From Octopus vulgaris (taxonomy: Eukaryota): DNA of 64,000 nucleotides. The position numbers and the translations under genes are program-made. Below the pieces are notes generated by a model. That model was not told where the DNA came from. It saw only the letters and a list, made by a program, of their open reading frames with translations, and searched no databases. The stretch covers positions 169,136,001-169,200,000 of the forward strand of contig OX597815.1 in assembly GCA_951406725.2 (NCBI GenBank). The letters are read 5' to 3'. Positions within the stretch are counted from its first letter, which is position 1; each line of letters starts with the position of its first letter. Below are positions 1 through 64,000 of this stretch, one piece after another.

Positions 1-2951
1 TTAGGTGAACAAATTGAATCTAATACTTATTTTCTTTAAGTCTGGTTCTTCTTCTAACGGTCTCCTTTTACCCAACTGCTAATGTTACAGGGATGTAAAC
101 AAACCAACACTGGTTGTCAAGCAGTGGTGGGAGACAAACACACACACACATACAATGGGCTTCTGTCAGTTTTTGTCTATCAAACCCACTCATAAATCTT
201 TTCTTGACCTGAGGCTATACTATAAGACACTCATGCAAGGTGCCACAGAGTGGGACTGAACCCAGAACCATGTGATTGGAAAGCACACAGCTACATTTGT
301 GTCTATCTACACCAAGATGATCAGATAAAAAAAAATGTTACAAAACTCCAAATTTCGAATAAAATCTTTTGTTGTGTTCAACCTAAATCCATAACTTCAA
401 CACCTGACAGGTATACACCTATCAACCTCATGTGAAACTCAGTCATGTGGCATTGTTTGTTGGTCATCATACTACATTACCATCCTTATTATTTTTATAT
501 AGCTGAGTGATTTTGTTTTGTCAAAAAATCTCAGCTGATCACATACAGACACAGACAATTTTGACTCTTTAGAAATCAGATTATATGTCAAATGTAATGC
601 TTATTTATTCTAATATTTTAAAAATTAAACATGCATTTCCTCATAAGTTTCAGATTTCCATATGATTGTTTATTTTACACTGACGTTGTAGCATAGGTGT
701 GAAAGGCAGGACCCAGCCAGTTTGAAAATAAAACTGGGAAAATATTTTGACTGGATATCATCATCATCATGGTTGTTTAACGTCTGCTTTCCATGCTAAC
801 ATGGGTTGGACGATTTAACTGAAAACTGGCAAACCAGATGGCTGCACCAGACTCCAATCTGATCTAGCAGAGTTTCTACAGCTGGATGCCCTTCCTAACG
901 CCAACCACTCCGAGAGTGTAGTGGGTGTGCTTTTAAGTACCACCGGCACGAGGGCCAGTCAGGCGGTACTGGCAACGGCCACGCTCAAATGGTGCTTTTT
1001 ATGTGCCACCTGCACATTAGCCAGTCCAGCGGCACTGGCAACGACCATGCTGAAAGGCTAATAATAGCTGATATCGAAGTTGGTTGATTTCTTCAGTCAC
1101 ACTTTACATTGTATAGAGAAGGAGAGAGAATAAAAGAGAAATCCAGAGTTAATCATAGGGAATGATCATTTTTCTTTTGAAAATTAGTATTCATTTTATC
1201 ATTTTGTATAAGCACCAAGAAATTTGATAACAGTGAAATTGTAATTATTTTATGTGTGACATATTTTCAAGTATTGCTCATGTTGGCAAAAAAGTGTATG
1301 TGCAAAAGTAGTGTTACCCATCTGTTTCTTTATTACCCACAAGGGGCTAAACAAAGACAGACAAAGAGATTAAGTCAATTACATCGACCACAGTGTGTAA
1401 CTGGTGCATAATTTATCGACCCCAAAAAGATGAAAGGCAAAGTCGACCTCGGCGGAATTTGAACTCAGAACGTAACGGCAGACAAAATATGGCTACGCAT
1501 TTCGCCCGGTGTGCTAACGTTTCTGCCAGCTCGCTGCCTCATGTAGTGTTACTCATCAGTTGAAATGCAACACACTAGTGTGTATATATATCATCATCAT
1601 CTAACGTCTGTTGTCCATGGGTCGGACGGTTTGACCAGGGCTGGTTAGCTGAGGGGGCTACACCAGACTCCAGTCTGATTTGGCATAGTTTCTATGGCTG
1701 GCTGCCCTTCCTAATGCCAACCACCCCGAGAGCGTAATGGGTGCTTTTTACCTGCCAGTTATGTGACACGACTACGATTTCATATGGCTCGATGCCATGA
1801 CTACGATTTCATATGACTTGATAGGGCTTCTTTTCAAGCACAGTATATTGCCAAAGGTCTCAGTCATTTGTCATTGCCTCAGTGAGGCCCAATGCTTGAA
1901 AGGTGCCGTTTATGTGCCACCAGCTTGGTTGATAGTTATGCAACATCGGCCACATTGCCTCCACGAGGTTCAATGTTCAAAAGGTGCTTTATATGTATAT
2001 ATATATTTCTTTATTACCCACAAGGGGCTAAACATAGAGGGGACACAAACAAGGACAGACAAAGGGATTAAGTCGATTACTTCAACCCCAGTATGAAACT
2101 GGTACTTTATTTATCAACCCCAAAAGGATGAAAGGCAAAGTCGACCTCAGAACGTAACGACAGACGAAATACCGCTAAGCATTTCGCCCGGTACACTAAC
2201 GTGTCTGCCAGCTCGCTGCCTTCAATATATATATATATACATACACACACACTAGACTACCTGTGACCGTTGGATCACTGATAGTTCAGGTTATAAAACT
2301 TGAAGCTGACTTCAACATTGCATGAAATGAAAGTTAATTTTATGATGATTCATTTAAATATTTCAATTCATTTGTGTCATCATAGGTCTGGTTTACAAGT
2401 TCATGTTTAAGGTTTTATTGATTATTTACAGCATCTAATAGAAATAGAACTTCCGGGATAAACTTGAACCCTAGTAACAGCATTTATTTATGGCATATGT
2501 GAACACTTCTACAAAAATGCACAAGGAATTGTTATATAACATAAACACAGAATTAATGGAAACAAAGTGTGACAAGGCCGGCCCTTTGAAATACAGGTAC
2601 TATTTGTTTTTGCCAGCTGAGTGGACTGGAGCAATGTGAAATAAAGTGTCTTGCTTAAGGAGACAATGTGTCGCCAGGAATCGAACTCATGACCTTACGT
2701 TTCAGAGTTATGTTACTTTTGGAGTATTTTCCCATTATGCACTGTTTTGGCTATTTATGAAGGTACCCCCAAAAACTGCATATCTCTGGAATCAATGGTC
2801 TGATTTACGCAAAACTTGTTTTATTCCATTTGCATTCACATTTCAGGAGTACCTTACTTTCAGAGTATTTTCCTATTATGTGCCGGCTTGGTTGTATTAA
2901 ATTACAGACAAACATGCACACAAGCAATCATAGAGTTTTAGTAGTATATAA

Positions 2952-3252
2952 GGAGCACTCTGTTGGTTATGACGATGAGGGTCTCATCTGATTCGATCAA
3001 CGGAACAGCTTGCTTGTGAAATTAACATGCAAGTGGCTGAGTACTCCACAGACATGTGTTACCTAAACGTAGTTCTCAGGGAGATTCAGTATGACACAAA
3101 ATGTAACAAGGCTAGCCCATTGAACTACAGGTACAACTTATTTTCGCCAGCTGAGTGGACTGGAGCAACATGAAATAAAGTGTCTTGCTCAAGGACAGAA
3201 TGCGTCACTGGGAATTGAACTCAGTGCCTTAACCACTAAGCCACACACCTTC
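2952..3252 (-). mobile_element. tRNA-derived SINE with Meta/MESC-like domain (representative copy)
   Basis: Minus-strand CCTTGAGCAAGACACTTTATTTCAyGTTGCTCCAGTCCACTCAGCTG core. Related copies at ~2564-2705, 4825-5140 and 56465-57005. Confidence 0.72.
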
Positions 3253-3729
3253 ACTAGTAATTAATATATATTATATTCAAAGAAACTTAGAGGTTGTAAA
3301 TCCAACCAACTAAGGGATAATATCTATCCAATATACTGCTTGTAGAATACCCAATTATTAATACACAAGTGTTTTTTATTGCATTGCAATTACATTACCG
3401 AGTGTACTAAATGGATGAAGGTAAATAGATATTTTACCATTATATATATATATAGAGTAATCAAAGCCGAAAGTGTCATAGAGCCACACACCTTCACTAG
3501 TAATTAATATATATTATATTCAAAGAAACTTAGAGGTTGTAAATCCAACCAACTAAGGGATAATATCTATCCAATATACTGCTTGTAGAATACCCAATTA
3601 TTAATACACAAGTGTTTTTTATTGCATTGCAATTACATTACCGAGTGTACTAAATGGATGAAGGTAAATAGATATTTTACCATTATATATATATATAGAG
3701 TAATCAAAGCCGAAAGTGTCATAGAGCCA
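3239..3729. repeat. Near-perfect 243-bp tandem duplication
   Basis: 3239-3481 is repeated at 3482-3724 with AGCCA microhomology at the junctions. Confidence 0.95.
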
Positions 3730-3971
3730 TATTTTAGTTGGTCTTGTCAAGCAGTTTTGCACAGAGTAATAGATAACAAAATGTTGCCTTCAGGGATGCC
3801 AGGTATACCTTAATGCAGTTATTTAATATCCAGTGTGAAACCAATTGGTGAGATCAGTTGAAATAGATCTATTATACAATTAACTTTGATTAATATACCC
3901 ACTCTATTGACAAATATACTAGTGTCCATATTTCTCTTGCCATGGCTTCTCAGACAACTATGTATGTAACA

Positions 3972-4794
3972 CAGGGTGTCCAGGCTAAATTTGATGATTT
4001 TTATATCACCTTTTTTTACTGGTGAACAGTCAATGGTGTTGGAGAGCATAAAGATTAAAATTGTAGCTCAGAAAAAAGGACTGGAAGCTATCTGAATATT
4101 GGAAAAGAGTTATCAGTATAATAATGATTTATGCTGGGTATCAAAATGCTGGCATCATGACTGCTGCTCACTGCTCTGTGAGCACTGTAAAGGCTGTGAG
4201 AGATGACATGGACAGCTGCAACAGAGACAATAAGATCTTTGGATTTGTCTCCAGGTGGGTGACATTGTGCCAACCTACATCTTAATTCAGATGGCTATGT
4301 GAAGCTGTTGGAGATTGTGGTCAAACCCTGGCTGGAGAGGATTGCTGCTGGAAGGCTATATGTGTGACAGCAAACTTTGGCTCCTTGCCATACCACTGGA
4401 TGAAGTTAGAAGTGGTTGTCGTAGAATGTCGTAGCATCATCAACCCCAGTTTCTGGTCTAATTTCCCAGATTATAGTCCCATGGATTACCATATGTGGGT
4501 CACACTTGAGAAAGACACCAACTGCTCTCCCTGCAACACCAAGGCTGAGCTGGCAGTCAAGATCAAAGGGCTGTTCAATGATCTTTCCAGGGGCACAGTG
4601 AGGAATGCATGTCCCATGTTCCAGAGCCATCTTGAGGTCATGGTGGAAGCTGAGGGTGGCTGCTTTGTGTAAACTATCTCCCATCCATAATCTAGTTGAT
4701 ACTTTAAAAAAAATTTTTAAATACAGTTTTGTTTTTTTGGGGGTGGGATTCTTCTCCTTTAATGCAAACTGTCAAATTTAGCCCAAATATCCTG
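3972..4794 (+). mobile_element. Internally deleted Tc1/mariner-superfamily element (maT/DD37D-like)
   Basis: TIRs CAGGGTGTCCAGGCTAAATTTGA / TCAAATTTAGCCCAAATATCCTG. Remnant transposase C-terminus: VKPWL...APCH...PDYSPMDYHMW...VEAEGG. Confidence 0.8.
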
Positions 4795-6438
4795 TATATG
4801 TGTGTATAAATATGCACATACATAGGGTAAAAGGTAACGACCCTTTTTGGTCATGAATGACCATGGGATTGCACCTAGTTCCTCTCTTGGACACAAGTCC
4901 AAGCAAGGTTGTTTGTGGAAGACCAGTTTTTACCCATGCATACCAGCCTCCCCTCTCCATGCCACCGTTGTTATCCAAGGGAAAGGCACCAGTGACAATG
5001 CAATTCATTCCTACAGGTGACTGAACAGGAGTAATGTGAAATAAAGTGTCTTGTTCAAGAACACAACACACAGCCAGGTCCAGGAATCAAACTCAGTACC
5101 CCATTATTGTGAGACTGATGCTCTTAACCACTGAGCCATATACACAGCAAAATCACGATAATCTGTTGAACAGCTGTTAATTGACCGTATTGTACCAAAG
5201 ATGAGAACTTCGAACTTGTGTAGATTTCAAAGCTTTTATGGATCCAAACACCCAGTGCACCTTGGAATACTTACACTTATTGTTTGCAGCTACACTTCCA
5301 AGGAGACCAGCAAATATCAATTGATGTCCTAAGTTTCAAAACCATGGCCACTTTGCTGTTGCAGTTGCTTAGACCCAGAATTATCATATGGAGTATCTTT
5401 TATCTTTTACTTGTTTCAGTCATTATCTTGAAGGGTTTAGGCGAATTAATTGCCAACAGTACTTATTCTTTTGACGAACCACTAAGTTACAAGAATGCAA
5501 ACAAACCAATAACGGTTGTCAAAAGACAGTGGGGGACAAAGACACACACACCAGGCTTCTTTGTTTCCATCTACTAACTGCACTCACAGGGCTTTAGACG
5601 ACCTGGGCTATAGAAAACACTTGCCTAAGGTGCCACACAGTGGGACTGAATCCAAGACCACTTGGTTGGAAAGCAAGCTTCTTACCATACAACCACAACT
5701 GCATCTAAAACTTCGTTATCAAATGTGTACTTTCTAAGACTAGGTGTGATTTGACTGCTATTTCTTGCCGCTCGAGCGACAGCGTTGCGTCGGTGTTGTT
5801 GGTTCGTTGAAAAAGCGAAAGGGGGTTATTGTTACTTAGCAACAGGTTTAGCCTGATGAAGAAGGCCTATGATTAAAGGCTTCTAATCACGATCTGTTTT
5901 GTTTTTAGTTGTATATTTCGTTTAACGTGTAATTTAAAGATATGGCAAGTATCTGTAAGAGATCGAATGATCGTTTAAAGAAAGGTTACCTCATTGGCTC
6001 GAAGTAGGGGTAGGCATTAAATAAGTAAATAAATGATAGAGTGTGTGTGTGGGGTGGGTGGGGGTATCCAGATCTGCGTGAACTAGAAGCAGAACTCTTC
6101 CAGCAAGACATGGGCCCAAAAATACAGAGATACTGTACGGTACAGCTTCTGCAACTCATCAAAACGTGATGGATGAAACGAGGCACGATGTTGTCAGTTT
6201 GAATTTAGATATACGTTATAAGATTATCGTCATCCAGAGAGCTAATTCAGTTTTCTGTTCTACTAAATATTTTATATGGTAAACCATAATAATCAACGTG
6301 TCAATCAAGCCCAATGCATTTCTGCTTCTCTCTCGCCGATAGCGATGAATCAAATTTTTCTTTAATGATGCCGGTGTCTTTTACGTAACACTCTGTTTTC
6401 ATAATGGTTGCTGCGTTAGCTGTACAGTTCCCTCCAAG

Positions 6439-6498
6439 TGACGTCACGACTGCAAAGGAGGTGGAGAACAAATCACGTCAGGAAAGGAAGTAGCCAAT
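6439..6498 (+). promoter_or_regulatory. Promoter motif cluster of the PGC-1 family gene: full CRE, CRE/ATF variant, ETS core, CCAAT
   Basis: TGACGTCA 6439-6446, TCACGTCA 6473-6480, AGGAAGT 6485-6491 and CCAAT 6494-6498 lie within 60 bp. They are followed by a GA-rich tract (~6518-6621) and TATAAG 6643-6648, upstream of the first splice donor. Confidence 0.7.
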
Positions 6499-6967
6499 TA
6501 AAGAGCGTGCTAATGCGAAAGAGAGAGAGGCAACCGGAGACAGCGAAAGAGACAGAGAAGGAAAAAGAGAAAGAGTGAGCGAGGGAGAGAGAGAGAGCAA
6601 GAGAGAAAGAGAGCGAGAAAGATGTATGGAGGGAAGGGAGGCTATAAGGACAATGACTGCGATGAGACGAAGAGGGAGAAATGAATAAGAAGGAGTGGTT
6701 GTGACTGTAAGAGCGGGAAGTCGATATAGAAATCTATTTGGTTATTATTTTTTTCTGTCGGTATTTGCAATATGCTTAGTCGGTGCGTTACCGTTTTTAT
6801 GTTGCTGTTATTATTTTAGTGGATGCATCGTTCGGCACGTATTTTGCTAATCTCAACGCAGGATTTGGATATTCATTTATATTATAATCGACGATTTTGA
6901 TATTTTAAAGTTAGCCTGACATGTTCTATAGTTGGATGTACCCCATCTGTAACCAGTATTGTCCAAT

Positions 6968-6972
6968 ATGAA
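6968..6972 (+). CDS. PPRC1: PGC-1/PRC/Spargel-like coactivator, coding part of exon 1 (ATG AA)
   Basis: Canonical donor GTAAGT at 6973. ATG 6968 is the only ATG here that stays in frame through all downstream exons; an in-frame TGA lies just upstream. Confidence 0.6.
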
Positions 6973-9204
6973 GTAAGTTATCGATTTATCATTTATGTTA
7001 TAATTATATTTTTATTGTACAGTTTTGAAAAGTATATTTGAAATTTACAGGTTATAAAAAAAAATCGCCCATCGTTCTTATTAGGAAGCATTTTTGTGAC
7101 GTGAAAGGCTTCCTTCAATAAGCCACGTGTTAAACCTCACCAAAAGCGCTGTCTATTCTTTTCATTAAAATAAAAGAAAGTAATTTTTTTCATGTATTGG
7201 TATAAACTGAAATAATGCCTATAGTGGTTTCGAAAGGAGTCTTTAGCAGATTTATGGATTTTTTTTTCCCACATGCACACGTGTGTATATGTGTGATTCA
7301 TCTACGTCTTTGATACGCACATGTATGCAGTGGCCACAAAACGGGGATCTGTTTTCGTTTCGTAAACTATTGAATTTCGATCCCCCTCTTTATGATTTCT
7401 CTCGATACTTCTCCATTTTTATTTAAGCTTAAATTTTTATAGAATTAAATTATTTATATTCATTCCAGTTTGTTTATTGGCACTATCAATTTTAAATGCA
7501 CTCTCACTCTGCAACTAGAACTAGTTAAAACGAGCTCTTAGATCTTGCGCAACTTGATAACTGTTTTTCAACGTCACAATAGAAGGGAGGAGAGTTGGCA
7601 TTTTATTAATCCACATGGTATTTCTCTTTAACGACTTCTAAATTAGGCTTCTCTGCTTTTATACTTTCATTAAATTCTTAATGATCTCGAAATCAACTGA
7701 AGTTTCTTTGGGAAATATATAATAGAATTTACAATTATAAATATGACACGTCTGAAATATATAAAGAGCCTTAATCGTTATTTTGAAGTGATCTTATCCC
7801 ATCATTCCGTTGCTTTACTATTTAAATAAAGTATTTTAACTCAATTTTTCTGATGAGGTTGCTCTATGTGGTGTATTAAACAATTTAAAATGTTTTTTTT
7901 AAAATACCATTAAATGAAATTGCTTTGAATTCTCTCATTTAATCCTAGTAAACTTTTTAGTCGCAATTCACGTGGGTTTATTTTCGCTAGTCCGATATGA
8001 TCTGACTAAACATGGTATGTGATATCCACTCCTATGGCTTTTAGAAATAAATCTATTGTAATTTTTTTTTTCTTTTTCGTTAGTAAATATTTTTAAAGAC
8101 TTCAATCTTTCGATATACTTATTGAACTCCTTTATATAGTAATATTTTTCTTTTCCCCTTCTTTTCGGCAACCCGTTTCTCACTGATGGGCTTGCTTTAC
8201 CGGCAACATGAATCCCTAGATATATCATATTTCTTCCGTGTTTGCAGTCCTTAAAAAGATCGTCAAACGTTTTGAGAAATGAGACTTATAATCAATGTTA
8301 CAAAGATGAGAAATCTCATTTTCCTTCCTTGAGTTGTTTTTTCCCTCCTCAATTAAATGTTTTCGCTACTAAAACCTATATTCATTGTCCTTACGTGGAC
8401 TAAAATCATAAGTTGATAAAGCTTACGACCAAATCGCAGTCCTAAATATATATTGATTTATAATGATGTAGAATTTACATTTAACACATTTTATTGCCTA
8501 GGTATTCGCATTTAAAAAAAACAACTGTATTTAGGTCTATAAATTGTTGAAGACTTGATAAGAAATGTTTATATGAACTTTTCCATATGTACCTTAATCT
8601 TTTGAATTGAACTATGTTTTAAACAATTGAACTTTCAACTTTAAGACGATAAAATAAATAGCTCAATTACTCTCAATGTTAGAGATTATAAAGAATTATA
8701 GACCTGTGTTGATAGCCAATGATCATATCATAGATTTTTTCTGAAATAACTTTTCAGTTAAAAAAAAACATATTTTGGGGATTTTGTAATTTTATAATTC
8801 TTTTCTAGATTTTCTTTAATCCACCCCTATGATAAACAGCACTTGAATGATTTTTATTAATTGGGCAAAAGAGATCCTTTGTTTTTTAAAAAGGCTCGGT
8901 CCTACAACTTCAATTATTTCAGGTGTTTTGAGCTCTCGTCCTGCATAAAAATCTGAGACGTTCTAATTCACTGGGATAGTCTATTGTCCTTGCAATACTT
9001 CAATAGCCATGTGAAATGCTGAGTTGTAGTCAAAGTTCTTTCTGGAGAAAAATCAAATTAACTTAAGACGAAATTTCAAGGCAATTTTCCGCTCCAATTT
9101 TTAATTACTAACATTAAAAATAAAATTATAAATATTTATTATTGATTACATTTCATATTGTATTCTTTTTTATTGTGGCTGATTTTGTTTCTTTTGTTTT
9201 TCAG

Positions 9205-9230
9205 AAATAACAGCAGTAATCTTCATGACA
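9205..9230 (+). CDS. PPRC1: PGC-1-like exon 2 (26-nt microexon, KNNSSNLHD)
   Basis: Long polypyrimidine tract ending TTTCAG, donor GTAAGT; phase 2 to 1 fits both neighbouring exons. Confidence 0.65.
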
Positions 9231-11330
9231 GTAAGTAGTCATATCTCTTCAAGTAGCAAGCAACCTGTCGCCCTGTCGTTTTTTGTTCACAGGTCATTCA
9301 ACCGGACAGTGGACATGTTGCTTTTTTCTTCCTTCACCTCGTCTCATAACAAACACTTTCCATGGAATTTATTTTTAGTACTGGTCGCCGTTACCAAGGA
9401 CTTAAGTCTTGGATTTCCTTTGTACCACATAAGAGGCAAATAAACTGCTAATTTCAGGTCTCCTAGACTAAAAAGCAATTTCTTTCTCTCTCAACACACG
9501 AAGTCATTCATTACTAGCGAGAGGTTTCAACTCTCTTAACCAAAATTATCCTGTGATAATTTGTTTTGCAGAAGCTTATAAAACCAGTTTGTTTTCAATC
9601 CTATTTGCCCCCTCCTCTACTTTTTCACTGTGCTTTATTTTAAATCTGGTTTTGGAGTTTAAGCTTTGCAAACATTACTTCCATTGTGTTTGTTCAAATC
9701 TGGCTTTGAGTTAAAGCTTTGCAAACATTTAATTTATAGTTCCACTTGGTCTCCATCTCCTATCTAGTCTGAGGAAACTGTTGTTTTATGTATTAGGCTT
9801 AGTAACTCTTGTAATTGGTGTTGGATGGGAAATAGCTGACGGAAATGAATAACTGGCTTTTAGTAGCAACTGCTAAAATGTTGTGAGAAGATGGCTACTG
9901 ACTGCTGTAGTATATAGGGGATTAATTACACCAGGGCGACCCTAGCCAGGCGATCGCACTTTACAGGCATTGAAACTTGTACTAAAGAGGGCATGTTGTA
10001 GCGTTACTGGTTAATTTATTCAAATGTGAAATAATGTGGACAGTCAGAAGAGAGGTTGCGAGGATTTCCGAACGAATCTGATGCTTGTAAAAAAATTATG
10101 TACATATTAAAATGTCAAAACTTATGCTATTAATAAGAAAAAATAATAGAACCATCAGTGCGCGCGCGCATTGTGTCTGTGTGTTTATATATTTATAGCG
10201 AGAGAGATTTCTATCCAGCTAGTAATTATTTCGGAACCTAATCTTGATAGTAAAAATTGAATACTAAATATATTGAATTTATACATTTTAGAAATTTTGG
10301 GTTTACTATTCAATTATATCTATATCCCCCTTTTGTGAATTCGCTGAGTATTTTTTCCCCACAAATTGGCTGCTTTTAAATCCGTTATTTATTCAGTTTG
10401 AACAGCCTAATGAGATCTCGATAAAATTATTTCCCAATGTAGTTGTCCGTTGAAGCTATTTGCATGTCAAGAGGAAAGAATGTGAAATCAACAGAACCAT
10501 ATGTCTAAAGTGTCTCACTGCAGGGATACCGGCTTTCATCAGTGACGCACGTGCGCCTGGTAACGATCATCATCGTTGTGCGTCATCCTCGTTGATAAAT
10601 TTATTTTCTATGGAGCCTTTATTATTTCTTTTCCTCGTTCTGTAATTGAAAATTGATACCATGCTCTACATTCTTTTGTTTTGTCTCTTGTCAGCTGATC
10701 GCCAATTATTTAGTTAGCTTTCTCCCTCTTTTGTACTGCAAATGGGCAAAGGGCGATATATGAACCGAATTTATATTTGGCCATTTATATTACATAGCAG
10801 CTTGTCAAAAGCAATTCAAATATTTTTTTATAATATATCTGCTGACGATTTTACTTGTGTACTTTTATTTTAAAGACAATATAGGTCATACACGTGGCAT
10901 TTTAATACATGCATATGGTAGATATTTTAAATGAGTAGATACGGTCTAATAGTCATAATTTATTGCTTGCTGCGGTTTTTCAGTCAGATCAGTTATGCGT
11001 TGTAGTTTCTTTAGTCAGTGGAATTGCTTGCCATGTATACTTTTAAGAAATGATGCCAATATATAGGTTTTTCTGCGGTAATTTATGAAACTGAAAAGAA
11101 ACATCTGTAGGGCTTTGTTTAATGTCAGCTAAAATCCCAAAGTAATTTTTGTTCACTAACGGCGAAGTTTAATATGGAATTCATCACATGGCAAAAAAAA
11201 AAGTTGTAGGGAATTGTATGATAGGGGTTATTTAAACGTTTGCACTCGTTTTACTGGACTATTTTCAGGTGTAGTGTGATTGGTATAAATTGTATGAACA
11301 TCTTTGTTTAGATAAGATAAAATAGGCACA

Positions 11331-11760
11331 GGAGTGTACTCCCCACCGACCTTGTTTTTCGTCATAACTTTCTTAAAGATAATTTTTAACGAATTTTTTT
11401 TTCTTTTCTTTGGAGGATCATACCTCTTCCTTGGACTTAGTCAAATGCATATCTTTCAATAAAATTTTTTAGAGATACATTTTCGATATAGGTTACAATT
11501 TTACTCCCTCCCCTATTTTATAAAGACTACATACTCGAAGACTTATCTGAAAAATTAAAATATATAAAAAAAAATTCATTAAAAGCCATTGTGGGTTTGT
11601 GAAACGATTCCCCTTCTCCCATTTATTGCCTATTTTCAATGTTTCCCCCCCCCTCGTATCGTAATCTGCGCTATTTAAAATGTATTTCTGGAAATTTTTA
11701 TTTAAAAATGTGCATTTTAAAGAAAGTTGTAGGAAAACAATGTCAGTGGGAGAACACGCC
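11331..11760. mobile_element. Non-autonomous DNA transposon with ~45-bp imperfect TIRs
   Basis: GGAGTGTACTCCCCACCGACCTTGTTTTT...AACTTTCTT versus AAGAAAGTTGTAGGAAAACAATGTCAGTGGGAGAACACGCC. Confidence 0.65.
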
Positions 11761-14587
11761 ACCACGCATCAATTTTAACGTCTAACGCCTGTTATTCCAT
11801 GCTGACTGGAGTTATGCGGACGGATGAAACAATGCACAGGCGCGCGTAAATGCGTACGTGCTTGTTTTTGTTACTAATAAATTTGTTTTCCCTTTTTGTT
11901 AATAGCTTTTAGCTTTTGAAAATATATTTTTTTTCAAGAAGTATTCTTCGATATTTTTCTGTTTTGCCATGTCCTGGACACGAATTTACTAGCAGTTAAC
12001 TTATTTCCCTAGCAACTAATCGTCTGAGGAAATCCTCGCATTGTTCGGTTGCTACTGTATTTATTTATTTATTCATTCCACACTAATTGATCTTTCCAAT
12101 TCATCATTGTCATATTGCAGTGTTGAAGTTTATGCAAATTATACAAGCCTTGTCTAGATTGTTTTCATAGACTACCACATTGTTTTTGTTTTTCGTCAGA
12201 TCAAACCGGTTTTCATAAAGTAATTATACTGGCGTCAGTTCAATTGATGAATCCTTCATCTTTCATGAGATGCTGAGAGAAAAGGAGAGAGAGAGAGAGA
12301 GACTCTAGTGTTCAAAATGATCAATCATTGTTTTTGTTTTTATAGACTCTACGATATTGCTTCCAGGCTTTTCTTTCTGTCTACCGAACCTGGCCTTTGA
12401 TTGGTCCGGGGCGGTAGTAGAAAACAATTTGCCCAAGGGTGCCCCGCAGTAGGACTGATCCCGAAACCACGTGGTGGATTTTGGTAGTCAAAACGAAAGG
12501 TGTTTGTCGTGTGTATTTTCGATATGATACTCGCGCATCGTCATGTATCATCATTTGACGTCCGCTTTCCATGCTAGCATGGGTTGGGCCATTTTACTGA
12601 AAACTAGTAAGTCGGGAGTGGGGGGTGGCTGCACCAGGTTCTGATCTGATTTGGCAATGTTCCTACGGCTGGATGCCTTTCCTAACGCCAACCACTGAGT
12701 GTAGTGGGTGTTTTTTTTATGTACCACCGGCTCTGGTGCCATTGATCGACTACTATGGTATCACTTAGCTTGATAGGTCTACGTAAGCACGGTATATCGC
12801 CAAAGGTCTTGGTCACCTGTCACCATGCGACTCAATTATCGAACGGTGCTTTTTACGTGCGAGCTTCTTTCAGTTTCCGTCTATCAAATTCACTCTCGTT
12901 GCTTCGGTCATCCCTGGGTTATAGAAGACGCTTGCCCAAGTTATGAAACTGGAAATTGAACCCAAAACCAAGTGCGTGTGTGTCACTGTCATACAGAATC
13001 ATTTCGTATATATTCTGCAAAAACGGATCTGGTCATTGAGATATATTATTTTGCTTGGAAACACGTCAGGATTGGTGACTGGAAGGACATCCACCCGTAG
13101 AAAATAATCCTGAAGCTCTGGCTCATACAAGCATGGAAAAGTAGACGTTTTAACAATTATTATGTTTATACTTGGGTTTAGTGTGGGGGTGGGGATCATG
13201 CTCTTATCTTTAAGCCCTGTAAACTCGACAACAGTGCCCTATGATAGGCATTATTTTAATCTTAGTTTATGTAATTTACAATAATTTCACGTCCTGCTTG
13301 ATGATCTTAAACAGAACTATGAACATATTAGTAATAGCTTTTGCCAGAGTAGTGTTATGAAATCGTTGTCTTTACTACGCTTTAATTTAATATTTATAGA
13401 TTGCTCTCAAGCTATATTAATGTAATTATGTCCGTTGTATTCAAATGTCAGTAACAAGTGATAAACAAAAGGATGAATAATAAATTTAAAAAAAAAACCC
13501 CTGAATTTAAAATGTTCAAATGCTACTAAAACCCATCTTTTTTTTTCTTTCGGATTACATTAGCTGTGCTCCTTTTTTAAAAAAAAAGTATGATGTATCG
13601 TTTAAAGATTGGTTGCTATTTCTAGCGTACTGAACAACTGCTTCGTGGTTTTGTTCCCTCGTATGCTTGAATAAGCAACGTGTAGTTTCCACGTTCACCG
13701 AGGTCATTGTTATTGAGTTAAAAGAATAATTAGAGCTATGTAATATAGAAATGATTGTTTTGTTATGAATTTGAAAACGTTTTCTTTTTTAATCGATGAA
13801 TAATTGTACAAGTAAGCTTTCGAGAAGGTCTTGAGAGAATAAATGTAGGTTGACTTGACCACGTGTACGCATTTTAGTTTGGGTATGAGTGAAAATGTTC
13901 CGGCTTACACGTCCTGCCTTCTCTTCAAAATCTGCTGATTTGGATTAAAATAGAACGGCATGTAAGGCAATTAGAATAAAGTAACAGCTTGTCAGTCAGT
14001 AACTTCTTTGTCGTAGTTTTTTTTCTCTTTTCGATACTATGCATGCATTTGTATTTAGCAACATCATTCAATCTTTTGAAAGTAATCTTAGTCATATCTT
14101 TATTATATATATTCTTGCGTGGAACGTTAGTTTTTACTGTTTATAAACTTTTGTAACATTTGGTTAATGTTTGAGTGTTAAAGATTATTTCCTCTAATGC
14201 ATACGAACACTGCTATTTCAGCTGTATTTAGTTCAGTCAAGTCTCTAATTCCTGAAAAGAAAAAGCACTAGTCTGAATGTCGGATTACTCGTCTTTGTCA
14301 CAATAAACCAGTATAAGACCCTTTGCGTGAATTGACTCAAAATCTTAAATACTATTTGATTTTAAACTTTATTCTACTTCCCTGTGCTTAGGCTGAATAA
14401 TATCATTCCTATGTTACATTATAACTTTCTCCCGTAATTGATACAACTGCATTAATACAAACTAATATAATTACAGAAAACTTTTTGTAGGATTCTCTAA
14501 AGTATTGTTTGTTAAACTAAAACGTTTACTTTAGTATTTTTATAGTTTACATCTATCTGTTGAGTAACAAAGACTTTTTTTTTCCAG

Positions 14588-14656
14588 GTGTTGTCATTGA
14601 AGCTACATCCTATAACAAACTTCTCTCTCAATTTGAAGAAATTGTAGCATCTTCGG
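14588..14656 (+). CDS. PPRC1: PGC-1-like exon 3 (SVVIEATSYNKLLSQFEEIVASS)
   Basis: TTTCCAG acceptor, GTAAGG donor, phase 1/1. LLSQFEE resembles the LLEQFE-type motif I recall from invertebrate PRC/Spargel-like proteins. Confidence 0.75.
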
Positions 14657-16938
14657 GTAAGGGATTTTTGTCTAGATATTTTTCAGTTTTATTAAAAAAA
14701 CCCAAAAGACCACCAAAATACTTCATGCCTTATTTCACCTACTACCGGTTTAAATCGAAATGTAAAAAAAACAAAAACTAGTACATCTATTGATTTTTGT
14801 CCGTCAACAAAGTTTTATTGTAACTTATGTAAATTTTGTTTTGAAAATTTGCCCTGATGGGTGGGGGGTACTTAGGCGTTGTATGTAATAGGCAGCGAAG
14901 GAAATGGGTATTAGAGACGGGCATTATTTTAAGGTCTAAGAAATTTGAGTTGGAAAGGTGTGACTAGAGACTATCAACCGCTCATGAACTGAAAAGCAGG
15001 GGATTGTCGTGCCCATGCCTACCCATCCCCTCCTTTTCATCGCTGCTATATCAAGAAAGGCATTACAACTTTCTCTGCTATTTATAATTTATACAGAACA
15101 GATGACACATGGCAACATGAAATTTTTTTTCTTTAGTTTAGTACCTCTTGCTCAAAGTTCAAATGTCGCACTCATCCCCTCCCCTCCCAATTAAACAATC
15201 AGTTCTTAATTACAATAACATATTGTTTCAGTCATTAGACTGCTGGAGTAACTCGTTGTAGGATGAACGAATCAAATCCACCTTTTTTTAAATTTTTTGT
15301 AAAACCTGGTACTTATTCTATCTTTTTGTCGGACCGCTAAGTTAGAAGACGAGAAAACAGCGTCATCGGTTGTCAAACACAAAGAAACACACACACGAGA
15401 CGAGTTTCTTCGTTTTTTTCTGCAAACTCCACTCTTCAAGCTTTGGTCAACCCGAGGTTATAGTAAAAGACACTTGCCCAAGGCGCCATGCAGAACCATG
15501 TGATTTGGAGGCAAGCTTTGGTCAACTCGAAGTTATAGTAAAAGACACTTGCCCAAGGTGCCATGCAGAACCATGTGATTTGGAGGCAAGCTTCTTACCA
15601 CAGCCACTAGATTTTTACAAAAAAAAACCGGTTGATAGTGAACTTGAAGTTTAATAAACATGTACTCTTCTAAAAAGTATTAAGTAAAAATAAATGTGAG
15701 TGAATGAAATATGTAATCTCAAGATTGAAAGTTAAATTGATACAGTTAGATTGAATACGATCCACTTGATGATGTTTGTACTCAGATGAAAAACAAATTA
15801 AAACAAAAAAAACCCGAATACCATGCTTTTGGTGAGACAGATTTTATTTGTTCAACTTGAAAAGACATTTTATTGATAGCTGGTTAGCTGTGAGTGAGAT
15901 GTTTGAGAAAGCTAAAAATAGTGTCAGAAGTGAGTGAGTTCAGTAATCTGTTTGCAGTAGGGTTGGGATGTAAGCTTGGGTGTGTACACAGAAACTACTA
16001 CATATTGAAAGCATGAGCATTTTTAACAAGAGTTGAGTTGCGCCAAAGTTTGAAGAGGAACATGCCAAACCCAAATACGAGTTAGTTAACTAAATACTCA
16101 AAGCTTTGTAGTCTGTGCTAGCCAATTCATTACAGTTGCAGATACATTGCTGTTGTCCCATTATTATTTAAAAACCTGCTTTACATGATGGCATGAGCTG
16201 GCTGGTTTGATAGAATCCAGTGAACTTACAGAGCTGCTTCATGTCAGCTTAAGCAAGGTTTCTACGGCTGTGTGCCCTCCGTAATGCCAACCACTTTACA
16301 GTGCTTACTGGGTACTTTTTTCTTGCCACTAGCACTGGTAAGGTTGCCAAATAGCTTGCAAGCAGAAGGAAATGGGAAAGCCCCCTTGATTAAGAGGTGC
16401 AGCATTTGAGAGAGTGGAAAGATGTAGAGGTGTCTTGTGGAGAAGGTACATGGCTACTCTGCATATTTAGAGGTTTGGTAGCTATAAGTTGCCAGGCCCA
16501 AAACCTCGGGAAGCAAGAGAAGATAAAGGCAGTGGATCAGGAAGGGACAGTAACAGATGGTTAGATATGAGGGTAGAGGTGAATGTAGTGTGACAAACAG
16601 AAGTGGGAGGTGTGGCTTGGTGGGAAATTGCAGTATCATGTGGTAGTTCAGGGAATGGCAGATGTAGAGGTACATAAGGAGTAAAATAACAAAATTTTAA
16701 TGTCTCGGATGTAATACATTCAGTAAAGATCACATGTAGCTATAAATTGAACCATTGATATTATTTCGATTGCTTATTGAAAATAATTGGTAATTTTTGT
16801 CACCAAGGTTTGAAAATAAAATTTTTAGTTTTTCCATTCTTGGACAGATATAGTGATTTGACTAAATCATGAATTAATGTACTGCCATTTATATTTTTTA
16901 ATGATTTCTTTACCATTTATGTTTTCTTTTTAATCTAG

Positions 16939-16966
16939 ATTTTTCACCAGTGCAAGATTTAACAAG
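16939..16966 (+). CDS. PPRC1: PGC-1-like exon 4 (28-nt microexon, DFSPVQDLT)
   Basis: Pyrimidine tract plus CTAG acceptor, GTTAGT donor; required to convert phase 1 to phase 2 between exons 3 and 5. Confidence 0.65.
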
Positions 16967-18728
16967 GTTAGTATATTACTAAACGATTCAAATGTTTATT
17001 TTTCTATATTTATATAGCTTGGCTAGGTCTGGCAGCATCTTCCATATTTGTTCATCTTGTGGCATGATTTTTACAGCTAGAAGCCTTTTCTGTCAACTAG
17101 CTGACTTACAGTGTGTCTACAATAGGATTAAGGAGTCTACTCTGTTCTGTCAGTTTCTATTCAGTGCTACTGCTCTCCTAGATAAGTTGCCTTCACTGTG
17201 GTTTGCAGAACCTGTCCTATGTGTGATTTATCAATGAGTTTGTTTGGAATTACCAGCTTACTGGGCAGATTGCATTCACTGTGGCTGAAAGGCTATGTCT
17301 TCATGATGTAAGGAAGGAATTTGGTTATCATTGAGAGGAGTGGCATGTAGAACAGTGATTAAGAAATTATTTGCATGGAGACTGAAGTTTCTTGTCATCC
17401 TATATTAGATTTTTCAGTTTGCAAATGTGGGAGGGGAGGTATTCCAGTCACCTGAAAAGTCTTGGCTTACTGTCTGATTTATTCTTATCTGTTCAGCTGA
17501 ATTTTTCTCGTACTCATGTTAAGAATATAGTGAATTCCCTGGGTTCCTAACCAATAAACTATTTAATGTGTAATTTATCATGTCCACATTTCCATGATTG
17601 CATGGGTTGGATGGAGTTTATTGTGGCAGATATCCTATGGCCAGATGCCCTTCCTGGTGCCAACCCTTGTTTCCAAGTAGGGTTATATTTGCCAATAGCC
17701 AAACATGCTTTTGCACAATATTGGAACTGGCATTCATTTACAACAATTGTGATTTCAAGACACATGTGCATGCATACTCATACAATGTTTCTTTCAGTTT
17801 CTATCTATCATAAACCACTCAAGGAGCTGCGATCAGCTTGGGGTGTAGTAGGTGACACTTGTTCAAAAGTGTCACGAAGTAGGACTGAACCTGAAACCAA
17901 GTTGTCAGGAATCAAACTCTTTAACCAAGATAACTAGTATTGATCACAAAGACCTTACTAAATTGGATTTGATAAATTTCTTTTATTGCATCATAGGAAG
18001 AGGAAGAATTGGATGTGAATGTGAGAACTATGTTCTGTTTAGGCTTTTGAAAGAGATAGGTATAACAGGGGGGGTTAAGACAATACAAATGGAATATGTT
18101 GGCTTATATAATCAGCTAGCTTGCAAAACATTGTAGAGTGGAGTAAGGAGTCATGCTCCATATTTTGCAGAGGTACATATATTTAGGACTGCATTATCCA
18201 ATGTGTCCATTCAATTTTTAAGATGGTTAGCTGTGATTTAACCTTTTCTTGACCATATCTATAATGAAGTACATAACCTACGTGTTTCAAATAATGTGAA
18301 AGTAATCAGGAATTTGGAGGAATTTATTAAAACTTAAGTCGTTATTAGGCAAATGTTTGGAAAATAACAAAACTGAAATTGGGATAATTTTTATTTTAAA
18401 CAAGAAGTTTTCTTTCATAAAACTAAAATTGGCATCAAAAGGATTAATGGGTATCTGGGTGTTATTTCTCGCAAGTTGAGTGACTATATGAGTGTTTCCT
18501 CATTGGCTTAAAGATGCAGATGCAGAATACTTAAGTGGTTGCAGTATGTTAGTAAGTGTAGAATTGTCAATCAGGTTATGTAATGAAGATAAGCTTCTAG
18601 ATTTGTGTGCAGTTCTTCATTGAAAAATGAAACTTGTTGCTGAGAGTCTCTAATTCTTTGGAGTTTCAGCCCTTTAGCATTTAAACTGGTTATATCAGGC
18701 CCAAATATTCTACCAGTTTTAAGTTCAA

Positions 18729-18950
18729 CCCTTTCGTTACTGTATTTATTTTGAGATGCTCTGTGTTTTTTTCAATTACGTTAAATATAACAAAGAATTT
18801 AGCAAAATAACTTAGTTACCATTTAGCTACTGTTAGAAACATAAACTGTGACTAAAGTTTGGTGGATGATTTTAATTCAAAACTTATAAAAACAAGACAT
18901 TTGTACTCAGAGAGCCAGAGCTGGTTTCAGCTAGGTTGGTAACGAAAGGG
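18729..18950. mobile_element. Second piggyBac-like MITE nested in the first family
   Basis: Perfect 12-bp TIR CCCTTTCGTTAC / GTAACGAAAGGG with TCAA on both sides; a related copy lies at ~26402-26579. Confidence 0.8.
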
Positions 18951-19230
18951 TCAAATCAACCAGATCTGGCTTCTCACACCTATACGATGTCCTTGTCAAA
19001 ATATACAATCATGATTGAAATCTAGAACTAGTGAGATAATGCATAATTAAATCAAACCAATTTGAATAAATAAACATGCTTGGTAGATTAGTCTGAATGC
19101 TAAAGGATTTAATATTTTTTGTGGTCTCATAAAGGAATTGAATGTTTGATGCAATCTTACTTGTGTGATATGTATAACTATGACAAGTGAACAGCAATAC
19201 TAAACTTTTTTTTCTTTTTCTTATCTACAG

Positions 19231-19523
19231 CGCAAAGACCTCAAGTATTTCATTAATACCTACAAGTTTCCAAAATATTACAACATACAAAACTGATGGC
19301 GTTTCCCATCAAGCTCCAACTATTACTGTATCTGCGACTAGAAACGAAAATTCACTTCCAAGAAAATTATCACTAGTGTCTAATGGTATTGTAAAAAAAT
19401 TAGTTAAAAATAGACATGGCATTTCTGTGTCTTCATTACTCAGAGATCCTAGAGTCAGTAAAATGAAGCTTGTAACTGATGTGCAGTGCAATGGTACCAA
19501 TGCTGTTAATGGCATATCGAATC
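19231..19523 (+). CDS. PPRC1: PGC-1-like exon 5 (SAKTSSISLIP...NGISN)
   Basis: CTACAG acceptor, GTAAGT donor; lies in the frame of ORF 19187..19813; phase 2 to 1. Confidence 0.8.
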
Positions 19524-20442
19524 GTAAGTATTATTTCTTTGTATTCAGAGTATATCTTAAAATTGTAGGACATAAATGCAATGTAAATAATTTGGCGTGT
19601 TATTTTTACTATAAATTATTTTCTACAAGTATCTCTATATATAAATGGCAAAATGTGTGTCTGTCCTTTATAGAAATCCACAATTTTTCAGTTAGAGGGC
19701 TTGCACTTTCTATGGTCATTCAAAACCGTCCAAGGGTGGTCGTGCACATCTTTACATTTCCTCAGTCACTCCGCAAAGCCATTAAAAAATCAATAGAAGT
19801 GACTTTTTTGTGAATTTTCTATCCAAAACCCAATTGAATGCCAGCTAGCTGTATGTGATTGGTGGGAGATTTGGACAGTACCCACGTGTATGTGCACATG
19901 CACGCAGCTGTATATGCATGCACTAGCACTATGACCTGGCGTTGCTAGTGTAAAATACTGTGTTATATGTTTTGGGGGTTGATAACATTTTTCACTGGTT
20001 TTAATTAAAATATTTTTACATATTCAGTGTCCATAACTATTTGTTCAAGAGCTACAAAATGATGGGGGTAAGTTATTCACTTATGGAAATTTGGTCCCAA
20101 AACTGGCAGCAATAAACTCTGCTGAATGCACCCAAGAGACTTGTGGTGTTGTTAAACTGGGTAGCAGATTAAGACTACCACTCAAGAGGAGAAACATTAT
20201 CTCTGACAGGCTTCCCTGCAGTTTCCACCTACCAAATATCACTTACAAAGTTTTGGCCCACCTAAGGTTATGGTAGGAGATACTTGCCTAAGGTACCATG
20301 CATTGGGATTAAATCCCAAACCAGACAACTGAAATACAAATTTATTAACCATACATATTTGTAAAATATTATATATCAAATTCAAAGTATAATATCTAGC
20401 ACAGTAAAAGAACAGTGTTAAATATTTGCTTATAAAAAGGTT

Positions 20443-20745
20443 CAGGCATGGCTGTGTGGTAAGAAGCTTGCTTCCCAACCATGTAGTTCTGGGTTCAGTC
20501 CCACTGCATGGTGTCTTCTACAGCTTTGGGCTAACCAAAGCCTTGTGAATAGACTTTGGTAGATGGAAACTGAAAAAATGCCCGTGTGTGTATGTTTGTC
20601 CCCATAACTTGGCAGATTGGCAAAACAGACTGATAGAATAAGTACTAGGTTTACAAAGAATAAGTCCTGGGTTGATTTCTTTGACTAAAATCCTTTAAGG
20701 TGGTGCTCCAGCATGGCTACAGTCAAATGACTGAACTGTGTAAAA
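20443..20745 (+). mobile_element. tRNA-derived SINE family with internal (TG)n (representative copy)
   Basis: GGCTGTGTGGTAAGAAGCTTGCTTCCCAACC...GGGTTCAGTCCCACTGC head. Other copies at ~1-300, 5400-5703, 15225-15606, 27188-27600, 39860-40250, 51137-51436 and 63325-63725. Confidence 0.8.
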
Positions 20746-21084
20746 AAAAAAAGTAAATCATGTGGATTTAACCCTTTGGTGTTCAGATTATGCTTATTCA
20801 TTCTTGTTTTGAATTAATCTTGCAATTTCAAGGGGTTGTGATTATTCAATTCGAGAATGACATTGTGGAGTAGGTGTGATAGGTTAAAACCAATCAGTTT
20901 GAATGTAAAACAGAATATTTGGGCCAGATATAGTCAGTTTAAATACTAAAGGGTTGTGTGATTTTAAAACTACAAAATAAGAAAATGTCCACAAAAAAAA
21001 GTAAAGTTAATGCTGAGAAATGAATGTTATTAATATATCTTAATTAGCATTTTTTTTATATAGATATATATGTATATATTTCAG

Positions 21085-21511
21085 AAAACCAAGTTAATGT
21101 GGCATCAGTTACTGATGTTGAGAATTCAGATCCACTCCAGTCAAATGTGTTAAAGCCTGTCAGTTCTAAATTGGCTGGAAACCAAACAATTAAACCAAAT
21201 AGTGAAACTAACCAAACTGGAATCTCTGCAGTAAATGATACAAAAGACTCTATACCACCAATTGTTCTACCAGAATTATCTATTACAAGGCCAGTTAAAA
21301 AAAGTGCTTCAACAGATGAATTTCCAGATTTACTGAAACCTCAAAATTTAACGAGATATGTCGAATTAAGTTCATTAAAAAGTCAAGATAATAATAATAA
21401 TAATAATAACTCTTCTAAGAAGCAAACTATCCAGTATAGGCCCTATTATAGTCATTTAAGGGATCATGACTACACACTTAATTGTCCTAGATTTATTCCT
21501 AAAGAAAAGAG

Positions 21512-21544
<33 letters not shown>

Positions 21545-22921
21545 ATCAACAAAAAGGTCATTTATAATTCCAAAGAAAAAGAAAAAACTTAGTGATGACC
21601 AATGCTTAAATAATTCTGTGAGCAATAATTCAAACAAAGACTCAGATAACCCTAATACGCAGGAATATTTTTCTAATGATCCACAAACTAATAGCTTAAA
21701 TCTTGAAAATGAAAATTCTAGTTCTCCAAATATACAGACAGCTAATTCAACATCTTCACCCCTACCTGTTAGTTCTGATGATACAAAGGACGTGCTTCAT
21801 GAAGAAAAACGAGAAACAGCTGAAGTCTTTGAATCTGTTGAAAAACAGAATATATCGTCTTGTGGATTAAGTGCCCTACATGATTATGTTAGCAGTGAAA
21901 ATCCATTTGATTGTCGAAATGTCGACAATCATGATTTTCGTACTTGTGATATGTGTAAGGATTTCTTCCCGAAACCTAAATCTGGTGAGAAATGCAATGA
22001 TGATGTTTTCCCTGATGTTGTGCCCTGTCAGATGTGTTGTCACTTAAGTGAAGACAATTTGACTGCAAACTATGTAAAACATTGCAATGTGAATAGTCCT
22101 CTCGGTCACTTGAATCCCTGTGGTTTGTTGTCTTGTCCTACAGATGAAGCAATCAATGCTTGTATTTTTGATTATCCTAATGATAAAGAATTGCGGAAGA
22201 TTTCTTCTACAGACGTTGAAGGGATCTTAGACTCTGACATGTTAGATTTTACTAGTTTAAAAACAATTGATCAGAACCATTTTAATCTCAAAAATTCTCT
22301 GGATTTGTTGATACCACCTTCTTTAAGACACAATCAAAAAACTTATGAAAATTTCTGTAACTTTCCTAATGAAATAACAGTAAATGAAAACAATGATAAT
22401 CTAAAAGAAAGTATTTTAAATGAAAATGATTTTTTATTTATTTCTGAACCAGTTAAAACATCTGTAGATAGTTCTTCAACAATAGAAATTAGTGATCAAG
22501 CAGTTAATGAGAATACATCTAATAATGAAAACTCCCCCATGGAGGAGGATCCTGATGAAAAAGATATGAGTATAGACGAAGGATCAGATGATGATGAAGT
22601 TCTGTTAAATAAAGTGCCAACATATTTAAGTGGGCTATCAACAGAAGCAATTAACAACAAATCTAAGATTAGTTATCAATCTTATATTGATAATGGGATT
22701 GATACATCTGACTTTATCAAAGATCCTTCTCCTGAACATGTGACTGAGCTATGTAAGATCCCAGCATACCATCAATCTTTCAGCAATAGTACAAAGTATG
22801 ATATAAATTCCTCTTCTCTGGTTCGTAAATATCCTTGGAGTGAAAGAAGAAAAAGTGCGATACGTCATCATCAGCAGTTTGACTCCGATTGTGAAACTTC
22901 AAAAAGTTGTCTTTCATCGTC
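21085..22921 (+). CDS. PPRC1: PGC-1-like exon 6 (1837-nt low-complexity exon with DHDY HCF-binding motif and basic NLS-like run)
   Basis: Covers the 608-codon ORF; TTTCAG acceptor, GTAAGT donor at 22922. DHDY at 21462-21473, PKKKKK, poly-N/poly-T and acidic tracts. Confidence 0.92.
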
Positions 22922-24834
22922 GTAAGTATTGATTTATTTTCAGTGTACAGTCTTGTGTACAGTCTTATTGAAATTATGATCATTTGGTCTTCATCACTGA
23001 GATACTGAAAGTAAAGCCAACATTTCTATTTAAATAAATTACTAGGTACCTCTACTGAATTGGCTTTTGTTTATACCTGTTCACCATGAACTCAATATCT
23101 AATCATTACTGGCTTTATTGATCATCGCTATTGCAGTATTTTTTTTCCTTTTTTCATGTATATATAGCTAAAATTATAGTTTTTATAAAAGAGGCTGTGC
23201 TGAAAAGTTCTTGGTTATGGGTTAAAGAAAATACAGGAGGATTAGTTAATTATGATTTTATTCAACATATTCCACTCTCAGATTTATTCATTTATTGCAG
23301 CAGTCCTTCAGTTTTTCTAAGCCCTGTAACAGGACTCAGAAGGTTGGGCCTCCAACCAGGCCTTTTGTTAAACCCTTAAAGCCAGAAGCTTGTCAGCACC
23401 CCTTCGTATACACTCCACCGGATCACTTTTGCCCAGTGGTCATTCAAAATCATTTCTTTCTCAATTTCTTAAATTTCATTCTGTCCATTCTCTTGCATGG
23501 ATGGTTACAAAGATCCAAGCAGCTAACCTAATTTCTTTTCAAACAATGATCTACATTTAATTCCCTCAAGATTTATTTCATAATGTATTAAAACTCATCA
23601 TAAACTGATTTAAAAATAATAGTTTTTCATTTTACTTCCCCCCCCCCCCCCCACATATAAAAGGATTTTTGTTCTGTGTTCGGCTCTTCTAAACATAAAA
23701 GCCTTTTACCGAATTTCATTGGAATGCATTAAATAATATATTTTTATTTGAATTATTAAAGATCTACTACTGCAGTGAGCTGGCAGAATCATTTAGCCTG
23801 CTGGACAAAATACTTTTTTAGGCATTTCTAACAGTAATATAGCCTCTATGGTTACTCTGCCAGAAATAAAAGCTAATTCTCCTTCAAATTACACTATCAT
23901 CATTTAACATCTGCTTTCCATGCTGGCATGGGTTGGACAGTTTGACAGAAGCTGGCCAGCCAGAGAACTGTACCAGGCTCCAATTGTCTGTTTTGACATG
24001 GTTTCTGTGACTTGACCCCCCCCCCATGCCAACCATTTAACAGAGTGTAGTGGGTGCTTTTTATGTGGCACCAGCACTTTTTTCTTTAACAAAAAAAGGG
24101 TGGACACGTTCAACAGTATAGTCGTGGTTGGAATGTTTTAAATCCTGGATATATTCAATCTATTTATGATTCCTCACAATAATATGAAATGTTGCGATCA
24201 TATCTTTGGTTTTCCTGCATAAGACAAATGATACACTAATCATTTTAATTATTCTCTCTTAATTAGGCACATTCTTAACATGGTTAAACTATTTATTGCA
24301 TACTAAACTTTATATTTATGAGTCAAATGCATTATTTGCATGCTTTAAAGTAAAAACAAGTAACACTAGTAAGCAAGAAATGCTTATATCTCTACAGCTG
24401 TTTCAGTGGGTCGCTTTTTACTTGTAGTCTTTAAGGATGATTAACAGTACCTTTACTACACATCTTTTCAGTTTCCCAATTTTCTATGTGCAAACAGCTC
24501 TAGAATTATTAGCATATAGTTCACCATCTTCTGGCCTTTTATTGACATCTGTTATTGTTTAATCATGAAGTTTCAGTAGCTGTCTCAACTTCATGGTTCA
24601 AATCCAACTACAAGCTCTGCATTGTATTTTGGAGCTGGGTACATTATTTGTTTCACTTGAAACCATACATGGGCAACTGTTTTTCAAGTAACAGGCCATC
24701 CTATTAAAAAGCATTCAAGGTAATTTTCCATTTAGGCATGCCATTCAGTAAGTCCTGCAAGCCACAAGTTGCCCGTGGTTTAACTTCATGTATTTTATGT
24801 TGAAATGGTTGGCACTAGTTTTTCAGAAGTTTCT

Positions 24835-25056
24835 TTAACCCTGCAGTATTCAGGTTACTGTCAAATGTTGCACTTATTTCTTCACATTGTTTAGAATTAC
24901 TCCTGCATTATCTTGCAGCATCAACATTTTAATGATGTAATTATTTGTTGAATAACATTGTAGAGTAGGTGTGGGAGACTAGATCTGGCTGGTTTGAACA
25001 TAAAATAAGTAGAATATTTGGGCCTGATATAGCTGGTTTAAATGCTAAAGGGCTAA
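24835..25056 (+). mobile_element. piggyBac-like ~220-bp MITE (TTAA-CCC...GGG ends); abundant family
   Basis: Ends ttaaCCCT... / ...AATGCTAAAGGG. Related copies near 562-757, 18670-19106, 20768-20955, 25057-25784, 28572-28760, 42647-42845, 53198-53402 and 57018-57241. Confidence 0.75.
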
Positions 25057-25094
25057 CCATTAGCATTTAAACAGGTCATATCCAGACAATATTC

Positions 25095-25601
25095 GGATGT
25101 TTACCTTTTGATCTACAGGTTTAAAAAATGATTTTTGGTAACTAAACACTTTCAAACTTTGGACACTGGTAGAATGTATCATATAAAACACTTTTTACTC
25201 TTAGCATTTTTGAGAAAAACTTATTTACGAAGTTATTTCACGTTAAAGTTTTCTTATTTCGGTAATTTCAACCAATCAATGTATATTCAGCTGAATAAAA
25301 TTACTGCTGTTGTTTGTCAACAAGAACTTCCGGCAGTGTATATTTCGTTTGTCACTGTTATTTATGACAACCCTAACCCCTTAAAACCAGTACAAACGCG
25401 CGAACAATGTCATAAATAAGTGACAAACGAAATATACACAGCCGATAGTTGTTGTTGACAAACAACGGCAGTAATACGTTTTTCTCAAAAATGCTAAGAG
25501 TAAAAGATGTTTTATATGACACATTCTACCAGTGTCCAGTTTGAAAGTGTTTAGTTACAAAAAATTATTTTTTAAACCTGTAGGTCAAAAGGTAAAGATC
25601 C
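25095..25601. mobile_element. Foldback MITE with ~125-bp TIRs, an internal second inverted pair and an 8-bp TSD
   Basis: GGATGTTTACCTTTTGA... / ...TCAAAAGGTAAAGATCC; CAATATTC duplicated at 25087-25094 and 25602-25609. Confidence 0.9.
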
Positions 25602-26019
25602 CAATATTCTACCTGTTTTGTGTTCAAACTGGCCAGAACTAGCCTGTCACCCCTATCCTACAATGCCATTCTAAAAATAATCGTTCATCAAAATTTCAAA
25701 GTTATGAGATAATTCATGAATAATTAAAAATAATGTGAATAAAATAAGAATTATATTAGATGGAGTAATCTGAATGCTAAAGAATTATAAATGAAAGTGT
25801 CTCAATTCAATATAGCAATAGCATATAGGTTTGAGTTGTGGTTTCACATTATAATGTTACATGGTTTTACTGACTCAAGATATTCTGATATTCTTTGTTC
25901 TGTCTTGTTGCAGATGAATTATATATTCCTCTGCTAACACTGTCATCGCCTCATCATTTCGTTTTGTCTTCTGTCTATTGTTGCTATCACTGATCGAACC
26001 TCTTTTTCTCAATTTTCAG

Positions 26020-26280
26020 CAGTTCACCATCACCTTCTGATTCTCCAACTGAAGAATTTCCAAGCTGGTCACAGTCAAGTTCAAGGTCAACGTCTCCCAG
26101 TAGTGATTCTAGAAGTGGTCAGTTTTCCCCATACAGTGATTACACATCATCACGGGATCGATCCCCATCACCATTCTCGCAGCATCGAAGTACATATTCA
26201 TTACAGAAAGTTTCAAGACAAAATCGAAATTATTCTCGTATTCGTTCTCCTTACAGATATTCTAATCATCACAGATCTAG
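26020..26280 (+). CDS. PPRC1: PGC-1-like exon 7 (Ser/Arg-rich RS region)
   Basis: Reads SSSPSPSD...SSRSTSPSSDSRS...RDRSPSP...RIRSPYRYSNHHRSR; NAGNAG acceptor, GTATGT donor; phase 2/2. Confidence 0.88.
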
Positions 26281-26882
26281 GTATGTACTATCATTGCAAT
26301 CATTTTAGTCCTCTTCTGCAATCGACAATGGAAATGGTGCTTCTTTTATGAACATTTTATAAAGGTGCCATTTCTCTTGTCAGACTATATTTTCTTTTCT
26401 ATTAACCCTTTAGATACCAACCCACTGAAACTGCCCTTGGTCCTATGATACAAACTTCCTATTTTAAAGTGATTTAAATTAAAATTTCATGTTAATTTAT
26501 ATTCCAAACCCCAGCTGAGTAATGTCAGTTATATGAAATAATTTTTTTAATTTTATAAATATGGTAACGAAAAGGTTAATTAATTCTCTATAAGTAATTA
26601 TTTGATAAGATTTAATATTACCCCTACCTCCTCTCTCTCTCTCTTAATCATATAATGTATTTTTATAAAAAGAAATAATCAATCTTTTCACATAATTTAA
26701 TTACACTCTGTTTACATTACATATTTGTAAAAGTATTTTAGTTTGGTTTTTCAGTGAAAAAGATTCGGAAACACTGTACTAGATTAAAGTTTTTCCTGTA
26801 TATAATATAGATATATAATTTTCACAGGTGATTTATCTCTTCCTTTTTGTGATGTATTTTATACTTTTTTTTTCCATGACAG

Positions 26883-26931
26883 ACGGCGAAGCTCTCTGAC
26901 AAATAAGTACCATGACAAAGACATACATCAG
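26883..26931 (+). CDS. PPRC1: PGC-1-like exon 8 (RRSSLTNKYHDKDIHQ)
   Basis: T-rich tract plus ACAG, donor GTAATA; phase 2 to 0 links the RS region to the RRM. Confidence 0.8.
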
Positions 26932-28193
26932 GTAATAACAGAATTCCTTTCAGTTATTTAGAATTTATCAAGTATTTAAAATTATAATTGTTGCTTAGCT
27001 TGTTTCAAGATTTTTCTGTTTAAAATTGTTCTATGTGCATTGAGCTTAGATAGTGGAATTTCATGAAGCTGTTTCTGGTAAAGTTGAATTTATTGAGTGG
27101 GAGGATAAAAACAAACAGTCCTAGGTGTAATGATAATGGTGATGCGTTGTTCAGTTTATAAGTTTATATGTAGCTTAAATAGTGCGTACATGGCTGTGTG
27201 GCTAAGAAGCTTGCTTCCTTTCCAACTATGTGGTTCAGTCCCACTGCACAGCACTTTGGCTGAGTGTCTTCTACTGTAGCCCCAGACTGACCAAACTTTT
27301 GAGAGAATTTGGTAGATACATGTTGAAAGAAATCCATCACATATGATGTGTGTGTGTGTATAAATGTGTCTACTCTTGTCTTGATATCATGTGGTGATTG
27401 TAAATGTGCTTAATTGTCATATAAGCAGTGTTGTTTGTTACTAGTCTTCCATGAAAAAACCTGTCTGGCCAGGGGAATATTACTTTGTTGAGAAACAGGT
27501 GAGGGTTAGTGGCAATAGGGCATCCAGGTGTAGAAAACTTGCCTCAACAAATTCCTTCTCATCCATGCAAGCATAGAAAAGTGGATGTTAGAACAATGAA
27601 TGATATAAACATTACTTTGTTTGCTTAAGTTTTTATCTCAAAGAAAATGGGTTGTATCACTTTCATGACTTGCATTAAACTATATATTTTTAATTTTTAT
27701 TTTATTTATTTTTATTAGCATAGATAAATTGTGGGCAAATTGTGGCCCACGAGATTTTCAGAATAGCATGCCTAACAAAAAATTGCCTTAGACGCCCAGT
27801 ACACTTATGTAAAGTGGTTGGTGTTACAAAAGGTATCATCCATCCATAGAAACCATGCCAAAACAGATGACTGGGGCCTGGTGCAGCTCTCCAGCTTACC
27901 CACTCTGGTCAAACCATCTAACCCATGGTAGCATGGGAAACATGTTAAATGTGGATTATGGGCCATGTCTGTCATGTGGCCTACGTCTCAGTGAGGTTGT
28001 CCGTGTGTGGCATGGGTGAAATGAATCTAGTTCAACTATGAAGTAGAAATGGAACTTTTATTGGTTGGCAAACTGGAGTGTATTACATAACATTTCCAGT
28101 TAGTCCAAATAATTTCCAAACCCACAGGATGTTGTTTTTTGTTGACATGTTATTATTGGTCTCCATCAAATAATTTTTAATTCATTGTTGCAG

Positions 28194-28315
28194 GATGAGC
28201 GCCGTATTGTCTATGTTGGCAAATTACCTCTTAATTACACCTCTAATCAACTAAAGGAGTTATTTAGTAAATGGGGCCCGGTAGAAAAAGTCAGCTTACA
28301 TTTCAGAGAGCATCA
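28194..28315 (+). CDS. PPRC1: PGC-1-like exon 9, RRM N-half (DERRIVYVGKLP...VEKVSLHFREH)
   Basis: ERRIVYVG is the characteristic RNP2 segment of the PGC-1/PRC RRM; canonical splice sites. Confidence 0.95.
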
Positions 28316-29394
28316 GTAAGTACATTTTTAGTTCTATTCTGTGCTTGTTTCTCATTAAGATAGCATGTAGTAAATAGTTCTAAAAATTTGACTGTTGCAT
28401 AAATTGCAGAGCCATTTCTTGAACTGTATAATGGTTAACTGGTTCTTAACAAGTCATTTGTTAATGAAAGCTGTCTTTTTTTTTCTTTTTTTTCTTTCTT
28501 TCTTTCTTTCTCAAATCCAGTTAGGTAGGCAGTAGTCATGAAAGCATTATAATGTTATTGAAAAGGAAATTTAAACCTTTAACATTCAGATTAATCTGTC
28601 CAATGTAATGCTTATTTATTAACATTGTTTTGAATTAATCCTTGTAGCCTCAAGATTTCAGTGATAGGATTGGTGTGAAAGGCCTGATCTGGCCAGTTTG
28701 AACATAAAAAGGGTTGGATATTTTGGCTGACATGGCTGGTTTAAATTTTAGAGAGTTAAACTTGATTATCGTTAGTGGTAGTTCTCCATTCTCATTGTTT
28801 TCTATGGGGTTTATTTTACAGCTGGATGTGTTTACAAGGGCATCCAGCCATAGAAACCGTGCTAAATCTGACATTGGAATTTTACGTGTCTCTGGTGCTT
28901 GACAGATTCTGTCAGGGAAAAGGATGTTAAATGATGACACCCTTTCTGTTGCCAATCCTTTTGGTAGCTTATACACACGTGTGTGTAAGAATTCCAGGTG
29001 GTGACATTTTTCAATTTTATAGGGAGAAAGTATATATATCATAACAGTCTGAAAACCCATTCTGGTTGACTTGAAAATAATTTTAATATTTTGATTATAA
29101 AATGCGATTATATGGAGTTTATAAAAAGAAATTATCAAAAAGGTATTCATAAATACAAAATTCAATTTAGTTTTAAAATATAAGTGAAATTAAAAAATTA
29201 AAATTTTATGTAAAAGCTCTTTGCAATTAAGTCTAAATGTACATATATAATTTATATTGTATGTGTATTTATAAGGGTATATGTGCATACATTGTGTGTT
29301 AATGTGTATATATATATATACATACACACACACACACATGCCCCATTATAATTAAAGTGTTACATTAAATTGTATGTCTTGTTTCTTTTTACAG

Positions 29395-29453
29395 GGATAA
29401 TTATGGATTTGTTACATTTTATCACCAAAGTGATGCCTACCTTAGTATGGATG
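29395..29453 (+). CDS. PPRC1: PGC-1-like exon 10, RNP1 (DNYGFVTFYHQSDAYLSMD)
   Basis: DNYGFVT matches the PGC-1-family RNP1; ACAG acceptor and GTATGT donor. Confidence 0.95.
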
Positions 29454-30576
29454 GTATGTATTAAATTTTAACCCTTTCATTACAATATTTCTGTCAAAGT
29501 ACACCACTTTTTTCAGTTGGTTTTGAAAAATAATACAAAAGTTTTAATTCAGATTACTTTAAACAGATGGCTTGATTCATAGATCTAGGTCTAGGAGTAG
29601 TCTGACTGGTTGTTATCAAGAGTTAAATATGATTCCAATATCCTCATCGGTTAACATCTGCCTTCCATGCTGGCATGGGCTGGGCGGTTTGGCAGGAGCC
29701 TGCATCAGACTTCTGTGTCTGTTTTGGTACAGTTTTTACAATTGGATGTCCTTCATAACACCAGCCACCCAGCAGGTTGGACTGTTATTAAAATCATGTA
29801 AGGCAGCAAGCTGGCTGAATTGTTAGCAAACTGGACAGACTGCTTACCAGCATTTCATCTGTCTGCATGTTTTGAGTTCAAATTCTGTTGCAGTAGGCTT
29901 TGCCTTTCATCCTTTCAGGCTCAATAAAATAAATAACAGTTAAGCACTGGGTTGATGTAATCAACTTTTTCCTCCTCTGAAATTGGAGGCCTTGTGCCAA
30001 AATTTGAAACCAATATATATTCACAGTACTAGTTCCACTATAAAGCCATAATTTTCTAGAACAGTGATGTGTGCGTGTGTGTGTGTATATGTAAACATGG
30101 AAATTACACACTAAAACAAAGTAATGTGGAACATCTTCAGTGTTTCACTGAGATTATCCTTGACGGGTCAATGTTTTGAGAAAATTTGCCATTGGTGACA
30201 TTTCTGATGTAGAGATGCTATCTTTGGCTCCCCCTGCCTGCCGCCTCTTTATAATTCATAAACAAGAGCATCATTCTAGGCTTTTACAATGTACCAGTTC
30301 CTGGTTTACTGCATTTTTAATGCTGAGAGTGGCATGGTAGAATCCCAGTAAATTTGTCCAATGAACATTGGCTTTTCACTGAGGTTTACATCCTTCACAC
30401 TATTGCAAAAGATTAAATACACACACACACAGCTTTGTTGCCATATGGTCTCAAGCTCTGTCTCATTGCATGAAACCATGGGCAAGAGTCTTTTAGTGTA
30501 GCCCCAAAAATGAAAGATGGGGAAACACGCAAGTCAAGACAGGGAGACACATACATATACCCAGAACTACGCTAAT

Positions 30577-30763
30577 AGCTTAAGAGTGAAATTTAGGATT
30601 TTTTGGTTTTCTGTAAATTGATTTTGATAAAACTTTCCCCAGCTGGTTTGAACACTATGGCAACACCATTGTTATGTTTCCATAGTGTGCAAACCAGCTG
30701 GGAAAAGTTTTATGAAAATTGATTCACAGAAAACTGAGAAATTTTAAATTTTACTCTTAAGCT
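30577..30763. mobile_element. Palindromic (hairpin) MITE, ~187 bp
   Basis: Arms of ~85 bp, AGCTTAAGAGT...CCAGCTGGTTTGAACACTATGG / CCATAGTGTGCAAACCAGCTGG...ACTCTTAAGCT, around a short loop. Confidence 0.8.
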
Positions 30764-31303
30764 TGGTTGTATGTGTGTATGTATAATATATATCTATATA
30801 GAACACACTTGCACAAGATGCCATGCAGTGGGACTGAACTTGAAACCATGTAGTTAGAGAGCAGACTTCTTACTATCTGTATTCATACACACACACACAC
30901 CCTGTTTGTGTGTGTACATGCTCATGTGATGAAAAATAGTGGACAAATTGTCCTGTAACTCTGCGTGAGTGGAATAGAAGATCTCTTGCTTGAAGAAACG
31001 GGTAAGGGTTAATGACAAAGGTATTCGGCTGTTAAACAATTCTCCAATTAATGCTAGCATGGGGGAATGGACATCAAACAAACTAAAACACACAAATGAC
31101 AAGATTCTGTGCAGTTTCTTTCGTACCAAATTCCACTCATAGAACCATTAATCAGCCTGTTTATGATGTGCAGTAGGCTGTGAATCAAATTTCTCAATTA
31201 AATGTGCATCTGCTTCTATATTGCTTTATCTTGTTCTTTTATTCAATTGTTATCCATTAAGAATTATATTTACTAATTACTTTTTTTTTATTTATTTTTT
31301 TAG

Positions 31304-31387
31304 CAACTAGTAAAATAAAAGATTTTCCATTTGATGTTTGTTTTGGTGGAAGGAGAACATTTTGTCAGGAGTCTTATGCTGATCTTG
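31304..31387 (+). CDS. PPRC1: PGC-1-like exon 11 (PFDVCFGGRRTFCQESYADL)
   Basis: FDxCFGGRRxFCxxxYADLD is diagnostic of PPRC1/PPARGC1/Spargel. Confidence 0.96.
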
Positions 31388-31644
31388 GTAAATATCTTAT
31401 TATTTTTATTATTTTCACCGGTGTTGCTTCCGTTTTTTATTCCTATAATAGGGATATTAGAATTTAAAATCAGACAATGTGAAATAGAGCAATAATATGA
31501 AACTTGGGTGTTCTTTTGGTCAACATAATATCTTTAAACGAGCAACTTTTTTTTATTATCAGGAATTATAAACCTGCTTACTGTGTACAAAATGGTAATG
31601 TGTGGTAGTATTTTTTAGTGAAATGTGAATAGTAAAAAAAAATG

Positions 31645-32140
31645 AGGACCTAGAAGAATGTGTGTGCAAGAGAAAAGACTGCTGCTGTGGCCATGTAAAG
31701 CATATGAACAAAGACGGTTCCATCAAGAGGTGCCGATCTCTAATTGTAGAGGAAACATGTGGAAGGGGTAGAGCAAGGAAGTTGTGGGATGAAGTGGTGA
31801 GAAAAGATCTACAGATGTTGGGATTCAGAGGTGGGATGGCAGGGAACCAAGCTTCCTGGCAGTTTGCTGTGCTTGAAAAGACATGTCAAACTAAGTAAAG
31901 TTTGGTTGTCCTTGCATACAGGTTCATCCCTTGCAACCTCTCCAGCTGAGCATCCCTAATCTCATGGCCTCGTCAGTGCTGATGCCATGTAAAAACACCT
32001 AGTACATTCTGTAAAGTGATTGGCGTTAGGAAGGGCATCCAGCCATAGAAACCATGCCAGAAACAGCCTTTCAGCTGGTTGGCTCCTGTCAAACCATCCA
32101 ACCCATGACTGCATGGAAAATGGACATTAAATGATGATAT
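31645..32140 (+). mobile_element. RTE-like LINE 3' fragment
   Basis: GHVKHM...GRGRARKLWDEVVRKDL C-terminus followed by the (GAT)n-tailed 3' UTR repeat. Confidence 0.75.
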
Positions 32141-33037
32141 TGCAGAAGCTGATTCTTGTTGCTGTTGTTGACGGCTTTATGTTTAGGCTGAGGTATAAGT
32201 TAAATTTGGAGCTTAAATGTAGTCTTTAAGCTATAGTTTTATTTCCCTTTGCAATCCCATAAGCCTGATTGGCATAATAAACTGTCTACTGTTCACTTGT
32301 ATTTTATATCATATTTTTGATATTTACCAAGCACTTTTCAGTACTGCAAACAATCATTAGTGAAATAAAACAAAAAAAAAAAAAAATGCATACCGACTTG
32401 ATGTGTGTCATGTCACAGGCCATGTGCATATTGAACATTTGTGAATTTGGTTATAAAATCTACATCGCTCTGAATCTCTTGTTTGAATTTTGATAAATCT
32501 TTTACTGTTCAACATGAAGCCCATTTAACATGTAGTTACTGTAATCCCTTGCCATATAGCGGTTTGTTATTTAAGCTTACAGTGATTCCTCCGTGGTGTT
32601 GTTTTGCAGTTATGATAAAAATAAATATATAAAAAAAAATATATGCAGTACTGTTTCTACTTTGCAGATTTTCACCTATCACGGGGTTTTGAAATGTAAT
32701 ACCTGTGATAGTCAAGGGATTATTGTACTCAGATATTCACATTTCAAATGTCAATTTTTTTTGAGACCCTGTATGTGTGTATAAAAAGTATTGGTTAGCT
32801 CAGAGCTATGGTAAAAGACACTTGCCTAAGCTGTTCACAATGGTTATTAACATTAATTTAATTGCATCTTTGACATTAAGCAGGTCATAGAAATGGCAAA
32901 ATATTTGTGTCAGGTTAAGGAAATTCTAGTTCTTCCATGATGTAATTGCTAATATCTATTGTGTTTAAGTGAAATTTTTTAAACATGCAATCAATATTAG
33001 ACATTTTTTTATTTATTTTATTTATTTATTTTTTCAG

Positions 33038-33141
33038 ACAGTTTGGTGGAAGATGAAGAGGAGTTTGGAACAGTAATCCAAACATCTAATGTGTCGTTTG
33101 AGCAACTTTTAAAAGATTGGAAGCGTGACAGGAAACATTGA
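33038..33141 (+). CDS. PPRC1: PGC-1-like terminal coding exon 12 (DSLVEDEEEF...SFEQLLKDWKRDRKH*)
   Basis: TTTCAG acceptor; FEQLLK corresponds to the FDSLLK tail of vertebrate PGC-1; TGA at 33139-33141. Confidence 0.93.
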
Positions 33142-35665
33142 CAACATTAGGGTTTAAGAAAAATTTATAATTAGTAAAACAGTGGAAAAGCCAGCTCATG
33201 ATTTTTTTTTTTTTCTTTTTTTCTGAGGAGACTAGTATGGTATTTTCCTTGACCAAAATGTATGGACTTAATGAATTATCTAGTATTAAACATACTTTGT
33301 GGAAATGGAGTAAAAATTATTCATACCTCAAATTGAAAAACAGTTAAAATGCAAACAAAATAAAGTAGTAAGACTACTGAAACCTTCCTAAAATTGTCAT
33401 TTTGTTTTTAATTAGCATATAATTATGATTTGGAAATTAGAAAATTTGTAAATTGCCTTGTTATTTGTATTTAAAATGGTTACTGTCTGGGTGTATGTTC
33501 AAGAGATAAAAGTTCTCTTTTATCAGCCTTAATATTTGAAATATGTATAAAAGAATCCATGTGTAATGGGTTAAGTTTTGTTTACATGTTTTTTTTTTTT
33601 TTACCATGTGGTTCTGGTTATGTCAACTGTTTCTTTCTTAGATTTCTTTTTATGGTGATTTATATGAAGTTGTGATCAGTCTTGTTTTTTGTTTTTTTTT
33701 ATGTTCTTTTATGTTTGCATTTGTTTGTTAAAATTTACTCCAGTTAACTACAAAGCTCAATAGAATTTATTTTAAAAACTTCGTGGGTTTCTCTTTTTTT
33801 TTTTTTGTTTAATTTTTTAATTTTTACATTGAGTATGAAAAATGATGGATACAGAAATTAGCAGAAAAAATATATATAATTGGTTTGATAAAGAAAGGCA
33901 GGTGTAATTTGAGATGGCAGATCTAATAGGACATTTAATTTTGTGAAACTCAAAAAAAAATACCATTGTTAATGAATTTGGCAGGTTTAATGGTATTTTT
34001 AAGTTACTTCCCCTCTCCGGTGCTCTGTCAGTGATTGCAGCAATCTGGGGAGATAAGAGGCTCTGTCATGGAATGGAAATGAATTGTTGAGCTGAATGTT
34101 TAAATTCTCGGGGCCAGGGCCATTTTGCTTTGCTGGTGCTCTTGGGAAAGGCATGAACGTCACATTTCTCAACTTTATGTTCTTTGAAACCAGTGGGGTT
34201 GATTAGCTATTTAATAAATTCTAACTTTGGCTTTATCACAATTGCAGGAAATAGATATTAATTGTATATGTGCAGGTTCTAATTTCAATTTTTTCTTAGT
34301 CTTTTTTTCTTCTTTGATCAAATAATTCTGCGTTCCTTTTAGAAAGGTTTTCTGCTAAAATTCTAAAGTTGAAATGTTTCCGGACATGACTATTTTACAT
34401 GAAATATGCTTTTAAATTGCTTGTACTTTCAAACTATCTGGTAGTATATAAAGTTAGTATTGTGACCTTGTTAATAATTTGATTTATTTGCAGTTTCCTT
34501 ATTAATTTTTATAACCTCATTGTCCTTTCTGAAAAGAGATATTTTTCTTATGCTAGTAATTATGAAAGAAAAAAATTTTAGACCAAATGCTAAGCCTGTT
34601 TTATTTGATCAAATGTGAACTTGAGCTCCTCTTCTTTCTGTGATAACCTTGTGTATCATGGCTGTGAACATAAAACATTACTTAACATCTATATCGGTTT
34701 CACATAACATCTTGGAAAAAGATGTGTCTACTCTTAATTTTAAATACTTAGTGTAGTTTGAAGGATTAGAGATAGATGGTGTAAAGTTACATTTAGATTT
34801 TTCTCAATATGAATAACTAGTTAGAGCATTTCTCAAAACTAATTTGAGAATATAAATGTTTTGAAAATTCTTTTGTAGTTGTCCTCAGTATTTGAATGTT
34901 AATTCAGTTGAGCTTTGTTTTGAATTTATAGCTTGTTTAACAAGTAACAATGTCCATAATGGATCAACCCTTAACAGTTGCAAAAGTTTTAAGATTCTCT
35001 TTGCAAGTGTATGTAAGACTTTATAAGGTTTTGCTTATTAACTAAAATATTCAATATTCTACTAAAACATGTAAGCTACATTGGATTTCTTTTTCATGTT
35101 AAGATTATGATTTAAAAAATTTTTTTATACAGAAAATGTTTATTTTTCTATAGTTAATATTCCTTCAAAATGCTATCCAGGTTGCTTCGCTTTTACCGGT
35201 TCAAATTTCTTTCCCAGTTCCTATCATATTTCCATCTTTCAATCATGTTGTCAAATTATTAAAAAATTGCCACTCCGGACAATAATTTCTCTTGGTTTCT
35301 ATTGATATCTCATTCTTTTGTAACTGGCAAGTGTATGCTGCTTGCTTTGTACAAGTTTGTAATGCCCCTTTCTTTTCAAGTTTTTTTTTTTGTCCTCTCC
35401 CTACATTCATATTTCATTCTTTCATATTACCAATTAAGATATAAATGTAAATATAAAGAACCAAACTGGTATCTGAGAAATTATCTTGGATTTTGAACAG
35501 AAATTTTGTCTCTGAATTTGTAAACTGCTTCCTCTGATATAATTACATAAAAACAACAACTGTTTAAAGTTTTAATTACTATTTAATTTAAAGCTAATTG
35601 CATAAAATTTGTCTTCAACTTCTCCCATTTTGTTATTTTGTAAATAAACATTGAAAAAATTTTTT
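33142..35665 (+). other. Probable ~2.5-kb 3' UTR of the PGC-1-like gene
   Basis: U-rich stretch with no recognisable transposon, ending at TGTA-AATAAA (AATAAA 35643-35648); repeats resume shortly after. The end position is approximate. Confidence 0.6.
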
Positions 35666-36266
35666 TAAGTAAACTGAGTCATTTTATTGATCTTTAAAAG
35701 TGTGTTTCAGTCTGGAAACTTGGCTGAATAATTTTTTTATAGCTAAATTTTTTCAGGTTAGAAAGTAGCTTAGGCTAGTTGCTATCTGTTGTTCCTATGT
35801 GAATGATGCAAATTTTCAATAAATCTTCATTGTAATGTCCACCTTCCCATCCTTGCCCATGGGTTGGGCAGATTTTGGCTGATATTGTATAGCCAGAAGC
35901 TCTTCCTCTCGCTACCCTTGACATGTTTTGAACTAAGATATTCTCTTATGTATTGAACAATGAGCAGCCTAGATGTAGAGCCTTTTTTCTTTCTTTTTTC
36001 AAAGAGCATGCAACATGTCAGGTGGCCCTTGCATGATTTCGTGATTGACTGCAAACATATGACACCAGCTGTATTGATAGTGAGGTTGATTGTTTAGTCA
36101 GTGAACACATGTAAAAATGAGAAAATTGCAAACCTTTACATGCACACACATGTATATATAATCATAATTTAACATCCGTTGTCCATGCAGGCATGGACTG
36201 GGCAGTTAGACCAAGGCTGGTAAGTTGAGTGGCTGAACCAGATTTGGCATGGTATGTTGAAGGTAA

Positions 36267-36485
36267 GGTGGCGAGCTGGCATAACCGTTAGCATGCCGGG
36301 CGAAATGCGTAGCCGTATTTCGTCTGCTGTTACTTTCTGAGCTCAAATTCCGCCGAGGTCGACTTTACCATTCATTCTTTCGGGGGTCGATAAATTAAGT
36401 ACCAGTTATGTACTGGGGTCGATGTAATCGACTTAATCTGTTTGTCCCCTCTGTGTTTAGCTCCTTGTTGGTAGTAAAGAAATAG
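36267..36485 (+). mobile_element. tRNA-derived SINE with Nin/Deu-like central domain (representative copy)
   Basis: A/B-box-like head then GTCGACTTT..TTCATyCTTTCGGGGTCGATAAATTAAGTACCAG. Other copies at ~1325-1540, 2006-2222, 29800-30010, 41198-41835 and 54780-55012. Confidence 0.8.
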
Positions 36486-37506
36486 GTATGTTAAAGCTTA
36501 AGTTGGAAAAGCTCATGAAGCAGGAATGTGTTAAAGTAAATATAATCATAGTTTTATATGGATGTTCTGTTAGAACAAGCTATTCTGCAGTAGATACCAT
36601 GAGAGAAACTTGTATTGGCTTATGATGCAAAATGCACTCTTGACTATATCACTTGTGTTTATCATAATTTCTCCATTTGCTCTAGTTCTACATACAGTAG
36701 TAACCAAACTACTTGACTAGATGATGACAATCTGTGTTAGGCATTCTCAACCATTTTTTTGTCTATAGATTCCTTTGATTGTTGTTTTATTCTGGGAACA
36801 CCCCTAGCCATTTGATGGGTCTTAAGTTTCATAGAAACTTCCTTTGAAATTCCGATTGTTTTTCACACATTAACTTGGATTGGTTGACCTTTGTAAAATG
36901 TTACAGAAAGAAACCTCGCTGTTTCTTGCAATACATAAACCTAAAACGAAATCTTTCAAGGCCCCTTGAAATACTATTGTGGATCCCCAATTTACTATTC
37001 TCCTGTGTGGACCTCTAAAAATCTTATGGATCCCAGTTGAGAACCACTAATCTATATGAAGCTCTAAACTCAATAGTTGCAGTTACACATTTAATTGTAC
37101 ATACAAGATATACCCTGTATATATATATACAGACACACATATTTATATATGAGCACATCCAAGACTGTCCTTTTCCATACTAGCATATCAACTATGGAGA
37201 ATTCTTAATTCTTGAGATTATCTCCCCTTGTCATGTGGAGCTGTTATCTATTGCCTTTTAGTAATTGTGATTCTCTATAGCAGAGATAATTTTAATACAT
37301 CGAGAATTTATGTGGTATCGTATTTGTTTATGTATTTAAATATATATATATATATATATATGGCGTTAGGAAGGGCATCCAGCTGTAGAAACTCTGCCAG
37401 ATCAAGACTGGAGCCTGGTGCAGCCATCTGGTTCACTAGCCCTCAGTCAAAATTGTCCAACCCATGCTAGCAAGGAAAGCAGACGTTAAATGATGATGAT
37501 GATACA

Positions 37507-37886
37507 CTAGCAGTATAGCCCGGTGTTGCTTGGGTTTTGATTTCTTTTCAACCCTTTAGAATTGGAATTTTTGAAAAGTAAAAATTTTGCATTATGTAGC
37601 TTGTTATTCTCTTTAAGTGAACATTTTTCTGGTTGAAATACACTGAAAAATGGCGACACAGCAGCAAAAAAAGTAGGGATTTTCATAGAAAAAAAAAAAG
37701 CACCTTTTTGATGTAAATAATTTTTGGTCTTAACATGGTCCGATTTGAATTTTTTCTTCTATGGAATGAAGAGCAAACCTTCTATCATACTCTCAATTTT
37801 GGTCAACTTGCGCTGCAGGGTCTCGGAGGAGATAGTGTTAGTTGAAGGCTGCCAATCACAGACAACTTCAACTTTACATATATAGA
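37507..37886 (-). mobile_element. Non-autonomous Helitron (related 3' end)
   Basis: TC...CCCAAGCAACACCGGGCTATACTGCTAG ends on the minus strand. Confidence 0.72.
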
Positions 37887-38942
37887 TTAGTGACCTTAGA
37901 CTCTAGGCCAGAAGGATGCTAAGAAATAAACCAATCTGGAAAAGAAGGATTTGGAAGCTTAAGGACCCTTCATATGGTCAGAGATTTAGTGACATCCTAA
38001 TTGAGAAATTCAGTGAAAGAGAGGAGGAGGTACAGATTTGTGACATAGAGAGCAACTGAGGGGACAGCTTGCTGAGTACCACAGAGCAAATGTGTAACTG
38101 GTGTAAAGTCCCATTCAGACCTAGGGTGGTGGTGGAACAATGTGGTAGACAGCCATTAGAGCTAAGAAACAGGCCTGGAAGAATGTGGGTAGCAGGGAAC
38201 TGTACCAGATTGCCAGAAGGGATGCTAGGAGACAAGCATGTCTAGCCAAGGGAGAAGCATGAAAGAAGTTTGCCTATGTTCAGCGATGTGAAGACCTTTG
38301 GGGATGTGCTGTGCTTGAGAGGACCCATCAATCCACATGCACCCGTGCTGGAGGTATGTAAAGAACACCTTTTAAGTGTTGGACCTCACAGGCAAAGTGG
38401 CTGAGTTCCTTTCAAGCATTGGGCCTCATGGAAGCAAAATGGCTGAGCTCCTTTTGAGTGTTGGGCCTCAGAGGCAATGACTGAAACCTTTGGCATTATG
38501 TTGTGCTTGAGAAGACCCATCAAACTAAGCAAGATTACAGTCGTGACAGATACTGGTGTCATGCAAATGGGCACCCATGCTGGTGGCACGTAGAAGCACC
38601 CATTACAGTCTTGGAGTCGTTGGTATTAGGAAGGGCGTCCATCTGAAGAAAACTTTGCCAGTATGGACAATGGACGTTAAATGATGATGATATATATATA
38701 TATATATAGGGAAAGTTTACGAAAAAGACGAAGACAGGTGGTGTACAAAGCAGACAGATGTATTAGTATAACGCTCAGGAATAGAAAAAGTCTTTTGTTT
38801 CGAGCCTACGCCCTTCCACAGAAAGGTACACAGAAAAAACAAGGAGAGAAAAAAAATGTGTGTAGTGGCTAACGATCTATCATGGGGAAAGTAATACTTT
38901 GGTCATAGAATCCTCTCATATACACGTACACACACACACAAG

Positions 38943-38996
38943 ATAAAACAAGAGTTTCGGATGCTGAGGTGGAAATCCACGCCACCATCTATTCAT
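38943..38996 (-). ncRNA. Degenerate sister hammerhead copy
   Basis: AUGAAUA (2 changes from CUGANGA), a homologous 31-nt stem II and GAAACUC; stems I and III have decayed. Confidence 0.6.
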
Positions 38997-39097
38997 ATTA
39001 CATTTAAAGGTAAATTCCTCTATCTACATAATATTCTTTCTTTTGTTATCTTACTGTTTTTATCAATATATATATATAATATGTGACAATTAGTTGG

Positions 39098-39172
39098 TTG
39101 TCATAATAAAACTCAGAGTTTCGGATGCCGAGGCTGAAGTCTGCTCCGGCACCTCATCAGTTATTAAGACAA
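39098..39172 (-). ncRNA. Type I hammerhead ribozyme with intact catalytic core
   Basis: Minus strand reads UUGUCUUAAUAA-CUGAUGA-[31-nt stem-loop II]-GAAA-CUCUGAG-UU-UUAUUAUGACAA. Stem I pairs 11 of 12 bp, stem III is the near-palindromic ACUC-U-GAGU, and the cleavage triplet is GUU. Confidence 0.8.
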
Positions 39173-39301
39173 ATGGTATGAGAAAAAAACCCATTGAATA
39201 GAAGGAAATTACTCCAATAGGCATGGGGAAAGTAATACTTTGTTCATAGAATCCTCATATACACACATACACGTACGCACACACACATGTATGTATATAT
39301 A

Positions 39302-39659
39302 TCTATATATACGTTTGTGTAACAGATATTTTGGTTGGATTATATAGTCATTGGTGTTACATTACTTTCTATATTCCGTAACTGTCACAATATACTTTTC
39401 TTTGCCTGAATTTTTTTTTTTTTGTGTGTGTGTGTGTGTGTGTGTGGGGGGGGGGGTAATCAGTTGATTAGATTGATCCCCAGTACACAACTGATACTTA
39501 ATTTGTTGACCCCGAAAGGATGAAAGGCTAAGTTGATCTCGACAGAATGTGAAGATAGACGGGCATAATATACAAACATTTCTCATGACACCAGTACACT
39601 GTTTACAGATGCTTACATTTTTTTAATGTTTTCCGTGAATTTTTCACGGGTCCAGCTAG
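39302..39659 (+). mobile_element. Helitron-like element with nested SINE fragment
   Basis: A|TC start, CCGTGAATTTTTCACGG hairpin ~10 nt before CTAG|T. Confidence 0.55.
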
Positions 39660-39949
39660 TATATAAGTATTGTGGTTGTTTATTCCCAGGTCAGCGCTGA
39701 TCTTGCACACCTATGATCAAGAGCATTCCAAACGTGACCATCTTGTTTTTTGTTTTTATGATTATACCATATATCTAGTACTGCATTACTCATTAAACTG
39801 CAAATTATTTTTTTGTTTTTTTTTTAATGATAGCTAGGTGTGGTGTGAAAATTATATCCTTTTACCTGTTTCAGTCATTAGAGTGCAGTCATGCTGGAGC
39901 ACCGCCTTGAGAAATTTTAGTTGATTGAGGAATTTTAGTCAATTATTAC

Positions 39950-39987
<38 letters not shown>

Positions 39988-40842
39988 TTAATCGACCCCA
40001 GTACTTATTTTTGCTGAACTGCTAAGTTACAAAGATGTAAACACACCAACACTAGTTATTGATTGGTGTGGGTATATACATGTGGGGGAACACACACACA
40101 CACATATATTATATATATATGATGGGCTTCTTTCAGTTTCCATCTTCCAAATCCACTAATAAGGCTTTGGCTGGCCTGAGGCTATTGTAGTGAGACTGAA
40201 CCCATGTGGTTGGGAAGCCAGCTTCTTACCACAGAACCATGTATGCACCTATTTCTCAATTATTTTTCAGCAGGTCAAGCAACCATATAGTGACTACTTC
40301 ATTGGCACAAATAACTATCAGTCTCGCTCTGAGTGGATTTCATTCTGTGTCAATGAAAGAAACAAGTATCATTATTGAGATACTTATATGGAAGAAGTGG
40401 CAATGTAGCAAATAACTAAATACTAAACAGGATTTAGTTTCCTCCTTTAAGACCAGAGATTCTAAAATGATGCTCATGATATACCTTAAGGTAACGGACA
40501 AGGATTCTGGATTATTTTTCCAGTTTTAATTTTTGAGGCTTTGGTCGGCCTGAGGCTATTGTAGAAGACTAAGGTGCCATGTAGTGAGACTGAACCAAAT
40601 AGTATTGAGGTGCACTCAGGTATTTAAAAATATATAAGTTAAAGCTTTAGAAGAGCTATACTATTACTAATGTTTGTATGCTTTGAAAAACAAAATTATA
40701 TGTGAAATTATGATTAATAAAATAAGGGTGTTGTTATATTTGGTGGGTGGTCACATTTTGCTAATTCAACCCATGCACTGGCAAGGTCACAGGATGTGTA
40801 ATGAAAGGACTTAGACAAAGACACTAAAATAATAACAATGCC

Positions 40843-41197
40843 AAGAGCACTCATAGAGCGCAAACCTCCACCAAGGCAACAACAAAGTCCTCTCAATGAT
40901 TAGCTGGGGATGATTTTAAAAACGAGAATATCTGAAATAAACTTGACTGCTTTCACAAATGAAAATGAGAAAACTGAAAATGAACCTGACCACTCTTAAA
41001 AATTAAAACCGGAAAAATAATCCTGAATTCTTGTCCGGTACTAGATTGATCACAAAAATTAACCAGTTCATGCCAGTCATGAGGCCAAACATCTCTGAAA
41101 GTTTCATCCGAATCTATCGAATGGTTCTTGAGATATCTTGTCCACAGACAAACAAACACAACTGAAAACAATATCTTTGCTAATGTGGAGGTAATAA
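40843..41197 (-). mobile_element. Helentron/DINE-like (HINE) non-autonomous element
   Basis: Minus strand starts TTATTACCTCCAC, has a GTTT/GTCT microsatellite, and ends GTGGAGGT plus hairpin GCGCTCTATGAGTGC (subterminal inverted repeat plus 3' stem). Confidence 0.6.
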
Positions 41198-42204
41198 TCC
41201 TTTCTGCTAAAGGAACAAAGCCTGAAATTCGGAGGAAGGGAAGCAGTTGATTACATCGAGTTCAGTGTTTCACTGGTACTTAATTTATTGACCCCGAAAG
41301 GAATTTGAACTCAGAATGTAGTGATAGGTGAAATACCTATTTCTTTATTACCCACAAGGGGCTAAACAGAGAGGACAAACAAACAGATTAAGTCGATTAT
41401 ATTGACCCCAGTGCATAACTGGTACTTATTTAATCGACCCCGAAAGGATGAAAGGCAAAGTTGACCTCGGCGGAATTTGAACTCAGAACGTAGCGGCAGA
41501 CAAAATACCGCTAAGCATGCTAACAATACTGCCAGCTTGCCACCTTAATAATAATAATTCTTTCTACTGAATGCACAAGGCCTGAAATTTTTGGGGAGGA
41601 TGAAGTCTATTACATCAACTCCAGTGTTCCACTGGTACTTAATTTATTGACTCTGAAAGGATGAAAGGCAAAGTCGACCTCAGCAGAATTTGAACTCAGA
41701 ATGTAGCAATGGGCAAAATACCTCTAAGCATTTTGTCCAGCGTGCTAACAATACTGCCAGCTCATCATAATAATAATCCTATCTACCAAAGGCACAAGGC
41801 CTGAAATTTGTGGAGAGAATAATAATAATAATAAAGCTGAAGTGAAGATTAAGTATGTATAGAATATGACCATCCCCATGTATAACAATATCTGTTTCAA
41901 CATGATTTCACATCAAGAATCTTGCAGAACAATTACATAAACCTAAAAAATAAGGGTGGCTATTTGCAATACAAATGTTTTTCACTGTTTTTCTATATAT
42001 CAAAAGTGGCAAAATTTCATCTATGTGGCTTGTTGTGAGTACATACCATTGACAAGGCCCAATGAGGCCAAAATGCATTTGGCATTCTTGTATAGTTGCT
42101 GTTGGGATGATTTTTGTCTCCCTTTCACATATATATATATATATATATATCTGATTGTTGCCAGAGCAACAAGCTGGCCTCTGTGCTGATGGCACCATTC
42201 AAGC

Positions 42205-42549
42205 ATGATCATACCTGCATCACTTTACTGGCACTTGTGCTGGTGGCATGTGAAAAAACATTTAAGCAAGGTCATTGCCAGTGTCGCTGGACTGGCTCCT
42301 GTGCAGGTGGCACATAAAGAGCCCCATTTGAGCGTGGCCACTGCCAGTACTACCTGACTAGCCCTTGTGCCGGTGGCACGTAAAACCATCCACTACACTC
42401 TCGGAGTGGTTGGCGTTAGGAAGGGAATCCAGCTGTAGAAACTCTGCCAGATCAGATTGGAATCTGGTGCAGCCATCTGGTTTGCCAGATCTCAGTCAAA
42501 TCGTCCAACCCATGCTAGCACGGAAAGCAGACGTTAAACGATGATGATA
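42205..42549 (+). mobile_element. LINE(RTE)-3'-end-derived repeat with (GAT)n tail (representative copy)
   Basis: GGTTGGCGTTAGGAAGGGAATCCAGC...CCAACCCATGCTAGC...GACGTTAAACGATGATGA. More than 15 copies on both strands (e.g. 758-1051, 1592-1990, 12545-12860, 37360-37503, 54015-54238, 62982-63190). Confidence 0.75.
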
Positions 42550-43016
42550 TATATATATTATTTGTTTTTAAACACAGTATGTTCATAAGGGATGCTATGT
42601 CTGGACATATACTTAAGTAAATTTACCTTTTAATGATGTATTTACTTTAACTCTTTTGTATTCAGATTACTGCCGAATGTAATGCTTATTTATTCACATT
42701 GTTTGGAATTAATCCTGCATTATCTTGTAGCTTTGAGATTTCTGTGATGTGGGGAATATCATTGTGTAGGTATAAGAGGCTAGATTTGGCTGGTTTCAAC
42801 ATAAAGGAAGTAGAACATTTAGGCCAAATATGGCCAGTTTGCATACATATATTTGGCAATAAATCTTTAGTTAAATATATTGAATGAGAATATTATATAC
42901 TGAATTTATATCGAGTGCTCTATTGTATCAAAGTATTAATACTATTAAAGTATTTATATATTTAATACGAGCGATTATATATATTTTATAATATATTATT
43001 ATTAATATATAATATA

Positions 43017-43400
43017 CTAGCAGTATCGCCCGGCGTTGCTCGGGTTTGTAAGGGAAATAACTATAAGCATTTTTAGAGATTTATAGCCAAAAAATAGCAA
43101 AAAATATGTATTAAAAATGGAAAAAAAATGATGGTAAATTTTTTAAAAAACGTTGACTCATTGTAGACATTTTTAGAGAGTTACTTCCCTTATATAATAG
43201 CGAAAAATGCATTAAAATGGAAAAAAATGATGGTAAATTATTTTTAAAATCGTAGACGCGCGCTAATACCCAGAAGGGCTCGATATGAATCACGACTATA
43301 AGATACCCGGTTTTGGTTAAACTGCACCGCAAAATGTGGTAGTAGTTAAGAATCTAAATCGTAGGAGACAGACACACAACTTCACTTTTATATATAAAGA
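43017..43400 (-). mobile_element. Non-autonomous Helitron
   Basis: 5' TC and 3' CTAG ends, subterminal hairpin CCCGAGCAACGCCGGG, inserted between A and T; internal tandem duplication. Confidence 0.8.
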
Positions 43401-44659
43401 TATGCATACATACACATATGCATACTTTGAAGAGTATGTGGTGTTACTTAATTGTACTGTTATTTAATACTCAGTGTGAAATTGATTGATAAAATCGGGC
43501 GAAATGGAGCTATAATACCGTATACTTTAATATATCTACTCTATTGACATATATATGTAGGTGCATGTTTTTTTTCCTGACTCATGAATTCTTAGACAAC
43601 TTTCATATGTATATGCGTGTGAATGTTTACATTCTGTCATTCCATATATAAAAAATAGCAGAGCTGTAGACGGTGATGTTTGTTGTATTTCCCTGTAAAC
43701 AAATAGTCCAGGAGCTCTGCACTTTTGACGAGAAGTAGAATAAAAACTCTTAACTTGAATGTATCCTTGGAATGGAGACTTGGTTTGAATACTTGCAACA
43801 GAGTTAACTCCCTTAGAAGCATCTTAGAAACTGGGCAATTGATTGAAGCTACTGCCCAAATAGACCATGGCAGGTTAGAAAGAACAGGGACCCAATAAAT
43901 GTGCTATTGTTTATCTGTTATAAGGAATGTTTGCTTACTCACAAAGTTATTCACTCAATATGTCTGTAGATTTTTCTCTGTTTATGTTATGACTTTCTGT
44001 AAAGGGTGGTTTGTCATGTTCACTTTATTACCTCAATAACATTATTGTCATTTCGTTTTTGGATTTGGTTTGCAAGATTCTTTATGTGAGTTGGTGTGTT
44101 GAAGCATATTCTGTTGTGTCTGGGGAGAATCATTTTCTTTTTGTGCCTTATAATTTAACACACTGACCAGTAAAATTTCATTTCAATTAAGAAATGATAG
44201 ATCTGGTATTATATAAATTAGTCCTCAAGTTATGACTGGATATTTCAACCAATTATTAATAGCATTTCAGAAAAAGAAACGAGAAAAAAAAAAGAAGATA
44301 AAGAAAAAATTTCCCTTTGATTTTGATTTCAAATAATCATTACAGCAATCAACAAATCTGCTAGTAAGAATATTGTAAAACTTTAATTCTTGTTAATTTG
44401 TCTTGTACAGAAAGAGAGAGATTCTGGTTGATAATGGAAAGATATTTGGACATGCTCAGCTGCAGAACTGATGTAATCTGGCACCACTGGACATTGGCAG
44501 TTGCGACACAAGGAGATAAAATGGATTGTTGGTTTCGTAGCTGAAAGGCTAGGCTCTACAGAAGTGCTGCTACCAAAGCATTTGCTGCAAAAATAACTCA
44601 CAGATAACTGTTTTATCACATCAAATGGTGAGGGGGAATCTTCAGCTGCACATCCCTGG

Positions 44660-46458
44660 CAACTTATAAATCAAAACCTTTATTTATACAATTTATAATA
44701 ACGCTATGGGAGGAAAAGGAAAACATAATTTTTTTTTTTTTTTAAATAAAAAGAATACAAATTTGGATAACAATGAAATAGTGTGTAAAAACTTTAATGC
44801 AAACACACAAAACACATTAAAAAAATCACACACAGCTGTCAGTGAGTATTCTGAAGAAGTGATGATGCAGCAAGAGGGAAGCACACTGCTCCAATGTTTC
44901 AGCCTCCAGCAGTTGTCACTCTTAACAAAGCTAACCAAACGGTATTAGCAGCATCACCAAGGCATTATTATTATTAATTTTTTTCATACATTTCCTCAAG
45001 TAAAATAAAATAAAAATAGAAGGGGAATTTTTAATGGTTTCATTTGAAATAATGACTATTGCTATATATTTTGTTCATAGTTTTAATGTTATTAGGAATA
45101 TTTCCTGCCAATCTGTAGCAAAAGTCATATAAATTCCTTGACCTGTTTGAGATGTCATGTTTTATCAACAGTCATTTAACTTGTAAAACATGGAAAAGTT
45201 TTTATCATTTTTATGGTTTTTCTCTTCTAATCCAACAGGTTGCTGTTGGTTAGGGCAAGGTTAAACCCTCCCGCCCAAATATACCAACATTATTGAAGGT
45301 TTTGGTATGTCATCCAACTAGAAAAATATGGCATATTTGTAGTGCATATATCCTGCTAATCTGCTGGCAGAAATATTAGAATTAACAAAATAGCACAAAT
45401 ATCAAGTTTTTATAGATGTTTCAGAGATAGAATTTCAGTCCTTTATTAGTATAATAATAATAATAATAATAATGATAATAATGGTAGTAATAATAATAAT
45501 AATAAATAAAAATAAAATAAAACAAGCTGCCTAAAGGCCCTTTCATTATTGTTAACTGCTTTGTGACAGTCAAATATGTTATACAAGTAATCTCAAACTG
45601 GAAAAGGAAATGCCATAATCATTTTCCAAATTATGAAAAGAAAATATTACAATGTTAATTACTGCAGCCATTGAAGTTTTATCTTCAAAGTAGTCTGCTA
45701 TCAGAAAAACCAAGTGGAAAATAAAAGCAAACAGACAACTAACAAAGACAAACAATAACAACTATAATCCACAACCCTTTTCATGTGTGTTTAAGACAGG
45801 GAAAAGGAGAGAGAGAGGGGGGGGAGAGGATGAAGCATCAGTTCATTTTCTCATTTTCTTTTGAAGAACAAAAATAAAAGTGGATAAACTGTAAATATTA
45901 AAACTAATAAAAAACAAAAATGAAAACAAACTAGGTTAGTTTATCTTGTTATTTTATAAATGGTTTGATTGACTAACAGAAGCTAAATAAAATGATTATT
46001 CCAGAATAACTTGATAACTTGAAATTATTTTGTAACAGCATCAGGGTTTTATACAAGTTGGAAAGAGAACCATATTAAACATTGGTTTAAGAACCAATAT
46101 TAAACATTGATTTTAAATTCTTATTTGTAAACATAAAAAGCAAAACTAGCCAGATTATTGCTCTCTTAGAATTAGATGAAATGATATAAATTGCCATTAC
46201 TGAAGAATTAATTGTCTAGTGATTGCAACAACAGGTAGGCCAAAAAATACTGATTGAGTTAATCAAGTTAATATTTTAGGAATGAGATGGGTGGTTGGGG
46301 AAAATATACATAATGGCAACCAACAGCAGTTTTCCTGAGTGAAGTACACAACCAGATTCAACCCTCTAAGGAATTGGCATTTATCATTTGTTGTCGTTAA
46401 CTAAAATATAAGCAACAATGACAAGGAGTTAAGTATTAGTAATTATAAACACCAGCAA

Positions 46459-46501
<43 letters not shown>

Positions 46502-47479
46502 ATAAAACCCTGTAAATATGGCATTGTATTTTCAGTCTTGAACACGTCCACCAGAAGAAATGATTCACACAAAATGTCCCATATTTCTAAAAGAGTTCTT
46601 TTTTTTATAGCAAGGATCATAGTTGCATTAAATTTCTTGTAATACAGCAAGGCCTCCAACAATTTCTTCTAATGGGTTTATTCTGATAGAAGATAAAATT
46701 TTAATGGCTGTCAACTTAGCAATGTCCAAACTGGTATAGAAACACCAGGTACAAGATATAACGGTGGGTATCAACTTAAAAAAAAAATGCACTTAACACA
46801 GAAAATTTCAAAAAAAAAAAATTCCAAAAACAAACAAAATAAATATAATAGAGAGAGGAAAACTCAGTGAGTAATGAATATTAAAGATAATCTAGATATC
46901 TATGTATCAAATGTTTAAAATGTAATAAAGGCAAACTGAAGTGAAGAAAAATCTGCAGAAATTAATTTTAGGGAAAAAAAATGATGCAGAAACAAATAAA
47001 TTCCTAATAAAATGGAACATATACAAAATAAGAGGAATATTGTAAACATATTCCTGCCCCCTATTCAAAGAACTGTATTTATGTTGGGAATAGGGAAGAT
47101 ATTGTAAACATCATCTGTTGAAAGAGTAGTTCAAGTAATTATTACAATTTGCTGCTTCTGTTGCAGTGAAGGGAAATGTTTCATCTATTTTAAGAAGCAG
47201 AAGTGTCAATGAATTCCATAGAGCCCTACAATGATGAATGGTCATAAAGTAATAATCTTTGCTTGGTTAGCATCACTAGAAGTGAATTACATATGTTACA
47301 TTTCTAATCCAAGTCTGTGTGTGCAGAAGGAGAGATTCTGGTGTCCAGTAATGAGAAATGAACAATCCATTGTCCAGTACAGCATGATAAATAGATTATC
47401 CATTATCCAGCAGAGCATACAAAAATGGTAATCCAGTGTCCAACAGAGTTAACAAAATTTGATCACAATGAGTAAAAAT
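44660..47479 (-). other. Probable ~2.8-kb 3' UTR of the TBC1D12/14-like gene
   Basis: No recognisable transposon; U-rich on the minus strand; TGTATA-AATAAA signal (AATAAA at 44684-44679). Confidence 0.6.
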
Positions 47480-47682
47480 TCAAAAGTAGTCTGATCGCTC
47501 TCTTGCTTCTCGATGTCCAGCAAGTACTTGAGCAAATTTCTTTTTATCAATAGACAACCGAATTGCTTGGACACTGCGAAACAATTGGTCTGAAGATATA
47601 TCCTCTGGCAATTTGGTAAGGAACTGGGCAAGATGGATGAAATCCATTTCAAGAAGAAGATTTTGGTAGAGGTGTAAGATCC
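47480..47682 (-). CDS. TBC1D14: TBC1D12/14-like terminal coding exon ([29 protein letters not shown]...RSDYF*)
   Basis: [16 protein letters not shown] motif; TGA at 47482-47480. Confidence 0.94.
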
Positions 47683-47769
47683 CTGAAATAATTTAAAAAT
47701 ACAGTTGGATTAAAATGAAAATAAAGATTTGAAAACTGAAATATTATGTACTATCACAGTCCTTGATAA

Positions 47770-48250
47770 TAATATAATAATAATGAACTTATTGTATACA
47801 ATGCTCAGATGCACCACAACTTGTCAAAAGTGGGTATAAAGCATATGCAGTAATGTACAGATGTCTGGAAAGTGAACAGTGTGAGTCAGATACATGCTTG
47901 CATGTGTATGGAGGGGAGAAAATCAGGTGTAGTGTTGGTGAATCTCGGGAAGCATGGAAGTTTTGAAGGACGCAGTGCTCTGACAACTAACAACTGATGC
48001 TGGCAGTTTGTTCCATGCTTCAGCAACTCTTAGCGTGAAAAAATGTTTCCGAAAGTCATGGGAGCTGTGTTGTTTTCTGACTTTGTAAACATGTCCATGG
48101 GTGTTAGACTGATGGAGTTTGAAAAGGTGCTCAGATTTATTGTTTGTAAGATGGTTAATAATTTTATGGGTGTCGTCAAGTCAGCTGCTAGACGTCGGAC
48201 TTACAATGTATCCATGCCCAGGGAAGTAAGGCGTTCAAAATATGGCAAAT
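47770..48250 (-). mobile_element. CR1/L2-like LINE 3' fragment
   Basis: Minus strand encodes ERLTSLGMDTL-VRRL and HFFTLRVAEAWNKLPASVV, with a TTA-rich tail. Confidence 0.7.
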
Positions 48251-48696
48251 GATAATAACAAATAAAAACTTTTGAGAAAGAAAAGTACAATATATACTGG
48301 AGGTTTTAAATTTACAACAGATTGTTTGAAGTCACACTAAATTCCAGTGTTAGCATTAGTATATTTTAATAAAAGGTAATATTTATTACAGAGATGTACT
48401 TGCATAGCAAGTGACCTGATCTGAGATCGTGTGCTGAAACGAAAACAATTGCAGCGTGGAAGGTGTTTATAAGCCATTTAAGAAACACACAAAAACCATT
48501 AGATTCAGCACAGAATTTTGTCAGTGTCAGTCATAGGTGTATATTTAGATAAAAGAGGAACAAAGAGAAATTAAGAGAATTCTAATGAAGTGATTAGACC
48601 ATGTCACAAAGATAAACTGGATCCTGACTTCAAAAAACTATTCCCATACACCATACTGGTCTATATCTTGATTTACACAAAGTGAAAATTACTCAC

Positions 48697-48800
48697 CCAA
48701 GGCAGTTCTGAATAAAAATTCTTCTCCATCTCGGCAAAAAACATCCCAAACTCTGCATGCAACATCAAGGGGTAAGGATCTGCTAAATATTGTAAATATC
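48697..48800 (-). CDS. TBC1D14: TBC1D12/14-like exon ([35 protein letters not shown])
   Basis: Highly conserved TBC1D12/14 segment; canonical splice sites. Confidence 0.96.
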
Positions 48801-48832
48801 CTAGAAAAAGAAAAAAAAATATATATATTATA

Positions 48833-50054
48833 TTGTGTTGGCAAGTAAGTAATTTTTTTGAATGACTTTTTTCAATGTTGTGATTTTTTTTTTTTGACTT
48901 TTGATAGCCGTTACTTTTAGCTTACTTTAGAAGCAAATTGCAAGTAATTTTGTTTACAGCTGTTAGTTCAGAGTCAATTTTAACACAGAGTGCAAAAATG
49001 AACATTTTCACCATATTTTGCTTTTTTATTTCTGTAAAAGCAAGAAAGCTGCTGAGGCTCACAAAGAGATATATGAAGTTTATGGTGTTGATTGCTTAAC
49101 AGAACAGATATGTCAGAAATGGTTTTAAAAATTCCATTCTAGAGATTTTTCACTCAAAGATGACCAACTGAAGTTGATGATGACCAATCAAAACCATAAT
49201 TGAATCTGATTATCATATAACTGTGTGAGAGATTGCAGAGAGGTTAAATGTATCACACACAACAATTAAAAATCACTTAAAACATCTTAGACTCGTTAAG
49301 AAGCTCGATATTTGGGTTCCACATAAATTGAAAGCGATTCACTTAAAATGAATCAATATTTGTGATATGCATCTCAAACACAATGAAAGCGACCTTTTTT
49401 GAAATGAATCATCACAGGTGATGAAAAATGGATTGTCTACAATAACATCAATCGAAAAACGATCCTGGTCCAAGCATAATGAACCAGCACAGACCACAGC
49501 GAAAGCTGAATTGCATCAAAGAAAGGTCATGCTGTCAATTTGGTGGGATTACAAAGGTGTTCTGTATTTTGAGCTGCTTCCAAGGAACCAAACAATCAAT
49601 TCAGATGTTTACTGTTAACAACTAATGAAACTGGAGGAAGCAATCAAAGAAAAATGGTCAGAATTGGCAAATCATAAAGGAATCATGCTTAACCATGACA
49701 ATGCTAGACCACACACGACTTTGCTAACTCATGAAAAATTACTGGAGCTTGTTTGGGAAGCAATGTCACATCCACCATATAGCCCTGATTACCATTTATT
49801 TTGAAGTTTGCAAAATTCTTTGAATGGTAAAACTTTCAATAATGACGATGACCCGAAATCGCACTTGCTTTAGTTTTTGGCTGATAAGGACCAGAAGTTC
49901 TATAAGCGCAGAATCATGAAGTTACCAAAAAGATGGCAAAAGGTCATTGAACAAAATGGAAAATATATAACTGATTAAAGTTCATTCTTTGTATGAAGAA
50001 AAAAGGATTTTTATTTCACACTAAAAAACCAAAATTACTTTCATGCCAACCCAA
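48833..50054 (+). mobile_element. Full-length but decayed mariner transposon (pseudogenised transposase)
   Basis: TIRs TTGTGTTGGCAAGTAAGTAAT / ATTACTTTCATGCCAACCCAA flanked by TA. WVPHKL, ITGDEKW, HDNARPH and YSPD motifs are recognisable among many stops and frameshifts. Confidence 0.92.
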
Positions 50055-52459
50055 TACAACATCATCATTTAATGACCACTTTTCTATGCTTGCGGGTGTC
50101 AGATGGAATTTGTTGATGCAGATTTTCTATGGCTACATGCCCTTCCTGTCACTAACCTTCACCTGTTTTGAAGCAAGGTGATATTTTCCCATAACTAGAT
50201 ATGTTTTTCACAAAAGAGTGGAAAACAAACAACTTTGCTTGTATGAAATGATGCTTCTTTACAACCATCGTGAGATATCTAAACAAGGGTACACACACAT
50301 CCTTTAAGTTCATTTATGAATAATAAAATAATAATAATAAAATAATAAAAAAATAAATAATAAAATGAATAATAATAATAATATGCATAATAAAATAGGA
50401 TTTTATTATGCCGGATACAGCCTAATGTTATCAACTGACAATAGCAGTTTTCTGGGGTCGACTGATCCATCAGATGTCCATGTACACTACAGACTGTAGT
50501 GTACATCAGAGGAATACAAACTATGATCGTAAGAAAAATGTGATGTGTGGAAATTAAAATATTTATAAATTCCATCCATGGATTATTATTATTATTATTA
50601 TATATATATAGCCAAGGTGTAACACAGTAGGACTGAACCCAAGACCACATGGCTGGGAAGCAAGCTTCTTAACCACACAGCCATGGCTGCCTCTATAACA
50701 ATTTAGAGAAAATTACAATGCTTATGGTCAGTAAAATAGAATTGTAAATATAGTACAACAATGAAAGAAATGTAATTGATAGCAATAAAGAGAATCAAAA
50801 ATTGGATGAATGGAAAACAAGACAGATCCAATTACTCAACAAAAAAGCATTCTGTTGCTGTGTACCAAAGTGAAAGAAATTGGAGACATATAATTATATC
50901 TCAAGACTGAATTTAATCAAAGCCTATTTGTGTTGTGGTTTTAGTTATTACAATAGCAAAGAATGGTGCAAACAGATATTTCTTAGTCTTTAATACAGGG
51001 AAATATCAATATTAACTATTTAAAAAAAATTCCTTACAGGAAAATAAAGCAGTATTCTTTGTTTTCCAAAGGGCTCTATTGAAACGTTAGCATTTTCTTC
51101 TTATGGTACACCAATTCTTTACATTTTTATTATTTTGTATCAGTCATTGGACTGCACTTATGATAGGGTATAGCCTTGAAGGGTTTAGTTGACCAATTCA
51201 ACCTCAGTACATATTTTAAGCCTGGTACTTCTTTTATCAGTTCCTTCTGGCTGAACTGCTAAGTTACAGGGATACAAATAAACTCACACTGGTTACCTAA
51301 GTGATGAGAAGAGACAAATATAAAGCTGCAAACACACAAGACAGACTTCTACAGAGTTTCTGTCAACTAAATTCACTCACAAGGTATTGAACCTGAAACC
51401 ATGTGGTTGCAATGTGAACTTAACCACACAGCCATGTTGACTATTTTTTAAAAACTTTATTGGTATCAAGCTTTAGTTTTAATCAAGTATTTTGCTGTGA
51501 CACTTAAGATTAACTATTATAGAACCTTATAGGTTGTTCACCTTAGGCAGGTGAACAATCTACCAAATTTCTTTATTCTTCATCAGAAATAATTCTGAAT
51601 GTAGAATTATGTTTAATAAGCTTTTGATTCTTTTGTATTTTAACATTTTTATTTTGTAGTTAGCTGAATAATATTTTTTTCTTACTTGGCAGAGACCTTT
51701 CCTCAATACAGCAAAGCAGTGGTCCCCAATCTTTTTTGCATGGACCAAGAATTTAGCACTCATATTATAGGTTCATTTAGCTTGTGGGCTTAATTTATTG
51801 GTGCTTGCAAAAACTTTGACTTAGACAAGTGTGAAAAAGAGGCACAGACCAGAGACATAGCCAGGTTCTAAAGTTAGGGGAAGGGAGCACATAAAAAAAA
51901 CGGTGCATTGACACATATCAAATCATTTTTAACTCATTTCTCTTATATCACATGAAATATTTCATTAGTTATAATATACGTAATTGTATTCTACATTCAT
52001 TAATTTCCTGTTTCAGTAACAATGTTATAATGTAAGAAACTTACAACTACGATATAAGTAACAAAAGAATATAAAAAAATAATGGTTGTAATGGTGCCAA
52101 TTTTGAAAAATGTGCTTGGGAGGAGCAGTTCCTCATTTTGCTTCCCTATTAGCTACGCCACAGACAGAAGTGGTAATTTTTCAAAATAAAACACCCTGTA
52201 GACTGCAATAATCAATAAAATAGAAATAAAATAAAAAAAATTGATTCTTTTTGTGCAACCTGGTACCAAATGATCCAAGGTTTAGTTGTTAAGGATCCCT
52301 GCTAAAAAGCATCTTACATTGAATGCTTCGATTGCTTTCCTAACATGTTGACAATTTCAGTATCAATTAAACTTTATATAGTTGGTGGCAGCATATGCTT
52401 CTGGTGACACATGGAAATATAAAGGTAAACAAAGATCTCTTTAAATAACGGTAACTTAC

Positions 52460-52569
52460 CAATCTATAATGTAAATGTCGGGTGTCAAGTTCTGTCTTCC
52501 AAAATGATGGTGGAGTTGGGGCATATTTTCCAATAGGAACTCATCATAAGTATCAAAATAAGACTTCAT
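52460..52569 (-). CDS. TBC1D14: TBC1D12/14-like exon (MKSYFDTYDEFLLENMPQLHHHFGRQNLTPDIYIID)
   Basis: Matches the LTPDIYLIDW region; TTTAG acceptor, GTAAGT donor. Confidence 0.95.
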
Positions 52570-55394
52570 CTAAAAAAAAAAGGAAAAAAAAAGGAAAATA
52601 GAGAAAAAAAGGGTTAAAGAATATTCACAGAGCAAACATCGAGAATTGTTTGTATTTTGGCACAATAAGGAACAAAAGCAGTCTCTACAAGATATCTCCT
52701 GCCAGGAGGAGATGGTCGTCATAACTGATTTTTGTTGGTTGAATATCAAGACGTATTTAAAACAATTAACTTTATGAAAACTTACCATAATTTTTGGCAT
52801 ACAAGTTAAATTTTTCAGACCAAAATTTACAGCTATAAAAGAGGTAGGTTGACTTATACACCAAAATGACTTTAGAGGACCAAAAATTCCATGTCGAATG
52901 CAGAAAGACTTGGAAAGATAGTGATGATGTTTGAATGTTTACACTACATGTTCACACTATATACTATGCTGACTTGTATTCCAGAAAATACAGTATACAT
53001 AGATAATAAGAATCAAGGAGCTGAAATGCCAAGAAAGATGCATTTAATGGCCTCTATGAAAAAGGCATTGACTAAATGAATGTCTATTAGGTTCAATGAT
53101 GAGAATACAGTACTTGATCAACTGAGAGCTATGTGGCTGAATATTCCACAGACATAAGTACCCTTATTGTAATCTTCAGGCAGAACCAATGTAACAGGGC
53201 CAGTCATATCAGACTTAAACATTCTACTTGTTTTATATTCGAACTGGCTAGATTTGACCTCTCACACCTACTTTACAATGTCATTCTAAAAGTAAACAAT
53301 CATATTAATAAAATCTCGAAGCTATAAGAGAATGTATGATTAATTCAAAAACAATAACTAAGCATTACATTTGATAGAGTAATCTGAATGTTAAAGGGTT
53401 AAATTATAGGTACAGTCTATCTAATGGGATCCAGTACAGTTTGCTCTACTCAGTTTCACTCAGAAGGATTGGGCTGACCTGATACTATGGCAAAAGACAT
53501 TTGCCCAAGAGGAGATGCAGTGAGATCAAACTTGGATGCCTTGTGATTGTGAAGTGGATTTCTTAACCATTTGGCTAGGCTGCATCCAATGGTGTCGATA
53601 GAAATGCAAACATTAAGGAAAGAATGACAAGTGGAAAGAGGTAAAAAGTATTATTGCAAGCTGAAGAGACTCTCAAGAGTCTATAGGTAGATATAGTAGC
53701 AGTAAAGAAGATGGAAAATGTAATAGGAGTTCAGGACTGGATATTTTTGTGGTGGACCGTTGGAGAAATGAGACCCATGAGGTGGAGTGGATGCTGCAGT
53801 AAGTGTTGCTCGCCATTCTTTGTGGCAATGCCATCACAGTCATAACTGCAGAGAATGGCTGAGCACACCATTTGCTCTGGGATATGTGGCCCATTGCTCC
53901 TGCCTCCATCTTCTGTTGCTTTACCCAACCCCACCTTTTTTTTCCTTTTCTTTCTTTATCTTTTTTTTTTCCTGCTGCTCCCCTTGGTGAAGAGGATTGG
54001 CCTGCAAGAGTCCTGTGCTGGTGCCACATAAAACATACTTGTGCCAATGTCATGTAATAGCACTTGTGTGGTACCATGTAAAAGTACCCAACACACTCTG
54101 TAAAGTGGTTGGCATTAGGAAAGGCATCCAGCCATAGAAACCATGTCAAATCAGATTGGAGCCTGGTGCAGCTTTTCAGCTCTGGTGAAACCATCCAACC
54201 CATGCCAACATGGACAACGGATGTTAAATGATGATGATAATAATATAAAAAAAAAAGTGAAGAATAGATAATTAAATCAAGTGCCTGTTTTCGTTATGCT
54301 AGTAATGGGCAACAGTACTCTATTCCATTCTGATATGTCAGTACTTTATAAAATGGAAGTAACTGTAAAACATTTTTTTCTCCATAGAGAAAACTAAATT
54401 TCATTGATACAGTTGTTTTTTTTTCTATGTTGACTCAATGTTTCTAGTCTAATATCTGTAGAGAATGATTCTTGGAGGGATAATTCTCAGTCAATACAGA
54501 GAGAAATGCAAGAGTGATTTTTGAGATCTCTTTTGGCCAAAAATATTTACTGACTCTCACACAACACAGCAGTTAGCCTGCCTTGAAAAATCTAAAACAT
54601 ACTCACTTGTAGGACAATCACTACTGACTTTCAGTAATGGACAATTAGAGACAAAGAAAGCATCAAGGGGAAGAAAAACACACAAATAAACAAATAAAAT
54701 TTTTTTTTTTTATTATTAAAAGAAACAAAAAGGTGGTGAGATAGCAGAATCATTAGCATGCCAGATAAAATATTTAGTGAAGGTGGCGAACTGGCAGAAA
54801 CATTAGCATGCCGGGCGAAATGCTTAGCGGTATTTCGTCTGCCGCTACATTCTGTGTTCGAATTCTACCGAGCTTGACTTTGCCTTTTATCCTTTCGGGG
54901 TCAATTAAATAAGTACTAGTTAAGCACTGGGGTCGATATAATTGACTTAATCTGTTTGTCTGTCCTTGTTTGTCCCCTCTGTGTATAGCCCCTTGTGAGC
55001 AGTAAAGAAATAAGATAAAATATTTAGTAGCATTTCATCCAACTTTATGCAGTGAGTTAAAATTCTGCTGAGGTTGACTTTGTCTTTCATCAATAAAAAT
55101 AAATCATCGTTTAATGTCCACTTTCCATGCTAGCATGGGTTGGACAATTTGACTGAGTACTGGCGAACCAGATGGCTACACCAGGCTCCAATCTGATCTG
55201 GCAGAGTTTCTACAGTTTTTTATGTGCCACCTGTACAGGAGCCAGTCCAGCAGCACTGGCAACGACCTTCGAGCAAACATCTTTTCAGAGTCTGTAAAAT
55301 AAATACCAGTTGAACATTGGGGTCAATGTAATCAACTAGTACTCTCCCCCAGTTGTAAAGGAATTTACAAAAAAAAAAAATTTTTTTTACTCAC

Positions 55395-55523
55395 CATTCC
55401 TTCATCAACACGGAAGAAAGCAACCTGGCAGGGACCATTCAAAAGATTTGCAAAACAGATAAACGCATCAGCCACCTCCATGTTCAACAGCAACACAGCT
55501 GCCAAGAAAGACATTCCTTGAAC
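55395..55523 (-). CDS. TBC1D14: TBC1D12/14-like exon with glutamine finger ([43 protein letters not shown])
   Basis: YxQ motif formed across the splice junction; GTGAGT donor. Confidence 0.96.
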
Positions 55524-57591
55524 CTGTCAATAGAAAAGAAACCAAAAAAAAAAAAAAAAAACGTCATTAGAGATAAAATTAAGCTGTTGTTGCATTGTAT
55601 TCTTGTTCTAATTACTTCAGTTTCATCAGTTGCAGGCAGGTGAATAATGTGTGAACATTTGAAGGAAGTAGCCAAAAGTTATTTAAGTTGGCACAAGACT
55701 GTATGTCGAACAAGTTTATCCAGTAATAAAGTCATTTTAGTGACATTTTATTTTATAAATGACAGTGTCCTATGACCTTGATATTTCATTAATACTTTTT
55801 TTTTATCTTTATTTTTTATTGATGTAGCCTTGTTTACCACTGACTCATTCATCACTGATTGTTGTTGTTGTTAAGCAACAAGACAGGTAAGGGTGATTAG
55901 GTGATGGTCTAGGGCTTAGGGGCAGGAGACCCCAGACCTTGGAAAAAAAAAAAAAAATGGCCATCTTGTTGTAGTCGAGGGCTCTTCGTTGATGCCTGAC
56001 ACCACTGGGAGGTGGCCCTCGATGTCGCTGGAAATGGAGATCTCCAGGTTCAAATTCTTGAACGGCTTCATCACTGATTGGGAACACAGTGCATTCAATT
56101 TTGAACCATGTTGCACTCATGGATGGATCTGGGATAGCATGCGCCCCAGCAACCATCCACAGTACTCAGCTACTCAGAATGTGCTGATTATTGCTTATGT
56201 TTACATGCCCATGCTATGAGGCTGTGTATTTTTTTTTATAAGAATTTATGTACTCATATCCATCAACATAAAACCAATGAACAGTAAAACTATGAAAGCA
56301 CCTAAACCTAACAAATGATACAGTTGAATGTATTCTCTACAGGTAAAAGTAGAAATGATCAAGAAATTATGTTATAGTGGAAGCTTTGCTGTTGTGGGCC
56401 ACAAGTTTGATGTCAGTGAATCTATTATTGTGTTTTTTTGTTTTGGAGCCAACCCGTGATAAACTGGCATTCTGTCAGTGTTGACAACAAGGGTTCTAGT
56501 TGATCCAATCAATGGAACAGCCTGCTCGTGAAACTAATGTGTAAGTGGTTGAGCACTCCACAGACACATGTACCCTTGATGCAGTTCTCAGTGAGATTCA
56601 GCGTGACACAGAATGTGACAAGGTTGGACCTCTGAAACACAGGTGCTACTCATTTTTGCCAGCTGAGTGGACCCTGTGACGAAGAAGGAGAGATGTAGTA
56701 CAAATCAATTAAAAGAATACTTAAAAAAGTAAAAAGGGCCAAAAAAAAAAAGAAGGTAAAGTTACCTTTTCGAGTCATACCAACTCATAAGGGCCAGTCT
56801 CCCGGTTTCATGGCACATATATTCCCCACCTGGACGGGACACCAGTCCGTCACAGGATGACTCATTTTTCATAGCTGACTGGACTGGAGCAATGTGAAAT
56901 GAAGCATTTTGCTCGAGAACACAGCATGTCACTCGGTTCGGGAATTAAAACCACAATCTTATGATCAGGAGTCCAACATCCTAACCACTAAGCTACATGC
57001 ATCCACTAAAAGAATATTTAACCCATTAGCATTTAAACTGGCAACATCCAGGCCAAATATTCTATCTGCTTTATATTTAAATTGGCCAGATCCAGCCTCC
57101 CAGAACTATCCTACAATGTCATTTTAAAAATAAACAATCACTTCATTGACATTTTGAAGGTACAAGATAATGCATGATTAATTCAAAATAATGTGAATAA
57201 ATAAGCATTACAGTTGACAGAATAATTTGAATGCTAAAGGGTGAATGAATGCTATGGCAGCATTTTAAACTTTTAAATATAAGAAACTAAAATTTGAATG
57301 CTTACTAATTTGTAAAGAGGGCTTTACCTTGCTCTCAGGAAGTAAGAAAGTACTATCTTAATTGTGTGTGTGTGTGTGTTCGTGTGTATTAGTGTCTCTC
57401 CTCAACCACTGCTTGACAACTGGTGGTGGTGTATTTATATCCTTGCAACTTAGCAGCTTGGCAAATGAGATCAATAGAATAAGTACAGGGGATCAATTCA
57501 TCAACTAAAATTCTTCAAGGCGGTGCCCCAGCAGGACCAGAATCCAATGATAGAAACAAGTAAAAGATAACAGAAACAGATGTAAACTTAC

Positions 57592-57663
57592 ATAACCAAC
57601 ATCGGGTCGATAGCAAGCATAGGCTCCTAAAAGACTGTGTAAAAGATCATGATATGGTCCACC
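57592..57663 (-). CDS. TBC1D14: TBC1D12/14-like exon ([24 protein letters not shown])
   Basis: Near-identical to the TBC1D12/14 GGPYHD...YRPDVGY segment. Confidence 0.96.
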
Positions 57664-57910
57664 CTGCAAATAAGAAAATAATTTTATACATCATGAATGA
57701 ATATGGAACGGACAAGGTACCTATTGCACAAAGCTTATATTAGAAGAAAGTTTCTACTTTGAATATGCCTTTGTTTTTCTGTTGCATAAAATTCCATATG
57801 TGACACTCTCTCCCATCATATAATCATTAATGTGTGCATGCAAGAGAGAGGAGGAGGAGGAGGGAGAGACAGGAGAGAGTGCATATGTATGTACATATAC
57901 ACATATATAC

Positions 57911-58431
57911 ATTACATGGAAAAATGTGAGCATGAAAAGTCATATTCTTAAGATTATAAACCTGGAAAAGTACAGGACAAGTTATTACACCTGTGAAAGT
58001 ATAGGACAAGCTATTACTTCTAGTAAAGTAAAGAATAAAAAACCTTTTACTTAAAATATTGCAGCAAAGAATGCCAGTTTTTCTAATTTATCACTCTTTA
58101 CAGTTCTCATCTTTTAAATTTATTGTACAAAACTGTTCAGCTAATTTGTAAGTTTGTCTAATTAGTCACTTTTTTCTGTACATAAGGTAGTAAATAAGCT
58201 AAATTCTATTTAAATAAGTATAGTGTTATTTGTAAACTATAATAAAATAAGTTTTAATATTCAAATTTTAATTTTAGCTGCACTATTTAAAGTAAAAAGT
58301 TTCTTATTCTTTACTTTACAAGAAGTAATAGCTTGTCCTATACTTTTACAGGTGTTATAACTTGTCCTGTACTTTTCCAGGTTTATAATCTTAAGAATAT
58401 GACTTTTCATGCTTGCATTTTTCCATGTAAT
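57911..58431. mobile_element. Foldback element with ~155-bp inverted arms
   Basis: 57911-58065 is the near-perfect reverse complement of ~58278-58431. Confidence 0.85.
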
Positions 58432-58750
58432 TCATGATTTTTCCTGGCATTGCTGTTGTAAGATAATTATTAATGTGTCAATTAATAATTTAAGATTTTA
58501 CCTTATAAAATACTGAAAGATAATATTTCAATTTTTCCATGTAAGTGATGATAATATTTTAATTTTTTTGTGTGTTTAATTTAAATATATGTTGTGATTG
58601 AATTATTTGATATTACTTCAGGAACCCAGTGTATCAGCGAAATAGTGCTCAGATGCTCAGTGTTCAAAGGATCAAGTGAAGGGGAATCGGGAGAATCTAG
58701 ATGTCATTGATTTGATATATGATGGCAAACTTTAAATGATAAATACTTAC

Positions 58751-58845
58751 TTTCTGGAAGATACAGAATTGTGGAAAGGTGCGAGAAACGTCCAATTTTA
58801 TCAGATCCACACTAGCTTCCTTGCTGGACGGAAGGTCAGAGGTAT
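58751..58845 (-). CDS. TBC1D14: TBC1D12/14-like exon with arginine finger (EASVDLIKLDVSRTFPQFCIFQK)
   Basis: Intact IxxDxxR motif; canonical splice sites; phase 1 to 0. Confidence 0.95.
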
Positions 58846-59224
58846 CTGCAAAGAAAAGTATAATATGAGATTAATAATAATATTGCTGTGAGTGTATGTG
58901 TGTGCATGCATGCTTCCCATTGCTTGGCTGTGAGTGGAATAAAAAAATGTATAATTAAATATAAAGTACAGTATAAGTTTAGAATGTAAGCTGAAATCCT
59001 GTATGTTCATTAAAGTAATTTGCTGGTTTGGAACAAATTGCTTCCATTAGAAATAAGATTTATATTACCATTTTCCTATTTTGATTAGAAAATAATAAAA
59101 AATGAGACATATTTTAAGATAATCGTAGAAGAAAATTCAGCTGCCAAACACTTAGACAACTGAAGATTTTAAAGTCTGCATATATACATTATGGCAAAAA
59201 TCTGATCTTTTATGTTCTGGTCTG

Positions 59225-59870
59225 TTCAAGAAAGTCTTACCAGTGCATTCTGTATATTATTCAAATGTCACTGAAGGAAGTGGGGAAGTTTAAGTATCTT
59301 GGAGCTGTATTTATGAGTGATGGGAGGCAGGAAGCTGAATTGGATACTAGAATTGTAGGTTCTGGTACTGTAATGCACCAGCTTCAGCATTTAATCTTAA
59401 AAAAGGAGTATCTAGGAGAAGAGCCAAACTCCCTATTTTCAGTTTGGTTTTCATGCCGATCCTCACCTATAGTCATGGATATTTGGTAATGACTGAAAGA
59501 ATATGATTGTGAATACAAGTGGCCAACATAGAGTTCCTCTGAAGGACCTCAGGAATAACATTACTCAACAGGGTGCATAACTCAGACATTGGGGAGTTTC
59601 TCCAAGTTGAGCTGCTGCTTCTCCATATTGAGAGGTCATCGCTCTGGATTTGTGGTTAGAATGTTGCAGGAAAGGATCACAGAACAAATGATTCAAGCAG
59701 AGACAACTAGCAAGAGGCCTAAGGGCAGACCACAAGTGAAGTAGTTGGGTAACATCCATAGTCTCCATTGGTCATACTTTGGAATCCAGCTGGAAAGTTT
59801 AATGACAGTTGTTTCTGACAGGAACCTTTGGAGGAGGTACCAGAGAACTCTACCCCCATGACCCTCCTAG
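59225..59870 (+). mobile_element. Decayed RTE-clade LINE reverse-transcriptase C-terminal fragment
   Basis: EVGKFKYLGAVFMSDGRQEAELDTRI, PILTY and EFL-R-SGITLLNRV motifs with stops and frameshifts. Confidence 0.8.
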
Positions 59871-60385
59871 GAATAGTGGATGACTGGAAAAACATAAAAA
59901 ATACCCATTACACTCTTGGAGTGGTTGGCATTAGGAAAGGCATCCAGCTGAAGAAACCATGCCAAATCAAAACGGAACCTGGTGCAACCCTCCGGCTTAC
60001 CATTTCCAGTCAAACCATCTAACCCATGCCAGCATGGAAAGCAGATGTTAAATGATGAGTTATTGTTGACCAAATGAGATGAGAGATTTCAGCAGGCAGA
60101 AGAACAGGCCAAGGCTAAGTTAAAAGTATCATCTGGTCACAGATAGTATTCATTTGCTGTTGCTCTCACAATCTCCTTTGTTATGACTATTTTTAAAATT
60201 TCTCATTTGACAGAAATATGCAACAAAGAGTAGTAAAGTGAAATTTCAGGTTAAGAATTAAAAGTCATACAGTTTGTTCATTGCTTTGCATGTGTCACTT
60301 ACCACAAGTGTGTACAGGTAATCTTTCCTGGTTTCTTTTATTTGTTGATTATAGATTTATATCAATAATTAAACAGAAGACTTAC

Positions 60386-60463
60386 TTTCTGATGAGCCAT
60401 TTGATTCCTCACTCAACATTTTGATTCGGTCTTTGGCACGATTTAGACAAATTTCGAAGAGTT
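60386..60463 (-). CDS. TBC1D14: TBC1D12/14-like RabGAP exon (LFEICLNRAKDRIKMLSEESNGSSE); upstream exons outside window
   Basis: AG acceptor and GTAAG donor on the minus strand; resembles ELFDICLARAKERW of TBC1D14. Confidence 0.9.
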
Positions 60464-60532
60464 CTGTAATGAAATAAAATGTAAAATATTAAAAAAGAGC
60501 TGGAAAATATATATATGAATTTCTCTGGCATC

Positions 60533-60880
60533 AACAGAAGAAAAGGTAAGTGAAATGGCTCGTGGGAGCTGTTCTGGCTATATATCAAGGTCAGATGTAA
60601 GAAAATTAAGACATAAATAGATTTGTGGAAAAAAATGTCTTTGATGTTGGCTATCCTCTTTCTTCAGCAAGATTTATATAACAAAAATAGAAAGAGGAAT
60701 AGCTGATGTGAGCTGTTCTGGTTATACATTAAAGCTATGAGAAAATTAAGATATAGATTTCCAAAGACTATAATGTCATATCTTTTCTTTCACTTTTATA
60801 ACAAAAGAAGGGAAGTGAAAGAGCTCACAAGAGTTTTTTCTGTCTACATTTGAAGGTCAGCTTTGAGAAAATTAATATAT
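60533..60880. repeat. Diverged three-unit tandem repeat (~120-150 bp units)
   Basis: Recurring AACA..AG...GAGCTGTTCTGG.TATA...GAGAAAATTAA blocks. Confidence 0.65.
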
Positions 60881-61969
60881 ATATATATATATATATATAT
60901 TTCCCCAAATGGCTGTAATGTCTGCGATTTCCTTCACACAACCATGTAGCTAATATACAGGAATGGAACACGGAGTACTCATATTCGTCAGCTTGAATGA
61001 AGGAACATTGCTTCCTGAATCCAAATCCTTAACATTAACAGCATCTCTTTATCTCTCCAGTTCTACACAAGGTATTCAAAACCCCTAGGTATTGATGGAC
61101 ATATATAAAAGTGCTATGAGCAAACAGTGACTGGACTCAAATCAGATTTTGATTAGACCAAAGAAATCTGCCCTATTGATATTTAAACCTGAAAAATCTT
61201 GACATCAACATTCCAGAGGGATAATGATACTGACAGACTCTATTTCAGAAGACGTGGAAAAGGAAAGAGGCTTAAGATCAGTTCAGAAAAACCTTTGAAT
61301 GTTAGAGAGTAAACTAAACAAGAACAGCAAAATCAACCAAATGTTTAAAAGCAAAGGTCTTCAGTGAACTCCTCAAAAAGCACACAGTTCTTCTGAAGAT
61401 GTTTGATATAGCACCAGAGCTATTGGATAAAGAGCTGGAGGAGAGACATCCAGCTTGTCAACAAAAGATTATGTATGGCTATGTTTCCTCAAAGGGGTGG
61501 AGTCACTCGAATGTTGAATAGAATGCCTTGCAGTATTTGACTGGGTCTCTAACTTGAAATTTTGCTACGATCAACTTTGCCCATCATTCTTTCTTGGTTA
61601 ATAAAGTGTCAGTCGAGGGTGAAGAATTGGCAGAGTTGTTAGAGCATCAAATGAGATACCCTGTGGTGACTGTTCTGGCTCTTTGCATTCTGCCTTTCGT
61701 ACCAATGGCCAAAAGGTTAATGTTATAGTTTCATTGAGCAGTAAATAAATGGAACATTTTCAGTACATGAGAGTCAAAAGATCACATGCTTTGTCTTCCT
61801 TTTAATAAATTGCTCTTGTAAACAACTTGTCCACTCATTTCCACACCTCTGTAGACATGTGAAATAAGAAATTCTTTACCTGGAAATCAGGTAACGGTTT
61901 ATATATATATATAATAAGAAAAGGGAGGAAGAGAATTTTTATTATCTCCCGTGATGAGTTGTAATACAA

Positions 61970-62012
<43 letters not shown>

Positions 62013-62454
62013 ATAAAAAGAAAATTCACACAGTTTACATAGTTTTAATATATTTTAAATGAAAGAATATTGTGGTTGTTGACCGGTTTCGCTTTCACTA
62101 ATCATGACACTGAAATTGTGATTTCGTATTTGCTTCAGAAGTTTTTAGCCTATGCTCACAAATTTTCATACAAGAACATGGACACAAAACTTCTTAAGAA
62201 AATACAAAATCACAATAATTTCAATGTCATGATTATCAAAAGAGAAACTGGTTGATAACCACAATACTCTTTAATTTAAAATATATTAAAACTATGTAAA
62301 TTGTGAGCATTTTCCTTCTTTTATTTTATATATATATATATCATTAATTAATAAATCTTAGGGTAGCAAAAACAATTTAGAAAAATTCTTTGCTACCAGT
62401 GGTCTAGCGAGAAGAAAAAATTAGTCAATAGACTATATATATTCCTATAAAAAT

Positions 62455-62486
<32 letters not shown>

Positions 62487-64000
62487 ATATATACACATGC
62501 ATATAAACATATGTGTGTGTGTATTTATATGCAAATATAAGCAAACACACAGACATACATTTGGGTGCATGCACATGCACACACACGGTAAGTTTCTTCC
62601 AGTTTCCATCTATGAAATTTACTCACAAGGTTTCAATTGGCCTGGTGTCATAGTAGAAGACACTTAACCAATGTGTTACAATGTGACTGATTGAAGTCAC
62701 ATAGTTGGGAAGCAAATGTCTTTTAACCACACAGCCACGCTTGCATGCCTACACACACAAACACACACACGTACGAGTGGATGAATGAAAGAAAGTGGCA
62801 CTCAACACATTTAGTAGGAATTACATACATTTTTTAATGACAGTTTGACTCAACTATCATATGACTTCAAGCTTTGTGGGTGTGTAAGATGAATCCATCT
62901 CATCCGATATTAGAAAAGATGGGCTTGTCCTACACACCCACAAAAATTAAAGTCTTATGGAGCTGAGTCAAACTGTTAGTACATCATCATCATTATCATT
63001 TACTGTCTGCTTTCCATGGTGGTATGGGTTGGATGGTTTGACATGAAGCTGGCCAGCTGGGTGCTGTCCAGACTCCAACTGTCTGTTGTGGCATGGTTTC
63101 TATGACTGGATGCCCTTCCTAATGCCAACCACTTAAGAGTGTGCTGGGTGCTTTTTATGTGCCACTGGCATGGGTGCATTTATGCAGCACCAGAATTAAT
63201 ATATATATATATAACCCGTGCTAGCGCGGTAAAACGGACGTTAAACGATGATGATGATGATATATATATATATATATATATACACATACATACATACACA
63301 CACACACATATATATATATATATATCTTACTGGTTTCAGTCATTGGGCTGAGGCCATGCTGGGGCACTGCCTTGAAGGATTTAGTTGAACAAATCGACCC
63401 CATATGTATTTTTTTAAACCTGGTACTTATATCTTTTTCTGTTTGCTGAACTGCTAAGTTATGAGGATATAAACAAACCAACTCCAGCTGTCAAGCGATG
63501 GTAGGGGACAAACACAAAGACACATGCTCATAGATACATACATATAAACACACACACACACAATGGGCTTCTTTCAGTTTCCACCTACCAAATCTATTCA
63601 CAAGGCTTTATAGTTTTCCTGGGGATATAGTAGAAAATACTTGTCCAAGGTGTCACTCAGTGGGACTGAACCTGGAACCATGTGGTTGGGAAGCAAACTT
63701 ACCACACAGGAACACCTGCACCTGCATACACACACACAAAGTTTTTTCCTTCACTATTTTTGACAATTTAATCATTAGTTTCCTTATAACTATTATTTCA
63801 AAGTTATACACAGGACATTCCAGTGGCTTGTTTTCAGTATGAGGTTATGAAGCAATCTGTAAATGGTGTATAAAGATTTAAAAGATGTAAAGAGAAAGAG
63901 TTTTCATGTTTAAAAGTAAACATTCAGGTATAAAGGTTGCCTGTGTAATTTATACTTGTTTTGACGAGACAAATTTTAAACATGTTTCAGTTAGATATAA

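What the first reader, a model, noticed from the sequence alone, without database searches (positions are those of the whole stretch)
6772..6972. Three tandem uORFs, the last overlapping the predicted PGC-1 start codon (ATGA)
Seen: uORFs at 6772-6819 (15 aa), 6823-6900 (25 aa) and 6921-6971 (16 aa). The third ends in TGA 6969-6971, overlapping ATG 6968-6970. Known: translation of vertebrate PPARGC1A and Drosophila spargel is repressed by a uORF. Inference: the same, or a more elaborate, translational brake exists in this lophotrochozoan orthologue, perhaps with termination-reinitiation coupling.
Basis: partly seen in the sequence, partly recalled or inferred. Interest (0 to 1): 0.7.

Follow-up and report, generated by a model that had tools for sequence, protein, structure and literature searches.

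The report
Ordinary uORFs before octopus PGC-1 gene
Three short reading frames do sit just ahead of the start of an octopus gene of the PGC-1 family, which governs mitochondrial output, and they probably dampen its translation, but such frames are the rule in octopus gene leaders and nothing here shows a special coupling mechanism.

Summary
The three uORFs are exactly where stated (15, 25 and 16 codons), and the third ends in a TGA overlapping ATG 6968. The gene is an octopus PGC-1/spargel-family gene. Twelve window exons reproduce all 972 residues of the O. sinensis protein, and the Argonauta orthologue shares 10 of its first 11 residues, so ATG 6968 is a credible start. A CRE/ETS/CCAAT cluster at 6439-6498 suggests transcription starts upstream of the uORFs (inferred; not measured).

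The arrangement is not enriched: 5 uATGs against 5.2 in shuffles, with an ATGA overlap in 33% of shuffles and at 176 of 794 ATGA sites in the window. In O. bimaculoides, 78% of genes with an annotated 5' UTR carry uAUGs. The TURBS core UGGGA and stable structure are absent, so termination-reinitiation coupling is unlikely. Most likely uORF1 and uORF3 simply repress translation, and the protein is made by leaky scanning plus some reinitiation after uORF1. That parallels vertebrate and fly PGC-1 but is not shown to be homologous. Conservation across cephalopods could not be tested.

The parts
6439..6446 (.). Perfect palindromic CRE (TGACGTCA), the only one in the 64 kb window; candidate CREB/ATF site of the promoter
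   Evidence: 1 found, 0.42 expected anywhere in the window; the point is its position 529 nt before the start codon
6476..6498 (+). Half-CRE (6476), ETS-type GGAAGT (6486) and CCAAT box (6494); candidate proximal promoter
   Evidence: motif scan; CpG observed/expected mostly 0.74-1.38 over 5500-8750 against 0.39 for the window
6520..6622 (+). GA-rich low-complexity repeat; likely around or just after the transcription start (inferred)
6643..6648 (+). TATA-like word (TATAAG); would put an alternative start near 6670 (inferred, weak)
6622..6684 (+).
6626..6688 (+). Extra short ORF (20 aa) with internal ATGs at 6653 and 6662
6681..6704 (+). Extra short ORF (7 aa); best start context of the region (85th percentile)
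6772..6819 (+). uORF1, 15 aa; A at -3, Octopus Kozak score at the 68th percentile; weak internal ATG at 6799
6823..6900 (+). uORF2, 25 aa; same frame as uORF1; weak context (7th percentile)
6921..6971 (+). uORF3, 16 aa, out of frame and overlapping; G at -3 (71st percentile); weak internal ATG at 6936; stop TGA 6969-6971
6950..6952 (+). TAA in the main frame, 18 nt before the start; excludes an N-terminal extension within this exon
6968..6972 (+). Main start codon and coding part of exon 1 (5 nt); A at -3 (81st percentile)
6973..6978 (+). 5' splice donor GTAAGT of intron 1; scores at the 99th percentile of window GT sites although left out of training
9205..9230 (+). Coding exon 2 (26 nt); holds the first downstream ATG (9225), out of frame and in a weak context
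14588..14656 (+). Coding exon 3, carrying the conserved IEA...LL.QFE motif
16939..33141 (+). Coding exons 4-12 (16939-16966, 19231-19523, 21085-22921, 26020-26280, 26883-26931, 28194-28315, 29395-29453, 31304-31387, 33038-33141) with DHDY, RS region, RRM and FEQLL; next in-frame ATG is Met121 at 19463

Best explanation
This is the 5' leader of the octopus PGC-1/spargel-family gene, transcribed from a CpG-rich CRE/ETS/CCAAT promoter, and it carries an ordinary load of uAUGs. Shown: the ORF anatomy, the gene model and the start contexts. Inferred: transcription starts at about 6520-6700, so scanning ribosomes meet these AUGs first. Many initiate at uORF1 or uORF3, whose contexts are nearly as good as that of the main AUG; uORF2 is mostly skipped. 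Ribosomes that finish uORF1 or uORF2 have 148 or 67 nt to regain initiator tRNA and may reinitiate at uORF3 or the main AUG. Ribosomes on uORF3 terminate with the main AUG only 2 nt from their P-site and no initiator tRNA, so they are lost to the main frame. PGC-1 is therefore made by leaky scanning plus some reinitiation after uORF1, and the leader acts as a constitutive damper. It works like the vertebrate and fly PGC-1 uORFs, but the individual uORFs probably arose independently, and the ATGA overlap is incidental.
For: ORF anatomy and contexts. Gene model reproducing 972 of 972 residues. Argonauta N-terminus 10 of 11 identical. Promoter motifs and CpG plateau upstream of 6772. uATG number and overlap at chance level. 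O. bimaculoides: 13,547 of about 17,250 genes with an annotated 5' UTR have uAUGs, observed/expected 0.857, and 28% of start codons are followed by A (PMC7889888 supplements). Review passages: overlapping out-of-frame uORFs act as repressors bypassed by leaky scanning (PMC10275272), and even a 1-nt overlap likely precludes ordinary reinitiation (PMC5972666 section 16). A toy scanning model with assumed probabilities puts most of the effect on uORF1 and uORF3 in 6 of 6 settings.
Against: No transcript, CAGE or ribosome data were available, so the start site is inferred. The NCBI record is 'isoform X1', so other isoforms exist that were not seen. The full three-ORF-plus-overlap pattern is uncommon: 9 of 794 window ATGA sites and 6.8% of shuffles. 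The high uAUG load in O. bimaculoides may partly reflect over-long annotated UTRs (my inference). The lack of uATG depletion in a real leader could itself mean selection to keep them.
Confidence: 0.6

Rival explanations
1. The uORFs are not in the main mRNA, or are not used. Transcription starts downstream of them, part of the leader is spliced out, or another first exon dominates, so they are neutral sequence.
For: ATG density equals background. Weak acceptor-like sites at 6820 and 6915 and donor-like sites at 6706-6760 could define a leader intron that removes uORF1. 'Isoform X1' implies alternative isoforms. Related proteins often have 20-170 more residues before the IEA...LL.QFE motif, so an unseen upstream exon is conceivable.
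Against: The promoter motif cluster lies 270-330 nt upstream of uORF1. The candidate leader acceptors score 3.8 and 6.1 against 8.7-17.7 for the 11 real acceptors, though those were the training set. Of 5 strong donors found in 5400-9180, only the one at 6972 has an upstream in-frame ATG. Three relatives also have only 7-20 residues before the motif.
Confidence: 0.18
2. The uORFs are a selected, conserved translational brake, descended from or selectively equivalent to the PPARGC1A/spargel uORF and possibly relieved under stress.
For: uORF repression is reported for PPARGC1A orthologues from human to fly (Dumesic abstract). uORF1 and uORF3 have purines at -3 and above-median contexts. The gene also has a promoter CRE, as vertebrate PPARGC1A does. 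Met-Lys is kept in Argonauta, which keeps the overlapping TGA.
Against: No excess over chance in number, length or coverage. A trait carried by about 78% of Octopus genes with an annotated 5' UTR cannot by itself show conservation. uORFs turn over fast in Drosophila (PMC13019311, start of abstract only). Met-Lys conservation is explained by coding constraint.
Confidence: 0.17
3. uORF3 is coupled to the main ORF by termination-reinitiation at the AUGA overlap, so it delivers ribosomes instead of removing them.
For: AUGA is a recognised stop-start geometry in caliciviruses. A cellular case with a short overlapping uORF, SLAMF1, has been proposed, and TURBS-free coupling exists at CASQ2. Only a 2-nt forward shift would be needed.
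Against: No TGGGA on the + strand between 5646 and 7708; only TGGA at 6820, 6866 and 6933. The leader folds less stably than 192 of 200 shuffles. No Rfam match over the leader. Such overlaps are expected in 6-9% of Octopus genes by chance, and a second one occurs at 6681.
Confidence: 0.05

Closest known systems
PPARGC1A / spargel inhibitory uORF (Dumesic et al. 2019 Cell Metab; abstract seen in PMC7288267, full text not held)
   Same: Same gene family; uAUGs in the leader; several uORFs, as reported for fish orthologues; repression is the expected effect.
   Different: No functional data here. Sequence or positional homology is untested. The octopus protein starts 13 residues before the IEA...LL.QFE motif and has no LxxLL or acidic N-terminal region, so its first exon need not correspond to PPARGC1A exon 1.
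Human SLAMF1 long-isoform leader (PMC5972666 section 16)
   Same: Several uORFs, the last short and overlapping the main start codon.
   Different: SLAMF1 has four uORFs, a UGAUG overlap and a TURBS-like word; the octopus leader has AUGA and no UGGGA.
Calicivirus / influenza B TURBS termination-reinitiation (PMC5972666, PMC10275272)
   Same: Stop and start codons overlap (AUGA).
   Different: No UGGGA motif 1, no stable structure, and the upstream ORF has 16 codons instead of being a long ORF.
Generic out-of-frame overlapping uORFs (oORFs; PMC7889888)
   Same: An out-of-frame uAUG whose stop lies within the main ORF; 7,948 oORFs are counted in O. bimaculoides.
   Different: Minimal overlap (4 nt).
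Oyster CgPGC-1alpha (PMC13562396, passages) and Drosophila spargel (PMC4090675, passages)
   Same: RRM, RS region, DHDY and the C-terminal F-x-x-LL motif.
   Different: The octopus protein is longer (972-978 aa against 627 for oyster) and has a very short, non-acidic N-terminus. The searched oyster main text does not mention its UTR.

Membership tests
Invertebrate PGC-1/spargel family (host gene) | C-terminal RRM | tested here: met
   Pfam RRM_1, E=2.4e-10, residues 856-907; ESM Atlas third hit is a PGC-related coactivator cluster at 0.91
Invertebrate PGC-1/spargel family (host gene) | RS-rich region before the RRM | tested here: met
   13 RS/SR dipeptides in residues 741-860
Invertebrate PGC-1/spargel family (host gene) | DHDY (HCF-1-binding) motif | tested here: met
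   Residue 265 in P0001 and 253 in Argonauta; a D/E-H-x-Y match in 15 of 16 relatives
Invertebrate PGC-1/spargel family (host gene) | C-terminal F-x-x-LL motif (FDSLL / FEALL in PMC4090675) | tested here: met
   FEQLL at residue 959
Vertebrate PGC-1alpha proper (PPARGC1A type) | N-terminal acidic activation domain with LXXLL | tested here: not met
   No LxxLL in P0001 or P0003; D+E is 8% and 5% of the first 100 residues. Not filed as PGC-1alpha; treated as a family co-orthologue (inference; no tree built)
PPARGC1A/spargel-type inhibitory uORF | uAUG lies within the mature 5' UTR | not testable with these tools
   Start site inferred only from promoter motifs
PPARGC1A/spargel-type inhibitory uORF | Mutating the uAUG raises protein output | not testable with these tools
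   Needs a reporter or genome editing
PPARGC1A/spargel-type inhibitory uORF | Conserved across orthologues above background | not testable with these tools
   No animal DNA collection available; a protein search for N-terminal fragments found 0 of 166 candidates
Overlapping out-of-frame uORF (oORF) | Out-of-frame uAUG with its stop beyond the first base of the main AUG | tested here: met
   uORF3 6921-6971 against ATG 6968; holds at the DNA level, and in the mRNA only if the leader includes 6921
TURBS-type termination-reinitiation | Overlapping or adjacent stop and start | tested here: met
   ATGA at 6968-6971
TURBS-type termination-reinitiation | UGGGA motif 1 upstream of the overlap | tested here: not met
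   None on the + strand between 5646 and 7708
TURBS-type termination-reinitiation | Stem-loop presenting motif 1 | tested here: not met
   6700-6972 folds worse than shuffles (z=+1.57); no Rfam hit in the leader
TURBS-type termination-reinitiation | Downstream ORF depends on termination at the overlap | not testable with these tools
   Needs reporter mutants

The most novel reading that the evidence does not exclude
Cephalopods keep a selected uORF brake on PGC-1, in which the overlapping uORF3 hands ribosomes to the main AUG by TURBS-independent termination-reinitiation. uORF load would then differ between sluggish octopods and fast squids, as it does between bluefin tuna and other fish. The sequence does not exclude this, because no orthologous leader or ribosome data could be examined.
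Probability: 0.06. Interest if true: 0.65.

Novelty: new member of a known kind. Interest (0 to 1): 0.22.

Why it matters
If the uORFs repress translation, uORF control of PGC-1 would extend from vertebrates and flies to molluscs. The octopus-versus-squid comparison would then be a natural test of the bluefin-tuna idea that losing the brake goes with high oxidative capacity. But about four in five Octopus genes with an annotated 5' UTR carry uAUGs, so their presence here is weak news. Only conservation above background, or true coupling at the overlap, would be surprising. I found no paper on cephalopod PGC-1 uORFs in four searches (listings only, in a library of open-access papers and preprints).

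Tried and rejected
(1) Enrichment of uATGs, ORF number or coverage: rejected for the 200- and 268-nt leaders. For leaders starting at 6600 and 6540, five ORFs of at least 15 aa gave P=0.038 and 0.053; these are two of many statistics and are not corrected.

(2) TURBS or other structure: no UGGGA, fold z=+1.57. Rfam over 5500-9500 gave 1 weak intronic hit below its gathering score (SNORD73, E=0.15).

(3) The leader as a decayed or hidden coding N-terminus. Seven leader translations were compared with the N-termini of 16 relatives. Five of the 112 comparisons had shuffle P of 0.007 or less. With an empirical null over targets, the five queries retested gave P=0.05-0.55. The two whole-leader translations in the uORF1/2 frame and the uORF3 frame were not retested. 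Not significant, kept as a weak lead.

(4) A cassette exon joining the uORF1/2 frame to the main frame: 0 of 5 candidates were stop-free.

(5) A leader intron: candidate acceptors are weak; not excluded.

(6) Other cephalopod N-termini: 0 of 166 candidates among shorter proteins. Only O. sinensis, Argonauta and one unnamed exon-6 fragment scored as close relatives.

(7) PDB search gave 1 distant RRM. Pfam on four genomic ORFs gave nothing above cut-off. The sigma-70 scan does not apply to an animal.

(8) No family tree was built. The bacterial, phage and plasmid DNA collections were not searched, as they do not bear on an animal leader.

Full report
OBSERVATION. The three ORFs are as described: 6772-6819 (15 aa), 6823-6900 (25 aa) and 6921-6971 (16 aa). 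uORF1 and uORF2 share a frame and are one codon apart. The TGA of uORF3 (6969-6971) overlaps ATG 6968-6970. Two further uATGs lie inside uORF1 (6799) and uORF3 (6936). Three more short ORFs lie upstream (6622-6684, 6626-6688, 6681-6704), and the first ends in another ATGA overlap.

THE GENE. A search with the large exon returned the NCBI protein LOC115228566 isoform X1 of Octopus sinensis (99% identical), an Argonauta hians protein and one unnamed fragment: 3 hits among 8,000 scored candidates. Twelve GT-AG exons from 6968 to 33141 give a 978-residue protein containing all 972 residues of that record, plus 6 in simple repeats. The window is therefore from O. sinensis or a very close relative (inference). 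NCBI calls the protein uncharacterised. It has an RRM, an RS region, DHDY and a C-terminal FEQLL. These are features named for oyster PGC-1 and spargel in passages of PMC13562396 and PMC4090675. The ESM Atlas places its C-terminal part near a PGC-related coactivator cluster (0.91, third hit). It has no LxxLL and no acidic N-terminus, so I file it as an invertebrate PGC-1/spargel-family protein and not as PGC-1alpha. No tree was built.

THE START CODON. ATG 6968 is followed by two bases and a donor that scores at the 99th percentile without being in the training set. An in-frame TAA 18 nt upstream closes the frame. The Argonauta protein shares 10 of the first 11 residues across the exon 1-2 junction. 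Its name copies the O. sinensis locus, so its model may not be independent. Of 152 stored proteins, 20 passed a motif filter meant to keep lophotrochozoan-type relatives; the other 132 were dropped. Among the 20, 18 carry the LL.QFE-type motif. It lies at residue 14 in octopus, at 8-21 in three relatives, at 29-175 in twelve, at 544 in one and at 1 in a fragment. A short N-terminus therefore has parallels, but an unseen upstream exon is not excluded, and other isoforms of the record were not seen. The next in-frame ATG is Met121, after four out-of-frame ATGs.

WHERE TRANSCRIPTION STARTS. This was not measured. CpG observed/expected rises from 0.1-0.3 to about 1 near 5500 (window 0.39). The only perfect CRE in 64 kb lies at 6439 (0.42 expected anywhere by chance), followed by a half-CRE, an ETS-type site and a CCAAT box at 6476-6498 and a TATA-like word at 6643. 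The motif names and usual spacings are recalled knowledge. They suggest a start at about 6520-6700, upstream of uORF1, and a leader of 270-450 nt against a median of 242 nt in O. bimaculoides. Vertebrate PPARGC1A is also driven through a CRE (PMC6862278, passages). Candidate acceptors within the leader (6820, 6862, 6915) score 2.4-6.1 against 8.7-17.7 for the 11 real ones, which were the training set.

IS IT MORE THAN CHANCE? No. In 5,000 dinucleotide shuffles of the 200-nt leader there were 5.17 uATGs on average (5 observed) and 3.8 ORFs (3 observed). Three ORFs of at least 15 aa appeared in 17% of shuffles, an ORF ending on the overlapping TGA in 33%, and both in 6.8%. Across both strands of the window, 176 of 794 ATGA sites have such an ORF, 77 have one of at least 15 aa, and 9 show the whole pattern. 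From the supplements of PMC7889888 (file 6 row and file 11 part 9; main-text passages also seen): O. bimaculoides has 13,547 genes with uAUGs among about 17,250 with an annotated 5' UTR (78%), about 10 uAUGs per such gene, observed/expected 0.857, 7,948 overlapping uORFs, and A after 28% of start codons. From these, 6-9% of Octopus genes should show an ATGA overlap by chance. Over-long UTR annotations may inflate these figures (inference).

MECHANISM. Scored with the O. bimaculoides start-codon matrix, and ranked among the window's + strand ATGs, the main ATG is at the 81st percentile. uORF3 is at the 71st and uORF1 at the 68th, while 6799, 6823 and 6936 are at the 2nd-7th. A toy scanning model with assumed initiation probabilities gave 3.7- to 460-fold total repression, mostly from uORF1 and uORF3, in 6 of 6 settings; it is illustrative only. 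A ribosome terminating on uORF3 has 6966-6968 in its P-site, 2 nt from the main AUG. Reviews state that out-of-frame overlapping uORFs typically repress and are bypassed by leaky scanning (PMC10275272, passages), and that even a 1-nt overlap likely precludes ordinary reinitiation (PMC5972666, passages and section 16). TURBS-type coupling needs a UGGGA motif shown on a stem-loop. There is none on the + strand between 5646 and 7708, the leader folds less stably than 192 of 200 shuffles, and Rfam finds nothing there. TURBS-free coupling exists (CASQ2), so it is unlikely rather than excluded.

ALTERNATIVES TESTED. The leader as a decayed coding N-terminus: best family-wise P was 0.05-0.06 for two of five queries, not significant. 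A cassette exon linking the uORF1/2 frame to the main frame: 0 of 5 candidates were open.

COMPARISON WITH WHAT IS KNOWN. For Dumesic et al. 2019 I saw only the abstract, as reprinted in PMC7288267, and citing passages in PMC8189582, PMC8036390, PMC6862278 and bioRxiv 2023.01.06.522985. The full text and its supplements were not available, so the geometry of the mouse and fly uORFs, and whether any mollusc was examined, are unknown to me. The abstract reports repression from human to fly and several inhibitory uORFs in fish, so multiplicity is not new. Searched passages of PMC13282225 did not mention uORFs (first 300,000 characters held). Four searches found no paper on cephalopod PGC-1 uORFs or cephalopod ribosome profiling (listings only).

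VERDICT. The leader probably works like the known PGC-1 uORF brake, but as an ordinary, chance-level set of uORFs whose conservation could not be tested with the collections at hand. Coupling at the overlap is improbable. New member of a known kind; interest 0.22.

Noticed in passing
window 6439-6498: Compact CRE + half-CRE + ETS-type + CCAAT cluster 470-530 nt before the start codon. It holds the only perfect CRE in 64 kb and echoes the CRE that drives vertebrate PPARGC1A.
   Followed up: partly
window 6968-14656; P0001, P0003: The octopod protein has only 13 residues before the IEA...LL.QFE motif, no LxxLL and a non-acidic first 100 residues, whereas most relatives have a longer acidic N-terminus. 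This is either loss of the activation region or an unseen upstream exon.
   Followed up: partly
window 6681-6684: A second ATGA stop-start overlap between two short upstream ORFs; it shows how easily the geometry arises.
   Followed up: yes
window 6772-6972: uORF1, uORF2 and a 24-codon ATG-less open stretch (6901-6972, with a CTG at 6916) share one frame broken by only a TAG and a TGA. That frame stops in exon 2, and no linking exon was found. The open stretch matches one relative's N-terminus weakly (family-wise P=0.05).
   Followed up: yes
window 8012-8020: A strong donor-like site (score 9.7) in intron 1 directly after an ATG. If used as an alternative first exon it would give only a two-codon ORF.
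   Followed up: no
window 9750-14250: A second stretch of high CpG observed/expected (0.7-1.2) in intron 2, with several CACGTG E-boxes (10548, 10891, 12468, 13860; also 7124, 7278, 7969 in intron 1); possible enhancer or internal promoter.
   Followed up: no
window 3243-3727: A near-perfect tandem duplication of about 240 nt upstream of the gene, seen by eye.
   Followed up: no
window 21085-22921: The large exon differs from the O. sinensis record by 6 extra residues in poly-Asn and poly-Thr repeats. It also holds a Cys/His-rich segment shared with Argonauta, of unknown role.
   Followed up: no

Follow-up and report, generated by a model that had tools for sequence, protein, structure and literature searches.

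The window, by which we mean the whole stretch of 64,000 nucleotides of Octopus vulgaris DNA analysed here and numbered from its first letter, contains a gene on the plus strand (14557-33141) which encodes a 972-aa RRM protein, 99% identical to Octopus sinensis LOC115228566 and annotated as uncharacterized. The HDY motif, the RS-rich exon and the C-terminal RRM of this protein may place it in the PGC-1/PRC coactivator family. Short repeats are present at other places of the window. Two 100% identical tandem copies of 243 bp (3239-3729) contain a short (TA)n and are either a very young duplication or an assembly error; core and descriptor scans detected no hammerhead core in them. On the minus strand at 1560-1515, CUGAUGA...GAAACGUU words are located after a (TA)n tract and run into a common repeat; the helices do not form there and the type I descriptor gave no score. 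Further downstream, a 42-bp tandem repeat (2.7 copies, 76% alike) occupies positions 38368-38477, and a SINE-like repeat on the plus strand (38540-38690), of which the window has about ten further copies, terminates in (GAT)n(TA)n.

The region of interest is marked by a direct repeat, the two copies of which start at 38881 and 39222 and hence have a period of 341 bp. The unique core of the repeat is 35 nt long and identical between the copies at 34 of the 35 positions, and its pattern occurs twice in the window as against zero times in 100 shuffles. The first copy (38881..38915, plus strand) is named R2 and shares its five letters at 38881-38885 with the end of a neighbouring element C, while the second copy (39222..39256, plus strand) is named R1. 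Both copies are followed by (TA)(CA)n tracts which resemble each other and are interrupted internally in the same way; the one after R2 covers 38916..38939, and the one after R1 belongs to a (TA)(CA)(TA) microsatellite at 39257..39311 (both without strand). No stop-to-stop frame of at least 100 aa overlaps the region, and the longest frame inside 38881..39288 is 63 aa. Both the period of 341 and the lack of an open reading frame between the repeats, described in an earlier note on this DNA, are confirmed by these observations. In size and in being non-coding, the interval is comparable to retrozymes (150-450 bp). The 341-bp repeat is absent from the list of Tandem Repeats Finder, its second unit ending after about 60 nt. 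Inside the interval, the right arms of two hammerhead-like motifs, B and A, are located at 38952 and 39116, exactly 164 bp apart and in the same orientation on the minus strand, and none of 100 shuffles reaches two such matches. A riboswitch-like role of these motifs for the RRM gene was considered and rejected, because they are antisense to it and the gene ends 5.6 kb away (measured from about 33141, with the length of the 3' UTR not included).

Motif A (39098..39172, minus strand) is an intact type I hammerhead with the core CUGAUGA / GAAA / GUU. The CUGAUGA is located at 39160-39154 and the GAAA at 39122-39119, which places C3 at 39160, A9 at 39154, G12 at 39122, A15.1 at 39119 and U16.1 at 39111. 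Helix I is paired at 11 of 12 positions, helix II at 8 of 8 and helix III at 4 of 4 around one base, and the motif is open at helix I. All elements of a type I core (CUGANGA, GAAA, A15.1-U16.1 and an NUH site) are present together with the three helices, and the GUU is predicted to be cleaved between 39110 and 39109. Motif A is the sole match of the type I descriptor in the 64 kb, and 60 shuffles gave one loose match and none as strong. No Rfam model matches the window at gathering level, and the 20 Rfam matches at E<=10 include no hammerhead and represent microsatellite noise. With the letter that is most frequent among relatives of motif A at 39152 (99%) and at 39131 (84%), the two G-U pairs of helix II become Watson-Crick pairs, and position 39115, the unpaired centre of helix III, varies; these letters support the predicted fold. 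As a monomer, helix III has a pair probability of only 0.04-0.05 and the active fold (-14.2 kcal/mol) compares with a minimum of -22.4 kcal/mol; for the dimer, the active fold is at -40.5 and the minimum at -52.3 kcal/mol. Motif A does not have an intact partner in cis at this locus and is probably silent here.

The hammerhead is a part of copy A (39077..39258, minus strand), which consists of R1, a spacer, motif A and a 33-nt tail that ends at a (TA)n (39067..39076, strandless); the microsatellite starting at 39257 lies at its 5' end. Within the tail, a 6-bp hairpin (39085-39104, minus strand) competes with distal helix I in the predicted fold, and this hairpin is not evident in the tail of subfamily B described below. 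Knowledge of the copy structure comes from read contigs of 7 of the 24 listed runs, and in four runs most of 39067-39269 is contained in single contigs, with 12-27 differences. Relatives of A and B are also present in contigs of three runs which we guess to be RNA, although contigs cannot show ends or strand; one contig of 245 nt fits 39145-39267 with two differences and one gap. Searches of viral, metagenome and prokaryote collections gave no match to a 22-base pattern of the family, as expected for an animal repeat. The earlier note was right in proposing a non-coding, hammerhead-bearing repeat family, which has many relatives that keep the pairing. Copy A is likely to be the 5'-truncated 3' end of a Penelope-like element (PLE) or of a non-autonomous derivative of one.

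Motif B (38940..38995, minus strand) is a damaged, 5'-truncated copy of a sister subfamily. Its core reads AUGAAUA instead of CUGANGA, so that C3 and G8 are lost, where the loss of G8 refers to the window copy and the letter of the B family at core position 8 is not displayed in the contigs. Helix I is absent (5 of 10 positions paired, the longest run being 2), helix II contains a G-G mismatch and helix III is cut to 2 bp. A3 and U8 could pair with each other, but A3 derives from an inverted piece. The window copy of motif B therefore has neither the type I core nor helix I. The two hammerheads 164 bp apart that had been reported for this interval are confirmed in their spacing and common orientation, but only A is intact.

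Sequence matching 38952-38995 normally has other flanks on both sides in the read contigs. Loose ends are found before 38952 (42, 8 and 6 contigs per run, agreement 0.84-0.92) as well as behind 38995 (28, 3 and 3 contigs per run). The flank before 38952 is the tail of A with six differences, all of which fall on places where the tail of A itself varies (39093, 39095, 39099, 39101, 39105 and 39115). The other flank supplies C3 and the 5' strand of helix I, and the helix I so restored pairs with two compensatory changes relative to A, as seen by eye from the loose ends. Because the usual flanks match the tail of A and provide a compensated helix I, B represents a sister subfamily of A of which the window copy has lost both flanks.

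The DNA that replaces the 5' strand of motif B is the family's own distal tail in inverted orientation. This segment D (38994..39066, plus strand) overlaps motif B by 2 nt and starts with the seven letters at which copy A ends, and the (TA)n at 39067..39076 separates the facing 3' ends of D and copy A. Contigs with the tail of A continue past the end of the window copy into sequence which is found on the opposite strand at 38994-39040. The loose ends concerned lie before 39069, 39074 and 39077 (3 contigs in run X11, 5 and 4 in X15 and 4 in X16); with 3-5 contigs for each run, they stem mostly from what we guess to be RNA, and the consensus from run X1 is noise (0.53). A 19-nt part of such an end matches only 39005-39023 on the minus strand with two mismatches, which was reached in 1 of 100 shuffles, and one DNA contig (run X8) carries the joint 39038/39079 on opposite strands. 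On the evidence of these loose ends and this joint, segment D is the distal tail of the family, reversed. B and D together are shaped like an insertion with two arms, between which about 20 nt were skipped. Joints on opposite strands are not confined to this place: they account for 8 of the 15 listed of 31 joints in one contig comparison and for 5 of 7 in another, as might be expected from inverted PLE copies, and several of those near 39110/39170 may only reflect the symmetry of helix I itself. Joints going back by 164 or 341 are not found among all 7 of the one set and the 15 listed of 31 of the other, a result that has to be read with the fact that contigs cannot show absence.

Element C (38710..38885, minus strand) is a short and extremely abundant repeat, with a summed depth of 0.9-4.1 million over 38734-38878 in run X1 as compared to 18-64 for single contigs. 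Its 3' side adjoins the (TA)n at 38690-38709. Its relatives end at 38885 and continue with a few other letters and (TA)n, not with the direct repeat. Behind 38885, loose ends are seen in 149, 95 and 151 contigs of runs X1, X4 and X5 with an agreement of only 0.43-0.44, and joints in single contigs at 38879, 38880 and 38884 skip the direct repeat. Element C meets R2 at the 5-nt microhomology 38881-38885.

A third hammerhead-like motif, missed in the earlier note, is present in element C at 38825-38792. This motif C (38792..38825, minus strand) is of the minimal type I kind and is broken in the window, because the GU after GAAAC is missing and helix II is changed. The family form appears, from the sequences of the contigs, to have a core CUG-U-N-GA with U at position 6, an extra A, a 4-bp helix II, an ACGU palindrome as helix III, a GUA site and a 4-bp helix I. 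In contigs over this motif, 'AC' is inserted behind 38796, where loose ends also occur, 38812 is changed from C to T in 96% of the X1 depth, and position 7 (38817) is variable. The window copy thus has U at position 6 and no GU after GAAAC, and it contains neither an intact core nor a cleavage site. The core change A6C is reported to give low hammerhead activity (PMC3088659), and the term 'A6U' is absent from the text of that source.

R1 is native to copy A: in four runs there are diverged contigs, with 12-25 differences, that pass from the spacer or the hammerhead into R1. An interpretation of R1 and R2 as a target-site duplication around an insert was rejected for this reason. R2 is instead likely to be a local copy of R1 with its flank. 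A monomer of 164 nt was also rejected: motif B cannot form helix I, and the z of -2.6 for a 164-nt circle comes from local hairpins. Retrozymes are recognised by two consecutive units with complete hammerheads (10.64898/2026.07.22.740005), and as only one intact motif is present, the interval does not contain two such units and a 164-nt product would be without a second cut site. The idea that the interval is a monomer plus a partial copy of a single retrozyme family is not supported; it is rather a mosaic with an inverted piece.

Depth of the read contigs differs strongly between the parts of the interval. Along 38884-39261 in run X1, the summed depth ranges from 44.5 to 402,916, about 10,000-fold, compared to 36-64 for single contigs. 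It is 44.5 for R2, 403,000 for B, 1,200-1,400 for the joint of B and D and 327,000 for D. Within copy A, it falls from 346,000 in the right arm to 53,000-57,000 in the left arm, 2,300-9,100 in the spacer and 1,000-2,300 in R1. Summed contig depth is not copy number, and the dip at 38996-39023 reflects in part the divergence of the window copy. A stepwise fall towards 39260, on the 5' side of A, is nevertheless what 5' truncation would be expected to produce, whereas a tandem unit should be roughly flat. None of the contigs listed spans the 341-bp interval.

Taken together, we favour, with a probability of about 0.75, the reading that the interval is a nest of three or four separate 5'-truncated, hammerhead-bearing ends of PLE type in one microsatellite, together with a local copy of one of these ends, only A having an intact core. 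According to this model, a PLE GIY-YIG endonuclease would nick (TA)n and the PLE reverse transcriptase would copy the 3' end of the RNA by target priming; such copying would usually stop early and might have left copy A. The first target was probably supplied by the (GAT)n(TA)n of the SINE-like repeat. B and D could be a single insertion primed from both target strands, with D as the direct 3' end and B as the inverted inner part, in which about 20 nt between B and D were skipped and 2 nt shared at the joint, so that helix I of B was lost. Later elements would have landed in the repeats left by earlier ones. Finally, the end of C might have been joined through the five shared letters to a copy of the neighbouring R1 and its flank, either by templated joining or by local duplication, and this is one of several possible routes to the direct repeat. 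A direct repeat made in this way, by joining the end of C to a copy of R1, is not the boundary of a unit. The role of the hammerhead in the parent RNA would be to trim the transcript at its 3' end, and as helix III is palindromic, cleavage there would be likely to take place as a dimer. Among the frames at the locus, no PLE reading frame is linked to A, B or C, and Pfam searches with 11 frames (10 of the 22 frames of at least 100 aa, and the RRM exon) gave only RRM and neither reverse transcriptase nor GIY-YIG. The connection to Penelope-like elements drawn in the earlier note is nonetheless upheld by the Hydra-type architecture of motif A. Overall, the interval is likely to be ordinary PLE debris, a known kind of element, and its description as a unit is likely to be wrong.

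An unlikely alternative is that two copies of A once lay head to tail or as neighbours, that the left one was deleted down to R2 by recombination at the five letters common to C and A, and that B and D were inserted between them. In that case A, its 5' end fixed at R, would be a short element without autonomy, near to a retrozyme monomer of ~180 nt. Such a history would account for the common end point of R1 and R2 and for their identity at 34 of 35 positions, and it agrees with R1 being native to A in many diverged relatives. However, it needs an extra deletion, the depth falls towards R instead of being flat, and two relatives run past 39252 with about 120 unlike letters, which are either an upstream element or only flank.

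Somewhat less probable is that the 341 nt correspond to one chimeric circle with a single active hammerhead (A), and that a PLE reverse transcriptase, after priming at the five letters in common with element C, went about 1.2 times round it. The exact period of 341, the duplication of the repeat together with a similar flanking tract, and a size within the 150-450 bp of animal retrozymes (PMC7229834) are in line with such a circle, as is the retrozyme norm of one intact motif per unit; resembling tracts after R1 and R2 are also expected if a circle is copied more than once. In 59 of 60 shuffles the fold is poorer than that of the 341-nt circle (z -2.7), but the difference results from local hairpins and microsatellite pairing, and the predicted fold breaks helix I of motif A; in most circles of animal retrozymes, by contrast, the ribozyme stays free (PMC7229834). 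Moreover, only 1.1-1.2 units are present, with an internal inversion and a dead motif, the range of depth along the unit speaks against it, and the source locus would need two A motifs around the composite. A bolder form of this proposal is marginally less credible again. Here the circle would be a chimeric RNA with a captured dead sister ribozyme, an inverted tail and microsatellite and one working hammerhead. A Penelope-type enzyme would have primed on five bases in common with the end of another element and made 1.2 turns of it, so that the locus would show a retrozyme being born from PLE debris; element C would in addition be a minimal hammerhead that works with U at core position 6. That the arrangement is partly an error of assembly or consensus in a microsatellite-rich spot is very improbable: the lack of a listed contig across the stretch (the best run contains 0.48 of the words of the stretch) would fit, but short-read contigs break at repeats in any case, the joints make sense in where they lie (family end, microhomology) and the copies of the direct repeat are not identical.

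If the nest of PLE-type ends is the correct reading, in octopus DNA, with its stacks of such ends in microsatellites, a direct repeat around two hammerhead-like words is insufficient evidence of a retrozyme. B and D would provide a compact case of an inverted insertion with two arms, subfamilies A and B one of natural covariation in helix I, and family C an abundant core variant for assay. Were the circle true instead, the locus would document the origin of new retrozymes from PLE ends.

The arrangement of B and D may be compared with the 5' inversions of L1 elements ascribed to twin priming, which reportedly consist of an inverted inner arm and a direct 3' arm with a small gap and microhomology at the joint. 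B and D resemble them in the arms, the gap and the joint microhomology, but they belong to another class of retroelement and lie in a microsatellite, so that neither a poly(A) nor a target duplication can be read. By title, we found no paper that applies twin priming to PLEs.

Compared to animal non-LTR retrozymes (Cervera and de la Pena 2020, PMC7229834; Li, Clavereau and Pollet 2026, 10.64898/2026.07.22.740005), the interval is alike in being non-coding and AT-rich, in its type I hammerhead, in its size and in the tie to PLE terminal repeats. It differs from the elements described there in that full units are not arranged in tandem, just one motif is complete, an internal piece is inverted and, as far as the contigs show, the unit does not form a coherent family. 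A literature search combining hammerhead or retrozyme with octopus or cephalopod yielded no paper describing an octopus retrozyme as such. A 2026 repeat annotation of O. vulgaris (PMC13282606) lists 31 recently active Penelope-like families, and the word 'ribozyme' does not occur in its main text.

The family of motif C is similar to the minimal PLE hammerheads (Cervera and de la Pena 2014, PMC4209133) in having no real helix III, a palindromic 15.2/16.2, an extra base after A9 and a short helix I. According to that study, most minimal motifs are single and tied to truncated PLEs, and PLE hammerheads cleave weakly and as dimers. The apparent U at position 6 of the C family is not seen among the variants examined from there, and the window copy is broken.

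The closest counterparts of copy A are the PLEs of the Hydra clade (Craig et al. 2021, PMC8557442), including Hydra-1_Obim of Octopus bimaculoides, a published octopus hammerhead of this clade which ends 36 nt after the site. With an element of the same build in print, the suggestion that the family is possibly not yet described in octopods was too strong. The sequences of A and B are different from Hydra-1_Obim, the helices of A are longer (helix I of 12 positions, helix II of 8 bp with a 14-nt loop), the end beside B adjoins (CA)n unlike the (TA)n of the clade, and no reading frame is linked to A or B, while elements of the clade have a single ORF which combines a reverse transcriptase with a GIY-YIG endonuclease at the C-terminus. 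Six exact motifs searched against the consensus files of PMC8557442 gave no match except one chance match in an algal element. Given this unlike sequence and the lack of a consensus match, assignment to the clade is one of architecture; with no linked reading frame either, copy A is better described as working like a Hydra 3' end than as an established member. The architecture itself is closely similar. A type I hammerhead near the 3' end, with a palindromic 4-bp helix III around one base, is common to both; by eye, such a helix III is present in 17 of the 26 Hydra-clade rows of file S2 (PMC8557442), five of the 26 share ACTC-N-GAGT with motif A and ten cut after U. The frequent GUU site, the extra base before GAAA and the short tail (33 nt in A, 36 nt in Hydra-1_Obim) are likewise shared. 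PLEs tend to insert beside earlier copies (PMC6765202), and 5' truncation, together with an inverted copy and a tail at one of the ends, is frequent among them (PMC8557442). A preference for (TA)n targets is tabulated for 26 of 27 Hydra families (PMC8557442), and in the window the 3' ends of A, D and C all adjoin (TA)n; the fall in depth and the inverted segment D agree with the 5' truncation and inverted copies of all EN+ PLEs.

Follow-up and report, generated by a model that had tools for sequence, protein, structure and literature searches.

A hammerhead motif between two convergent octopus genes probably derives from a truncated Hydra-clade Penelope-like element

Introduction

The closest described counterparts of the locus studied here are the hammerheads of Hydra-clade Penelope-like elements (PLEs), which are already published and include one from Octopus bimaculoides, Hydra-1_Obim (PMC8557442). 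The Hydra-clade passages of that source characterise the elements by an RWK motif, a change of DKG to DKT, a CxCX5C linker, CxxC and CxH motifs and no CCHH motif, and describe them as generally shorter than 3 kb, inserted in (TA)n and equipped with a canonical hammerhead (PMC8557442). Counted by eye, File S2 of the same source holds 26 Hydra hammerhead rows, all of them with U4; 17 have a 4-bp palindrome with a 1-nt loop, five read ACUC-N-GAGU and ten have U17. The function of PLE hammerheads is stated there to be unclear.

Minimal hammerheads of metazoan PLEs form a second point of comparison, and the in vitro results given in PMC4209133 have them silent as monomers and weak as dimers. As that account describes them, they occur in repeats that flank a reverse transcriptase (RT) open reading frame (ORF) and lie about 3 kb from each other, as solo copies and as close inverted pairs; they have a long helix II, a palindromic helix III and a dimer-type architecture, and they fall into many subfamilies with covariation. 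The octopus family is alike in each of these respects. It differs in that the extra nucleotide, which lies between A9 and G10.1 on the 5' side in the hammerheads of PMC4209133, lies on the 3' side here, and in the longer helix I of the window motif (6 bp, a mismatch and 5 bp).

Two further systems are less similar. Metazoan non-LTR retrozymes (PMC7229834; bioRxiv 10.64898/2026.07.22.740005) share with this locus a type I hammerhead in low-GC repeated DNA; unlike the elements outlined in PMC7229834, the locus is not a 150-450 bp tandem repeat, has no second complete hammerhead and stems from a parent that would be autonomous. The intron hammerheads of vertebrate RECK and C10orf118 likewise lie near a host gene; they differ in that conservation across species, a place within transcripts and activity as monomers are on record for them (PMC3088659). 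This copy lies in a 64-kb stretch of the Octopus vulgaris genome, referred to as the window.

Results and Discussion

Reading the letters directly, we found a type I hammerhead layout on the minus strand at 39172-39098, where a sequence-only reading of the same DNA had placed one (Table 1). The conserved core was complete, as that reading had it: CUGAUGA and GAAA provide C3 U4 G5 A6 N7 G8 A9 and G12 A13 A14, A15.1 pairs with U16.1, and H17 is a U, whose position sets the predicted cut. Stem I came to the same count on re-reading. Stem II, put at about 9 bp, is indeed long but consists of eight contiguous pairs, two of them G.U, and a 2-bp distal piece; stem III is the palindrome that had been described, but a monomer closes only 3 bp of it. 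Helix II has one supernumerary C at its base, which can either stay unpaired before G12 (-18.9 kcal/mol) or give way to two G-C pairs followed by a bulge (-18.1 kcal/mol). In the window copy an A-to-G change at 39152, which 4 of 26 copies have, narrows the energy gap between the canonical G10.1-C11.1 junction and the more stable shifted one to 0.8 kcal/mol, against 3.4 in the family majority.

Table 1. Coordinates and strands of features in the window
Feature	Position	Strand	Remarks
Type I hammerhead motif, PLE lineage A	39098..39172	-	sequence, folding, covariation, 95 bits
Helix I	39172-39161 / 39109-39098	-	pairs 11/12, one U.U
Core CUGAUGA	39160-39154	-	
Helix II	39153-39123	-	
G12 A13 A14 A15.1 (GAAA)	39122-39119	-	
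Palindromic helix III, ACUC-U-GAGU	39119-39111	-	
U17	39110	-	predicted cut 39110/39109
5'-truncated 3' end of probable Hydra-clade PLE (pseudo-LTR remnant), lineage A	39066..39311	-	81-90% to ORF-bearing copies
(TA)n tract, end of lineage A copy	39066..39078	.	second PLE ends there from opposite side
3' tail of second probable Hydra PLE, lineage B type	38994..39078	+	80% over 96 nt to L112
Inverted truncated lineage B piece, broken hammerhead	38939..39003	-	40.6 bits; 91% over 57 nt to L112
60-nt lineage A 3' UTR fragment without hammerhead	38881..38940	-	87%
Rab-GAP TBC gene exons	47481-55526	-	PF00566

Within the 64-kb window the bare core pattern was not above chance, with eight matches (four of them at the motif site) against 8.54 expected. 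The check by covariance model that the sequence-only reading had proposed came back empty when run with Rfam: no hammerhead model matched the window at the gathering score or at E<=10, and at both thresholds the Rfam matches were microsatellite-driven noise from miRNA models. Our own covariance model, whose alignment includes the window copy itself, gave the motif its 95 bits and otherwise matched only the broken hammerhead at 38939-39003. The motif is nevertheless real and belongs to a repeat family; we base this on the family copies, with 128 exact genome matches to a pattern of the core and the helix II ends against none in the control, and on covariation, and not on the bare core pattern.

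Covariation was evaluated in 29 hand-picked natural copies drawn from two lineages, A and B, and intermediates, leaving distal helix I out of the pair count because the lineages are offset there by one column. Pairing held in 87% of 584 cells, with 37 two-sided changes, and none of 500 shuffles was as high; controls in which the pairing was slid reached at most 51%. By helix, 96% (I), 81% (II) and 95% (III) of cells were paired, and the swaps comprised A-U/G-C and U-A/A-U in helix I and C-G/U-A in helix II. The number of pairs with two-sided changes (five) was not above shuffles (354 of 500). Covariation thus backs three helices around the core, with helix I open, in related sequences with few independent events, and it appears to reflect a few changes at the level of lineages. 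Since the swaps are lineage-level events, they speak for a fold under selection in the parents, not in the window copy. A merely accidental likeness to a hammerhead would fit the chance-level count of the bare core, the Rfam result and a minimum-energy fold of another shape, but it is refuted by the compensatory changes in helices I and II together with a position and a helix III like those tabulated for Hydra PLE hammerheads (PMC8557442), and we regard it as barely credible.

The family was traced through the genome (2.8 Gb in 227 contigs). A repeat search gave at least 1032 first-look candidates, of which 40 were scored, all at E<1e-22, and a lineage A pattern that did not specify the core matched 407 times against none in the control. 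Similarity to other copies begins at about 39311 and stops at 39066, in a (TA)n tract. Longer copies continue upstream into a TG-rich 3' UTR and then into coding sequence, so that the copies form progressive 5' truncations of an ORF-bearing element. One lineage A copy, L061, is full length, with a hammerhead on each side of the ORF at 3063 bp spacing and (TA)n on both sides; its terminal hammerhead repeats differ at 4 of 94 nt. Its broken frames align in seven main pieces, at 57-78%, to residues 1-707 of an intact 708-aa sister ORF, and one stretch of lineage A protein shares 74% identity with the lineage B ORF. The RT piece of L061 had 7879 candidates; among the 150 listed, 15 lie, judged by eye, in a 717-codon open frame, and these are members of lineage B, the young sister.

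The sister ORF contains RWK, DKT, CxCX5C, CxxC, CxH and YKDD, the latter followed in order by GSYDG and IIY...YVG. RWK and DKT are present both there and in L061, and CxCX5C recurs in a second lineage A copy, L062, its final C being lost in L061. One CCHH-type pattern devised for this analysis found no CCHH motif in the sister ORF. Pfam returned neither an RT nor a GIY-YIG domain for the PLE ORF and the PDB no match; given the blank Pfam result, it is the motifs, and a resemblance to published Hydra proteins judged by eye, that underlie the names RT and GIY-YIG. Homologues of the ORF were numerous (1022 of 7999 scored proteins at E<=1e-20), and none of the 120 listed is named.

These features allow a comparison with the Hydra clade as set out in PMC8557442. 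RWK, DKT, CxCX5C, CxxC/CxH and a single ORF of about 700 aa are common to the octopus family, Hydra-1_Obim and the clade, and the N-terminus of Hydra-1_Obim is visibly homologous, by eye, to that of our ORF. An ORF between hammerhead-bearing direct terminal repeats, together with tandem and inverted truncated copies, is as expected of a PLE. The unit measures 2.58 kb in lineage B and 3.06 kb in lineage A, slightly above 3 kb, and its junctions are (TA)n; both the unit (2.6-3.1 kb) and the (TA)n insertion are alike in the clade, as is a hammerhead near the 3' end with a 4-bp palindromic helix III, a 1-nt loop and, often, U17 (PMC8557442). Hydra-1_Obim differs in its helix sequences, which makes the family of the window a different one, and its entry gives no pLTR, where our family has true terminal repeats and tandem arrays (PMC8557442). 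Relative to the clade as tabulated there, the octopus family further has a longer helix II with one extra nucleotide on the 3' side, thousands of copies, and a young lineage with C4, which occurs in none of the 26 rows. By its motifs and by-eye likeness to published proteins, then, the parent is most probably a Hydra-clade PLE, and the window motif adds one more case to an already published hammerhead class.

A non-autonomous retrozyme monomer, moving through small circular RNA, would also be short and non-coding with a type I hammerhead, and animal retrozymes are argued to derive from PLE terminal repeats (bioRxiv 10.64898/2026.07.22.740005). At the window site, however, there is a single complete hammerhead and no tandem unit, and the copies are 5' truncations of an ORF-bearing element. 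We rejected this candidate because no short tandem with hammerheads in two or more units was found and the family encodes its own ORF with putative RT and endonuclease; it is extremely unlikely.

In the window, the lineage A fragment consists of TG/TA-rich 3' UTR, the hammerhead and a tail of about 30 nt, and tblastn with the PLE ORF recovered no ORF piece anywhere in the 64 kb. In a tree built from 37 of the 107 motif regions and read by clades only, the copy nests in lineage A (98/99). The second PLE lies tail to tail with it across the (TA)n tract, and sister copies show the same kind of (TA)n junction. In all, 38881-39311 comprises three or more Hydra PLE fragments, drawn from both lineages and stacked about a single (TA)n tract of 13 nt. 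The inverted truncated piece among them is typical of PLEs. Its hammerhead has no CUGANGA and a disrupted helix III, and would offer no usable dimer partner.

Copy number, an ORF between two hammerheads, the clade motifs, the (TA)n junction and covariation together support PLE origin. We consider it highly probable that the motif is the terminal-repeat hammerhead of a 245-nt truncated Hydra-clade PLE, likely in neutral decay, that would cut RNA weakly or not at all without a second copy. The first reading was right to place it, with its palindromic helix III, among the Penelope-like type I hammerheads.

The minimum-energy fold predicted for the motif differs from a hammerhead (z -2.86), and relative to the ensemble the hammerhead fold comes at a cost of 4.6-6.5 kcal/mol. 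Helix III is predicted to have 3 bp within one molecule versus 8 bp between two, with -7.9 kcal/mol for the duplex, in line with the earlier expectation that the ribozyme would work as a dimer. A double-hammerhead dimer has a predicted -49.7 kcal/mol versus -44.8 for two monomers and is thus 4.9 more stable; it lies 2.6 above the lowest dimer fold (-52.3), which uses an inactive extension where A13 and A14 pair with U17 and U1.1. These models suggest that the hammerhead fold needs a dimer and that the window motif would be a poor monomer cleaver. A separate prediction places a 10-bp hairpin (GGAGUAAU region) at 39232-39199 on the minus strand, a short way upstream of the hammerhead. Lineages A and B both preserve this stretch, and the hairpin may be a second RNA element in the terminal repeat.

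Given the same origin, the window copy might yet be a competent ribozyme that cuts occasionally, as a monomer or in trans, with no selected function. None of the 11 invariant core letters is lost, helix I lacks only one of its 12 pairs, the palindrome is whole, the change at 39152 favours the canonical junction and the helix III duplex is predicted at -7.9 kcal/mol; thousands of sister copies would be potential partners in trans. The height of the hammerhead fold above the ensemble argues against this, as do the pairing of U17 and U1.1 with A14 and A13 that the lowest dimer fold adopts and the published behaviour of a minimal PLE hammerhead, inactive as monomer and weak as dimer in the assays of PMC4209133. 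We judge such competence fairly unlikely and retain the reading of a decaying PLE fragment.

Decay was evaluated in 25 copies picked by upstream sequence only, after dropping 4 of 29 that did not reach through the motif. Departures from the majority letter of a column numbered 14 of 250 cells in the non-CpG core (5.6%), 33 of 600 in helix I (5.5%) and 18 of 350 in distal helix II (5.1%), and all 11 core letters were intact in 12 of the 25 copies. The core decays as fast as helix I, and copies with an intact core are nothing unusual. The remaining non-CpG columns taken together, tail and indels included, stood at 9.4% versus 5.6% for the core (p=0.059); the window motif has 2 substitutions in 75 nt, against 10 in 114 for its flanks (p=0.13). 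Neither contrast is significant, and both lean towards conservation. As few substitutions occur in 7 of 26 copies, and both of those in the window copy replace a Watson-Crick pair in helix II by G.U. The window copy is therefore no better kept than its sisters: rather than the special hidden element proposed at first, it is one of hundreds of decaying copies with ordinary preservation. A separate divergence count on L002-L030 (core 1.3%, 26 of 34 intact) was rejected as biased because those copies had been found with the motif itself.

The motif lies between two convergent genes. On the minus strand, both exons scanned matched the TBC domain (PF00566, E 1e-6), in a gene that we take to resemble TBC1D12/14. 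The sequence-only reading had the motif in the same orientation as this gene, about 5.5 kb past its poly(A) signal; strand and hexamer hold, with AATAAA at 44684, 5.5 kb upstream of the motif, but that signal is one of nine minus-strand AATAAA hexamers between the TBC stop near 47481 and the motif. The plus-strand gene would read the motif antisense. On that strand the window has a 625-codon exon with no Pfam match (21048-22925) and a last exon at 33040-35650 with a 2.5-kb 3' UTR ending at AATAAA 35643. Contigs from 4 of 23 runs, taken as RNA by guess, were searched over 33000-44700; they were repeat-swamped and uninformative on read-through. One run's contig covers the 3' end of the plus-strand gene to 35627, just before its AATAAA; the sole contig over the motif differs at eight places and is another copy, and no listed contig piece from these repeat-swamped runs joins unique flank to motif.

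Host co-option, in which the ribozyme is kept to cut TBC read-through before it enters the convergent gene, would account for a motif on the strand of the TBC exons, between two convergent genes and slightly less diverged than its flanks. The nine intervening hexamers speak against it, as does the motif's place in a pile of three or more PLE fragments on a (TA)n target. Because the window has no intact partner, preservation is ordinary for the family and the orientation is a one-in-two event, we rate co-option as very unlikely. For the same reasons, and because related minimal PLE hammerheads showed no monomer activity in vitro (PMC4209133), the suggestion that read-through transcripts could be cut here is not supported, and nothing supports a role for the motif in cutting TBC read-through RNA.

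These data allow us to propose a mechanism for the PLE origin. In a tandem transcript of the parent, two hammerheads would pair via the palindromic helix III and cut after GUU, and this cutting would process the precursor RNA of the element. An RNA template with its 3' hammerhead still uncut would then undergo reverse transcription where a (TA)n tract was nicked. Copying that halted after about 245 nt would leave the truncated window copy, which would have neither promoter, ORF nor partner and presumably plays no host role.

By pattern count, sister lineage B is about fifteen times commoner than lineage A, with at least 6100 terminal-repeat matches in the genome. Eight intact lineage B ORFs (708 aa) differ by a median of 0.9%, and one locus is a tandem array of 2.58-kb units with a period of 2579-2585 bp. 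Example loci are L088 (G000:C1:57207500-57217499) and L090-L096. With position 4 left open, the lineage B pattern gave 3293 exact matches; all 100 listed have C in place of the invariant core U, and U4 is kept in only 77 of the 3293. Since C4-G5 is a CpG, some of these U4 matches would be back-mutations. The lineage retains G12-A15.1 and the palindrome in 4879 matches and mostly has U before GAAA. In the tree, lineage B has a U4 copy as its first branch, and a single clade (99/96), which also includes U4 copies, takes in every C4 copy, for which reason C4 is likely the derived state. In vitro, U4C has considerably lower activity in the account of PMC3088659, where the viroid was still infectious, and other mutants of the CUGA turn had low activity in the mutational scan data of PMC9901934. 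In the open literature, with subscription papers and Repbase/Dfam outside its scope, our search found no report of lineage B or of a U4C PLE hammerhead.

Counted with overlapping loci included, almost all lineage B 3' ends fall at unit positions 81-94 or 156-161, with none at the predicted cut after 51 and no pile-up of 5' ends at position 52. The end of the window copy is a junction of the 81-94 class. Across L069-L129, the (TA)n ends had two preferred positions, one about 30-43 nt and the other about 105-110 nt beyond the predicted cut, with none at the cut itself, and inverted pairs in lineage B often use one end class per side. Both inverted and tandem PLE copies occur among the sister loci. 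A young C4 lineage with ends 30-110 nt beyond the predicted cut suggests that PLEs can spread with a weakened ribozyme. We tentatively extend this to a reading that we hold somewhat less probable than its opposite, in which the window copy would be a fossil of an intact-core stage and the lineage would be losing its ribozyme, cleavage being dispensable or even a brake for PLE retrotransposition. If this is true, a single genome offers a natural pair, the old U4 and the young C4 ribozyme, for testing the purpose of PLE hammerheads, and their comparison would test directly whether PLE spread needs cleavage. The flagged site itself matters little; the interest lies mostly in the surrounding family and its U4C sister lineage.

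Two minor observations concern duplications. At L066, two identical hammerheads with intact cores and a better GUC triplet lie in direct orientation on the minus strand, 699 bp apart (2137 and 2836), where SINE-like and microsatellite DNA is locally duplicated; judging from their arrangement, they could form a dimer in cis. Elsewhere in the window, 3239-3729 is a perfect 243-bp direct duplication (2.0 copies, 100%) with repeat-like sequence, which may be a recent event or an assembly artefact.
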